Shown: positions 1-17,672 of the stretch, piece after piece
How the letters are laid out: each line of letters begins with the position of its first letter
Position numbering within the stretch: position 1 is the stretch's first letter
Origin: a virus
Lineage: Duplodnaviria; Heunggongvirae; Uroviricota; Caudoviricetes
Reading direction: 5' to 3' (one strand)
IMG/VR virus record: IMGVR_UViG_2529292998_000008
DNA length: 17,672 nt
Translations under genes and position numbers: made by a program
The notes under the pieces: model-generated
Told to the model about the DNA's origin: nothing
Databases searched by the model: none
Seen by the model: only the letters and a program-made list of their open reading frames with translations

Positions 1-171
1 GCCACGGTTACTCCGAAACTGAATGGAGTGGCTGGCCCGGCATTCCAGGTCATAAAAGACAGTCTGACACTGGGGCTGAATGCGCTGACGTTAACTGATA
101 TCACTAAAAATGCCGCGTACGGCGTCGATATCGGCAGCCTGGTGCTGGAAATCAATAATCCCGCAGCATAA
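1..171 (+). CDS. 3' end of an upstream phage gene (partial, function unknown; possibly lysis-module by synteny)
   Basis: Frame 1 is open from the window start to TAA at 169-171 (…GSLVLEINNPAA*); not in the ORF track because no start lies in the window. Confidence 0.3.
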   Translation, partial: ATVTPKLNGVAGPAFQVIKDSLTLGLNALTLTDITKNAAYGVDIGSLVLEINNPAA

Positions 172-194
172 GGAAGAGCAGGAGAGCAAAACAG

Positions 195-662
195 ATGCTT
201 AAGACAAACAGTCTGCGAGAGTCCATGCTTCATGGGTGTCGGTGGTGCCAGGCTAATCCCGAGAAATTCACCATTTTCGTGGAGAGCGGCAACATTGAAA
301 CGACCGGAGAAGCGCCCTCGTTTGTTTACCGCTATCAGATGGTGATGTTTGTCATGGATTACGCCGGAGAGCTGGACGACCTCACGCTGCCGCTGCTGGC
401 GTGGTTATCCGAAAATCAGCCACAGTTGTTGCTCAATCCGGAGCGTAATCAGGACATCAAATTTTCTGCCGTTATCAATGACGATGACAGCGCCGATCTC
501 CTGTTTACGCTCCCCCTGCGGGAACGCGTTCGCATCACGCGCAACAGTCAGGGCACACCGCAGGCAGAACACCTGCCGGAGCCAAAACCCCGTCTGCCCT
601 CTTCCGAAGGCGACTGGTCGCATGTATTCCAGGATGTGACGTGGGGTGAAAGCGATGGATAA
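195..662 (+). CDS. R: Tail completion protein, P2 gpR-like
   Basis: 155 aa ORF; AGGAG-like RBS upstream of ATG 195; position immediately upstream of the S/V/W/J block; size matches P2 gpR. Confidence 0.7.
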   Translation: MLKTNSLRESMLHGCRWCQANPEKFTIFVESGNIETTGEAPSFVYRYQMVMFVMDYAGELDDLTLPLLAWLSENQPQLLLNPERNQDIKFSAVINDDDSADLLFTLPLRERVRITRNSQGTPQAEHLPEPKPRLPSSEGDWSHVFQDVTWGESDG

Positions 663-1290
663 GGCATTCACCAGCGTGGATGAAACCTTTGAGGCTATCC
701 GCGACAGCCTGAATCAGCAGGCCATCAATAACATCGCCAGAAAGCTGGCACAGGATTTACGTCGCGCCCAGCAGGCACGTATCCGATCACAAAAAGCGCC
801 GGACGGGACCGAATGGACACCACGCAGACGCCGCGTAACCCGGATACAGGAGCGCATTCGCTTTATCTGGAATAACGAAGCACGCACGCTGAAAAACTGG
901 CATCACGACACGGGGAAATACGGGCGAACCATTACCGGGTGGGATGAGGATAAAAACAATATCCGCACGTTTTACCGGGATGACATCGACCGTTTTCTGG
1001 AAATACGCACCCGGCGCATCAACCAGGACAGCACAAAGCGCGTCCCCATGTTTGTAAAACTGCGCACCGCCCGCTACCTGAAAGCCCGTGCAGATGCTTC
1101 CGGTGTGACGGTGGGTTACAGCGGCGTGGCCGCACGTATTGCCCGCGTTCATCAGTTCGGTGAGCGCGATCAGGTTGCGCCGGGCATTTTCACCGATTAC
1201 CCGGTACGTGAGCTGCTGGGTATCAGCCAGGCAGATGAGCGCCTGATTTATAACACGGTGCTGGGCCGGATTGCGGAGGCTGTACGGTGA
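646..1290 (+). CDS. S: Virion morphogenesis / tail completion protein, P2 gpS-like
   Basis: 214 aa ORF overlapping R by 17 nt (translational coupling); synteny R-S-V. Confidence 0.7.
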   Translation: MKAMDKAFTSVDETFEAIRDSLNQQAINNIARKLAQDLRRAQQARIRSQKAPDGTEWTPRRRRVTRIQERIRFIWNNEARTLKNWHHDTGKYGRTITGWDEDKNNIRTFYRDDIDRFLEIRTRRINQDSTKRVPMFVKLRTARYLKARADASGVTVGYSGVAARIARVHQFGERDQVAPGIFTDYPVRELLGISQADERLIYNTVLGRIAEAVR

Positions 1291-1868
1291 GCGCAGAACT
1301 CATGCGACTGCTGAGCAATATCATCCGCACCGGGATCATCTCTGAAGTTGATGAGAAGTCCTGGCGCGTGCGCGTTCGCAGCGGCGAACTGGAAACAGGC
1401 TGGCTGCGCTGGAACACCACGCGCGCGGGAGCCTTCAATGTGTGGCTGCCGCCATCACCAGGCGAACAGGTGGTAATTGCCTGCATTGGCGGCAACCCGG
1501 AAACCGCCATGATAATTGGCAGCCTGTGGAGTGATGCCAGTCCGGCCCCCGGCAAAAGCCTGAAAGAAATCGTGATCAGCGCGCCGGACGGCGCGGTGTT
1601 CCGCTACGACGCAGACGCTGGCGCACTGAGCGCCAGCGGCATGAAAACGGCCACTTTACAGGCATCCGTCAGCGTGAAACTGGACACGCCCGTCGTGGAA
1701 TGCACAAACCTTCTGAGAACGGCGACGCTTGACGTCACAAAAGGAGGAAAGATGAGCGGCAATATCACGCACAGCGGCGGCAACTTCACCTCAAACGGCA
1801 TCACAGTGCATACGCATAAACACGGTGGCGTGAAAGGCGGCAGCGATTCGACAGGAGGCCCGCAGTGA
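1287..1868 (+). CDS. V: Baseplate assembly protein V (spike), P2 gpV-like
   Basis: 193 aa; ATGA-type overlap with S stop; synteny and size typical of gpV. Confidence 0.75.
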   Translation: MSAELMRLLSNIIRTGIISEVDEKSWRVRVRSGELETGWLRWNTTRAGAFNVWLPPSPGEQVVIACIGGNPETAMIIGSLWSDASPAPGKSLKEIVISAPDGAVFRYDADAGALSASGMKTATLQASVSVKLDTPVVECTNLLRTATLDVTKGGKMSGNITHSGGNFTSNGITVHTHKHGGVKGGSDSTGGPQ

Positions 1869-2215
1869 CAACCCGCTACACAGGAATGAATCCGGACGGG
1901 ACGGGAAACCTGAACGATATGGAGCACCTGAAACAGTCAGTCAGGGATATCCTGATCACCCCGCTGGCAAGCCGGGTTATGCGACGGGAATATGGCAGCC
2001 TTGTGCCTGATTTGATTGACGAACCCATGAATAACACAACTCGTCTGCAATGCATGAGTGCTGCCGTGATTGCGCTGACACGATGGGAACCCCGCATTGC
2101 CCTGGACGCCATCGACGTTGTCTGGAAGGCAGGAGGCCGCGCCGGGGTGACGCTGTCGGGCACTGTCATGCAGACCATGCAGAATGTTGAATTAACCATC
2201 ACGCTGAGAGAGTAA
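1865..2215 (+). CDS. W: Baseplate wedge protein W (gp25-like)
   Basis: 116 aa, overlaps V stop; size and position match P2 gpW. Confidence 0.8.
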   Translation: MTTRYTGMNPDGTGNLNDMEHLKQSVRDILITPLASRVMRREYGSLVPDLIDEPMNNTTRLQCMSAAVIALTRWEPRIALDAIDVVWKAGGRAGVTLSGTVMQTMQNVELTITLRE

Positions 2216-2218
2216 ATC

Positions 2219-3115
2219 ATGCCTGCTGTTGACCTTTCCCAGTTACCGGAACCCGCCATCATCGCGAAGCCTGATTTTGAGGCAATTCTGGCTGACACAA
2301 AGGCCATGATGATTGCGTCCTATCCTGCCGAACAGCGTGAAGCCGTCTCCGCCGCGCTGGAGCTGGAATCGGAACCCCTGAACGTTATCGCTCAAACCAT
2401 GTCTTTTCGTGAAATGCTGTTACGCCAGCGGGTTAACGAGGGCGCACGCGCCTGCATGTTAAGCCACGGTTCAGGGACAAACCTGGACAACCTCGCGGGC
2501 AATATGAACACAAAGCGCCTGGTTATCACTCCGGCAACGGATACCACCGACGCGGTGATGGAGAGCGACACCTCGCTGAGATTGCGGGCGCAACGGGCGT
2601 ATGACGGCCTGAGTGTTGCTGGCCCGTCAGGTGCATACGAGTATTTTGCACGCAGCGCCAGCGGTCTGGTGCGTGATGCGCGGGCCATCAGCCCGTCTCC
2701 GGCCTGTGTGACGGTTTCCATCCTGTCCACTGAAGGCGACGGCACAGCAACGGAGGCGTTGCTTAATACCGTTCGCGCCGTTCTGAATGCAGAGGATACC
2801 CGCCCGGTGGCCGACCGCCTGACCGTACAGAGCGCCAGAATCGTGACATGGCGGCTGAATGCAAAACTGTACTTTTACCCCGGCCCGGAATCCGAACCTA
2901 TTCTGGCCGCGGCTGAATCGTCGTTCAGGAAGTGGCTGGCTGAGCAGGGGCTTATCGGTCAGGACGTGGCGTTGTCCGCCATTGCTGCCGCACTGCATGT
3001 GCACGGTGTGCAACGCGTGGAGATAATCGAACCCACACAGAATATGGCCATCAGCGACATACAGGCGGCGCGCTGTGAGTCATTCACCATCAGCGAAGGT
3101 GGACGCAATGAGTAA
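2219..3115 (+). CDS. J: Baseplate protein J
   Basis: 298 aa (P2 gpJ about 300 aa); follows W by 3 nt. Confidence 0.8.
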   Translation: MPAVDLSQLPEPAIIAKPDFEAILADTKAMMIASYPAEQREAVSAALELESEPLNVIAQTMSFREMLLRQRVNEGARACMLSHGSGTNLDNLAGNMNTKRLVITPATDTTDAVMESDTSLRLRAQRAYDGLSVAGPSGAYEYFARSASGLVRDARAISPSPACVTVSILSTEGDGTATEALLNTVRAVLNAEDTRPVADRLTVQSARIVTWRLNAKLYFYPGPESEPILAAAESSFRKWLAEQGLIGQDVALSAIAAALHVHGVQRVEIIEPTQNMAISDIQAARCESFTISEGGRNE

Positions 3116-3716
3116 TTCGTTGTTACCACCATCAGCCAGCAATTTCATGCGTTGTGCCGAAGCCGTCGGAACACGCATTACAGACATTCCGGTAGACCTC
3201 AACACGCTGTGGTCGCCGGACACCTGCCCGGTGCATCTGCTGCCTTATCTCGCCTGGGCGTTTTCCGTTGACCGCTGGGATCGCAACTGGCCGGAAGAGA
3301 CAAAGCGACAGGTGATTCGTGATGCATGGCTGATACACCGACACAAAGGGACCATCAGCGCACTGCGAAGAGCCGTGGAGCCTCTCGGCTACCTGATTGA
3401 AGTAAAGGAGTGGTGGCAACTCAACGAGGAGCCGGGAACATTTCGCATTGTTGTCGGAGTACTTGATCAGGGCATCACCGATGAAATGCATCAGGAACTT
3501 GAGCGCCTTATTGCGGATGCAAAACCAGTAAGTCGCCATCTGACGGGGCTGGCGATCAGCCTGAGTGTGAACGGAAAGATTTTCGTTGGTACGGGATGCT
3601 ATCACGGCGATGCCCTGACGGTTTATCCCTACACCCCGGAGTCCATTATTGTCGAAGGGGACTATTTCCCTGCCCCGGCCATTCATTTAATTGATAATCT
3701 GAGAGTAAACGCATGA
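3108..3716 (+). CDS. I: Baseplate / tail-fiber-attachment protein I
   Basis: ATG at 3108 with AAGGTGGA RBS, overlapping J stop; the ORF track's 3075 start is a GTG extension; stop overlaps H start (ATGA). Confidence 0.75.
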   Translation: MSNSLLPPSASNFMRCAEAVGTRITDIPVDLNTLWSPDTCPVHLLPYLAWAFSVDRWDRNWPEETKRQVIRDAWLIHRHKGTISALRRAVEPLGYLIEVKEWWQLNEEPGTFRIVVGVLDQGITDEMHQELERLIADAKPVSRHLTGLAISLSVNGKIFVGTGCYHGDALTVYPYTPESIIVEGDYFPAPAIHLIDNLRVNA

Positions 3717-5383
3717 CAGTGAAATACTACGCTATTCTGACTAATCAGGGCGCGGCACGACTGGCTAACGCGACGATGCTCGGCAGTAAACTGAATCTGA
3801 CGCAAATGGCCGTTGGTGATGCAAATGGTGTGTTACCAACACCAGACCCTGCACAAACAAAACTGATTAACCAGAAACGCATTGCACCGCTGAATCTTCT
3901 GAGTGTTGACCCTAACAATCAGAGCCAGATTATTGCGGAGCAAATCATCCCTGAAAACGAGGGAGGATTCTGGATCCGTGAGATTGGTCTTTATGATGAT
4001 GAAGGTGCACTCATTGCGGTGGCAAACTGCCCGGAAACGTACAAACCGCAGTTGCAGGAAGGCAGTGGACGCACCCAGACTATCCGCATGATTCTGGTTG
4101 TCACGAACACCGAAGCCATCACGCTGAAAATCGACCCGTCTGTGGTTCTGGCAACCCGCAAATATGTGGATGATAAAATATCAGAGCACGAACAATCACG
4201 ACGTCACCCGGACGCCTCGCTGACCGTAAAAGGTTTTACTCAGTTAAGCAGTGCAATTAACAGTGAATCAGAAACACTGGCCGCAACACCGAAAGCGGTT
4301 AAGGCTGCATATGACCTGGCTAACGGGAAATATACCGCCCAGAACGCCACCACTACACAAAAAGGGATTGTTCAGCTCAGTAGCGCCACGAACAGCACGT
4401 CTGAAACGCTGGCAGCGACACCAAAAGCTGTTAAGGCGGTAATGGATGAAACGAACAAGAAAGCACCATTAAACAGCCCGGCACTGACCGGAACGCCAAC
4501 AACACCAACAGCGCCACAGGGGGCTAATAGTACCCAGATCGCAAGCACGGCTTTCGTTATGGCCGCGATTGCCGCACTTGTAGATTCGTCACCTGATGCA
4601 CTGAACACGCTGAACGAACTGGCTGCGGCGCTGGGCAATGACCCGAATTTTGCGACCACCATGACTAACGCGCTTGCGGGTAAGCAACCGAAGAATGCCA
4701 CCCTGACGGCGCTGGCGAAGCTTGCTACATCAGCAGATAAACTCCCATATTTTACAGGGGCAGATCGTGCCGCGTTAACCGCGTTGACAAGTGTTGGACG
4801 TGCCATTCTTGGTAAAACCAGCACTCAGGGAGTTCTTGATTACCTTGGTTTGGGGGAAGGCTCTGCACTGCCCGTTGGTGTACCTGTTCCGTGGCCCTCA
4901 GCCACTCCACCAACGGGCTGGCTGAAATGCAACGGCGCAGCATTTTCTCCTGAAGATTACCCCAAACTGGCACAGGCTTACCCCGCGAACAAATTACCGG
5001 ATCTACGGGGTGAATTTATCCGTGGCTGGGATGATGGACGTGGCTTGGATGCTGGGCGTGCCTTGCTAAGTCTTCAGGATGACTCTTTTGAAGCGCACAG
5101 GCATGAGTCCTTTTTTTATGCGGGTATTTCACGTAATGAGATCCCATTAAAAAATCTTCCAAGTTCAGACGAGATGCTGACTTTAAGTTCCACAACTAAT
5201 GCCTTGTCCCCGGACGATATTGATGCCACCAACTCGTTAATTGGTAATGACGATTACAACTGTCTTATCGAAGGGAATAAAAATAACAAACGAACAGCGA
5301 CAGGACTGAGTACCAGTATTGTCGGCACAGCAGAAACACGCCCCCGCAACGTTGCATTCAATTACATCGTAAGAGCCGCATGA
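3713..5383 (+). CDS. H: Tail fiber protein H: constant N-terminal part fused in the current orientation to C-terminal cassette C1
   Basis: 556 aa; N-terminus typical of P2 H / Mu S tail fibers; contains two SETLAATPKAVK-type fiber repeats; the C-terminal ~180 aa (from ~4847) is homologous to four downstream cassettes. Confidence 0.9.
   Translation: MTVKYYAILTNQGAARLANATMLGSKLNLTQMAVGDANGVLPTPDPAQTKLINQKRIAPLNLLSVDPNNQSQIIAEQIIPENEGGFWIREIGLYDDEGALIAVANCPETYKPQLQEGSGRTQTIRMILVVTNTEAITLKIDPSVVLATRKYVDDKISEHEQSRRHPDASLTVKGFTQLSSAINSESETLAATPKAVKAAYDLANGKYTAQNATTTQKGIVQLSSATNSTSETLAATPKAVKAVMDETNKKAPLNSPALTGTPTTPTAPQGANSTQIASTAFVMAAIAALVDSSPDALNTLNELAAALGNDPNFATTMTNALAGKQPKNATLTALAKLATSADKLPYFTGADRAALTALTSVGRAILGKTSTQGVLDYLGLGEGSALPVGVPVPWPSATPPTGWLKCNGAAFSPEDYPKLAQAYPANKLPDLRGEFIRGWDDGRGLDAGRALLSLQDDSFEAHRHESFFYAGISRNEIPLKNLPSSDEMLTLSSTTNALSPDDIDATNSLIGNDDYNCLIEGNKNNKRTATGLSTSIVGTAETRPRNVAFNYIVRAA
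4228..4450 (+). repeat. Two copies of a ~29-aa phage tail fibre repeat inside H (…SSA.NS.SETLAATPKAVKA…)
   Basis: Near-identical peptide and nucleotide blocks at ~4228-4314 and ~4361-4450. Confidence 0.7.
4833..4858 (+). repeat. Candidate crossover site s1 (hix/gix-like, H constant/variable junction)
   Basis: On the opposite strand reads CCTTCCCCCAAACC-AA-GGTAATC, resembling the AAACC-NN-GGTTT core of Hin-family sites; start of the ~210-bp block shared by all cassettes. Confidence 0.55.
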
Positions 5384-5402
5384 AAACGTTGGTTTGGGGA
5401 AA
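5377..5402 (+). repeat. Candidate crossover site s2
   Basis: GCATGAAAACG-TT-GGTTTGGGG at the C1 stop / C2 junction; direct orientation relative to s1. Confidence 0.55.
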
Positions 5403-5822
5403 GGCTCTGCGCTGCCCGTTGGTGTGCCCGTTCCGTGGTCCTCAGCAACACCACCAACGGGCTGGCTGAAATGTAACGGCGCAGCATTTTCTTCTGAAAT
5501 GTATCCCGGACTGGCAAAGGCTTACCCCACCAATAAATTACCGGATTTACGGGGTGAATTTATCCGTGGCTGGGATGATGGGCGCGGGATTGATGCGGGA
5601 CGTACCCTGCTTTCAGGGCAGGATGGTACAAGTTTTTCTCATTACGGAGGTAATTTCGACATTGGGTCTGGTCATTCAATCAATAACTATGACCAAATTG
5701 TTTCTAACCAACCAAGCTTTTCCCGTTTTTCATTTGCAGGACCTTCACGAGGTGATGGGGTCAATTATGTAACCATTCGTCCTCGTAATATTGCGTTTAA
5801 TTACATCGTAAGGGCAGCATGA
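5394..5822 (+). CDS. Silent tail fiber C-terminal cassette C2 (no ATG; expressible only after fusion to H)
   Basis: 142-codon frame beginning GKGSALPVGVPVPW…, ending RPRNIAFNYIVRAA*; conserved ~70-aa N-part, unique middle. Confidence 0.65.
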   Translation: MGKGSALPVGVPVPWSSATPPTGWLKCNGAAFSSEMYPGLAKAYPTNKLPDLRGEFIRGWDDGRGIDAGRTLLSGQDGTSFSHYGGNFDIGSGHSINNYDQIVSNQPSFSRFSFAGPSRGDGVNYVTIRPRNIAFNYIVRAA

Positions 5823-5841
5823 AAACGTTGGTTTGGGGGAA
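5816..5841 (+). repeat. Candidate crossover site s3
   Basis: Same GCATGAAAACG-TT-GGTTTGGGGG junction sequence between C2 and C3. Confidence 0.55.
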
Positions 5842-6309
5842 GGCTCTGCACTGCCCGTTGGTGTGCCTGTTCCATGGCCCTTAGCAACACCACCAACGGG
5901 CTGGCTGAAATGTAACGGTGCAGCATTTTCTTCTGAAATGTACCCCAAACTGGCAAAAGCCTACCCCACTAATAAATTACCGGATTTACGCGGAGAATTT
6001 ATCCGTGGCTGGGATGATGGGCGAGGAATTGATGCGGCACGCGCTTTATTGAGCATTCAAAACGGGATGTTGGAAAAACACCGCCATATTGTTGTAGCTA
6101 ACGATGGATATGACACAAAAGATGAATGGGAGTTGGCTACGATTTTCAAAAAAACATATACACAAGGCAGGGGGCTTGATGCCACAAATACAGGAGGGAG
6201 TTTGATTCCATCACCAACGCTTCATTCACGAGGAAGTATTGGTAACACAGGTGGTAGTGAAACCCGCCCCCGCAATATTGCATTTAACTATATCGTGAGG
6301 GCGGCTTAG
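5833..6309 (+). CDS. Silent tail fiber C-terminal cassette C3
   Basis: 158-codon frame GEGSALPVGVPVPWPLATPPTGWLKCNGAAF… ending …NIAFNYIVRAA*; no ATG start. Confidence 0.65.
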   Translation: MGEGSALPVGVPVPWPLATPPTGWLKCNGAAFSSEMYPKLAKAYPTNKLPDLRGEFIRGWDDGRGIDAARALLSIQNGMLEKHRHIVVANDGYDTKDEWELATIFKKTYTQGRGLDATNTGGSLIPSPTLHSRGSIGNTGGSETRPRNIAFNYIVRAA

Positions 6310-6315
6310 TTATAT

Positions 6316-6927
6316 TCAACTGGCTGCTGCCAGTGGTATTTCCGGCAAGTTGATATCTGGTACCATGTTTATATCCATTGCGTTCAGCGCGTCTATATAA
6401 TCCAGCACGGCATTAAGCCGGGTGGTTTCTGCCTGCGTCAACTTCCGCCCGGCCTGCAACTTCAACTGAATCAGACTTATGGAAGCCATTGCCGCATCAG
6501 CCAGTGACTGGCGCTTGGTTTCTGCCGCTTCTACTGCGGCACGATGTTGTGCCTCAGTATCTGTCACCCATTTTTCACCATCCCATTTATCGTATGGTGT
6601 TAACGGGGCGATAGTGGTTGTAGTTTTCGGGTAGTCACCCAGCGCCGTGATTTCTTCGGTGTTTCCCGTGTCAGTGCTATAGACGGTTTCACCACGATGG
6701 TCTGGCGCATACTCCCATGAACTTAAATTCTCCGAACGGCGGATAGCATAGCCCGCTTTATGTGCGCCCGGGGCATCTAAACAGGAATTTGCCGGAATAC
6801 CGACACCCACAGCAAGATATTCAGTTGATTCGGAAATATATTCCCGTGTCTCACCATCATAGTTATAAACGACGATGTTTCCTGCCTGTACGGCAATAAG
6901 GTCATCATTTAATATCGCGTTATTCAT
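6316..6927 (-). CDS. Tail fiber assembly chaperone (Tfa; Mu U / P2 G / TfaE family)
   Basis: 203 aa; C-terminal half recognisably similar to E. coli TfaE (…DHRGxTVY…KWNG/DGxxWVxDTEA…); start ATG overlaps the stop of cassette B (TAATG). Confidence 0.8.
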   Translation of the reverse strand: MNNAILNDDLIAVQAGNIVVYNYDGETREYISESTEYLAVGVGIPANSCLDAPGAHKAGYAIRRSENLSSWEYAPDHRGETVYSTDTGNTEEITALGDYPKTTTTIAPLTPYDKWDGEKWVTDTEAQHRAAVEAAETKRQSLADAAMASISLIQLKLQAGRKLTQAETTRLNAVLDYIDALNAMDINMVPDINLPEIPLAAAS

Positions 6928-7385
6928 TATGCGGTTCTCACAATATAATTGAAGGCAATATTGCGTGGGCGGTTTTCATTCCCATCTGAGGATTCCGTTC
7001 TGTATTGACTGGTAAATCTACCGTTAATTGCACCTTGCCGGACGGCGTTATCTGTCGACAACAGACTATCCCCTCTTTTGTCATTTGGCACCAGTACCGT
7101 GTTATCCCACGCATCCCATGACCGAATATTATGATAATGACTTCCTGTTAACCACCCCTGCATGCTTAAGATGCCCCTTCCGGCATCCACCCCGCGCCCA
7201 TCATCCCAGCCACGGATAAACTCACCGCGTAAATCAGGTAATTTTAACGTTGGGTAAACCTTTGCCAGATTTGGGTACATTTCAGAAGAAAATGCTGCAC
7301 CGTTACATTTCAGCCAGCCCGTTGGTGGTGTGGCTGAGGGCCATGGAACAGGCACACCAACGGGCAGTGCAGAGCCTTCCCCCAA
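6927..7385 (-). CDS. Tail fiber C-terminal cassette B (inverted orientation, translationally coupled to tfa)
   Basis: 152-codon frame GEGSALPVGVPVPWPSATPPTGWLKCNGAAF… ending …NIAFNYIVRTA*. Confidence 0.65.
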   Translation of the reverse strand: MGEGSALPVGVPVPWPSATPPTGWLKCNGAAFSSEMYPNLAKVYPTLKLPDLRGEFIRGWDDGRGVDAGRGILSMQGWLTGSHYHNIRSWDAWDNTVLVPNDKRGDSLLSTDNAVRQGAINGRFTSQYRTESSDGNENRPRNIAFNYIVRTA

Positions 7386-7402
7386 ACCAACGTTTTCATG
7401 CT
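7377..7402 (-). repeat. Candidate crossover site s4 (inverted relative to s1-s3)
   Basis: Plus strand reads TTCCCCCAAACC-AA-CGTTTTCATGC, the reverse complement of the s2/s3 junction. Confidence 0.55.
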
Positions 7403-7959
7403 GCCCTTACGATGTAATTAAACGCAATGTTGCGTGGGCGGTTTTCGTTTGCAGTTGGAACAATTTTTGAAGCATCAAGGCCAATCACTTTTGGGTAAAC
7501 AGCGCCGTCTGTCCTTTCTGTCACCATACTTCTGACTAAGGAGAAATAACTATTGTTTGTTGAGGAATTTAAAGGCACCACTGCCCCCTTAAACGAGCCT
7601 ACTGATTCCCATATTGAATAATTTTCAGTGTTTACAGTCTTGAACTCACCATAGATATTACGTATGGCATCACCTTGAGCGGATAATATTGTTCTCCCCG
7701 CATCCGCACTACGTCCATCATCCCAGCCACGAATAAATTCACCCCGTAAATCCGGTAATTTATTGGTGGGGTAAGCCTTTGCCAGTCCGGGATACATTTC
7801 AGAAGAAAATGCTGCGCCGTTACATTTCAGCCAGCCCGTTGGTGGTGTTGCTGAGGGCCACGGAACGGGCACACCAACAGGCAGCGCAGAACCTTCCCCC
7901 AAACCAACGTTTTCGTTTTTATCCCTACCTATACCAACTATGTATTTTTCACGAAACAA
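7396..7959 (-). CDS. Tail fiber C-terminal cassette A (inverted orientation, nearest the invertase)
   Basis: Frame …VGLGEGSALPVGVPVPWPSATPP… ending …NIAFNYIVRAA*; the ORF track's N-terminal extension to a TTG at 7959 is probably not translated. Confidence 0.6.
   Translation of the reverse strand: MFREKYIVGIGRDKNENVGLGEGSALPVGVPVPWPSATPPTGWLKCNGAAFSSEMYPGLAKAYPTNKLPDLRGEFIRGWDDGRSADAGRTILSAQGDAIRNIYGEFKTVNTENYSIWESVGSFKGAVVPLNSSTNNSYFSLVRSMVTERTDGAVYPKVIGLDASKIVPTANENRPRNIAFNYIVRAA
7894..7919 (-). repeat. Candidate crossover site s5 (inverted; sits just upstream of the invertase promoter/start)
   Basis: Plus strand CCTTCCCCCAAACC-AA-CGTTTTCGTT at 7894-7919. Confidence 0.55.
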
Positions 7960-7973
7960 AGAGGATGTTTTTT

Positions 7974-8573
7974 ATGCAAATTGGCTATGTTCGTGTGTCA
8001 ACAAATGACCAGAACACGGATTTACAACGCAATGCACTGAACTGCGCAGGATGTGAACTGATTTTTGAAGATAAAATCAGCGGAACGAAATCAGCCAGAC
8101 CGGGATTGAAAAAACTGCTCAGAACGCTATCAGAAGGAGATACGCTGGTTGTCTGGAAGCTGGACAGACTGGGCAGAAGTATGAAACACCTGATCACGCT
8201 TATTGAGGAATTGCGGGAAAAAGGTGTTAATTTCCGTAGTCTGACGGACAGCATTGACACATCAACACCCATGGGGCGTTTCTTTTTTCACGTCATGGGG
8301 GCTTTAGCCGAAATGGAACGTGAATTAATTGTAGAGCGTACACTGGCCGGGCTGGCAGCAGCACGCGCACAAGGACGCATTGGCGGACGTCGCCCGAAGT
8401 TGACAAAAGAACAACACGAGCAAATAGCGAGGCTGATTAAAAACGGTCATGACAGGAAACAACTGGCGATCATTTACGACATCGGCATATCGACGATTTA
8501 TCGTTATCACCCTGTAGGCGATATACAGGCTGAAGAAACAACCAGGCAGACTCAGGAAAATGAAAACCGCTAA
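7974..8573 (+). CDS. Site-specific DNA invertase, serine recombinase of the Hin/Gin/Cin/Pin family
   Basis: N-terminus MQIGYVRVSTNDQNTDLQRNAL with catalytic Ser in the VRVST motif; C-terminal HTH (GISTIYRY); GAGGA RBS 8 nt before ATG 7974; the ORF-track start at 7779 is an upstream in-frame extension. Confidence 0.9.
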   Translation: MQIGYVRVSTNDQNTDLQRNALNCAGCELIFEDKISGTKSARPGLKKLLRTLSEGDTLVVWKLDRLGRSMKHLITLIEELREKGVNFRSLTDSIDTSTPMGRFFFHVMGALAEMERELIVERTLAGLAAARAQGRIGGRRPKLTKEQHEQIARLIKNGHDRKQLAIIYDIGISTIYRYHPVGDIQAEETTRQTQENENR

Positions 8574-8592
8574 TCTGACCATTAGCGGTTTT
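8562..8592. terminator. Bidirectional intrinsic terminator between convergent invertase and U
   Basis: Perfect inverted repeat AAAACCGCTAAT-CTGACC-ATTAGCGGTTTT, with A-run on one side and T-run on the other. Confidence 0.6.
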
Positions 8593-8599
8593 GCGTTAA

Positions 8600-9094
8600 T
8601 CAAAACAGCCCTTTAACGGAGCTGGCCGCGCTGTTAAGGGATGATGTGACCTTATCTTTGAAGCCGGACAGCATATCACTGAACGATGAGGATTGCAGGC
8701 GCTCCCGCAAATCCTCATCACAGCGTTCAAGAGTCAGTGAAAACTCTATCTTTTTCGCCTTACCGTAGCGATCAAACTCGGAGCGGGTCGTATTCGTTCC
8801 GGTCAGGACATACATGCCGTAAATCTGCCCGACACCATCAATCAGAGGCCAGGGGCGTCCTGTATATGCCTGCGTGGTCAGCAACGAAAGCGACACTTCG
8901 CCACCTGTAATTTCAGGATAAAGCACACCAGAAAGAACGATGCGATCATCGCCTGCCCCGATATACTGCCAGCTTGCTGAACGGTTAACGCGTTCATTTT
9001 TCACATGCCGCCAGCTTTTGTTTTGCTGTAACTGCTGATGCGGCAACGTACGCAGCTCAAAAACAAACATGCCGTAGATCATCATCATGGCCAT
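8600..9094 (-). CDS. U: Tail protein U, P2 gpU-like
   Basis: 164 aa; recognisable similarity to P2 gpU (…GMFVFxxxTLPHQ…GVLYPExTGG…WPLxDGxGxIYGMYV…). Confidence 0.85.
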   Translation of the reverse strand: MAMMMIYGMFVFELRTLPHQQLQQNKSWRHVKNERVNRSASWQYIGAGDDRIVLSGVLYPEITGGEVSLSLLTTQAYTGRPWPLIDGVGQIYGMYVLTGTNTTRSEFDRYGKAKKIEFSLTLERCDEDLRERLQSSSFSDMLSGFKDKVTSSLNSAASSVKGLF

Positions 9095-9100
9095 GACTCC

Positions 9101-11917
9101 TCAATCTTTATCGTAAAAACTGCCACGCCCGGCACGGGCGCGCCGTTCCATTTCTGCCCTGACCATTTCACCGACCAGTTTCGCCAGTTCGCGGGGATTC
9201 TGCGTAACAACGTTATGCAGATGAACATGAATTTCACCACCAAATCCGGAGGCAACAGGCTCCCGGTTACGGGAAGTTACAGGAACTGATGCCACTGGAG
9301 ATCGTATGGCCTCCGCCACCGGGCGGGAGCTGGCCGCAACAACAGGGACCAGCGCCGGAGGCAGCGGAGCCGGGACCACGGGGGTGATATTCATTGCGGG
9401 GGCAGGCTTACTGACCTGTGCAATCTTCCGCTCCTGCCACTCCCCACGAACAGCAAGTGCGCGGGGCAGGTTCTTAAAGACAATATCGCCGGGGCCAATA
9501 CGTTTTTTTGTCTCATCAACCAGCTTACCTGTGTTATCAGCAATTTTGCTGAGTCTGCGTAGCGTGCCGGTATTGCTGTCTGTGAGCGGTTTGTTGTCTT
9601 TGGGTTTATCGCCTCCGGTGCCATTGCCATTTTCCGCAGACTTCGGCGGATTGATTTTCGCAATGTCTCCCTGAAACAGAGCAACCTTGTCCTGAAGAAT
9701 GGCCGCACGCTGTGCGTCTTCGATTTTCTTTCTCGCCCTTTCCGCTTCATCCGGAAGCACACCGAGTTTTTCAAGTATCCACGCCAGCGTATCCAGCAAC
9801 ATTTTTGCAGGCGTCAGAACAAGCTGTAGCGCGCCACCAAGAGCGTTACCGAATATCTCGCCAGCACTGGTACATTTATCCAGCGTTTCCTTGCTGGACT
9901 CCATCGGTGACAGCAGCGATTTAAACCAGTTAAACACCTGGCTGATCCCGCTTCCGATTGCGTCAAAAACAGGACCAAACCGTTCAAAGGTTTCACGCAA
10001 CGGGTTCAGCCTTTCCATAATCCCGCTGAACACCCCGGCAAAAAATGCCCTGATGGGATCCCAGTATTTCCAGATAAGAACGGCAGCTCCGGCAAGCGCA
10101 GCCACGATAAGACCAACCGGACTGAACAGCGCCCCGATAGCGCCTCCCAGCAAAGAAACGGAACCCGTCACCATTCCCCACAGCGCAGGCAACACCCTGA
10201 CGACATTCATTGACCGGGTAAGAATGTCAAAACCAAGACGCAGGGTGGCCAGCTTCCCGTAAAGCACCCCAATAACCAGTGACAACGAGCCAATCGTTGC
10301 AGTCATTGCCAGCAACGCACCGCCTGCTATCAGTAGCTGGCGCGTCAGTACCGGATGGGCCTGCGCCAGCGAGGTGATTTTTTCAAGCACCCGCGTGAGC
10401 CACTGCGTGACAGAACGCAGCGGACCGTCAACCAGATCACTGATGCGAATACGAAGACCTTCCCATGCGCTGTCGAGATTTTTCAGGTCCCCATCAAGAT
10501 TATCGGCCATTACTTTTGCAACGCGATCGGCCTCTCCCCTTGCCCCCTGCAATTCTCTGGTCAGTTTTTGCAGCTCTCCTGAACCAGCCGCCGCAACAAG
10601 CGTCTGCAAACCAACGAACGCCTCTTCTCCGGCGATGTCCTTGAAGAAGGAGACCTGGTCCACCTGTCCGTATTTTTGTGTCGCCTTATAGAGATCAAGC
10701 AGCACATCCTCCATCGGGCGCATTTTGCCTCTGGCGTCAGCAACTGACACCCCCAGCTCTTTCAGTGCATCAGCCGCAGCTTTTGGCGGTGATGCAAGGC
10801 GGGACAGACTTGCGCGCATGGCCGTGCCAGCATCGCTTCCGCGAAGACCATTATTGGCAAGCATCCCGGCCATAGCCGCCGCTTCTTCAAGACTGATACC
10901 AAGTTTTGCGGCAACCGGACCGGTATACTTCATGGTTTCGCCCAGCGCGCGTAAATCAGTATTGGTCCGGGTGAATGCCGCTGTCAGCGTATCGCCAACC
11001 CGGTCCATTTGATCGGCTGTCAGGTTGAACTGTGTGAGGATATTGGAGCCTATATCCGCCGTCTCGCCGAGTTCGACGCCACCTGCCAGCGCCATATTAA
11101 GAACACCGGGCAATGCGGCCTGAATGGCCTGCGGAGTAAAACCAGCCATTGCCAGAAAGCTCTGCCCACTGGCGGCATCACTCGCAGTAAACTGTGTTTC
11201 AGAGCCAAGTTTTAACGCCTGCTCACGCAGCGCCTTAAACTGCGGGCTGTTTTTGTCGATTCGCGTCAGTGCCTGAACGCGGGACATCTCTTTGCCGAAC
11301 CCGATCGCAGGCTGCAAAAAACGCCCGGCAGCATAGCCGCCCGCCGCTGCCGCACCAATTGCCAGCGCACCACCTGTTTTCAGTTTTCCCGCGGTTTCCT
11401 GCGCGCGCGAATACCGCTCACGCGCCCGCGTTACACGCGCAAGCGCCTGCCGTTCGCGTTCAAGCTGGTTGTTGTACTGTTCGGTGCGTCTGATGGCCTG
11501 CTGGATGGTGTTATCGCTGCCTGTCAGGGAAATGCCGTGGCGTTTCAGCTCTCCGCCAAGCTCCCGCATTTTCTGAATTTCCCGTGTGCGCGATTCATTC
11601 AGGCGTTCAAGCCGGGTGCTTAACTGCTGCATCAGCTTTTGTTGTTTTTCGCTGAGCACTGTACCCGTGCGTTGTAACTGATTAAGGGCGTTAAGCTGGC
11701 GTCGTGCTTTCACGATACCCGCATCCGCTTTACTGACAGCGTCGCGGGCGCGCTCAAATGATCGCGCCTGACGCTCGAGATTTTTGATCGCCCCCTGCGT
11801 TCGCTGGATGGAGTCACCAAACTGCCCCATCAGGCGGCGGGCGTTTTCGGCAGGCCGGGTCAGCCTGTCAACGGCGCTGAAAGCGACCCGGATATCAAGA
11901 GTCTTCATTGTCTGCAT
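9101..11917 (-). CDS. T: Tail tape measure protein T
   Basis: ~940 aa, coiled-coil-rich N-part and hydrophobic central segment; between E' and U. Start ambiguous: first ATG at 11917, in-frame GTG at 11944. Confidence 0.85.
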   Translation of the reverse strand: MQTMKTLDIRVAFSAVDRLTRPAENARRLMGQFGDSIQRTQGAIKNLERQARSFERARDAVSKADAGIVKARRQLNALNQLQRTGTVLSEKQQKLMQQLSTRLERLNESRTREIQKMRELGGELKRHGISLTGSDNTIQQAIRRTEQYNNQLERERQALARVTRARERYSRAQETAGKLKTGGALAIGAAAAGGYAAGRFLQPAIGFGKEMSRVQALTRIDKNSPQFKALREQALKLGSETQFTASDAASGQSFLAMAGFTPQAIQAALPGVLNMALAGGVELGETADIGSNILTQFNLTADQMDRVGDTLTAAFTRTNTDLRALGETMKYTGPVAAKLGISLEEAAAMAGMLANNGLRGSDAGTAMRASLSRLASPPKAAADALKELGVSVADARGKMRPMEDVLLDLYKATQKYGQVDQVSFFKDIAGEEAFVGLQTLVAAAGSGELQKLTRELQGARGEADRVAKVMADNLDGDLKNLDSAWEGLRIRISDLVDGPLRSVTQWLTRVLEKITSLAQAHPVLTRQLLIAGGALLAMTATIGSLSLVIGVLYGKLATLRLGFDILTRSMNVVRVLPALWGMVTGSVSLLGGAIGALFSPVGLIVAALAGAAVLIWKYWDPIRAFFAGVFSGIMERLNPLRETFERFGPVFDAIGSGISQVFNWFKSLLSPMESSKETLDKCTSAGEIFGNALGGALQLVLTPAKMLLDTLAWILEKLGVLPDEAERARKKIEDAQRAAILQDKVALFQGDIAKINPPKSAENGNGTGGDKPKDNKPLTDSNTGTLRRLSKIADNTGKLVDETKKRIGPGDIVFKNLPRALAVRGEWQERKIAQVSKPAPAMNITPVVPAPLPPALVPVVAASSRPVAEAIRSPVASVPVTSRNREPVASGFGGEIHVHLHNVVTQNPRELAKLVGEMVRAEMERRARAGRGSFYDKD

Positions 11918-12424
11918 TCCCGCTGCGAAGTGCCGCCCGCTCACGCCAGCTAACCACTTCGCCGGGCGTCATCATGAAGATTTCGGCGGGCGACCAGTTA
12001 AAAATGGCGGCAATATCCGCCACAAAGTCTTCTATGTGCTCAAAGCACACAACCGTGATCAGGCTTCCGTCGCCTGTTCGCTCTTCCCGCCAGAGTCCGC
12101 ACCGCTCAAAAAATTTACGGCAACCACACATAACTGAATAAAATCACGGGATGCCATTTTTTTGATCGTCACTTCATCCAGTCGTGGCGAGGTCACGCGT
12201 GACAGCAGCGTAAACATGGATTCCGCTTTCAGATTCAGCACATCAGACAGCGACAAATCTCGCAGAGATCCAGCCTGCTCAATAGCCCCGGTGATCTCCA
12301 CATACGTGATTTTTTCGCCGCCTCGCTCAATTGGTTGGGTAAGTTTTACGCCACGCTCACTGGTTTCTTTCACAGTGTCAGTAACTACCGTGTTTTCGGT
12401 ATCGATGTTTTTCGTCTCTTTCAT
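11895..12424 (-). CDS. E': Tail assembly chaperone E+E' (product of a programmed -1 frameshift)
   Basis: The -1 frame downstream of a T-TTT-TTG slippery heptamer (plus-strand 12107-12113) stays open to 11895 and overlaps the T start, as in P2 E/E' and lambda G/GT. Confidence 0.7.
12059..12424 (-). CDS. E: Tail assembly chaperone E
   Basis: 121 aa; AAAGGAG RBS before the ATG at 12424; lies between FII and T. Confidence 0.8.
   Translation of the reverse strand: MKETKNIDTENTVVTDTVKETSERGVKLTQPIERGGEKITYVEITGAIEQAGSLRDLSLSDVLNLKAESMFTLLSRVTSPRLDEVTIKKMASRDFIQLCVVAVNFLSGADSGGKSEQATEA
12107..12113 (-). promoter_or_regulatory. Slippery heptamer for the E to E' -1 ribosomal frameshift
   Basis: Minus-strand sequence AAT-TTT-TTG-AGC in the E frame. 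Confidence 0.6.
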
Positions 12425-12478
12425 CAGGAAACTCCTTTCAGTCAGAGGCGACGCACTGCGCCGCCTGCATATTACTTA

Positions 12479-12991
12479 TCAGCCAAGCCCGAGCGCGGAA
12501 CGGATGCGATCGGGCACAATGTCCTTGCCGTCCTTCCGGTAGATGTGGTTCAACAGGTCGATTTCCCACAGCGGGCGATCGTTAACGCTCAGCTTGTAGT
12601 AGGTGTTTTTGACAGCGTAAGTGTGTGATGTGGCTTCGCCCTGTTTGGCCTCCCCCATATCAATTTCCGTCACACGCCCGCGCATCTCGATTTCATACAG
12701 ATCGCTTTCTGCATCGGTGTAGTATTCACCCGCAAAACGCAGCAGCGTGCCGTCAATCGTGCCGCCATATTTAAGGAACAGCGCACGAACAGCTCCCCCC
12801 ATGACAAAGCTCGCATCAAGCGCGGAGTCGTCCAGACCGAGATCAATACTTACCGCCCCCATCATGCCACCACCCCGGTAGCTGTCGGTTTTGCGCGTCA
12901 GCTTAGGCAGAGTGACGGACGTCACCTTACCCACTTCGTTTTCACCATCCACAAACAGCGTAAAAAAGCGAAGATGTTTTGGTACAGCCAT
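12479..12991 (-). CDS. FII: Tail tube protein FII
   Basis: 170 aa; recognisable similarity to P2 FII (…VTLPKLTRK…YRGxGM…DLGLDD…RFAG…MRG…EIDxGExKQGE…). Confidence 0.9.
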   Translation of the reverse strand: MAVPKHLRFFTLFVDGENEVGKVTSVTLPKLTRKTDSYRGGGMMGAVSIDLGLDDSALDASFVMGGAVRALFLKYGGTIDGTLLRFAGEYYTDAESDLYEIEMRGRVTEIDMGEAKQGEATSHTYAVKNTYYKLSVNDRPLWEIDLLNHIYRKDGKDIVPDRIRSALGLG

Positions 12992-14175
12992 CAGGCACCT
13001 CCCAGCACCGCAAATGCGGGACCAAAGAATTCATCAGTAAACGTCTGGTAAAGCTCCATGTCTTCCAGTGGCGGAACGGGCGTATATTTGTAGCGAATAC
13101 GCACACGTCCCTGACGTAAATCCGTGGTGCCGTTATCCACCACGTCATACCAGCACTCCGCGCCAATCAGTTTCCCGGCAGTAACCAGCGAATCCAGTTT
13201 TGCCCTGATGGCACTGATAACATCCTTCACGTTCGCAGGCGTCAGTGGACTGTCGATGGTTTCAAACTGCGCTTCCGCAATTGAATCAGCCAGCACCTGT
13301 GCGGTTCGGGTATACACCTCAAAGATGTAGGCGTTCGTTTCCGGTGTGCGGTTGCCCCAGAAGCGGAACCCGTTACGACGAATAATGGTCGTGATTTCTT
13401 TGTTGTTGAGGCTGTTGGCATCACTGTCTTCGGCCTGTAACGACCAGAACACATGCCTCGACATCCCCAGCACATTTTTAACCGGAACGTTGGACAGCGA
13501 TTTGTGCCAGCCCTGCTCATGGTCAATGTACGCACGAAGGCCGCACGCATAAGCAGGCGCGGGGAACGTTTCGTTTTTGCCACTTTTCGGGTTGTAGGCG
13601 ATGAAGTCAGGCCATAAGAGCATCACCTCACGTTCGTTGAATTTCTGGCGGTAGGTAATCGCCTCAGCCATCGTGTTACAACCATGACATGCGGCATACA
13701 CAAACGCGCGCAGTTTACCCGCAATCACGCACAGGGATTTTGTCACCGCCTCCGTGTCCAGCTCCGGCGCGGCCAGAATACGCGGACGGTATCCGATGCT
13801 TTCATCCTGCTCTGCAACAAGCAGCGCATACATCCCCGTATAGCTGCCGTCAGATTCAGAACCACCGATAACCAGTTGATCCTGCGTCTTTCCGTTTTCT
13901 TCTTTGTGTTCAGCCACGCGAACGACGATCACCTTTGTGCTCACCTGGTCTGCGATGGCCTTAAGCGCACGATAAAGCGTCCCCGTTGTCCCGCATTTTC
14001 CCAGCACGTCATTGACGCGGGTCAGCAGTGTGGGCTTGTTCAGCGGGAACAGCTTCGCGTCCGCATCATCCGCCGTTGCCACGATACCGATAACGCTGGA
14101 ATCAACATCGTTAATCGCTGTTACCAGGTCGGTACTTTCCGTAACACGGGCACCATGAAAACGAGTTTCACTCAT
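12991..14175 (-). CDS. FI: Contractile tail sheath protein FI
   Basis: 394 aa; strong similarity to P2 FI (…DADAxxFPLNKP…WPDF…QGWHKxLSNV…GFRFWGNRT…YTPVPPLE…); AAGGGG RBS. Confidence 0.9.
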   Translation of the reverse strand: MSETRFHGARVTESTDLVTAINDVDSSVIGIVATADDADAKLFPLNKPTLLTRVNDVLGKCGTTGTLYRALKAIADQVSTKVIVVRVAEHKEENGKTQDQLVIGGSESDGSYTGMYALLVAEQDESIGYRPRILAAPELDTEAVTKSLCVIAGKLRAFVYAACHGCNTMAEAITYRQKFNEREVMLLWPDFIAYNPKSGKNETFPAPAYACGLRAYIDHEQGWHKSLSNVPVKNVLGMSRHVFWSLQAEDSDANSLNNKEITTIIRRNGFRFWGNRTPETNAYIFEVYTRTAQVLADSIAEAQFETIDSPLTPANVKDVISAIRAKLDSLVTAGKLIGAECWYDVVDNGTTDLRQGRVRIRYKYTPVPPLEDMELYQTFTDEFFGPAFAVLGGA

Positions 14176-14332
14176 AGCTTCAGCCCCTTGTATCCGTTAA
14201 ATGATTCGGCAACAATCATCACCCACCACGCGCGTAATCTCACCCCTGCGCCGTTCTCCCGCCACGGCGACAACAAAAAGCAGTAACCCCCTCCGCACGC
14301 ACATGCGACCATGCCGCACAGGGAGGGAGCAG
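14176..14332. promoter_or_regulatory. Divergent intergenic region between the FI operon (minus) and D-ogr (plus); presumed late promoters
   Basis: 157-bp non-coding gap between divergent start codons; no confident -35/-10 or Ogr-type TGT-N12-ACA motif found by eye. Confidence 0.35.
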
Positions 14333-15442
14333 ATGACCGACACCACCATGCAATTGCTCAGTCAGGGCACAGACCCCGTGAAAATGCCGGATTTTGATAT
14401 TCTCGCGGAGGGTAAAACGCTGTCAGGCGTGGCAGAGTGCCTGATGAGCCTGTCACTGACCGACAACCGGGGATTTGAGGCGGACCAGCTCACCATCACG
14501 CTGGATGATGCGGATGGTCAGTTGCAGCTACCGCCACGGGGCGCGCGCCTGACGGTTCTCATTGGCTGGAAAGGAGAACCGCTGACAGAAAAAGGCACTT
14601 ACATTGTTGATGAAATCGCTCACGAAGGACCGCCGGACAGGCTGACTGTTTCAGCCAGAAGCGCAGATTTTCGGGATGAATTTAACGTTAAACGTGAGGT
14701 GTCCTGGCATGATGTGACCGTTGAGCGTGTGGTATCCGCCATCGCTCATCGGTATGGTCTGAAACCGCAAATCAGCGAAATGCTGATGGATATCGAAATC
14801 GACCACGCCGACCAGACCGAAGAAAGCGACATGTCCTTCCTTACGCGCATGGCGGAAATGCTGGGCGCAATCACCACGGTAAAAAGCGGTAATCTGTTAT
14901 TCATCATGCCCGGCGGTGGCGTGAACGCACAGGGCCAGCCGTTGCCATCGTTTGCCATCACACGCAGCAGCGGCGATCGCCATCAGTTCCGCATTGCTGA
15001 CCGCGAAGCGTATACGGGGGTACGCGCTTACTGGCTTGATCTTAATTACGGGAAAAAGAAAAAAGTCAGCGTGAAACGCCGTAAACCGCCAAAACCCAAA
15101 AAGGAGAAAAGCAGCAGCCGTGAAGGTGATTATATGGAAGGCGCGGAAGGCAATGTGTTTGTGTTACGCAAGACTTATCAGAACGAGCAGACAGCAAGAC
15201 GCGCAGCGGCGGCAAAGTGGCAGCAACTACAACGCGGAGCCGCATCATTCTCCATCACGCTGGCGCGTGGACGTGCAGAACTCTACCCCGAAATGCATGG
15301 CACGGTAACAGGATTTAAAAGCGAGATTGATAATCAGGACTGGATCATTGCAAAAGCCGAGCACACCATTGATAACAGCGGTTTTACCACGCAGCTTGAG
15401 CTTGAGGCAAAAATCCCGGAATGGATAGCGGAAACAGAGTGA
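14333..15442 (+). CDS. D: Tail protein D
   Basis: 369 aa from the ATG at 14333, preceded by an AGGGAGGG RBS (the ORF track extends to 14201 but lacks an RBS there); position before ogr as in P2. Confidence 0.8.
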   Translation: MTDTTMQLLSQGTDPVKMPDFDILAEGKTLSGVAECLMSLSLTDNRGFEADQLTITLDDADGQLQLPPRGARLTVLIGWKGEPLTEKGTYIVDEIAHEGPPDRLTVSARSADFRDEFNVKREVSWHDVTVERVVSAIAHRYGLKPQISEMLMDIEIDHADQTEESDMSFLTRMAEMLGAITTVKSGNLLFIMPGGGVNAQGQPLPSFAITRSSGDRHQFRIADREAYTGVRAYWLDLNYGKKKKVSVKRRKPPKPKKEKSSSREGDYMEGAEGNVFVLRKTYQNEQTARRAAAAKWQQLQRGAASFSITLARGRAELYPEMHGTVTGFKSEIDNQDWIIAKAEHTIDNSGFTTQLELEAKIPEWIAETE

Positions 15443-15482
15443 GCAACTTAGAATAGGCAGCACCACGTTAAGGGAGGTCGCT

Positions 15483-15743
15483 ATGTTCCGTTGTCCGCTT
15501 TGTGGCGCATCTGCCCGTATCCGCACCAGTCGTTCGGAAAATGATTCAAACACCGTACGGAAAAAATATTACCAGTGTAACAACCTGGAATGCGGCATAA
15601 GTTTCTCAACACTGGAAGCTTTCCATAAATTCACATCGAAACACGCCCCCGGCGTTCACTCTTCAGAAGGTATCCCGTGGCATGAGTTGCCAGCTTCACA
15701 CAGGGGAAACAATCAGATGAGTTTGCCTTTATCTCAGAATTAA
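15483..15743 (+). CDS. ogr: Late-gene transcriptional activator, Ogr/Delta zinc-finger family
   Basis: 86 aa, MFRCPLCG…YYQCNNLECG… Cys-X2-Cys…Cys-X4-Cys motif like P2 Ogr; AGGGAGG RBS. Confidence 0.85.
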   Translation: MFRCPLCGASARIRTSRSENDSNTVRKKYYQCNNLECGISFSTLEAFHKFTSKHAPGVHSSEGIPWHELPASHRGNNQMSLPLSQN

Positions 15744-15763
15744 CAGGCAGAATTGCCGGAGTA

Positions 15764-15790
15764 ACAAAAACGCGATAGATTACGCGCGGG
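15764..15790 (-). terminator. Weak hairpin plus T-run on the minus strand; candidate 3' end of a Sok-like antisense RNA
   Basis: Minus strand reads CCCGCGCG-TAATCTAT-CGCG-TTTTT, directly upstream of the mok-like start. Confidence 0.3.
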
Positions 15791-15803
15791 TGCCTTTCGG
15801 CTG

Positions 15804-16016
15804 ATGGTCGGAGGGAATACCCGAAGGCCAGATGTGGAAAGGCCCCGGAAAACATCTCTGTTTAACCGAGGCCCTAACCGCATTACCTTGACAAGTGAAA
15901 GGTTAGCGCCTCTCCGGAAAAGGAGCAAGTGCTATGTCGCAAAAATCGCTTACGGCCATCACGTTCTGCGTGACGGCAATCCTCATCATCTGGATGCTGC
16001 ACGGTTCGCTGTGTGA
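15804..16016 (+). CDS. mok-like overlapping reading frame (modulator of hok translation)
   Basis: 70-codon ORF in a different frame that starts upstream of and overlaps the hok-like gene, as in hok/mok/sok loci. Confidence 0.4.
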   Translation: MVGGNTRRPDVERPRKTSLFNRGPNRITLTSERLAPLRKRSKCYVAKIAYGHHVLRDGNPHHLDAARFAV

Positions 16017-16074
16017 AATACGGATGAGTTTCTGGGGAGCGGAGTTTGCGGCGTTCTTACAGTGTAAGCAGTAA
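15934..16074 (+). CDS. hok: Hok/Gef-family type I toxin (small membrane peptide)
   Basis: 46 aa MSQKSLTAITFCVTAILIIWMLHGSLCEIRMSFWGAEFAAFLQCKQ: hydrophobic N-terminal helix then SLCEIR…AAF, matching Hok (…[21 protein letters not shown]…); AGGAG RBS 8 nt upstream. Confidence 0.75.
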   Translation: MSQKSLTAITFCVTAILIIWMLHGSLCEIRMSFWGAEFAAFLQCKQ

Positions 16075-16167
16075 GGAAACCGCGACGGGGAAGGCAACTT
16101 CCCCGTCAATCGGTTGCCAGGGTAAAGGTCGAAAAGACACCCTATTTCCAGTTGACGTGAACAACAA

Positions 16168-16200
16168 GCCCGCAGCGTAAAAACTGCGGGTTTTCTTTTT
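16168..16200 (+). terminator. Intrinsic terminator (probable 3' end of the hok-like mRNA)
   Basis: GCCCGCAG-CGTAAAAA-CTGCGGGT followed by TTTTCTTTTT. Confidence 0.65.
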
Positions 16201-16232
16201 GGTTCCCTCACTCATGAGGACACCAAAAAACA

Positions 16233-16264
16233 AAGCCCACAGCATAGAAACTGTGGGCTTTTTG
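16233..16264 (+). terminator. Second terminator-like hairpin, a diverged copy of the one at 16168-16200
   Basis: AAGCCCACAG-CATAGAAA-CTGTGGGCTT-TTTG, preceded by an A-run. Confidence 0.55.
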
Positions 16265-16337
16265 CATTCAAAGATGGACGTTATATGGACACTTAAAAAT
16301 AAAATCCATTTATTTTCAAATGATTAAACCTCTACTT

Positions 16338-16359
16338 AAAGCGCCCGCAGGCGCTTTTT
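16338..16359. terminator. GC-rich hairpin with T-run just 3' of serS (likely serS terminator, possibly bidirectional)
   Basis: AAAGCGCC-CGCA-GGCGCTTTTT located about 20 nt below the serS stop codon. Confidence 0.5.
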
Positions 16360-16379
16360 AGATTCAGAAAAATTGGGTA

Positions 16380-17672
<1,293 letters not shown>

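Follow-up and report, generated by a model that had tools for sequence, protein, structure and literature searches.

Is the repeated DNA behind the tail fibre gene H of this prophage a working switch, and how many fibre tips can it place on one shaft? We examined a 17,672-nucleotide stretch of viral DNA (the window) in which a preliminary description had noticed a block of about 210 bp occurring five times beside an invertase gene. Our analysis indicates that the locus is very probably an active Cin/Gin/Pin/Min-type switch of host range that works by multiple inversion and is carried by an E. coli P88-like (P2-family) prophage, with activity in the window's own strain suggested by the behavior of its relatives.

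Five tail fibre tips at one prophage locus

Pfam searches of the window identified gpR, S, V, W, J, I, H and U, the tape measure, the FII tube, the FI sheath and gpD. The plus strand carries R, S, V, W, J, I, H and then D, and the minus strand carries U, T, FII and FI. The Peduoviridae phage P88 (Xuanwuvirus P88) has the same gene order and convergent operons. This set of tail and baseplate genes and its P88-like layout bear out the P2-like context first proposed, and to judge from them the carrier is a P88-like prophage of the P2 family (Peduoviridae). What the window shows of the prophage is limited to tail genes and its right end.

A repeat search confirmed the five blocks, three direct and two inverted. 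The direct family, D1, comprises 4795-5058, 5339-5602 and 5778-6041 (78-90% identity), and six inverted pairs, I1-I6, of 215-282 nt and 83-94% complementarity join the D1 copies to 7157-7446 and 7694-7914. Each copy is about 215 bp long, the five are 78-94% identical, and this five-fold repetition far exceeds chance. The blocks stand in direct orientation at 4847, 5391 and 5830 and in inverted orientation with ends at 7388 and 7905, and each opens a Collar-domain tail fibre tip of 143-178 codons (Table 1).

Translation of the tips supports the proposal that the cassettes have a shared start, a unique middle and a common end. All five begin GLG(E/K)GSALPVGVPVPW, all finish with RPRN(I/V)AFNYIVR(A/T)A, and the middle is unique to each cassette. 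Every tip matches the Pfam Collar family (PF07484), and Sv0 resembles the collar region of T4 gp37 and gp12, for which structures have been solved. In our reading each tip forms a complete T4 gp12/gp37-like collar and head domain, with a conserved N-terminal collar, a variable middle and a conserved C-terminal strand. Only Sv0 is joined to the H shaft in the window. Cassettes A, B, C2 and C3 have no ATG, as had been noted from the sequence, and the in-frame TTG picked by ORF finders and PGAP sits within the crossover site. In the protein database the 378-aa H shaft, at 98-99% identity, carries many different tips.

Table 1. Features of the switch locus (coordinates in the window)
Feature	Coordinates	Strand	Sequence or basis
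H, constant part, 378 codons	3713..4846	+	N-terminal fibre domain PF12571 and Phage_fiber_2 repeats PF03406
Site 1, fixed, H constant/variable junction	4833..4858	+	TTCTTGATTACC TT GGTTTGGGGGAA
Tip Sv0, 178 aa, currently expressed C-terminus of H	4847..5383	+	Translation, Collar domain
Site 2	5377..5402	+	CGCATGAAAACG TT GGTTTGGGGAAA
Silent tip cassette A, 143 codons	5391..5822	+	Translation, Collar domain
Site 3	5816..5841	+	AGCATGAAAACG TT GGTTTGGGGGAA
Silent tip cassette B, 159 codons, one end of double-headed segment	5830..6309	+	Translation, Collar domain
tfa, single tail fibre assembly (chaperone) gene	6316..6927	-	Pfam Caudo_TAP PF02413, E=9e-31
Silent tip cassette C2, 153 codons, other end of double-headed segment	6927..7388	-	Translation, Collar domain
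Site 4, inverted	7377..7402	-	AGCATGAAAACG TT GGTTTGGGGGAA on minus strand
Silent tip cassette C3, 169 codons	7396..7905	-	Translation, Collar domain
Site 5, inverted, fixed outer boundary	7894..7919	-	AAAACGAAAACG TT GGTTTGGGGGAA on minus strand
Serine DNA invertase, 199 aa, MQIGYVRVSTNDQ, catalytic Ser9	7974..8573	+	Pfam Resolvase and HTH_7
Putative recombinational enhancer	7992..8063	+	Invertase 5' coding region; inferred from cin position and Fis-motif matches
Hairpin, 12-bp stem, likely terminator	8563..8592		Between invertase and convergent gpU gene

Crossover sites and invertase

Each block begins with a 26-bp crossover site of the form 12-TT-12. The TT core is common to all five, and the tip-side half reads GGTTTGGGG(G/A)AA, being GGTTTGGGGGAA everywhere but at site 2, where it is GGTTTGGGGAAA. 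The left half of site 2 also contains the Sv0 stop codon. With three sites on the plus strand and two on the minus strand, the five form the two opposed arrays that the preliminary description had proposed, with more than two sites in both orientations and overlapping invertible segments. Because the TT core of site 1 lies within codon Leu378 of H, any tip joins in frame, and the reading frame is indeed kept through the core in tip fusions. In layout and core the window sites match those of P1 (...AAACC TT GGTTTAAGAGAA in P1), in which cixL is CAATCCTAAACC TT GGTTTAAGAGAA and cixR is TTATCCAATACC TT GGTTTAAGAGAA. The EC958 Phi2 site, GAGAGATAAACGTT GGTTTGGGGGAA, has a half-site identical to the tip-side half in the window.

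The invertase is an intact Hin/Gin-family ('Din') serine recombinase, an assignment made earlier and upheld by its Resolvase (PF00239, E=2e-51) and HTH_7 (PF02796, E=1e-12) domains. Mu Gin structures 3UJ3 and 4M6F match it over residues 1-185 (E=1e-91), and its identity is 74% to P1 Cin and 94% to the invertase of a P1-like phage-plasmid. Its ATG at 7974 lies 54 bp past the end of site 5, and not 15 bp as first stated.

By analogy with its relatives, the invertase probably depends on Fis, which would bind an enhancer located in the 5' part of the invertase coding sequence. Two matches to the old Fis consensus, at 7996-8010 and 8044-8058 (CDS nucleotides 23-37 and 71-85), have centers 48 bp apart, in a motif degenerate enough to give about 0.8 chance matches per 100 bp, and the pair is located identically in cin. 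The putative enhancer spans CDS nucleotides 19-90, the same as the annotated P1 cin enhancer, and 57 of the 72 nucleotides are identical, a likeness that coding constraint on the conserved N-terminus could explain.

Cassette orders among natural isomers

At 100% identity, the five-cassette set occurs in at least four orders across independent E. coli assemblies, the window included. With a minus sign for the minus strand, these are Sv0 A B tfa- C2- C3- (the window), Sv0 A C3 B tfa- C2-, Sv0 C3 A B tfa- C2- and B tfa- C2- Sv0- A- C3-. A four-cassette derivative is seen in two orders, and C3 stands in plus orientation, at 100% identity, in loci L016, L017 and L019. Each silent tip also exists fused to the shaft as an uninterrupted gene in E. 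coli genomes. H::A is intact in 10 of the 12 E. coli genome records listed, H::B is found in strain 266917_2 (100.0% identity over 980 nt), H::C2 followed by tfa is intact in five chromosomes, one E2348/69 assembly among them, and a C3-like fusion (95.4%) occurs in strain GPEC1031. The orders and the four predicted fusions substantiate the combinatorial shuffling that had been expected.

Assembling a mixed population could in principle make or misorder repeated cassettes. Lysogen populations are mixtures, assemblers are known to yield spurious alternative contigs at such loci (PMC4134206), and one such product might be the record of a P1-like plasmid in which there are 13 sites and one cassette is duplicated. 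However, complete genomes share the cassette set, each cassette has a unique middle, and every observed order obeys an inversion-only grammar. Contig AHAW01000084.1 (GCA_000350045.2) matches the window with 0 mismatches over 7383 nt, and an independent human-gut metagenome contig has the same arrangement of five cassettes. The latter two observations rule out a collapse of the repeats in assembly, and we give an artefactual origin of the arrangement an almost vanishing probability.

Breakpoints of the natural isomers lie at the crossover sites. Between the window and 266917_2, segments bounded by TT cores are identical at 542 of 542, 437 of 437, 515 of 515 and 1557 of 1559 nt, and half-site markers (CGCATG versus AGCATG; GGGGAAA versus GGGGGAA) move with their own segments. 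Two E2348/69 assemblies are likewise whole-segment isomers, with 0 mismatches.

RecA-dependent homologous recombination at the inverted repeats of about 215 bp might also generate such orders, with the invertase irrelevant or inactive on the sites. In length and similarity the repeats would suffice for RecA, and homologous recombination does act on the blocks. In PO06021, a hybrid cassette A has C3-type bases at block positions 10, 15, 27 and 49, which fits an in-block homologous crossover deleting C3, and in the C2 block of 266917_2 positions 53 and 57 carry B-type bases, a 2-nt conversion tract. Some rearrangements in the family were therefore not made by the invertase. Yet the segments of the compared isomers are intact up to the TT core, though any two blocks differ at 15-32 of their 215 positions. 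Two inversions lie between the window and 266917_2, and their crossovers must have fallen no more than about 24 and 36 nt from the core, for which we estimate a joint probability of about 1-2% if crossovers were uniform over the homology. Moreover, the core is the same at every site and the half-site is still cix-like, and the homologous EPEC and EC958 loci invert at high frequency inside single cultures (PMC4272514, PMC4134206). We consider RecA very unlikely to account for the cassette orders.

The cassettes and sites could also be a relic of an active ancestor, frozen in a defective prophage or in a strain where the switch no longer works; the restriction of the visible region to tail genes and one prophage end would suit this. 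Against it, the invertase ORF is intact, its exact sequence is present on 215 contigs, five of the five sites are intact, and the lineage must have undergone inversion very recently to yield isomers at 100% identity. The chance that the switch is a relic is accordingly slim, and site-specific inversion by a functional invertase is the reading that we develop below.

A model for switching and the place of tfa

We modeled the locus by a breadth-first search over pairings of oppositely oriented sites, allowing inversion only. Five sites give 48 reachable isomers, among which are all observed orders, and five alternative H proteins, in agreement with the suggestion that up to five tips could be displayed on one constant shaft. 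The same rule gives 4 states for three sites, as published, and 240 for six; p15B Min reportedly has 6 sites and 240 isomers.

The invertase would pair any two oppositely oriented sites of the five, cut at the TT core and invert the DNA between them. Each site consists of a 'tail' half and a 'tip-start' half, and the invertible DNA of three single-headed segments (Sv0, A and C3) and one double-headed segment (B-tfa-C2). Since the position of site 1, within codon Leu378 of H, does not change, each inversion using it would fuse a different promoterless tip in frame to the shaft. The tips presumably bind different surface receptors, and a lysogen would therefore release virions of mixed host range.

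The preliminary description did not mention tfa, which lies within the double-headed segment. Its ATG overlaps the C2 stop codon (TAATG), the order C2 then tfa is kept in every related locus that we mapped, and all the five-cassette assemblies that we saw carry tfa antisense to the H operon. Five tips thus share one chaperone gene, which in 24 of the 48 modeled isomers runs antisense to H, and this counts against our best explanation. Translational coupling of tfa to C2 might make chaperone supply depend on orientation. Either four of the five collar-type tips would fold without the chaperone, or read-through from the convergent FI-to-U tail operon would provide for tfa expression, and either way the switch would control fibre competence or Tfa-mediated adhesion in addition to tip identity. 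We regard this proposal as improbable. Another possibility is that the host profits from the tips, whether silent or expressed, through receptor blocking for instance, as reported for PinQ-driven inversions (PMC12529663).

Implications

Multiple-inversion tail fibre switches run by serine invertases have been known since p15B Min, and the locus contributes few new concepts. Its value is practical: it shows, in a clean case validated by nature, how such arrays expand, contract and rearrange (relatives have 3, 4, 5, 6 and 13 sites). Promoterless cassettes of this kind are routinely misannotated as separate "phage tail protein" genes, and an assembly records a single state out of as many as 48. 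For host-range engineering of P2-type phages or tailocins, the locus provides a compact invertase, its sites and five collar-type receptor-binding tips that can be interchanged.

Comparison with known systems

The two-site systems, P1 Cin/C, Mu Gin/G, e14 Pin/P, EC958 Phi2 and phage P88, share with the window a homologous invertase, 26-bp sites with a 2-bp core and a crossover inside the fibre ORF. Their enhancer lies within the invertase gene, where the window has its putative one. With two sites they serve two tips, each of which has its own chaperone gene, whereas the window has five tips and a single chaperone gene.

In the R64 shufflon, too, multi-site inversion shuffles several C-terminal segments onto one constant adhesin gene. 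However, R64 uses the tyrosine recombinase Rci, asymmetric sfx sites and the conjugative pilus adhesin pilV, whereas the window recombinase matches Pfam Resolvase, as a serine resolvase/invertase, and acts on a phage tail fibre. The caveat attached to this comparison from the start was correct; the window switch does not belong with R64-type shufflons, which are analogous and not homologous to it. The FRphi tail fibre shufflon of an Enterobacter prophage is described as having a Gin-type recombinase, isoform mixtures in long reads and locked variants that differ in infectivity, with FhuA as receptor (PMC13418256). It is a different phage with three alternative fibre C-termini as opposed to five.

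Judged by its sequence, the window locus is a Min/Cin-type multiple-inversion system. The early comparison with p15B Min, reportedly described by Sandmeier et al. and Iida et al. in 1990, fits in system layout, with P1-like plasmids as a sequence proxy. In p15B Min and P1-like arrays, as in the window, a Din-family serine invertase adjoins overlapping invertible segments, and one constant 5' fibre ORF can be joined to several promoterless 3' ends. P1-like plasmids and phages in collections have cassettes 88-92% identical to those of the window at the nucleotide level, an invertase 94% identical and the same site consensus, with 5 sites in L008 and 13 in L010. The window differs in lying in a chromosomal P2-family prophage with a P2 H-like shaft and five sites, in place of a P1 S-like shaft and the six sites of Min.

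Five sites are not special; the locus is a well-known kind of switch in enlarged form, and related arrays carry 3, 4, 6 and 13 sites. The novelty implied at first does not stand, as a three-site member of the same prophage family has already been shown to shuffle. In this EPEC P2-like prophage 'shufflon' (Goldberg et al. 2014, PMC4272514), four PCR-verified variants coexist in one culture, and PacBio reads have revealed inversion of the two-site EC958 Phi2 form, whose site sequence is the same (PMC4134206). We equated the published EPEC locus with the three-site locus of E2348/69 (L003) by inversion sizes, as its site spacing fits the reported inversions of about 2,200 and 1,800 bp. E2348/69 has the same site sequences and double-headed B-tfa-C2 segment as the window, with 99.1% nucleotide identity in the H shaft, 99.7% in the invertase, 99.3% in tfa and about 98% in cassettes A, B and C2. 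The window has the single-headed Sv0 and C3 in addition, giving five sites, five tips and 48 isomers, compared to three, three and four in E2348/69.

Organization of the array

A repeat search of the window recovered five copies of a block of about 215 bp, with mutual identities of 78-94%. On translation, each block proves to begin a tip 143-178 codons long that has a unique middle and then the conserved end RPRN(I/V)AFNYIVR(A/T)A, so both the five repeats and the five tips with a shared C-terminus claimed in the preliminary description were confirmed. Every tip contains a conserved Collar domain (Pfam PF07484, E about 1e-14 each). The collar portion corresponds to solved fiber tips of T4 (gp37 and gp12), so each cassette looks like a whole receptor-binding head rather than a fragment. 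An HxH motif, the metal-binding site of T4 fiber tips, lies directly past the collar in Sv0 (AHRHES, 5060-5110), B (KHRHIV, 6070-6100) and C2 (SHYHNI, 7120-7150); tips A and C3 are without it.

At the start of each block is a 26-bp crossover site of the form 12-TT-12, with the same TT core in all five. Its right half encodes the first tip codons, while its left half holds the preceding cassette's stop codon or, at both array ends, fixed flanking DNA. The core lies within codon Leu378 of the tail fiber gene H, and any tip therefore joins the constant shaft in frame. In the P1 record, the annotated sites cixL and cixR share this plan, TT core included, and the site reported for the invertible fiber segment of EC958 prophage Phi2 has a tip-side half identical to ours (PMC4134206).

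ORF finders and PGAP call each promoterless cassette a "phage tail protein" gene of its own (5394-5822, 5833-6309, 6927-7385 and 7396-7959), using as start a TTG inside the crossover site. These separate-gene calls for silent cassettes are an annotation artifact, one flagged earlier by Forde et al. (PMC4134206).

Features of the window, with the sequence of each crossover site
Feature	Position	Strand	Details
gpR, gpS, gpV, gpW, gpJ, gpI, then H	3713-5383 (H)	+	Pfam
Tip Sv0	4847-5383	+	direct block, start 4847 (repeat search)
Tip A	5391-5822	+	direct block, start 5391 (repeat search)
Tip B	5830-6309	+	direct block, start 5830 (repeat search)
Tail fiber assembly gene tfa	6316-6927	-	Caudo_TAP (Pfam); between B and C2
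Tip C2	6927-7388	-	inverted block, end 7388 (repeat search)
Tip C3	7396-7905	-	inverted block, end 7905 (repeat search)
Site 1	4833-4858	+	TTCTTGATTACC TT GGTTTGGGGGAA
Site 2	5377-5402	+	CGCATGAAAACG TT GGTTTGGGGAAA
Site 3	5816-5841	+	AGCATGAAAACG TT GGTTTGGGGGAA
Site 4	7377-7402	-	AGCATGAAAACG TT GGTTTGGGGGAA
Site 5	7894-7919	-	AAAACGAAAACG TT GGTTTGGGGGAA
Serine DNA invertase, 199 aa	7974-8573		Resolvase + HTH_7 (Pfam)
gpU, tape measure, tube FII, sheath FI		-	Pfam
gpD	14201-15442	+	Pfam
Small ORF	15483-15743	+	between gpD and serS
Host gene serS	16380-17672	-

The invertase and its surroundings

The recombinase carries the motif YVRVSTNDQ with Ser9, and its residues 1-185 match Mu Gin crystal structures (E=1e-91). 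Identity rises from 74% with P1 Cin through 87% with the P88 invertase to 94% with the invertase of a P1-like phage-plasmid. Its domains, the Gin match and the likeness to Cin uphold the proposed Hin/Gin-family assignment; the claim that the gene starts 15 bp past the last site is wrong, as it starts 54 bp beyond site 5 (7974 versus a site end at 7919). For finer placement, a cluster look-up of the sequence returned no "Min" or "Pin" name. An R64-type shufflon is ruled out, since R64 uses a tyrosine recombinase and the enzyme here is of the serine type.

The Cin enhancer spans nt 19-90 of cin in the P1 record, and its counterpart in the window (7992-8063) is identical at 57 of 72 positions. 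In both genes, nt 23-37 and 71-85 match the classical Fis consensus, with centers 48 bp apart. This is consistent with a putative Fis-dependent enhancer in the 5' coding region of the invertase gene, although coding constraint could give the same conservation.

The invertase sits between two convergent late operons, the layout of Peduoviridae phage P88. All that separates it from the convergent minus-strand tail operon FI-FII-E-T-U (8600-14175) is a hairpin with a 12-bp stem (8563-8592), and read-through from that operon would run antisense over the invertase and sense over C3, C2 and tfa. A promoter and terminator scan of 4700-8700 gave fewer promoter-like matches than shuffled sequence and, this hairpin aside, nothing useful on tfa or invertase transcription. 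The right prophage end falls between gpD and host serS. The window, part of an E. coli prophage of the P2 family, had no mismatches to contig AHAW01000084.1 (assembly GCA_000350045.2) over the 7383 nt compared. A megablast search of phage records found no phage genome covering at least 80% of the region, only partial matches, to a P1-like phage, to P88-type invertases and to HK97/SfIV tfa.

Cassette orders in other genomes

We searched complete E. coli genomes with chimeric DNA queries joining the H shaft to A, B, C2 or C3, and found all four predicted fusions, each as one uninterrupted match. H::A occurred in 10 of the 12 genome records listed (~98%), H::B in strain 266917_2 (100.0% over 980 nt), H::C2 followed by tfa in five chromosomes (~97%), and an H::C3-like fusion at 95.4%. 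Mapping cassette-specific probes onto the retrieved loci showed the five cassettes, at 100% identity in each case, arranged in four orders (a minus marks minus orientation): Sv0 A B tfa- C2- C3- in the window and a gut metagenome contig (order 1); Sv0 A C3 B tfa- C2- (order 2); Sv0 C3 A B tfa- C2- in locus L017 (order 3); and B tfa- C2- Sv0- A- C3- in strain 266917_2 (order 4). A four-cassette derivative occurs in two orders. Contigs from independent assemblies are in agreement, and on that ground we rejected assembly collapse.

When the window is compared with 266917_2, the segments running from one TT core to the next agree at 542/542, 437/437, 515/515 and 1557/1559 nt, and the small markers of the half-sites travel with their own segments. 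Any two blocks differ at 15-32 of their 215 positions, so the crossovers must have lain no more than a few tens of bases from the core. Random homologous crossovers in the blocks are an unlikely source of these orders, whereas confinement near the core is what site-specific exchange predicts. We conclude that the switch is real and recently active in this lineage; the four orders and the four H fusions support the earlier interpretation of combinatorial shuffling.

In a breadth-first model, each site consisted of a tail half and a tip-start half, and inversion between opposed sites was the only move. It reaches 48 arrangements, which include all observed orders; the window and 266917_2 are two inversions apart. 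Of the 48, 12 each express Sv0, A or C3 and 6 each B or C2, and tfa is co-directional with H in 24. Under the same rule three sites give 4 states, matching the published number. Six sites give 240, the isomer number of p15B Min with its six mix sites.

Gain, loss and exchange of cassettes

The four-cassette derivative in PO06021 (NZ_CM129868.1; loci L001 and L012) lacks C3 but otherwise matches the window at 100% identity. Block positions 10, 15, 27 and 49 of its cassette A (compared with window 5391-5440 and 7396-7905) hold C3-type bases, a hybrid pattern that points to loss of C3 by homologous crossover between direct C3 and A blocks in order 3. In that order, which exists in L017, C3 lies directly upstream of A. 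In 266917_2 (locus L005), B-type bases at positions 53 and 57 of the C2 block (window 7332 and 7336) are the only two differences from the window in the 1559-nt double-headed segment, and look like a short gene-conversion tract between two inverted blocks. Together, the hybrid and the tract imply that the conserved blocks are also substrates for ordinary recombination, by which cassettes are gained and lost. Strain 160-11H1 (locus L002) has two copies of Sv0 in a single five-cassette array, one joined to H and the other in inverted orientation (3361-3636 and 5784-6059), which suggests cassette duplication or exchange between arrays.

The best 120 protein matches to H mostly carried Sv0 or other, unrelated tips, and did not show A, B, C2 or C3 isomers on the same shaft. 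B and C3 appeared there only on a different 422-aa shaft, which is cassette sharing and not isomerism. In proteins P0036, P0037, P0041 and P0058, tips 96-100% identical to B and C3 follow this longer shaft, whose constant part (422-434 aa) is about 88% identical. Cassettes thus move between fiber genes.

A single tail fiber assembly gene

The preliminary description made no mention of tfa. Its ATG overlaps the C2 stop codon (TAATG), and in all related loci that were mapped it comes after C2. Classic two-site systems (P1, P88) supply each tip with its own chaperone; the window has a single gene for five, antisense to H here and in all five-cassette isomers seen. The one feature of some interest is this pairing of five tips with a lone chaperone gene that is tied to C2 and, in half of the modeled arrangements, runs antisense to H.

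Relation to known systems

A version of the same prophage with three sites is found in E2348/69 (nucleotide identity 99.1% in the shaft and 99.7% in the invertase). Two assemblies of this strain are exact isomers, H::A B tfa- C2- in one and H::C2 tfa+ B- A- in the other, and both segments match without a single mismatch. In an EPEC P2-like prophage, Goldberg et al. described three inverted repeats, inversions of ~2,200 and ~1,800 bp, and four coexisting, PCR-verified variants with three alternative C-termini (PMC4272514). The site spacing in E2348/69 (locus L003) fits these sizes, from which we infer that it is very probably the same locus.

Novelty is limited: with its five cassettes, the window is not the first multi-site case known from this prophage family, and larger arrays exist. 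E. coli P1-like plasmids share cassettes with the window at 88-92% nucleotide identity and the same site consensus; in this group, phage vB_EcoM-673R5 has five sites. A chromosomal relative has six. In one P1-like plasmid of 92 kb (NZ_CP196102.1, L010), positions 191-7110 hold thirteen crossover sites, 13 tips, one tfa and one invertase, with cassette protein WP_072756900.1 annotated twice; this could be a Min-type array of very large size, or else a mixed population that was assembled together. For an Enterobacter phage, a recent study (PMC13418256) describes a Gin-driven fiber shufflon of three tips and gives receptor data. The window system works as the Cin, Gin, Pin and Min invertase systems do, to which its enzyme, crossover sites, in-frame fusions and natural isomers assign it; its nearest counterparts are the EPEC three-site locus and Min-type arrays.

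Follow-up and report, generated by a model that had tools for sequence, protein, structure and literature searches.

A probable five-site multiple-inversion switch of collar-type tail-fibre tips in a P2-like prophage of Escherichia coli

Genes and crossover sites of the tip array

The analysed window is a 17,672-nt stretch of a virus of the class Caudoviricetes (IMG/VR record IMGVR_UViG_2529292998_000008). Its tip array (positions 4847–7905) is made up of five cassettes of 143–178 aa and a single tfa gene; one serine invertase gene, to the right of the array, completes the locus. The constant 5′ part of the fibre gene H (3713–4846, + strand; 378 codons) matches the N-terminal Pfam domain Phage_tail_fib (E = 1.3e-62) and Phage_fiber_2 repeats, and is ~87% identical at the nucleotide level to P2 H (query positions 464–1061). 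H is presently joined to cassette C1, giving an ORF at 3713–5383. Cassettes were delimited from the GGT of a crossover site to the stop codon; all are in frame from this GGT, and none has an ATG of its own.

Cassette C1 (4847–5383, +; 178 aa), the tip expressed in the window arrangement, has a middle of the HxH class. It is followed by silent cassette C2 (5391–5822, +; 143 aa), which has the smallest middle (53 aa) and lacks HxH, and by silent cassette C3 (5830–6309, +; 159 aa, HxH class), which is convergent with tfa and carries a 3′ end of the type found beside tfa. The tail fibre assembly (chaperone) gene tfa (6316–6927, −) was identified by Pfam Caudo_TAP (E = 8.9e-31) and PHROG 105 (E = 1e-89), and its ATG overlaps the TAA stop codon of cassette B (TAATG). 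Silent cassettes B (6927–7388, −; 153 aa, HxH class) and A (7396–7905, −; 169 aa, with a middle of the GDAIRNI class) complete the array. The invertase gene (7974–8573, +; 199 aa) belongs to the Gin/Hin/Cin/Min family and is convergent with gpU; between the two, a pattern scan found a 12-bp hairpin (8563–8592) that looks like a bidirectional terminator closing the locus on the right.

Sites recognized by Hin-family enzymes are 26 bp long, and five Gin/Hin-type sites of this length are present, three on the + and two on the − strand, each starting one cassette. Site 1 (4833–4858, +) lies at the junction of the constant and variable parts of H and reads TTCTTGATTACC TT GGTTTGGGGGAA. The final codon of C1 and its stop lie in the left half of site 2 (5377–5402, +); site 3 (5816–5841, +) has the same orientation. 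Sites 4 (7377–7402, −) and 5 (7894–7919, −) are inverted relative to sites 1–3, and the left half of site 5 is non-coding and precedes the invertase gene. The core AAACSNNGGTTT occurs four times, compared with 0.17 occurrences expected by chance. The sites have the 12-2-12 layout of the Din family (Gin/Hin/Cin/Pin/Min), with AAACC/GGTTT-like inner half-sites, and the right half-site GGTTTGGGGGAA resembles that of Mu gix, GGTTTACAGGAA.

The invertase, which begins MQIGYVRVSTNDQ, matches Pfam Resolvase (E = 4.7e-51) and HTH_7 (E = 2.3e-12) and is 70% identical in amino acid sequence to Mu Gin. Both the catalytic domain of the Din family (YxRVST, here GYVRVSTNDQ) and the C-terminal HTH are present. 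In this family, a Fis-dependent recombinational enhancer would be expected in the 5′ part of the invertase gene. Over nt 1–120 the gene is ~75% identical to gin, and a search of it for such an enhancer revealed one Fis-like motif common with gin (nt 71) and no second motif at the expected spacing, which counts against the assignment. The sole recombinase of the locus is a serine resolvase/invertase and not a tyrosine recombinase of the Rci type acting on sfx sites, as in the R64-type shufflon. The tail block from FI to U (8600–14175) was considered as a further invertible segment and rejected, since it has neither flanking site-like sequences nor meaningful inverted repeats. A diversity-generating retroelement was likewise discarded: a Pfam scan of 20 ORFs from the window found no reverse transcriptase.

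Cassettes as collar-type tips with variable middles

Each cassette has a conserved N-part of 76 codons. The relationship of this part to tail-collar domains, proposed in the initial annotation, was confirmed by profile searches: all five cassettes score above the gathering threshold of Pfam Collar PF07484 (51–56 bits versus a cut-off of 24; E = 1.3e-13 to 4.8e-15), and each is also matched end to end by PHROG 523 ('tail collar fiber protein'; E = 1e-63 to 1e-75). NCBIfam offers no dedicated model for any of these cassettes, nor for tfa or H. Direct matches were obtained to T4 fibre proteins, namely, the gp37 tip (2XGF, E = 7e-17) and gp12 (1OCY, E = 7e-6). The N-part aligns to gp37 chain residues 27–93 of 2XGF, and the C-terminal NIAFNYIVRAA of C3 to the nearly identical gp37 C-terminus NIAFNYIVRLA (chain residues 219–242); the C2 terminus aligns likewise. 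The chain of gp37-type tips folds back towards the collar, and HxH metal-site motifs have been described in these tips (PMC12609058). As the gp37 chain leaves the collar and then returns to it, the variable middle of a cassette would correspond to the receptor-binding excursion. Judging by homology, each cassette would be a miniature receptor-binding tip of the T4 gp37/gp12 type with a trimeric collar fold, in which the N-part and the last 14 residues would jointly make up the collar.

An AlphaFold2 monomer model of C3 built from a 17-sequence alignment was unusable (mean pLDDT 39.9), and the collar topology proposed here is therefore based on the homology to 2XGF. PDB entry 9CUY (phiTE short tail fibre) was also tried as a template for the tip; it matches whole cassettes in sequence, but only its residues 3–92 were modelled experimentally, and it was therefore rejected for this purpose. 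The GDAIRNI class of cassette A occurs in the phiTE sequence too, in the part without an experimental model.

The cassettes share the C-terminus RPRN(I/V)AFNYIVR(A/T)A. The same terminal motif had been claimed for every cassette; RPRNIAFNYIVRAA is indeed exact in C2, C3 and A, but C1 (V for I) and B (T for A) depart from it by one residue each. Conservation of both cassette ends would be expected, because the fold requires it and because all tips must be compatible with one common shaft and presumably also with one common chaperone.

The middles between these ends have lengths of 53–88 aa, and no two of them can be aligned. GC content is 0.40–0.46 in the middles, compared with 0.52–0.57 in the N-parts and 0.51 in the H constant part; thus, the architecture of conserved ends around a variable, GC-poorer middle was borne out, and gp37 provides a structural reason for it. 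An HxH motif directly follows the collar in C1 (HRH), C3 (HRH) and B (HYH); C2 and A have none. The excursion is shorter than the ~125 aa of 2XGF (chain residues 93 to 219), and whole cassettes (143–178 aa) are, as first noted, much shorter than the variable parts of Mu (319–335 aa). A population survey covered 183 cassettes from 127 loci. Clustering at 85% identity yielded 34 middle types among these relatives (13 HxH, 11 GDAIRNI and 10 other), and middle types are common to P2-like prophages and P1-like phage-plasmids. Across relatives, the middles are under purifying selection, with dN/dS of 0.04–0.22 (0.04 for the C3 middle).

Proposed multiple inversion and the single tfa gene

Taken together, the region very probably represents a host-range switch of the Min/p15B multiple-inversion type in an E. 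coli P2-like prophage. The constant 5′ part of H ends at one 26-bp site, and four further copies, two direct and two inverted, precede promoterless cassettes. In the proposed mechanism, recombination of inverted site pairs by the adjacent invertase could bring each of the five cassettes into frame with the constant part. At every junction, a variable left half-site would have to meet the conserved right one, a rule that predicts n! × 2 arrangements, i.e., 48 with the four segments that can invert here. The locus, with five sites and as many in-frame cassettes, goes beyond the two sites of a simple switch and the minimum of three alternative 3′ cassettes that marks multiple inversion.

Isomers were found in relatives, where the same cassette set occurs in different signed permutations (loci L005, L016, L020 and L021). 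L016, L020 and L021 present three arrangements of the cassette types {c1, c18, c26, c14}, and in L005 H is fused to a B-type cassette and tfa lies on the + strand. By analogy with these loci, inversion would also be expected in the window strain. One core unit, consisting of a B-type cassette, tfa and a convergent C3-type cassette, is universal among the relatives; the B-type middle (cluster c26) is always directly upstream of tfa and co-oriented with it (26 of 26 cases). Homologous arrays also occur in P1-like phage-plasmids; these too have a single tfa and an invertase, along with a second, truncated recombinase gene.

One of the closest known systems is the Min multiple inversion of plasmid p15B from E. 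coli 15T−, which was reportedly described by Sandmeier, Iida, Arber and colleagues in 1990–1992 and is said to have six sites and 240 isomers, a number that the n! × 2 rule reproduces. Both systems have a Din-family serine invertase and more than two sites, which do not all point the same way, and in both a single constant 5′ fibre part is accompanied by several short 3′ cassettes as alternatives. Cassettes 92% identical to those of the window are found in p15B-like phage-plasmids, which also have one tfa and a truncated second recombinase gene. However, p15B is a P1-like plasmid, whereas the present array is chromosomal, in a P2-like prophage, with five sites and 48 predicted isomers. The window invertase is closer to the chromosomal prophage lineage; by a rough marker, it is ~76–78% identical to the plasmid invertases.

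A second close system is the P2-like prophage of EPEC E2348/69, for which a 'shufflon' with three inverted repeats and four coexisting variants with three alternative C-termini was demonstrated by sequencing and PCR (Goldberg et al. 2014, PMC4272514). In E2348/69, three sites and as many cassettes follow the layout of the window (H, C3-type cassette, tfa on the − strand, B-type cassette, invertase), with 97% nucleotide identity over the common parts, and the n! × 2 rule gives four arrangements for this locus. The window differs in having two extra cassettes and sites (C1 and A) and hence five tips. The spans that we measured in E2348/69, 1998 and 1559 bp, differ from the 'around 2,200' and 'around 1,800' of the paper (PMC4272514), so the locus is only probably the published module.

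The Mu G segment with Gin and the P1 C segment with Cin share with the window a homologous invertase, host-range switching through exchange of the fibre C-terminus, and a homologous right half-site at the same coding-frame position in the fibre gene (GL.E). Mu, in contrast, has two sites and two variable parts, each with a dedicated tfa (U or U′), rather than five sites and a single tfa. In the R64 system (Rci, pilV), several inversions also put alternative C-termini on one constant gene, but there the enzyme is a tyrosine recombinase and the product a pilus adhesin, in place of a serine invertase and a phage fibre; the term 'shufflon' applies to the present locus only loosely.

A rival reading is that the small ORFs are independent short tail-fibre genes, each expressed alone. 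RefSeq lists each cassette as a separate CDS ('phage tail protein', TTG starts), and mechanical ORF calling also finds TTG starts. These 'starts' nevertheless sit within the crossover site; the search for an ATG or a promoter returned neither for any cassette, the reading frame of the H constant part runs across the site, H is fused to differing cassettes in relatives, and a collar domain of 143–178 aa would have no baseplate-attachment part, all of which makes independent expression highly improbable. A further reading is that the array is a frozen remnant, that is, decaying duplicates in a defective prophage that has lost switching. The inversion of the tail genes FI to U relative to the canonical P2 order and the antisense position of tfa with respect to H would suit such decay, but the invertase and all five cassettes are intact, with the low dN/dS given above, isomers exist in relatives, and the sister prophage of E2348/69 switches experimentally. 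We therefore consider loss of switching very unlikely and retain the multiple-inversion switch as the preferred reading.

One feature is left unexplained by this switch model and counts against it: tfa points the same way as H in half of the 48 arrangements, and in none of those that express C3. If one tfa serves all tips, it must be expressed in either orientation. The 60-bp spacer that separates site 5 from the invertase gene possibly contains a leftward promoter that drives tfa; an Ogr-type dyad (7941–7958) lies there. As a leftward Ogr-type late promoter, this dyad was rejected, as it has no acceptable −10 at the spacing typical of P2, and exact TGT-N12-ACA dyads are below the chance count (two in the window versus 4.6 expected). 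Its conservation adds no independent support, because it is kept only in the same invertase-upstream lineage, in which conservation extends to the entire spacer. Transcription of tfa in the − orientation could come from read-through out of the convergent U/T tail operon, but this was rejected as unlikely because the terminator-like hairpin at 8563–8592 intervenes. It is conceivable, though on balance doubtful, that the conserved termini together provide one universal collar scaffold recognized by the tfa chaperone, so that one flipping tfa services every tip. If this were true, one tfa would serve five tips here and at least 13 in some phage-plasmids, and new receptor specificities could be added by recombining in an insert of 55–90 aa.

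Divergence of cassette ends around the crossover sites

A further question concerns the evolution of the sequences adjoining the sites. Over the last 21 coding nucleotides, pairwise comparison of C1, C2 and A gives 0–2 differences, and C3 and B each show 4–6 differences from any other cassette. This split is confined to ~24 nt, as the preceding 21 nt (RPRNIAF) do not display it, and over the whole 42-nt end C1 and C2 are only 78.6% identical. The near-perfect 3′ identity first reported for C1, C2 and A thus holds for the last 21 nt, but its zone is only ~24 nt long. On the other side of the site, dS among cassettes is 0.04–0.36 in the first 33 codons and 0.44–1.14 in codons 34–76, so that divergence along the cassettes is non-uniform, as had been expected.

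Among the 183 surveyed cassettes, the last ~24 nt track the context and not the middle type, with GTA beside a site and GTG beside tfa. After dereplication, GTA was present in 53 of 54 site-abutting ends and GTG in 58 of 62 tfa-abutting ends. Five middle types were found in both contexts, always with the end typical of the context. The ends of C3 and B at tfa had been regarded as having drifted at synonymous positions; they are distinct from the others, but the tfa-side ends constitute a conserved haplotype of their own (AAY TAT ATY GTG), which is not simple drift. Moreover, identity within loci exceeds that between loci only at −30 to −3 and +1 to +100 around the sites, and in permutations the observed value was reached in 0 of 500 and 1 of 500 cases.

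Context-linked ends and the within-locus excess give population-level support to the homogenisation linked to sites that the initial annotation had suggested, and the comparisons support site-linked concerted evolution near the crossover sites. In this process, a block running from the 3′ end of one cassette through the site into the first ~100 nt of the following one would evolve in concert within an array, and the sequence adjoining a variable middle would remain linked to that middle. The likely cause would be homologous gene conversion or duplication of junction modules. One observation counts against this model: in ends that abut a site, codons −7 to −4 hardly vary (GTA in 53/54, AAT in 54/54) and codons −3 to 0 are polymorphic (AGR GCN GCA TRA), a pattern in which identity does not simply fall off away from the site.

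That same pattern, together with the low dS in the first 33 codons past the site, is what would be expected if synonymous conservation in the left flank (AAT TAC ATC GTA) and over ~100 nt of the right flank were selected at the DNA level, e.g., as an extended or accessory recombination element, rather than resulting from gene conversion or shared descent. Such selection appears unlikely: sites 1 and 5 have unrelated left flanks and must recombine too, serine recombinases do not need flanking homology, the tfa-context ends are equally conserved with a haplotype of their own, and the within-locus excess of identity is a prediction of concerted evolution. A more serious alternative, which we still rate below concerted evolution, is that the 3′-end pattern is purely historical and involves no ongoing homogenisation, the site junctions having descended from one duplicated module and the tfa ends from an ancestral Mu-like tip-tfa/tfa-tip pair. 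It agrees with the universal B-type–tfa–convergent C3-type core and with the two sharply distinct haplotypes that follow context across P2-like prophages and P1-like plasmids. The occurrence of one middle type in both contexts with context-specific ends, however, indicates that ends and middles have recombined repeatedly, and the greater likeness of junctions within than between loci, near the site only, suggests continuing turnover.

The type of system is already known, reportedly from p15B in 1990–1992 and as an active module in EPEC in 2014, a point absent from the initial annotation, and the window carries a larger example than the sister prophage. New here are only the population-level evidence for near-site concerted evolution and the puzzle of the single tfa. 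For genome annotation, it is useful that silent cassettes appear as separate genes in RefSeq and, for assembly, that many contigs break within the array; the fixed scaffold may also help in the engineering of fibre tips. For the phages themselves, a change of host specificity would need little sequence, namely, an insert of 53–88 aa in a fixed collar scaffold, silent cassettes and inversion, and the repertoire available to them is sizeable, with the 34 middle types found at the 127 loci.

Prophage setting, crossover sites and cassettes

The window belongs to a P2-like prophage of E. coli. On the + strand, Pfam matches identified R, S, V, W, J, I and H (195 to 5383), and on the - strand, between 14175 and 8600, the sheath (FI), the tube (FII), the tape measure (T) and U. 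The FI-FII-E-T-U block (8600-14175, -) is followed by D (14201-15442, +), an Ogr/Delta zinc-finger homologue (15483-15743, +) and host serS (16380-17672, -). Relative to the canonical P2 gene order, this block is inverted; it converges with the H operon and diverges from D, and neither site-like sequences nor meaningful inverted repeats were found at its flanks. PO06021, 160-11H1 and E2348/69 share this layout. The closest record, E. coli PO06021, is 99.5% identical and lacks cassette A, and related loci are present in 3,060 of 5,426 complete E. coli genomes and also in P1-like phage-plasmids.

The core GGTTTGGGG occurs five times in the window, always within the same ~40-nt context, with starts at 4847, 5391 and 5830 on the + strand and at 7388 and 7905 on the - strand. 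The sites read as 12-2-12 (26 bp): site 1 is TTCTTGATTACC TT GGTTTGGGGGAA, and the other four are ..GAAAACG TT GGTTTGGGGGAA, with GGTTTGGGGAAA in site 2. The right half-site resembles Mu gix (GGTTTACAGGAA), whose position within the fibre reading frame (GL.E) it shares, and the pattern AAACSNNGGTTT was found four times in the window vs 0.17 expected. The serine invertase encoded at 7974-8573 (199 aa) is 70% identical to Mu Gin and carries both a Resolvase and an HTH_7 domain.

Five cassettes were defined by the open frame from the GGT of each site to the stop codon: C1 (4847-5383), C2 (5391-5822) and C3 (5830-6309) on the + strand, and B (6927-7388) and A (7396-7905) on the - strand. The constant part of H (3713-4846) is fused at present to C1 only. 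The TTG "starts" listed for the other cassettes fall within the crossover site itself; therefore, the silent cassettes are probably not separate genes. Annotation pipelines and RefSeq (related loci L001, L002 and L004) make each of them an independent "phage tail protein" CDS, with ORF starts in the window at 5394, 5833, 7385 and 7959.

Number of arrangements

Serine invertases of the Gin/Hin family recombine inverted sites. In the proposed mechanism, every junction would pair a variable left half-site with a conserved right half-site, the C1, C2 and A segments running from a right-type to a left-type end and the core segment (C3-tfa-B, including the tail fibre assembly gene) carrying right-type ends on both sides. 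The permitted states would then comprise any order of C1, C2 and A, with four possible positions and two orientations of the core and with the segments to its right inverted. This gives 3! x 4 x 2 = 48 arrangements, the general rule being n! x 2. For six sites, the rule yields 240, the same figure as that reportedly given by Sandmeier et al. in 1990 for the isomers of the Min region of p15B, which is said to contain six crossover sites. Applied to the EPEC E2348/69 locus with its three sites, the rule yields 4, and 4 arrangements were found there experimentally (PMC4272514).

The E2348/69 locus as fetched has exactly the layout of the window in reduced form: H fused to a C2-type cassette, followed by a C3-type cassette, tfa (-), a B-type cassette and the invertase. 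Its three sites give inversion spans of 1998 and 1559 bp. Because the published spans are "around 2,200" and "around 1,800" (PMC4272514), the fetched locus is probably, but not certainly, the published one. Other fetched loci, e.g., L016, L020 and L021, carry the same cassette set in differing signed permutations, and in L005, H is fused to a B-type cassette and tfa lies on the + strand.

A p15B-like array of 13 cassettes was found at positions 1-7300 of locus L003, from a 92-kb P1-like plasmid (NZ_CP196102.1). At least 12 crossover sites lie in the fetched stretch, and the array has a single tfa, an invertase and a second recombinase gene that is truncated; two cassette types are each represented twice, and two cassettes carry pseudogene annotations. 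The n! x 2 rule would put its arrangements at the order of 1e9, far beyond the six-site p15B. Many IMG/VR contigs (L005-L012, L017-L019 and L024-L028) terminate within or directly beside the cassette array, as would be expected from collapsed repeats or from a sequenced population in mixed inversion states. In one of them, L008 (IMGVR_UViG_2541047915_000010), the order C3-type, tfa(-), tfa(+), C3-type(-) forms a palindromic duplication around tfa that inversion heterogeneity may have produced as an assembly artefact.

Tip architecture and probable homogenisation near the sites

The initial annotation had proposed collar-like tips with conserved ends and a variable, less GC-rich middle. All five cassettes match Pfam Collar (E 1e-13 to 5e-15) and, over their whole length, PHROG 523 "tail collar fiber protein". 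Their first 76 codons are 83-90% identical at the nucleotide level, while the middles (53-88 aa) are unalignable and have a GC content of 0.40-0.46 vs 0.52-0.57 in the N-parts. Synonymous divergence grows with distance from the site, dS being 0.04-0.36 over codons 1-33 and 0.44-1.14 over codons 34-76. Thus, divergence along the cassettes is clearly not uniform, and neither uniform divergence nor a lack of collar-type similarity, the two outcomes that had been named as contrary to the proposal, was found. The ending of 14 residues supposed to be common to every cassette (RPRNIAFNYIVRAA) is exact in C2, C3 and A, and C1 and B each carry one substitution. The middles show dN/dS values of 0.04-0.22, i.e., purifying selection, so that the silent cassettes are being kept for use.

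The match of C3 to the T4 gp37 receptor-binding tip (2XGF, E 7e-17) falls into two pieces: the N-part aligns with chain residues 27-93, and the C-terminus aligns with residues 219-242 (NIAFNYIVRLA in gp37 vs NIAFNYIVRAA here). C2 behaves in the same way, and C3 also matches T4 gp12 (1OCY, E 7e-6). [quoted passage not shown] Given the match at both ends and this doubling back, the sequences suggest that the conserved ends and variable middle represent a collar scaffold into which a short receptor-binding excursion is inserted. An HxH motif directly after the collar is kept in C1, C3 and B; A belongs to the GDAIRNIxGxF class, and C2 to neither class. An AlphaFold2 monomer model of C3 was uninformative (pLDDT 40), and the phiTE fibre (9CUY) was dropped as a template, the part matching the cassettes not being experimentally built. 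Near-identical C3-type tips in the protein database (P0004-P0105) mostly lie on ~256-aa proteins with a ~100-aa N-terminal part unlike H; therefore, the same tip cassette also serves other, shorter E. coli fibre genes.

The 3' ends had been described as near-perfect in nucleotide identity only in the cassettes abutting a crossover site, a pattern taken to suggest site-linked homogenisation. Over the final 21 coding nt, C1, C2 and A indeed show 0-2 differences among themselves, and C3 and B show 4-6 differences from all others; the preceding 21 nt show no split between the two groups. Among 183 intact cassettes extracted from 127 sources (126 fetched loci and the window), site-abutting ends read AAT TAC ATC GTA AGR GCN GCA TRA followed by AAACGTTGG, and tfa-abutting ends, whether co-oriented or convergent, read AAY TAT ATY GTG. 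After dereplication, GTA was present in 53/54 site contexts and GTG in 58/62 tfa contexts, so that the ends next to tfa, supposed to have drifted, instead form a conserved haplotype of their own. Five middle types (clusters c14, c1, c4, c10 and c19) were found in both contexts, always with the end of the context, while synonymous variants from codon -8 upstream track the middle. Junction identity within loci exceeded that between loci at -30..-3 (0.931 vs 0.888; reached in 0/500 permutations) and at +1..+100 (0.910 vs 0.889; 1/500), with no excess at -68..-31 or +101..+200. The context-specific ends and this restricted excess support site-linked homogenisation. The same pattern can be read in reverse, as diversity linked to selected middles that decays toward the site. 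Next to a site, codons -7 to -4 hardly vary, and the three codons closer to the site are polymorphic, which does not fit a steady loss of identity away from the site. As for homogenisation, serine recombination involves no exchange of flanking heteroduplex, which makes homologous gene conversion or the duplication of junction modules the likely agent.

A single tfa alongside five tips

One tfa (6316-6927, -; Caudo_TAP, E 9e-31), located between C3 and B, accompanies the five tips, and a single tfa is likewise present in every relative, including the 13-cassette phage-plasmid. The B stop codon and the tfa ATG overlap at 6925-6929 (TAATG), which suggests that tfa is translationally coupled to whichever fibre ORF ends in B. 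Inversion of the core segment turns tfa as well. Of the 48 predicted states, 24 have tfa in the orientation of H, none of them with C3 as the expressed tip; despite this, constraint is strongest in the C3-type middle (dN/dS 0.04).

Two sources of tfa transcription in the antisense states were considered. The invertase and gpU genes converge on a 12-bp hairpin with an A-run on one side and a T-run on the other (8563-8592; AAAACCGCTAATGGTCAGATTAGCGGTTTT, - strand reading), which resembles a bidirectional terminator and makes read-through from the U operon unlikely. The P2 Ogr-binding motif TGT-N12-ACA is present as an exact dyad at 7941-7958, between site 5 and the invertase ATG, and is conserved in loci sharing the same upstream spacer and absent from the P1-plasmid lineage. 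It is unconvincing both statistically (2 exact dyads in the window vs 4.6 expected, not significant by count) and geometrically (poor spacing to any -10 element).

Thus, the feature is real and was correctly described by the initial annotation, whose interpretation is largely right. The system is of a known kind, namely, Min-type multiple inversion of gp37-like collar tips, and such inversion has already been demonstrated to be active in a sister prophage (E2348/69, probably the same locus as that fetched).

Follow-up and report, generated by a model that had tools for sequence, protein, structure and literature searches.

The tail fiber region described here (positions 4833 to 8573 of the window, by which we mean the whole stretch of 17,672 nucleotides that was analyzed) is a Min/Pin-type multiple-inversion region, or shufflon, of a P88/P2-like prophage. 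It offers five alternative collar tips to one constant fiber gene, can reach 48 isomers, and contains a single tail fiber assembly (chaperone) gene, tfa. With moderate confidence, we favor the view that the product of this gene is one generic chaperone for the whole collar class of tips. The original prediction had left three alternatives side by side: that the small tips fold without a cognate chaperone, that one chaperone serves all tips, or that only some isomers yield functional fibers. The comparative data favor the second, because tfa and tip types do not covary and because the N-terminal domain of Tfa is associated with the collar class.

Organization of the tail fiber region

The tail region of a P88 (Xuanwuvirus)-type P2-like prophage fills the 17.7-kb window. 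The genes R, S, V, W, J, and I and the fiber gene H form a first block on the plus strand and are followed by the invertible region and a gene for a serine invertase. Beyond the invertase, gpU, the tape-measure gene T, a 121-amino-acid open reading frame, FII, and FI lie on the minus strand; gpD and an Ogr/Delta zinc-finger gene come after FI, again on the plus strand. The 121-amino-acid frame occupies the place that gene E has in P2 and was given no gene assignment. The backbone of P88_4B11 is the same as that of the window.

In the assembled isomer, H (3713 to 5383, plus strand) matches the Pfam models Phage_tail_fib, Phage_fiber_2 (two repeats), and, at its C terminus, Collar; the 3′ end of H is therefore a tip cassette, C1 (type T09; 4847 to 5383, plus strand), with its Collar match (PF07484) at H residues 389 to 436. 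The constant part of the gene, whose frame was read from the sequence, extends from 3713 to the center of the first crossover site at 4846 (plus strand) and encodes a P2-type N-terminal domain (Phage_tail_fib, residues 1 to 150) and the two Phage_fiber_2 repeats. Four further cassettes have a Collar domain and no start codon of their own, C2 having none in the fiber frame: C2 (type T06; 5391 to 5822, plus strand; PF07484, E = 6.4e-14), C3 (type T00; 5830 to 6309, plus strand; E = 4.8e-15), B (type T01; 6927 to 7388, minus strand; E = 1.6e-14), and A (type T02; 7396 to 7905, minus strand; E = 2.9e-14), with C2 and A placed by alignment as well. Pfam thus finds Collar in five of the five cassettes. 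The gene calls place cassette B at 6927 to 7385 (minus strand). Cassette A is missing from locus L001, which is otherwise 99.1% identical.

When the five tips are aligned, a collar N-terminal part of about 77 residues and the C-terminal RPRNIAFNYIVRAA are common to all, and the tips differ solely in the segment inserted between them, which is 53 to 88 residues long. A search with a profile built from the five tips gave matches to the tip of T4 gp37 (2xgf, 7.5e-20) and to a short tail fiber (9cuy, 6.7e-23), each spanning the collar and the C-terminal strand. The cassettes have the collar and the returning C-terminal strand of T4 gp12/gp37-like collar-type tips, and we read them as a constant collar scaffold that would carry a variable head.

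Five crossover sites of 26 bp each, all with a central TT, were located from repeats and site alignment, three on the plus strand and two on the minus strand. Site s1 (4833 to 4858, plus) lies inside H, reads TTCTTGATTACC-TT-GGTTTGGGGGAA, and belongs to repeat families D1 and I4/I6; it is followed by s2 (5377 to 5402, plus), s3 (5816 to 5841, plus), s4 (7377 to 7402, minus), and the outermost site, s5 (7894 to 7919, minus), beside the invertase promoter region. Each cassette opens with the site in the form AGCATGAAAACG-TT-GGTTTGGGGGAA, the left arm varying slightly at s2 and s5, and the stop codon of the upstream cassette falls within the left arm of the site that follows, as that of C1 does at s2. 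The serine DNA invertase (7974 to 8573, plus strand; 199 residues) is of the Gin/Min type, with Resolvase (E = 2.1e-51) and HTH_7 domains, and matches the Gin-length DNA-invertase chains 3uj3 and 4m6f over its full length (E about 1e-91). A small serine recombinase with a C-terminal HTH, found together with more than two inverted 26-bp sites that have the same central dinucleotide, places the system in the Din family.

The gene tfa (6316 to 6927, minus strand) encodes 203 residues and lies between C3 and B. Its product matches Caudo_TAP (PF02413) over residues 78 to 198 with 107 bits, the cut-off being 22.1 (E = 8.9e-31), and the TAA of cassette B (6929 to 6927) and the ATG of tfa (6927 to 6925) share base 6927 in a TAATG junction. 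The family match, the overlapping junction downstream of a tip, and the modular build from an N-terminal domain specific to the tip class and a conserved C-terminal domain make it a member of the Caudo_TAP family. Both Pfam and the sequence itself therefore bear out the original prediction of one TfaE-like gene whose start overlaps the stop of B. A second tfa-like gene nearby, the finding that this prediction had named against itself, did not turn up in the 17.7-kb window: tblastn returned the gene itself and chance matches with E values of at least 1, and an iterative HMM, sensitive enough to pick up Tfa proteins of about 31% identity, returned one open reading frame only. A PDB sequence search with Tfa gave no significant match, and NCBIfam holds no model that covers tfa or the tips.

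The chaperone gene had also been described as coupled only to cassette B. The TAATG overlap is indeed present, but the description is misleading, since a TAATG or TGATG junction occurs in every coupled tip-tfa pair examined and is the universal tip-tfa junction of the family.

Isomers and the orientation of tfa

Isomers were counted by a breadth-first search through the inversions that oppositely oriented sites allow. The five sites give 48 reachable isomers, with tfa sense to the fiber transcript in 24 and antisense in 24. The tips are not treated alike in this respect. In H::B isomers, tfa is always sense and translationally coupled; in H::C3 isomers, it is always antisense; and in H::C1, H::C2, and H::A isomers, it is sense in half. 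The constraint on C3 arises because C3 and tfa lie on one invertible segment, tail to tail, and so can never be co-oriented. From the assembled state, a single inversion is enough to place tfa in the sense orientation with H::C1, H::B, or H::A. The gene coordinates confirm that tfa is antisense to H::C1 in the assembled isomer, as had been predicted; this orientation describes the isomer that happened to be assembled and not the locus, given that tfa is sense in half of the arrangements.

Deposited assemblies of near-identical loci comprise 10 with tfa antisense and 7 with tfa sense, and they display several different H::tip fusions. Loci L003 and L014, for example, carry H::T01 with tfa sense, and L018 carries H::T00 with tfa antisense. 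In the three-site shufflon of enteropathogenic Escherichia coli (EPEC) E2348/69, four co-existing variants have been verified by PCR (Goldberg et al. 2014, PMC4272514). Together, the near-identical loci deposited as different isomers and these PCR results indicate that segments of this locus type invert.

Association of Tfa with the collar class

For tip typing, 178 cassettes were clustered by their variable part, which gave 24 types. Where a locus has one collar tip only, namely in Mu-type segments and fixed H-tfa pairs, Tfa proteins about 78% identical to that of the window occur coupled with 15 or more tip types, including T00 (the type of C3), T02 (the type of A), T03, T04, T05, and T08. 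Closely related Tfa proteins are also found with different tips. When Tfa proteins are grouped by single linkage at 95% identity or more, one cluster (n = 38) spans 10 coupled tip types, those of C3 and A among them, and clusters at 98% identity or more span two or three. Tips 93 to 97% identical to C3 of the window directly precede a tfa of their own in the Mu-type segments L166 to L174, and the same collar tip closes HK97 Stf, whose downstream Tfa shares 76% identity with that of the window. In a set of 92 collar tips from across Enterobacterales, 71 have a Tfa directly after them.

The Tfa of the window was then divided into residues 1 to 105 and 106 to 203, and full-length Tfa proteins were compared with each part. 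All of the 224 full-length collar-coupled Tfa proteins match the N-terminal part. The same part is matched by 7 of 78 Tfa proteins that are not beside a collar tip, and all 7 are contig-edge cases or misses of the adjacency test; the C-terminal part alone is matched by 52 of the 78. According to a summary of work on Mu Tfa, the N-terminal domain of these proteins binds the fiber and the C-terminal domain trimerizes (PMC9608196). The type of N-terminal domain follows the collar class of the tip and not its variable region, a pattern that fits recognition by Tfa of the collar scaffold common to all cassettes. From these sequence comparisons, we infer that Tfa would act on all five tips.

A generic chaperone would operate in the shufflon as follows. 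The Gin-family invertase would recombine the five 26-bp sites and so join any of the five collar tips to the constant part of H, and Tfa, whose N-terminal fiber-binding domain is of the type that always accompanies collar tips, would serve all five. The shufflon apparently grew by the addition of tfa-less cassettes around an ancestral B-tfa pair, and the B-tfa pair is still the central one, facing C3. In isomers with tfa antisense, the tips may fold less efficiently without Tfa, or Tfa may come from transcription whose source we did not locate.

Distribution of single-tfa arrays

The layout is ordinary for a system that has been known since 1990 to 1992 and has since turned up in numerous E. 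coli prophages and P1-like plasmids. When complete E. coli genomes were searched with a 3.2-kb query from the region, 1,775 of 5,426 gave a match, and 181 PLSDB plasmids, mostly P1-like, match the region; among the matches listed, all 15 of 15 plasmids are annotated with one tail fiber assembly gene and several “phage tail protein” cassettes. In one P1-like plasmid of E. coli (locus L002), a single tfa, 95% identical to that of the window, accompanies as many as 13 collar cassettes. Among 26 multi-cassette IMG/VR loci that were retrieved via tfa, with two to nine cassettes detected, 25 have a single tfa. The exception, L006, has two and was considered as a counterexample, but its T01-tfa modules stand head to head and the collar regions overlap, so it is probably a misassembly of mixed isomers. 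Retrieval via the C3 tip instead of tfa gave seven multi-cassette arrays, and exactly one tfa is present in each of the seven.

Across these loci, a single tfa is what Min/Pin-type multiple-inversion regions normally have and is not an unusual feature. The novelty that the original prediction implied for the arrangement is not upheld: a P7-like plasmid (PMC5786510) and the E2348/69 shufflon (PMC4272514) have the same layout. The invertible region of that plasmid, pMCR_SCKP-LL83, is reported to be 99% identical to p15B min, and it carries one 612-bp tfaE that shares 1 nt with a 459-bp open reading frame (PMC5786510); the single-tfa design thus traces back to the archetypal Min system. Two-tip, two-tfa segments of the Mu type, in which each tip is paired with its own tfa as the original prediction had stated, do occur in relatives (P88_4B11 and L166 to L174). 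The alternative tips of the window do not each have a tfa of their own, and in this the region departs from a Mu-type G segment.

Expression of tfa and alternatives to a generic chaperone

The cassette that can never be co-oriented with tfa bears on every alternative. Where the cassette opposite tfa could be typed (25 tfa genes), it is T00, the type of C3, in 18. For the variable part of C3-type cassettes opposite tfa, 14 distinct sequences give a dN/dS of 0.18, in effect equal to that of the coupled B type (0.19), both values being sums over non-independent pairs. Taken at face value, this purifying selection suggests that H::C3 fibers are functional, and exchange with Mu-type loci could help to maintain the cassette. 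Since the C3 type is under purifying selection and yet never co-oriented with tfa, Tfa would be either dispensable there or expressed in both orientations. It also follows that Tfa made by read-through of the fiber operon alone is probably not strictly required for C3.

Expression of tfa in every orientation, by which the chaperone would reach all isomers, would account for the selection on C3, and we regard it as plausible but doubtful. Transcription could start from a promoter inside the invertible region or arrive leftward from the side of the invertase. Within the region, no convincing conserved tfa promoter was found, and promoter-like sites are no commoner there than in shuffled sequence. 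A sigma-70-like candidate in cassette B (7268 to 7241, CTGGCA-16-TAAAAT) was rejected, because no more than 8 of 24 T01 cassettes have its TAAAAT, which is found in type T08 as well.

Two sources of leftward transcription were considered. The first is read-through from the FI-FII-E-T-U late operon, which converges on the invertible region in this phage lineage. Against it stands a hairpin at 8563 to 8592 (assigned to neither strand), which a terminator scan detected between the convergent invertase and gpU genes. With a stem of 12 bp and a minimum free energy of −18.4 kcal/mol (fold of a 68-nt context), it is a probable bidirectional terminator. Moreover, P1-like plasmids with the same single-tfa layout do not have the convergent late operon. 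The second source would be a late promoter near a TGT-N12-ACA dyad at 7941 to 7958, upstream of the invertase. Dyads of this kind are found in P2 late promoters, and the phage encodes an Ogr/Delta protein. However, a leftward Ogr-type promoter at this position is a weak lead only: with two matches in the window, such dyads are no more frequent than chance would have it (4.6 expected); in L011 the dyad is not conserved; and, by eye, it has no −10 element at the spacing expected for leftward transcription.

Alternatively, Tfa could be dedicated to B, in which case the other four collar tips would trimerize without a Caudo_TAP chaperone, perhaps via host chaperones, and the missing tfa genes would simply reflect dispensability. 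We consider this unlikely, even though several observations agree with it. In multi-cassette shufflon loci, T01, the type of B, is the tip coupled to tfa in 24 of the 25 cases that could be typed. The shufflon Tfa also differs from the Tfa of single-tip loci at residues 1 to 20 and 181 to 203, that is, at its N terminus and in its C-terminal tail. The constant company of T01 and these distinctive residues make some adaptation to B possible. Three P2-like loci (L123, L141, and L149) have no Tfa within 6 kb, and in them the sheath gene comes directly after a collar-tipped H; a collar fold can therefore exist without a Caudo_TAP partner. T4 gp12 has a collar domain too and is listed as needing gp57A only and not gp38 (PMC3004832). 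The selection on C3 can likewise be read as a sign that this tip does without Tfa.

What speaks against a Tfa dedicated to B is the wider distribution of the gene. The types of C3 and A, as well as T03, T04, T05, and T08, each have a coupled tfa where they are the only tip of a locus, most collar tips of Enterobacterales directly precede a Tfa, and the class of the N-terminal domain tracks the collar class and not the type of tip. Chaperone-free folding, the first of the alternatives originally offered, thus draws some support from the three loci without tfa and from the selection on C3, but a generic chaperone is favored over it.

It is quite improbable that only tfa-sense isomers give functional fibers and that the other half, every H::C3 cell included, releases fiber-defective particles as the price of shuffling. 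Mu U and U′, each expressed only in its own G orientation, provide an analogy, and no tfa promoter was found, but the C3 type would then never work, yet its frame is intact and its variable part is under the purifying selection described above; in addition, antisense isomers are about as frequent as sense isomers in assemblies, a weak indication that concerns the prophage state. More speculative still, and in our estimate very improbable, is that the orientation of tfa acts as a second, hidden switch, by analogy with Mu Tfa, which stays on the fiber tip and contributes to receptor recognition (summarized in PMC9608196). Depending on which way the central segment faces, C1, C2, and A would then each be made with or without a Tfa cap, B would carry the cap in all isomers and C3 in none, and the 48 isomers would encode up to eight adsorption phenotypes instead of five.

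The generic chaperone that we favor has a practical side. Engineering of phage and tailocin host range usually assumes that a cognate chaperone must accompany each new tip; if one Tfa serves the whole collar class, tips could be swapped as bare cassettes of 150 residues. How tips fold in the tfa-antisense half of the isomers is a question whose answer would apply equally to many E. coli prophages and P1-like plasmids.

Comparison with known systems

The closest relative is the Min multiple-inversion region of p15B, reportedly described by Sandmeier, Iida, and Arber between 1990 and 1992 and said to have six sites and 240 isomers. Like the window, p15B Min and its copies in P1/P7-like elements combine a Gin-family invertase and more than two sites with a constant 5′ part of the fiber gene and alternative 3′ cassettes. 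The window differs from p15B Min in its location on a P2/P88-like chromosomal prophage, in having a P2-type H instead of the P1 gene S, in its five sites and 48 isomers, and in having no truncated second invertase gene. The likeness to pMCR_SCKP-LL83 extends to the dimensions of the genes, a 612-bp tfaE-like gene overlapping a 459-bp cassette by 1 nt being present in both.

The P2-like prophage of EPEC E2348/69 shares the backbone of the window, with J, I, H::tip, a C3-type cassette, tfa (minus strand, 612 bp), a B-type cassette (459 bp), the invertase, and gpU (minus strand) at a locus about 96% identical to the window at the nucleotide level. It has three cassettes there, in contrast to five here, and the paper on its shufflon contains no discussion of the chaperone (PMC4272514).

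The two-state segments Mu G/Gin, P1 C/Cin, e14 P/Pin, and those of the P88 type have in common with the window the invertase family, the 26-bp sites, and a variable 3′ end on a constant fiber gene, and in all of them the invertase gene lies downstream and reads away from the segment. These segments have two tips with a tfa for each, whereas the window has five tips and one tfa. Without any inversion, T4 gp37/gp38 and the lambdoid Stf-Tfa pairs (HK97 gp28-gp29) show the same collar, the same closing C-terminal strand, NIAFNYIVR, and a chaperone gene directly downstream. In contrast to the window, each of these pairs has a single fixed tip, and T4 gp37 has a long needle in place of the short variable head. 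In work by Montag and Henning in 1987 and by Hashemolhosseini in 1996, lambda Tfa was reportedly able to replace T4 gp38.

Collar-tipped fibers and tfa copies

Collar-tipped fiber genes with a tail sheath gene immediately behind them were identified in three P2-like loci, L123 (4684-7863), L141 (5455-7819) and L149 (5449-7772), which come from Pluralibacter, an Enterobacterales MAG and Rahnella. None of the three has a tfa chaperone gene within 6 kb of the fiber gene. The related locus L006 carries the module formed by a T01 tip, the type of cassette B, and tfa twice (5565-7609), arranged head to head, and the collar regions of the two modules overlap. Either mixed isomers were wrongly assembled into this pair, or the locus contains a true palindromic duplication; in the latter case, one of the tfa copies of L006 would be in sense at all times.

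Variation among tip cassettes

Close relatives have from 2 to 13 cassettes per locus. Cassette A (within window 7396-7919) is absent from the locus of Escherichia coli PO06021, which is 99.1% identical; this state is the one that a deletion between the directly repeated crossover sites s4 and s5 would produce. The conserved collar-coding region of the cassettes is a mosaic, as seen, for example, at window 7241-7268. The collar variant KVYPTLK is found in some T01 cassettes and in tip type T08, while other T01 cassettes have the common KAYPTNK; this distribution suggests that cassettes have undergone gene conversion with one another.

Each cassette has its stop codon embedded in the crossover site that follows it, in the left arm (GCA TGA AAACG; window 5377-5402, 5816-5841 and 7377-7402), and in these same arms an out-of-frame ATG opens an ORF of approximately 21 codons. 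This ATG and its ORF could be the remnant of a former tfa start; alternatively, the ORF could keep ribosomes on untranslated cassettes.

Surroundings of the invertible region

A TGT-N12-ACA dyad (window 7941-7958) is located between s5 and the invertase ATG; close relatives of the P2-like and P1-like kinds have conserved it, L011 has not. Compared with the gene order of P2, the FI-FII-E-T-U tail block (8600-14175, minus strand) is inverted in the window and thus converges on the invertible region. FI and gpD, the latter in the plus-strand stretch 14201-15743, are divergent and their starts (14175 and 14201) are separated by only 25 bp, leaving almost no room for promoters. The same tail-block order is found in P88_4B11 and is common to many IMG/VR loci, whereas in L031, L058, L071 and L081, other relatives, the fiber gene H and gpU lie on one strand. 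The P1-like plasmid L002 has a truncated second recombinase gene (8493-8670) adjoining its invertase, which recalls the truncated invertase gene reportedly described beside min in p15B.

Follow-up and report, generated by a model that had tools for sequence, protein, structure and literature searches.

A probable multiple-inversion tail-fibre switch with Din-type crossover sites in a P88-like, P2-family Escherichia coli prophage

The stretch of DNA analysed here (17,672 nucleotides; the window) is part of a P2-family E. coli prophage. The genes R, S, V, W, J and I are encoded on the plus strand (195-3716) and are followed by the tail-fibre gene H, while the tail operon U-T-E-FII-FI is encoded on the minus strand (8600-14175) and is followed by D, ogr and the host gene serS. 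The tail operon FI-FII-E-T-U runs opposite to its direction in canonical P2, whereas D and ogr are oriented like H. The same inverted layout was found in phage P88_4B11 (Xuanwuvirus; L018), which argues for a lineage trait rather than a product of the invertase encoded in the window. No inverted repeats or quasi-sites were found to flank the inverted FI-U operon (8574-14200). The region from H up to the tail operon holds the following features:

3713-4844, plus strand: constant part of H, up to the crossover dinucleotide (Pfam Phage_tail_fib and Phage_fiber_2 repeats)
4847-5383, plus strand: cassette A, now fused to H (Collar domain; H-A, 556 aa)
5391-5822, plus strand: cassette B, silent (Collar domain; H-B open, 521 aa)
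5830-6309, plus strand: cassette C, silent, left end of the central segment (Collar domain; H-C, 537 aa)
6316-6927, minus strand: tfa, tail-fibre assembly (chaperone) gene (Pfam Caudo_TAP, E = 8.9e-31)
6927-7388, minus strand: cassette D, silent, right end of the central segment (Collar domain; H-D, 531 aa)
7396-7905, minus strand: cassette E, silent (Collar domain; H-E, 547 aa)
7974-8573, plus strand: serine DNA invertase, 199 aa, Pin/Min-like (Resolvase and HTH_7)
7992-8063, no strand assigned: candidate recombinational (Fis) enhancer at the 5' end of the invertase gene, placed by gapless alignment to the P1 cin enhancer (nt 19-90)
8563-8592, no strand assigned: hairpin with a 12-bp stem between the convergent invertase and gpU genes

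The whole H gene (3713-5383) comprises a Phage_tail_fib N-terminus, fibre repeats and a C-terminal Collar domain. The tip cassettes, each headed by a crossover site, span roughly 140-180 codons, and the constant part of H was 98-100% identical among the related loci described below, whatever tip was fused to it. A preliminary description of this DNA had proposed that exchange at the sites would swap tips in frame. We confirmed that H joined to A, B, C, D or E stays open across the ...DYLGLGEG... codons in every case (lengths as listed above).

The crossover sites were located by scanning the window. The 16-mer CCAAACCAACGTTTTC occurs exactly four times, at 5382-5397 and 5821-5836 on the minus strand and at 7382-7397 and 7899-7914 on the plus strand, and a fifth match with three mismatches lies at 4838-4853 on the minus strand, where it reads CCAAACCAAGGTAATC. 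Five matches were thus observed compared to 0.23 expected, and none of 200 shuffles attained five. Written as cassette half, centre and outer half, the five 26-bp sites are:

Site 1, 4833-4858, plus strand: ttcccccaaacc AA ggtaatcaagaa; TT at 4845-4846
Site 2, 5377-5402, plus strand: tttccccaaacc AA cgttttcatgcg; TT at 5389-5390; TGA stop of cassette A in the outer half
Site 3, 5816-5841, plus strand: ttcccccaaacc AA cgttttcatgct; TT at 5828-5829; TGA stop of cassette B in the outer half
Site 4, 7377-7402, minus strand: ttcccccaaacc AA cgttttcatgct; AA at 7389-7390; stop of cassette E in the outer half; the site named in the preliminary description
Site 5, 7894-7919, minus strand: ttcccccaaacc AA cgttttcgtttt; AA at 7906-7907; adjoins the invertase gene

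Three sites are oriented one way and two the other, and the positions previously given for the five central dinucleotides were all correct. The accompanying claim that all five junctions carry CCAAACC-AA-CGTTTTC is exact for four sites. It fails for site 1, which has the three mismatches and a different outer half; this half lies within the constant part of H and is divergent (ttcttgattacc, reading GGTAATC). The inner, cassette-side half TTGGTTTGGGGGAA was common to all five sites, barring one G>A change in site 2 (tttccccaaacc). This change was absent from the other 74 sites examined, turns LGLGEG into LGLGKG in cassette B, and could weaken site 2. When sites were searched with the centre left unconstrained, the central AA was found in 75 of 75 sites from 16 loci, and it is present in all five sites of the window; since AA is asymmetric, each site has a polarity.

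The extent of homology around the sites differed. At site 1, the cassette homology starts at the dinucleotide itself, as had been proposed for all junctions, and the sequence outside it shows no relation right up to position -1. Site 5 comes close to this pattern, with homology starting 7 nt before the dinucleotide (gaaaacg is shared), while at sites 2 to 4 the homology runs on both sides because the 3' ends of the cassettes (...RPRNIAFNYIVRAA-TGA) are conserved as well. Similarly, the stop codon of the upstream cassette was said to sit inside the half-site, which is the case for A, B and E (all TGA); C ends outside it with a TAG (6307-6309), and so does D, whose TAA overlaps the start of tfa.

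Reference sites for comparison were taken from annotated records (P1 cixL/cixR together with the cin enhancer, the boundaries of the Mu G-segment, and the P-segment of K-12 e14) and were set with the half belonging to the invertible segment at the left:

e14 pix, first: ttctcccaaacc AA cgtttatgaaaa
e14 pix, second: ttctcccaaacc AA ggttttcgagag
P1 cix: ttctcttaaacc AA ggtttaggattg
Mu gix: ttcctgtaaacc GA ggttttggataa

Similar to pix, cix and gix, the window sites have a 2-bp centre flanked by 12-bp half-sites (...AAACC) whose symmetry is imperfect, and judged by this alignment they can be classed as crossover sites of the Hin/Gin/Cin/Pin/Min ("Din") family of serine invertases. The inner half-site is identical to that of e14 at 11 of 12 positions with AA at the centre of both, whereas Mu gix has a central GA. 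The suggestion of a Hin/Gin-like core was therefore right as to the family, and less so in singling out hixL: the nearest sites were e14 pix and the Min-type sites of P1-like plasmids, the comparison set being pix, cix and gix. For the prophages of strain EC958, 26-bp crossover sites with the inner half GGTTTGGGGGAA have been tabulated, and the 3' site of Phi2 (GAGAGATAAACG TT GGTTTGGGGGAA) matches the inner half of the window exactly (Forde et al. 2014, PMC4134206). The EC958 systems likewise concern fibre genes of E. coli prophages whose tip has a Collar domain, but they are two-site systems with mirror-image pairs of a tip and a minor tail-fibre gene (PMC4134206).

The invertase gene starts 55 bp from site 5. 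Its product carries the domains PF00239 (Resolvase; E = 2.1e-51) and PF02796 (HTH_7; E = 1.4e-12), and is 83% identical to PinE and about 72-74% identical to Gin and Cin. The catalytic-serine motif VRVSTNDQ is present, and GYVRVSTNDQ is conserved with PinE, Gin and Cin. Compared to the invertase of the E. coli E2348/69 prophage, 197 of 199 residues are identical, and identity to the invertase of a P1-like plasmid is 94%. A shufflon of the R64 Rci type, in which a tyrosine recombinase acts on short asymmetric repeats (the 19-bp sfx), resembles the locus in general look only, through its many short cassettes and repeats in both orientations. The only recombinase of the locus is of the serine type (Resolvase plus HTH_7) and the sites are dyads of the Din type. 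The domains by themselves refute this reading, to which we give practically no weight.

The 5' end of the invertase gene is a candidate for the recombinational enhancer of a Din-type system. Over the aligned 72 nt (7992-8063), DNA identity to pin, gin and cin was 88%, 74% and 79%, compared to 78%, 64% and 60% over the next 72 nt. A conserved G-N13-C 15-mer lies at nt 71-85 of the gene, and some 96 bp separate the candidate proximal core from the centre of site 5. In Hin, the enhancer is positioned approximately 100 bp from a site (PMC3798978). The candidate region, put forward from sequence conservation within a coding region, would agree with an internal Fis enhancer at a similar distance from site 5, although such a fit is not proof.

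Given three plus-oriented and two minus-oriented sites, six inversions are possible, and an exhaustive search yielded 48 isomers with five expressed fibres. Overlapping invertible segments, permuted cassette orders in related loci and in-frame alternative 3' ends, by which a multiple-inversion system is recognised, were all found. We consider it very likely that the locus is a tail-fibre switch working by multiple inversion ("shufflon-like"), of the Pin/Min type within the Din family, and carried by a P88-like prophage that belongs to the P2 family. In the proposed mechanism, dimers of the invertase would bind two oppositely oriented sites, and the bound sites would assemble with the Fis-bound enhancer in the 5' coding region of the invertase gene into an invertasome. 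Both sites would then be cut with a 2-bp stagger at the central AA/TT, with phosphoserine links to the DNA, and half of the complex would rotate by 180 degrees before religation. One such event would invert all DNA between the two sites, and successive events would permute the cassettes, so that the constant part of H could be continued in frame, at the ...LGLGEG... codons, by any of the five tips. Only sites in inverted orientation would be expected to act as productive partners, since deletions between directly repeated sites are normally disfavoured by the Fis/enhancer complex. These steps follow the Hin system, for which an invertasome, staggered 2-bp cuts through phosphoserine, a 180-degree rotation and religation have been described (PMC3798978). 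By analogy, we infer cleavage at the central 2 bp, dependence on Fis and the enhancer, and activity in the strain of the window.

Natural isomers of an orthologous locus were available from the P2-like prophage of E. coli E2348/69, whose site sequences are the same as those of the window and whose invertase is nearly identical (see above). The E2348/69 locus has three sites, three tips and four isomers, compared to five sites, five tips and 48 isomers in the window. The cassette order is B C tfa' D' in one assembly of this strain (NC_011601) and D tfa C' B' in another (CP059840). All that distinguishes them is an exact inversion of the 1998 bp that separate the central dinucleotide of the first site from that of the last, the flanks compared (5.1 kb on the left and 4 kb on the right) being identical. 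The outer flanks are unlike right up to position -1, and the first difference between the cassette heads comes after 37 nt, which places the exchange within the TT and the following 35 nt (37 bp). This natural junction has its ends at the predicted dinucleotides and gives a bound of 37 bp for the exchange, not the dinucleotide alone. We tried to narrow this bound through the H-E junction, where the first polymorphism lies 15 nt after the TT. This was given up, as the E allele of strain GPEC1031, the sole direct fusion of H to an E-type tip that was found, is 95% identical and does not carry the polymorphism. A hypothetical H-D-tfa junction built from the window matched the E2348/69 record over its full length with 98.0% nucleotide identity. 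Inversion of the E2348/69 locus has been demonstrated in clonal cultures by paired-end sequencing and PCR (NC_011601, 1891695-1893703 and 1892127-1893703); four variants were present side by side, and H had three alternative C-termini (Goldberg et al. 2014, PMC4272514). The locus was called a shufflon, and its repeats were described as 215-bp inverted repeats with 92% homology, without a definition of 26-bp sites (PMC4272514).

An alternative explanation is that RecA-type homologous recombination acts between the inverted cassette heads (about 215 bp and about 92% identical), in which case the 26-bp motif would merely be the conserved start of a repeat. The heads are indeed long inverted repeats (215 bp, 92% homology; PMC4272514), and they are mosaic between types, some being uncoupled from the bodies that follow. 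Over the first 100 nt or so of the cassettes, similarity was 0.92 between types and 0.94 within types, and heads were found on "wrong" bodies: cassette B of L001 carries the head of cassette E of the window with four differences, which suggests conversion between cassette heads, and a variant half-site of the C type is found on D in L016 and L017. The mosaic heads indicate that gene conversion or homologous exchange inside the 215-bp block also acts over evolutionary time, which does not contradict site-specific inversion. The preliminary description had held that junctions mapping elsewhere in the homology block would speak against site-specific exchange; some evolutionary events, such as those behind the mosaic heads, would show junctions of this kind. 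Linkage between heads and bodies was also considered as a test of site-specific exchange and was set aside, as the heads are mosaic and the test is not clean. Against a RecA-driven switch, the homology at site 1 ends exactly at the dinucleotide within a Din-type dyad like those of pix, cix and gix, the central AA is invariant in all 75 sites, an intact Pin-like invertase is always adjacent, and the E2348/69 exchange took place within the first 37 bp of the block. In addition, the minority orientation of the large E2348/69 inversion makes up about 10% of cultures, and the small inversion is on average about 49% in the forward orientation (PMC4272514). We therefore regard RecA as a very improbable driver of the switch and site-specific inversion as the better account of the locus. 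Inversion of diverged 200-bp repeats by RecA is expected to be far less frequent than what is seen in E2348/69.

The module was found in approximately 2000 genomes by megablast against complete E. coli genomes. We retrieved 14 related chromosomal loci and typed their cassettes; one locus (L004; NZ_AP027445) could not be typed because its cassettes are frameshifted. Its sites at 2065, 2501, 3040 and 5064 lack one G of a G-run and many of its cassettes are annotated as frameshifted; these anomalies are probably homopolymer sequencing errors and not biology. All typed loci follow the same grammar: plus-strand cassettes, a central unit reading either C tfa' D' or D tfa C', minus-strand cassettes, and the invertase, with the cassettes permuted. 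For example, one set of six cassettes is ordered B E A C D' F' in L003, whereas in L016 it is ordered B D C' A' F' E'. An intact Pin-like invertase adjoins the sites in every related locus. A chimeric H-D-tfa query was covered to at least 80% at a single place in 49 records, which represent 47 genomes. Natural H-D-tfa fusions exist among them, as do arrangements with another cassette between H and D. An apparent orientation bias, with the first seven loci including the window all reading C tfa' D', was rejected as an artefact of ranking by colinearity with the query; the H-D-tfa matches show otherwise.

Cassette number ranged from two to six among the chromosomal relatives examined, and content varied as well: E is missing from L001, C and D are the sole cassettes of L005, and two copies of A are present in L002. 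L001 (NZ_CM129868) is 99-100% identical to the window apart from the missing E (positions 6690 and 8690, compared to 5389 and 7389-7907 in the window), and its deletion junction falls inside a 23-bp identity block centred on a site. In L002 (NZ_AP031375), cassette A is present at 2646 on the plus strand and at 5773 on the minus strand, one copy on each side of the central unit. This points to a duplication, since inversion alone cannot make it. Cassettes are thus also lost or duplicated, if rarely, through events at the sites or close to them. Such losses and duplications (L001, L005, L002) would be compatible with a switch that has Din-type sites but is frozen in the strain of the window, through a silent invertase or decay of the prophage, its arrangement being a fossil; the G>A change unique to site 2 could be read in the same way. 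The invertase ORF is, however, intact and has its catalytic motif, and it departs at two of 199 residues from the experimentally active enzyme of E2348/69. Four sites are moreover identical in their 16-bp core and all five tips are open. We consider a frozen switch unlikely, if somewhat less so than the RecA reading, and favour a working multiple-inversion system.

The module also occurs on another type of replicon. The P1-like phage-plasmid NZ_CP196102 (220-6597) has a minimum of 12 crossover sites whose sequence type is that of the window, together with one central tfa and the invertase of 94% identity mentioned above; the module is shared by P1-like plasmids and P2-like prophages. The window resembles the Min system of p15B and P1-like replicons in having more than two sites in both orientations, overlapping segments, tips without a chaperone gene of their own and a single central tfa, while it differs in the replicon, which is a P1-like plasmid prophage for Min and a chromosomal P88/P2-like prophage for the window. 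This comparison was made by sequence with the invertase and sites of NZ_CP196102, and by description with p15B. The count of isomers for six sites (5! x 2 = 240) agrees with the number for p15B.

Among the two-site systems, e14 Pin/pix is similar to the window in its invertase (83% identity, as above), in the cgttt... outer half beside the invertase gene, in swapping the C-terminus of a tail fibre and in an adjacent invertase gene that points away from the segment. However, e14 has two sites and two tips with one tfa per tip, compared to five sites and five tips with one tfa in the window. Hin/hix of Salmonella, Gin/gix of Mu and Cin/cix of P1 share with the window the enzyme family and 26-bp sites built on an AAACC-NN-GGTTT-like core, and their enhancers are situated at or close to the 5' end of the invertase gene, as is the candidate enhancer of the window. 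They differ in having two sites each, Gin and Cin also in the lower identity of their invertases (72-74%), and Hin in flipping a promoter and not a fibre tip.

Overall, the feature is one already known, the strain of the window being distinctive only in how many cassettes it has and which ones. Din-family sites and multi-cassette fibre switches have been known since the 1980s-1990s (Mu, P1, e14, p15B). For annotation, it matters that silent tip cassettes are automatically annotated as separate "phage tail protein" genes, and that assemblies of one strain can differ at such a locus. The five tips define the receptor repertoire of the prophage, which is of relevance for host-range prediction and phage engineering.

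The arrangement of tfa deserves separate mention. It is the sole assembly gene for five tips and forms part of the central invertible segment, where it follows D. As the window now stands, tfa is antisense to H; in 24 of the 48 isomers the two genes point the same way, so that inversion may toggle the supply of the chaperone. All five tips end in ...RPRNIAFNYIVRAA, with the pattern ...RPRN(I/V)AFNYIVR(A/T)A. This shared C-terminal motif is a possible common contact for the chaperone and could let one Tfa serve all five tips. We tentatively raise a combined model, which we think rather doubtful as a whole, in which inversion toggles both Tfa supply and tip identity, one Tfa serves all tips, and conversion between heads generates chimeric tips as a second layer of diversification. 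Two P2-type late-promoter dyads (TGT-N12-ACA), sought with regard to tfa expression, were present in the window and neither lies at an expected late promoter; a sigma-70 promoter scan of 6200-8700 gave no more matches than shuffled sequence. One of the two dyads (7941-7958) lies between site 5 and the start codon of the invertase gene and may be an operator or promoter element for it. The hairpin at 8563-8592 is likely a terminator that bounds the module.

Two minor observations concern the far side of the tail operon. The gap at 15744-16379, between ogr and host serS (16380-17672, minus strand), may contain the ogr-side end of the prophage. For gpD, the mechanical ORF spans 413 aa (14201-15442), and an ATG at 14334 follows GGGAGGGAG and is probably the actual start, which would leave a divergent FI-D intergenic region of 158 bp (14176-14333).

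Follow-up and report, generated by a model that had tools for sequence, protein, structure and literature searches.

The tail genes FI through U (8600-14175) lie on the minus strand of the window, by which we mean the whole 17,672-nucleotide stretch of DNA analysed here, and are reversed relative to their order in phage P2. With a probability of about 0.85, this arrangement is explained by a single ancient inversion that was fixed as a trait of its clade, in which the neighbouring DNA invertase would have played no role and the gap between FI and D would serve as a bidirectional late promoter. The orientation of the block, its distribution and fixation, borders free of recombination sites and conserved promoter-like elements were observed directly in the data. 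The inverted order itself is fixed and usual in a large group of enteric P2-like phages whose genomes were sequenced long ago.

Gene calls were verified with Pfam and matches were beyond the curated cut-offs, except for the N-terminal open reading frame of E, which was matched to P2 E by tblastn. The P2-like (Peduoviridae) contractile tail module was complete, with homologues of FI, FII, E/E', T, U and D and an Ogr/Delta activator. On the minus strand the operon opens with the tail sheath gene FI (12991-14175, Pfam sheath domains), followed by the tail tube gene FII (12479-12991, Phage_tube, E=8e-46), gene E (12059-12424, the reading frame upstream of the GpE-domain frame) with an E+E' frameshift extension to 11895 (Phage_P2_GpE in the frame 11895-12131), the tape measure gene T (9101-11944, PhageMin_Tail, E=1.6e-56) and finally the tail protein gene U (8600-9094, Phage_P2_GpU, E=1.5e-38). 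A slippery TTTTTTG (12113-12107, minus strand) inside the overlap of the E and E' frames is the predicted programmed -1 frameshift site, and a -1 frameshift for E/E+E' is annotated in the P2 record AF063097. Located on the plus strand were gene D (14333-15442, Phage_GPD), encoding the baseplate hub/late control protein and divergent from FI, and an ogr-like gene for a zinc-finger late activator (15483-15743, Ogr_Delta, E=1e-15) with a cysteine spacing of CX2CX24CX4C versus CX2CX22CX4C in P2. Genes V-W-J-I-H are also on the plus strand, opposite to FI-U, and the canonical P2 synteny, in which FI-FII-E-T-U-D form one unit co-directional with V-W-J-I-H, was absent from the window. The Pfam-verified genes and strands bear out the reversal of FI through U described in an earlier note on this DNA. 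This departure from P2 synteny leaves the ICTV family membership of the P88-like genera unaffected.

The window corresponds to the right half of a P2-family prophage of P88-like type, which adjoins serS. Over 69% of its length the nucleotide identity was 96.1% to phage 500465-2 and 93.4% to P88, and membership of the P88-like lineage was reflected in the identity to these type phages, in gene order and strands and in an FI-D gap of about 150-157 bp. P88 (Xuanwuvirus), 500465-2 (Gemsvirus) and Citrobacter phage phiSM share with the window the order R S V W J I H ... invertase (plus), U T E FII FI (minus), D ogr (plus), and their 157-bp FI-D gap is that of the window except for one base. The P88 proteins were 99% (D), 98% (FI) and 94% (T) identical to those of the window, while the tail-fibre/invertase cassettes differ, with the invertase 54% and H 63% identical. 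The window is a prophage copy at serS. P88 and phiSM are reported to be active and temperate (PMC5285337, PMC6456863).

The same inverted order was found in Senquatrovirus SEN5, Reipivirus Kp4848-1, Reginaelenavirus Kp4871-3 and Serratia phage KSP20, giving five ICTV genera in addition to KSP20, and the clade that carries it includes five or more phage genera along with prophages from about 27 genera of Enterobacterales. In a genomic survey of 80 loci, one per species, all 61 loci with a D identity of at least 61% were inverted and all 19 with a D identity of 54% or lower were canonical. Neighbour-joining trees of D, FI and U, which were unrooted, built on tblastn-derived fragments and had a canonical sample of the 19 loci plus P2 and SEN8, each separated inverted from canonical loci and gathered every inverted locus on a single branch. 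The canonical order was found in P2-like phages of Mannheimia, Ralstonia and Burkholderia, which served as outgroups, and the inverted layout appears to be derived relative to P2 and these outgroups. One old inversion, now fixed, fits the trees as their parsimonious reading, though parsimony falls short of proof. The earlier note had offered native organisation or a fixed large inversion as options, and the comparison with related P2-like prophages favours elements of both: close and distant relatives share the orientation and the promoter elements of the gap, as in an ordinary lineage trait, and the position of the inverted loci on one branch points to an old inversion. The tree of the baseplate gene J departed from the division between inverted and canonical loci, which indicates recombination between modules; horizontal transfer between phage backbones, in addition to vertical descent, could have distributed the inverted FI-U-D module.

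The serine DNA invertase of a tail-fibre multiple-inversion cassette (7975-8573, plus strand, Pfam Resolvase and HTH_7) adjoins the inverted block without belonging to it. The convergence of this gene with U across a shared hairpin, described in the earlier note, was confirmed by a stable fold of bidirectional terminator type at 8563-8592 with a 12-bp stem and a 6-nt loop. Folding energies were -16.9 kcal/mol on the plus strand (z -4.9) and -15.6 kcal/mol on the minus strand (z -3.8), and none of 200 shuffled sequences gave an equally good fold. The stop codon of the invertase (8571-8573) lies within the left arm of the hairpin and that of U at 8600-8602. A hairpin of -12 kcal/mol or lower was found within 90 nt past U in 41 of 56 distinct relatives. 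Homology to many E. coli genomes ends at about 8594-8598.

The invertase gene abuts the left border of the FI-U block, and its cassette looks active, with five good hix/gix-type crossover sites, which would agree with programmed inversion of the block, or its secondary inversion in recent times, by this enzyme acting on hix/gix-like sites at the borders. The five sites were confined to the tail-fibre region (4834-7919), where they bound fibre cassettes only. A weight matrix trained on these sites of the window scored them at 33-40 bits and no other position above 10 bits, whereas the borders of the block scored 1.6 and -0.4 bits, which is the chance level for that many positions. A search for an inverted repeat joining the two borders found none, in agreement with the earlier note, which had seen no crossover-like site at either border and had suggested the search for hix-like sites. 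Orientation was also constant, with FI on the minus and D on the plus strand in 80 of 80 IMG/VR relatives and a contiguous FI-D junction in 1,356 of the 1,380 complete E. coli genomes carrying it. An invertase match was present in only seven of the 61 inverted genomic loci, leaving 54 without one; SEN5, Kp4848-1 and Kp4871-3 have the inverted order and no invertase, and matches occurred in two canonical genomic loci and in canonical SEN8. The cassette is mosaic, and the low identity of the invertase to that of P88 together with the break in homology beside U indicate that it arrived independently of the block.

On a rare IMG/VR contig (L073) a segment comprising the T C-terminus, U and the invertase was flipped, and large rearrangements therefore do happen near such cassettes, but a crossover-like site was looked for at the junction in T and was absent. 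The FI-U block had neither border sites, nor both orientations, nor co-occurrence with a cognate invertase, features by which an invertible segment is recognised. Action of the invertase on the block is accordingly very improbable; the role implied for this enzyme by the earlier note was not upheld, and the adjacent invertase had no detectable part in the FI-U inversion.

At the right border, the divergence of FI and D across 157 bp (14176-14332) was upheld given a D start at ATG 14333, which is preceded by a Shine-Dalgarno sequence GGAGGGAG located 5-12 nt 5' of the ATG. An alternative start at ATG 14201, used in some database annotations, was rejected since the gap of relatives, 151-157 nt long, contains indels of lengths not divisible by three, and since conservation across the gap is block-wise and promoter-like rather than coding-like.

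A predicted element for the P2-type late activator Ogr, TCTCCCGCCACGGCGACA, was identified within the gap at 14255-14272 (centre 14263.5). It reads TCT-N12-ACA, one mismatch from TGT-N12-ACA, which is the consensus for the four P2 late operons, all dependent on Ogr (PMC3931495). A strict search of the FI-D gap for TGT-N12-ACA gave zero matches, and TCTCCCGCCACGGCGACA was the sole T[GC]T-N12-ACAAC within the window. The activator element was found in 58 of the 61 inverted loci, with a perfect TGT-N12-ACA at the equivalent place in SEN5, Kp4871-3 and KSP20. The left half-site, TCT in the window, was CCT in three relatives, and the half-site facing D (ACA-AC) was the better conserved half. The same extended element was present in the P-O gap of P88, inside the annotated gap, and with the same geometry at the equivalent P-O position of SEN5, Kp4848-1 and Kp4871-3. 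Across six phages the FI-D gap measured 151-157 nt, the element was 81-88 nt from the FI ATG (88 nt in the window and 82.5 in P2) and its centre was 68-76 nt from the D ATG (69 nt in the window).

Candidate -10 hexamers were located on both sides of the element. On the FI side, GATGAT (14215-14220, minus strand) is the predicted -10 of PF, at the same offset from the element as the mapped PF -10 of P2, and would place the transcription start at about 14207-14209. Positions A36, A39 and T40 on this side were retained in 35 of the 36 non-redundant gaps from inverted loci and in 13-14 of 14 canonical PF regions. On the D side, conservation pointed to a predicted extended -10, TG-c-GACCAT (14304-14312, plus strand), with a putative start at about 14318-14320. 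Conservation in the non-redundant gaps was 33/36 for A36, 28/36 for A39, 32/36 for T40, 31/36 for G33 and 19/36 for T32. No comparable conservation occurred on the mirror side of PF in the 14 canonical regions, where A36, A39 and T40 were found in six, three and two, respectively. The -10 offsets of 36, 39 and 40 match those of P2 PF, PO and PP. The leader of D predicted from this start is short, at about 13-15 nt, which counts against the promoter model, as does the mismatch in the left half of the element. A generic sigma-70 scan detected no -35/-10 pair inside the gap, and its nearest match (14426-14399, minus strand) was in the D coding region. A single element with mirror-symmetric -10 hexamers was observed, and the start sites themselves are predictions from sequence. 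In the P2 GenBank record a single activator site serves the divergent promoters PP and PO, with starts 55.5 nt either side of its centre, and the PF start lies at 57.5 nt. By analogy with P2 PP/PO, the FI-D gap is predicted to be a bidirectional pair of Ogr-dependent promoters.

Promoters with a TGn extended -10 can function without an activator or a -35 element, and most relatives have the TGn on the D side at the T32 and G33 frequencies above. Conceivably, then, the inversion was fixed with D and ogr under an independent promoter, constitutive or differently regulated, and truly uncoupled from late control. The P2 record annotates a separate, non-late promoter for ogr downstream of D, and the left half of the element departs from the consensus in the window as well as in some relatives; both observations agree with independent control. 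The D-side -10, however, mirrors the FI-side -10 exactly in its offset (35-40) from the dyad centre across lineages otherwise diverged beyond alignment, and the centre-to-ATG spacing of D is constrained to the narrow range given above. Such a fixed spacing and offset would be hard to account for under independent control and suggest that the element matters for D, as does the better conservation of the half-site facing D. P2 PP/PO, which is mapped, moreover shows that a single site can serve two promoters. We therefore regard an independent D promoter as unlikely. The earlier note had considered D uncoupled from the tail operon, which holds for its physical position and probably not for its regulation; with a shared predicted element and its own conserved -10, D is probably still co-regulated with the tail operon despite the separation.

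Under the favoured reading of an ancient, fixed inversion, the FI-FII-E/E'-T-U operon would have flipped once, long ago, together with its promoter PF from the ancestral P2 order, with one breakpoint just upstream of the PF activator site and the other precisely at the U-D boundary. The inverted block would then have been fixed as the native gene order of the clade and not as an invertible segment. Two divergent starts would each lie about 56 nt downstream of the dyad-symmetric Ogr-type element, the one on the minus strand being PF and the one on the plus strand a clade-specific D-ogr promoter, and D would still be switched on along with the rest of the tail. It is plausible, and somewhat favoured by us, that after the inversion severed D from the F operon the clade evolved a mirror-image late promoter for D that re-used the Ogr site of PF. 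In P2 the late promoters comprise the divergent pair PP/PO together with PV and PF. If the proposal is correct, the late genes of P88-type phages would be expressed from two bidirectional pairs (P<->O...G and U...FI<->D) versus the four late promoters of P2, and the gap would be a natural case of a symmetric activator site making an operon-breaking inversion tolerable. As far as the literature was searched, no description of such regulatory rewiring was found.

In Stenotrophomonas phage Smp131, which is P2-like, gene rearrangement is reported to have exchanged members between late operons, with an Ogr-like protein and promoters of the TGT-N12-ACA type being kept (PMC3931495). That rearrangement differs from the one in the window as it moved V to an F-type operon in a phage of a distant host group and involves neither FI-U inversion nor a D-specific promoter. 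The Gin/Hin/Cin/Pin segments, such as the Mu G segment and the p15B Min system, resemble the window in having an adjacent serine invertase and hix/gix-type sites, whereas the FI-U block lacks such sites and always keeps its inverted orientation, also in relatives devoid of an invertase. The P2 F operon (FI FII E E' T U D) shares with the window its genes, their internal order and the E/E' slippery site, at protein identities of 32-49% for the block and D, and the activator element and -10 of PF are equally placed upstream of FI. It is co-directional with V-W-J-I-H-G, with D last and abutting U. In the window the reversal of FI-U has left D on the opposite strand, and behind U the operon meets a convergent terminator. 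The FI-D gap resembles P2 PP/PO, where one dyad element is likewise flanked by -10 hexamers at offsets of 35-41 on both sides. The PP/PO starts are mapped and serve the terminase/portal and capsid operons, while the predicted FI-D pair would serve the sheath operon and D, whose side differs from PP/PO in its TGn extended -10 and GC-rich spacer.

The gene set of the window, taken from the ORF list and Pfam matches, is that of a P2-type late region. The genes R, S, V, W, J, I and H occupy 195-5383 on the plus strand and are followed by a tail-fibre multiple-inversion region to about 7.96 kb and a serine invertase (7975-8573, plus strand). The tail genes lie on the minus strand as gpU (8600-9094), the tape measure T (9101-11944), E/E' (11895-12424) with a P2-style slippery TTTTTTG at 12113-12107 in the E/E' overlap, the tube FII (12479-12991) and the sheath FI (12991-14175), and D (14333-15442) and an Ogr/Delta zinc-finger gene (15483-15743) are again on the plus strand. 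The window terminates inside the host gene serS (16380-17672, minus strand) and therefore represents a prophage. A small ORF at the right prophage end (15744-16400) is annotated in relatives as a MokW-like hok/gef host-killing protein, with several strong terminator hairpins downstream (16083-16261). Homology to free phages ends at about 16145-16207, just short of serS, which suggests an integration site beside that gene. All components of the layout described in the earlier note were present, including the hairpin, the convergence of the FI-U block with the invertase, its divergence from D and the intervening gap.

Gene order and strands were the same in the annotated records of close relatives. 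These included Escherichia phage 500465-2 (Gemsvirus, 96% identical to the window over the aligning 69%), P88 (Xuanwuvirus, 93% over the aligning 69%) and the similarly close Citrobacter phiSM, P884B11, 520873, PhiR44_2 and Chuche. The block was also inverted in the Senquatrovirus SEN5 of Salmonella (56% identical to the window in FI and 63% in D), in Kp4848-1 (Reipivirus) and Kp4871-3 (Reginaelenavirus) of Klebsiella at about 70% identity, and in the partial record of Serratia phage KSP20. For a deeper survey, one genome per bacterial species was scanned with a D alignment and the best 80 loci were classified by tblastn. Every locus with D at 61% identity or above (61/61) had V W J I H on the plus strand, U T E FII FI on the minus strand and D ogr on the plus strand, and every locus with D at 54% or below (19/19) was in canonical P2 order. 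The inverted loci span about 27 Enterobacterales genera including Salmonella, Klebsiella, Enterobacter, Citrobacter, Serratia, Erwinia, Pantoea, Pectobacterium, Brenneria, Yersinia, Xenorhabdus, Photorhabdus, Providencia, Morganella and Hafnia. One surveyed 226-kb contig (L091, NZ_JBQPOM010000071.1) carries the label Vagococcus sp. WN89Y, which belongs to a Gram-positive genus, and its prophage region has D and FI 98% identical to those of the window's E. coli-type phage; this contig is probably contaminated or mislabelled.

Within the lineage the block is not switching. An initial IMG/VR scan with the window D as query returned relatives of about 99% identity only and informs fixation rather than depth; FI on the minus and D on the plus strand were kept in 80/80 near-identical IMG/VR contigs. 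Among 5,426 genomes searched, a 1-kb probe across the FI-D junction was present in 1,380 complete E. coli genomes and unbroken in 1,356 of these; about one in four complete E. coli genomes has the layout. A rare variant on a single 70-kb contig (L073, IMGVR_UViG_2654587728_000014, 433-7612) has a tape-measure gene broken near residue 455 and a flipped segment of the T C-terminus, U and invertase, with a second invertase (45% identical) close by; its T junction has no crossover-like site. Either a two-prophage recombination or an assembly chimera could account for it. The variant was set aside as evidence of ongoing inversion given the single contig, the disrupted T and the site-less junction, and it says nothing on the FI-U block.

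In each of the unrooted neighbour-joining trees, whether of D, FI or U, one branch parted all inverted from all canonical loci. The P2-like phages of Mannheimia, Ralstonia and Burkholderia have the canonical order, which is therefore taken as ancestral and the inverted order as derived. A single old inversion is the parsimonious reading of these unrooted trees and the small canonical sample. The baseplate gene J (2219-3115) did not track the inverted/canonical split among the surveyed loci (L090-L169), and one inverted and one canonical locus carried nearly identical J genes (distance 0.03). The region left of the block therefore recombines freely, the baseplate/fibre module being swapped between lineages and the FI-U-D module not. 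A possible inversion in Fels-2/SopEphi found no support in SEN8, the one Felsduovirus looked at, which is canonical; FI of SopEphi is on the plus strand. The earlier note had offered either a native organisation of the lineage or a fixed large inversion. The shared orientation across close and distant relatives supports the former, and the latter stands in so far as the arrangement is ancient, fixed and derived relative to P2, although no secondary inversion was detectable. The arrangement is judged to be an ordinary trait of the lineage, ancient and fixed.

The adjacent invertase was considered as the agent of the inversion. No inverted repeat linking both block borders was found in the window. 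A generic hix/gix consensus, used first, found the fibre-cassette sites and had no match at the borders; it was replaced by a weight matrix trained on the window's own five crossover sites, which was equally negative. The five sites scored 33-40 bits and the next best position 10 bits, and the best border scores of 1.6 and -0.4 bits are those expected of the best of 152 and 372 random positions, so that the absence of crossover-like sites at either border, already remarked in the earlier note, was upheld. SEN5, Kp4848-1 and Kp4871-3 have the inverted block without an invertase, an invertase match was present in just 7 of the 61 inverted genomic loci, and SEN8 and two canonical loci have the canonical order with one; the invertase is therefore unlinked to block orientation. 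Inversion of the FI-U block by the invertase was rejected, as the three marks of an invertible segment were all lacking (no border sites, a single orientation, no invertase linkage), and there is no sign of invertase involvement. The window invertase is 54% identical to that of P88 in phages otherwise 93-98% identical. In some 1,000 E. coli genomes homology to the window starts only at about 8594-8598, where the U stop and the hairpin lie; the cassette of fibre genes and invertase is therefore mosaic, inserted against the block with a sharp joint at that point. The tail-fibre region itself (4834-7919) is a multiple-inversion system rather than a simple two-site G segment, with 26-nt crossover sites (CTTCCCCCAAACCAACGTTTTC...) at 7376(+), 7893(+), 4834(-), 5378(-) and 5817(-) and several long inverted repeats (215-282 nt, 83-94%) between alternative fibre C-termini and chaperone genes.

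The hairpin at the U-side border (8563-8592) has a 12-bp stem, a 6-nt loop and folding energies of -16.9 and -15.6 kcal/mol for its two strands (z-scores -4.9 and -3.8). Its left arm contains the invertase stop codon and the U stop lies 8 nt past the right arm. Hairpins of at least -12 kcal/mol strength were located within 90 nt downstream of U in 41/56 distinct relatives, with sequences that vary from lineage to lineage. This border is an ordinary operon end, here common to the convergent invertase gene.

At the other border the FI-D gap is 157 bp given a D start at ATG 14333, which is preceded by the Shine-Dalgarno sequence GGAGGGAG. Some records use a longer D ORF from ATG 14201, such as the 413-aa product of 500465-2 (locus L002, 14140-15381), and D of KSP20 (orf2; locus L089, 838-2268) is annotated at 476 aa and overlaps FI. 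The start at 14201 was rejected, since gap lengths among relatives (157, 157, 154, 153 and 151 nt) do not differ by multiples of three and conservation falls in short blocks that are not codon-like. The comparative data indicate that 14201-14332 is a promoter region with D starting at 14333, and annotators should be cautious of the long upstream ORFs (ATG 14201; KSP20 orf2), which probably overrun it.

The consensus TGT-N12-ACA for late activator sites and its dependence on Ogr have been summarised (PMC3931495). A strict search for this pattern in the window found no match in the FI-D gap because the left half-site there is TCT; the element (TCTCCCGCCACGGCGACA at 14255-14272, followed by ACAAAAAGC) was recognised only by comparison with relatives and with the annotated sites of P2. 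In the P-O gap of P88 the corresponding sequence is TCTGGCCGTTTTCTTACA and then ACAAAAGC. Each genome has just 1-4 occurrences of the extended pattern T[GC]T-N12-ACAAC, which include the P-O region and the FI-D gap in every full genome of the clade, and a perfect TGT-N12-ACA occupies the corresponding position of the gap in SEN5, Kp4871-3 and KSP20. The element was found under the strict pattern in 58 of the 61 inverted loci, the remaining three having a CCT left half. Its centre is 68-76 nt away from the ATG of D and 81-88 nt from that of FI, for which the P2 distance is 82.5 nt. A perfect TGT-N12-ACA (TGTATTTTTCACGAAACA) at 7941-7958, 17 nt upstream of the invertase ATG, is probably coincidental because it is too near the ATG for a -55 activator site and perfect matches in the window are at chance level (2 found versus 4.6 expected). 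The Ogr-like activator (15483-15743) has a cysteine spacing of CX2CX24CX4C versus the CX2CX22CX4C quoted for P2 Ogr, and one half-site of its recognition element is often TCT or CCT rather than TGT.

Matches in a generic sigma-70 scan were no commoner than in shuffled sequence and none fell within the FI-D gap, as expected for activator-dependent promoters. Candidate -10 regions were examined in 36 non-redundant gaps (<85% identical) anchored on the element. At offsets 36, 39 and 40 the FI side had A, A and T in 35/36 gaps each and the D side had A in 33/36, A in 28/36 and T in 32/36; these offsets are those of the -10 hexamers of the mapped PF, PO and PP promoters of P2 and of the same phages' P-O gaps. 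The D side also had G33 (31/36) and T32 (19/36), which would make a TGn extended -10. In a negative control with 14 non-redundant PF regions from canonical phages, the FI-side hexamer was kept (13/14, 14/14 and 13/14) and no signal equivalent to the D side was seen (6/14, 3/14 and 2/14). The predicted PF -10 is GATGAT at 14215-14220 on the minus strand with a predicted start at about 14207-14209. The predicted D promoter (PD) has TG at 14304-14305 and GACCAT at 14307-14312 on the plus strand with a predicted start at about 14318-14320, giving a predicted leader of 13-15 nt that includes the Shine-Dalgarno sequence.

The FI-D gap thus has the sequence-level features of a P2-type late promoter, and its element would serve a bidirectional PF/PD pair; the conservation and spacing of these elements are observed directly, and Ogr binding, the start sites and Ogr dependence are what we infer from sequence. 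D, described previously as uncoupled from the tail operon, is physically separate, but by the predicted promoter geometry it is probably still co-regulated with it. An origin of PD as a duplicate of the P-O promoter region is unsupported, the two having the element in common and a GC-rich spacer on one side each, with the sides inconsistent. The pattern T[GC]T-N12-ACAAC was not found upstream of V in the window, where S and V overlap at 1287-1290 (region 646-1868). The PV promoter of P2 thus seems to be absent, with V-H apparently read from an O-type operon, unlike SEN5, which has TGT-N12-ACA at 9263 in its S-V gap. Given the S/V overlap and the lack of an element upstream of V, P88-type phages would run all late genes from two bidirectional pairs.

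P88 and phiSM have been described as active temperate phages (PMC5285337, PMC6456863) and rearranged late operons in P2-like phages are already known from Smp131 (PMC3931495); no comment on FI-U orientation was found in the searched literature on P2-like phages. The gene order has been public for years in KSP20, P88, SEN5, 500465-2 and Klebsiella prophages and as such has little significance, apart from the divergence of FI from D being a clean synteny marker for a single clade of P2-like phages and tailocin-like prophages in enterobacteria. Only the predicted bidirectional PF/PD promoter is mildly new. If the model is true, it shows how a gene cut off by an inversion can be rescued through a dyad-symmetric activator site, and it supplies exact coordinates for testing that idea. 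According to the P2 GenBank record, which gives activator binding sites and mapped starts for all four late promoters, PF starts 57.5 nt from the element centre and the divergent PP and PO promoters share one activator site, their starts lying 55.5 nt either side of the centre of TGT-N12-CCA. The FI-D gap, known here from its sequence, resembles this shared-site pair.

Follow-up and report, generated by a model that had tools for sequence, protein, structure and literature searches.

A probable hok/sok-type toxin–antitoxin module, apparently without a conserved mok gene, beside attR of a P88-like prophage

Two described systems, one of a plasmid and one of a phage, are useful comparisons for the locus considered here. 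For hok/mok/sok (parB) of plasmid R1, hok regulation is modelled as a lock between the tac and fbi elements of the mRNA, 3′ trimming and a block by Sok, as summarised in PMC9841398. The phage system, hokW-sokW of Sp5/933W, consists of a Hok-family toxin and an antisense Sok on a temperate phage, the composition that we also propose for the present locus. It is the only phage-borne hok system tested experimentally: the toxin is active, sokW neutralises it, prophage induction switches the system on, and phage release is raised about 2-fold (PMC8621323).

We characterized computationally a Hok-like locus in a 17,672-nt stretch of viral DNA (IMGVR_UViG_2529292998_000008), which as a whole is called the window below. 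Its features, with positions counted from the first nucleotide of the window, are as follows.

15753 to 15781, plus strand: putative hok promoter, read from the sequence (-35 TTGCCG at 15753-15758, 17-nt spacer, -10 TAGATT at 15776-15781)
15788 to 16197, plus strand: predicted full-length hok mRNA of about 410 nt, its 5′ end taken from the start of the RF01794 match and homology, its 3′ end from the terminator
15788 to 15811, plus strand: tac-like 5′ element beginning GGGUGCCUUUCGGCU, with two competing partners, 16117-16142 or a local box
15804 to 16016, plus strand: 70-codon ORF, in frame +2 with respect to hok; not regarded as a gene
15834 to 15846, plus strand: ucb-like box GUGGAAAGGCCCC, able to pair locally with tac in place of fbi, giving a 5′ hairpin
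15835 to 15893, minus strand: putative Sok-like antisense RNA of about 59 nt, both ends predicted, with a single-stranded 5′ tail and a terminator-like hairpin
15900 to 15928, minus strand: putative sok promoter in the R1 layout (-35 TTGCTC at 15928 to 15923, 17 nt, -10 TAACCT at 15905 to 15900)
15920 to 15925, plus strand: hok Shine–Dalgarno (SD) sequence AAGGAG, 8 nt before the ATG, read from the sequence
15934 to 16074, plus strand: hok, encoding a 46-aa Hok/Gef-family protein, a predicted membrane toxin (Pfam, PHROG 251, RefSeq)
16084 to 16107, plus strand: 3′-UTR hairpin GACGGGGAAGG..CUUCCCCGUC, -20.7 kcal/mol
16117 to 16142, plus strand: fbi-like 3′ element with the core GGUCGAAAAGACACCC at 16127-16142, pairing with tac and kept in relatives
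16166 to 16200, plus strand: intrinsic terminator of the hok mRNA (10-bp stem with 6 GC pairs, T-run; -16.3 kcal/mol)
16232 to 16261, both strands: further terminator-like hairpin, two-way, separating hok from the att arm (12-bp stem called on the minus strand, T-runs on both sides)

The small ORF at 15934..16074, which an earlier note on this DNA had singled out as Hok-like, is present and translates as MSQKSLTAITFCVTAILIIWMLHGSLCEIRMSFWGAEFAAFLQCKQ. The N-terminus of the product is hydrophobic (Kyte–Doolittle 19-residue mean of 1.5-2.0 over residues 1-30), and its SLCEIR and AAF motifs align with those of R1 Hok and HokW. In profile searches, Pfam PF01848 (HOK_GEF) was matched with 29.9 bits (gathering score 22, E = 4.1e-7), residues 7-44 aligning with profile positions 5-42 of 42, and PHROG 251 ("MokW-like host killing") was matched over its full length with 80.6 bits (E = 1.3e-22) in a library that carries no curated cut-off. 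The resemblance to Hok/Gef exceeds chance, and the ORF encodes a 46-aa member of that family whose N-terminal helix is hydrophobic. All 66 aligned relatives, which come from phages and plasmids, retain the whole ORF, and its variation in these 66 follows the order of codon positions 3 > 1 > 2 (0.45, 0.22 and 0.65 bits for positions 1, 2 and 3). The coding sequence includes the conserved stretch TTTGCGGCGTTCTTAC, and the protein encoded in the window is the commonest variant, found at 42 of 103 loci.

Although the ORF had been thought easy to miss, the NCBI pipeline already annotates it. The exact protein is in RefSeq as WP_000078920.1 ("Hok/Gef family protein"), and the exact sequence occurs on at least 1000 contigs in the protein collection, as "Hok/Gef family protein" or "protein HokA"; the P88 record lists its own copy (gp52) as "hok/gef family protein". 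PADLOC gave no match for the locus. The locus is thus an ordinary element, already annotated in public genomes, and, as a routinely annotated Hok/Gef member on a common E. coli prophage, it carries little weight as a discovery.

Which Hok it encodes is a separate matter. HokA of E. coli (NCBIfam equivalog NF007290) is the best-scoring named Hok model, and its name is the one used by some sources, but the match reaches 34 bits against a cut-off of 89, and the 46-aa protein is therefore no HokA equivalog; the NCBIfam model for Hok family toxins (NF007279) likewise stayed below its cut-off (21.6 versus 73 bits). Equating the window locus with hokW, as the database label would suggest, was rejected: the primers in PMC8621323 place hokW at 933W 58460-58786, where sokW, mokW and hokW are annotated. 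HokW is a different paralogue, a Gef/RelF-like protein of 51 aa with 31% identity over 35 residues, and the "MokW-like" label of the 46-aa protein stems from the PHROG name and denotes no orthology; neither the label nor the hokW-sokW experiments apply directly to the 46-aa paralogue. R1 Hok shares SLCEIR and AAF, but is 52 rather than 46 aa long and is 39% identical over 31 residues; both this alignment and that with HokW span the SLCE..AAF core. Given the position of hokW elsewhere in 933W, the low identities and the models that stay below their cut-offs, sequence comparison assigns the locus to a 46-aa subfamily distinct from R1 Hok, HokA and HokW.

Members of this subfamily occur in P88-like phages and on plasmids (IncI1, IncF and others), and the Stx phages have one as a second hok copy. 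The nearest homologues, P88 gp52 and its counterparts in Chuche, PhiR44_2, P884B11, 500465-2 and Shae_phiSM, are the same gene in the same place after ogr, labelled "hok/gef family protein" or "MokW-like host killing"; their proteins differ by 0-1 residues. The second hok copy of 933W and VT2-Sakai/Sp5 (933W 45490-45841, between lom and L0129) also belongs to the 46-aa subfamily. With 82% DNA identity over about 350 nt, it shares the tac element, the Sok promoter boxes, the SD and the C-terminus AEFAAFLQCKQ with the window, and differs in lying on a lambdoid phage at another position, in being unannotated in the 933W record, and in its Sok-tail target and 3′ end, where no matching terminator aligned. 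A literature search by protein accessions and for P2-like phages and P88 found no experiments on the 46-aa subfamily.

The transcribed region has, as predicted from sequence, the architecture of a hok mRNA. In the putative hok promoter, the -10 TA.A.T is invariant and the -35 TT nearly invariant among the 66 aligned relatives, including those with an unrelated upstream flank. A promoter consensus scan reported nothing on either strand, the hok promoter (8/12 matches) lying below its threshold and the sok promoter, with 6/12 matches to the sigma-70 consensus, also going unreported; both promoter calls are therefore made only from positional homology and conservation. Positional homology with R1 (+1 GGCGCUU) and hokW likewise places the 5′ end. 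The Rfam model RF01794 ("sok") matched 15788-15947 on the hok strand over the full model length with 48.4 bits (E = 3.8e-9; gathering score 59). Control sequences scored on that same strand (R1-type 88.9, P88 47.9 and 933W copy 35.6 bits), showing that the model is written in the hok sense and leaving the window at 48 bits against 89 for R1. The fold predicted for 15788-16200 has an energy of -174.2 kcal/mol, with z = -7.7 relative to shuffled sequences.

Two alternative pairings of the tac element are predicted. With the local box at about 15834-15846 it would form a duplex of -25.1 to -30.9 kcal/mol; the whole 5′ hairpin (15788-15846) is computed at -33.4 kcal/mol and is 99.8% paired across the 66 sequences, though this part is nearly invariant. 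With the fbi-like element at 16117-16142 it would form a duplex of -24.1 kcal/mol, and in this helix 95.5% of the cells are paired in the 66 sequences, with 11 pairs varying on one side only (G-U to G-C, U-G to U-A) and 1 on both. Since most relatives were gathered with a 15-mer pattern that fixes the first 15 nt of tac, covariation in this helix can be visible on the 3′ side only. The entire structure examined was 89.3% paired in the 66 sequences, as compared with 40-54% when the partners were slid against each other. R1 shares both elements, its fbi lying comparably far downstream of the stop codon: R1, hokW and the window locus have different 5′ ends, each with its best complement 49 to 69 nt after its own stop codon, and the 5′ end of each of the three Hok subfamilies prefers its own 3′ region.

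The earlier note had suggested looking for a fold-back/tac architecture, and the 5′/3′ pairing kept in relatives supports one. In the window sequence by itself, the tac/fbi duplex is no better than shuffles (z = -1.5; 78 of 1000 were equally good), and it is missing from the minimum-free-energy (MFE) fold of the full-length RNA; the fold in which it is forced lies 2.2 kcal/mol above the MFE. The window copy also carries a rare A at 16137 (G in 63 of 66), so that the core of the tac/fbi helix has one C·A mismatch, and a competing site for tac in the coding region at about 15953 (-23.9 kcal/mol) nearly equals tac/fbi. When contigs were scanned with the 15-mer GGGTGCCTTTCGGCT, chance matches in unrelated GC-rich genomes appeared, and 2 loci passed a crude Hok-ORF filter, at least one of which resembles a chance ORF.

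In the 3′-UTR hairpin, 4 of the 10 pairs have changed on both sides in relatives. The terminator announced for the 3′ side of hok is in place, as a hairpin at 16166-16193 followed by TCTTTTTGGT. The hok SD could be closed in a hairpin with CUCC/GCGC (15904-15934; -12.9 kcal/mol).

On the opposite strand, the leader has the antisense promoter layout of R1 (-35 TTGnnC, 17 nt, -10 TAnCCT; in R1, TTGCGC-17-TATCCT), and the corresponding boxes AGGTTA and CAA are invariant in the 66 relatives. The Sok-like RNA that would start there is predicted to begin with an unpaired 5′ tail of about 18 nt, followed by a hairpin of -21.5 to -26.4 kcal/mol, a geometry that matches the annotated sokW of 933W. Nowhere in the transcribed leader is variation greater than in the target of the Sok 5′ tail, 15876-15899 (0.74 bits, versus 0.12-0.16 in the flanking segments), as would fit a specificity determinant that limits cross-talk among hok loci.

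We therefore read the locus, with a probability of roughly 0.8, as a hok/sok-type type I toxin–antitoxin module: a self-contained moron with its own promoter, gene and terminator, placed last before attR of a P88-like prophage of about 36.7 kb. Alternatively, it might be an inactive relic, a decaying and silent hok locus. Pedersen and Gerdes are said to have found, in 1999, that several of the hok loci on the E. coli K-12 chromosome are inactive, and the Rfam and NCBIfam scores below threshold, the weak promoter matches, the G-to-A change at 16137 with its C·A mismatch, the absence of mok and one clearly broken relative, E. albertii pEA5_1, would all suit such a fate. Decay is nevertheless unlikely: all 66 relatives have an unbroken hok ORF that varies as a coding sequence does, and the window protein is the commonest variant; the conservation of helices, promoter boxes and SD persists across differing flanks and cargo, and the locus is retained in free, inducible phages.

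A little less likely again is the canonical three-gene arrangement hok/mok/sok, in which 15804..16016 would be mok, its translation would open the hok start, and Sok would block that step. The 70-codon ORF exists, as had been pointed out, and resembles R1 mok both in its length of 70 codons and in its frame relative to hok; in the alignment, the SD of R1 mok falls on GAGG at 15869-15872, and an in-frame TTG stands at 15888. What did not hold is its identity as mok. Among 61 distinct relatives, at loci from viral contigs, the ORF is kept from the tac ATG in 11 and a different ATG, at -103, is found in 12, whereas in 33 no frame other than that of hok has an ORF running from a start in the leader as far as the hok SD. 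Among the eleven comparators examined first, only the window and Shae_phiSM have the 70-codon ORF; its frame has stops at -13 to -76 and no start in P88, Chuche, the 933W copy (which has no leader ORF) and the plasmid copies. The P88 and Chuche copies, 92-93% identical in sequence, have a stop at -43 and no start.

The distance between the tac ATG and the hok ATG, 129-135 nt, falls in all three phases (31, 26 and 9 sequences), and codon periodicity is absent from the leader (0.40, 0.39 and 0.42 bits), which has no third-position bias. The ATG at 15804 lies inside the tac stem and has no SD; R1 has the same tac ATG, but with an immediate stop codon after it. The 70-codon product matches no family, and a collection of 15 billion proteins does not contain it. 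Given the poor conservation, the lack of periodicity, the shifting phase, the missing SD and the lack of a family match, the 70-codon ORF is, judged by its sequence, an accident of open frame in a structured RNA, and the locus has no conserved mok. Unlike R1, it has a hok gene with a well-spaced SD of its own.

For the hok/sok-type module that we favour, the R1 paradigm suggests the following course. The weak promoter would give rise to a stable mRNA of about 410 nt from near 15788, which would be inert at full length because its 5′ tac is paired with the 3′ fbi at 16117-16142. Slow trimming from the 3′ end would strip off fbi, and tac would move to the box at about 15834-15846 as the leader refolds. 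The short-lived Sok of about 59 nt (minus strand, from about 15893 to 15835) would bind the refolded leader and prevent Hok synthesis; once Sok production ends, Hok would be translated and would damage the inner membrane. As mok is missing, Hok most likely initiates directly at its own strong SD, AAGGAG.

How Sok could act on that start is suggested by modelling. The strand GCGCCUCUCC (15906-15915) can pair either with the upstream GAGGC.CUAACC, which lies inside the Sok target (GAGGC at 15869-15873), or with the SD region, so that Sok, by occupying its target, would probably leave this anti-SD strand free to close the SD hairpin, in addition to inducing cleavage of the duplex. With the Sok target blocked, the modelled pairing probability of GGAG with the anti-SD strand was 0.98-1.0 in 12 of 12 representatives, as compared with 0.24-0.99 when unblocked. 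The overall accessibility of the SD barely shifted among the full-length, trimmed and Sok-blocked models (0.20-0.29); in several relatives the SD hairpin is predicted to be closed already in the absence of Sok, and the shift in helix probability is uneven. This switch is plausible but is the least secure step of the scheme.

The 46-aa subfamily thus probably works without mok, as far as its sequences indicate, which is the mildly new point; a literature search for hok loci without mok returned nothing relevant. The fuller proposal, which we put forward tentatively and at somewhat less than even odds, is of a functional hok/sok without mok, in which Hok is made from its own SD and Sok, bound at least 28 nt upstream, exerts control at a distance through the pairing of GCGCCUCUCC and through duplex cleavage. 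If true, this would amount to a variation on the R1 mechanism of the textbooks, in which translation of mok is obligatory. Independence from mok would also qualify the standard model of hok regulation and aid annotation tools that look for mok. By analogy with the described systems, the role of the module could be prophage stabilisation, help with lysis upon induction, as with hokW, or exclusion of other phages; exclusion of T4 has been reported for R1 hok/sok, according to a citation in PMC8621323.

The locus lies, as the earlier note described, between ogr (15483..15743, an Ogr/Delta zinc-finger gene by Pfam Ogr_Delta), upstream of hok, and the flank formed by serS (16380..17672, minus strand), which is complete, lies downstream of hok and is 100% identical to K-12. 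The right end of the prophage is the attR core AAAGCGCCCGCAGGCGCTTT, a 20-bp repeat at 16338-16357 that doubles as the serS terminator hairpin; in E. coli 266917_2, which matches 15400-17000 at 99.4%, an identical 20-mer forms attL by int and dmsA. That prophage extends over about 36.7 kb from serS to the integrase adjoining dmsA, and both integrase and Cox are present. An 11-bp arm-type repeat, TATGGACACTT, at 16284-16294 has a second copy beside int and is thus found in both arms. Together with the Pfam domains of the window (Ogr_Delta, Phage_GPD, Phage_P2_GpU and tail fibre domains) and its 93% identity with P88 over 15401-16200, these observations identify the element that carries hok as a P88-like (Xuanwuvirus, P2-like) prophage in the serS terminator, between serS and dmsA. 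The ogr-hok-serS junction is found in 279 of 5426 complete E. coli genomes.

Transcription of hok would stop at about 16197, 140 bp inside the att core, and the hok locus is present after ogr, with 91-96% DNA identity, in the free phage genomes P88, Chuche, PhiR44_2, P884B11, 500465-2 and Citrobacter phage Shae_phiSM; all of these phages are P2-like members of Xuanwuvirus. Given that the att core lies outside hok and that the same unit occurs in free phages, hok is phage cargo, the last gene before attR, as the proposal of a phage moron had it, and not a host gene caught at the junction. That it is instead a host chromosomal hok, beside the attachment site or picked up there, is very improbable in spite of its place as the last gene before the host flank: the empty serS-dmsA spacer of K-12 (238 bp) holds no hok, K-12 homology begins only at 16338 (100% identity from there to the window end), the Int arm-type repeat, like the core, lies outside hok, and the free-phage copies follow ogr with other att regions and other downstream cargo.

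The interval from ogr to att of P88-like prophages would accordingly seem to be a cargo site headed by a toxin–antitoxin module. What relatives carry between hok and att varies: P88 has a hypothetical gene there, Chuche a com/methyltransferase pair and Shae_phiSM tagO together with a hypothetical gene, and a TIR-domain gene is also among the cargo. In the window, the same interval contains terminators and the att arm only.

P88-like phages have a variable cargo slot between the attachment site and hok, the 46-aa Hok/Gef gene at the right end of this P88-like prophage. The slot is without cargo in the window, and its contents elsewhere are as follows.

Cargo between hok and the attachment site (coordinates are those of the compared DNA pieces)
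P88 (L001), 2183-2425: hypothetical gene
Chuche (L005), 3052-3994: com and DNA methyltransferase pair
Shae_phiSM (L006), 2090-3320: tagO and a hypothetical gene
E. coli EC571: TIR-domain protein

The phage attachment core (16338-16357) is itself the hairpin of the serS intrinsic terminator and, therefore, this terminator is restored at attR upon integration. Two further terminator-like hairpins, at 16232-16261 and 16166-16193, stand between read-through from serS and the prophage. Directly past the hok terminator, we also found a small inverted repeat, CCCTCACTCATGAGG (16204-16222), the equivalent of which in the relatives has another sequence and the same symmetry (e.g., CCCTCACAAATGAGGG and CTCACTAGCTAGTGAG); this repeat may belong to the att arm.

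The Stx2 phages 933W and VT2-Sakai carry two distinct hok loci each. One of these is hokW/mokW/sokW, which has been annotated and studied experimentally (within 58137-59386 of 933W; L254). The second, an unannotated copy of the 46-aa type, follows lom (45490-45841 in 933W; L003 1501-1852). The 46-aa copy of 933W is 82% identical to the hok locus of the window. Some viral contigs of IMG/VR bear two tandem copies of the 46-aa hok subfamily, spaced 455-722 bp apart (L151, 4270-5469; L231, 5497-6429). The Sok-target regions, the leader stretches that would face the 5′ tail of the antisense RNA Sok, differ between the tandem copies.

The model of the Rfam family RF01794 ("sok antitoxin") runs in the sense direction of hok, as seen at 300-476 of one compared piece (L012), and extends over the leader of the hok mRNA, from +1 to the hok start. 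Thus, its matches fall on the toxin strand, not on the antitoxin strand.

In P2, the sheath, tube, tape measure, gpU, gpD and ogr genes all lie on a single strand. By contrast, in the window the minus strand carries the tail genes (sheath, tube, tape measure and gpU; 8600-14175), and gpD, ogr and hok (14201-16074) are encoded by the plus strand.

Farther upstream, the 5000-8000 region contains an array of tail-fibre tip cassettes, in which four short ORFs that begin with a Collar domain follow the fibre gene.

Tail-fibre region of the window
3713..5383: tail fibre gene, 556 aa, upstream of the array
5394..5822, plus: short Collar-led ORF
5833..6309, plus: short Collar-led ORF
6316..6927, minus: tail-fibre assembly gene
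6927..7385, minus: short Collar-led ORF
7396..7959, minus: short Collar-led ORF

The ORFs tested did not include an invertase. The plus- and minus-strand cassettes are joined by inverted repeats of 218-282 nt that are 88-94% complementary, and the array resembles an invertible host-range switch with multiple cassettes.
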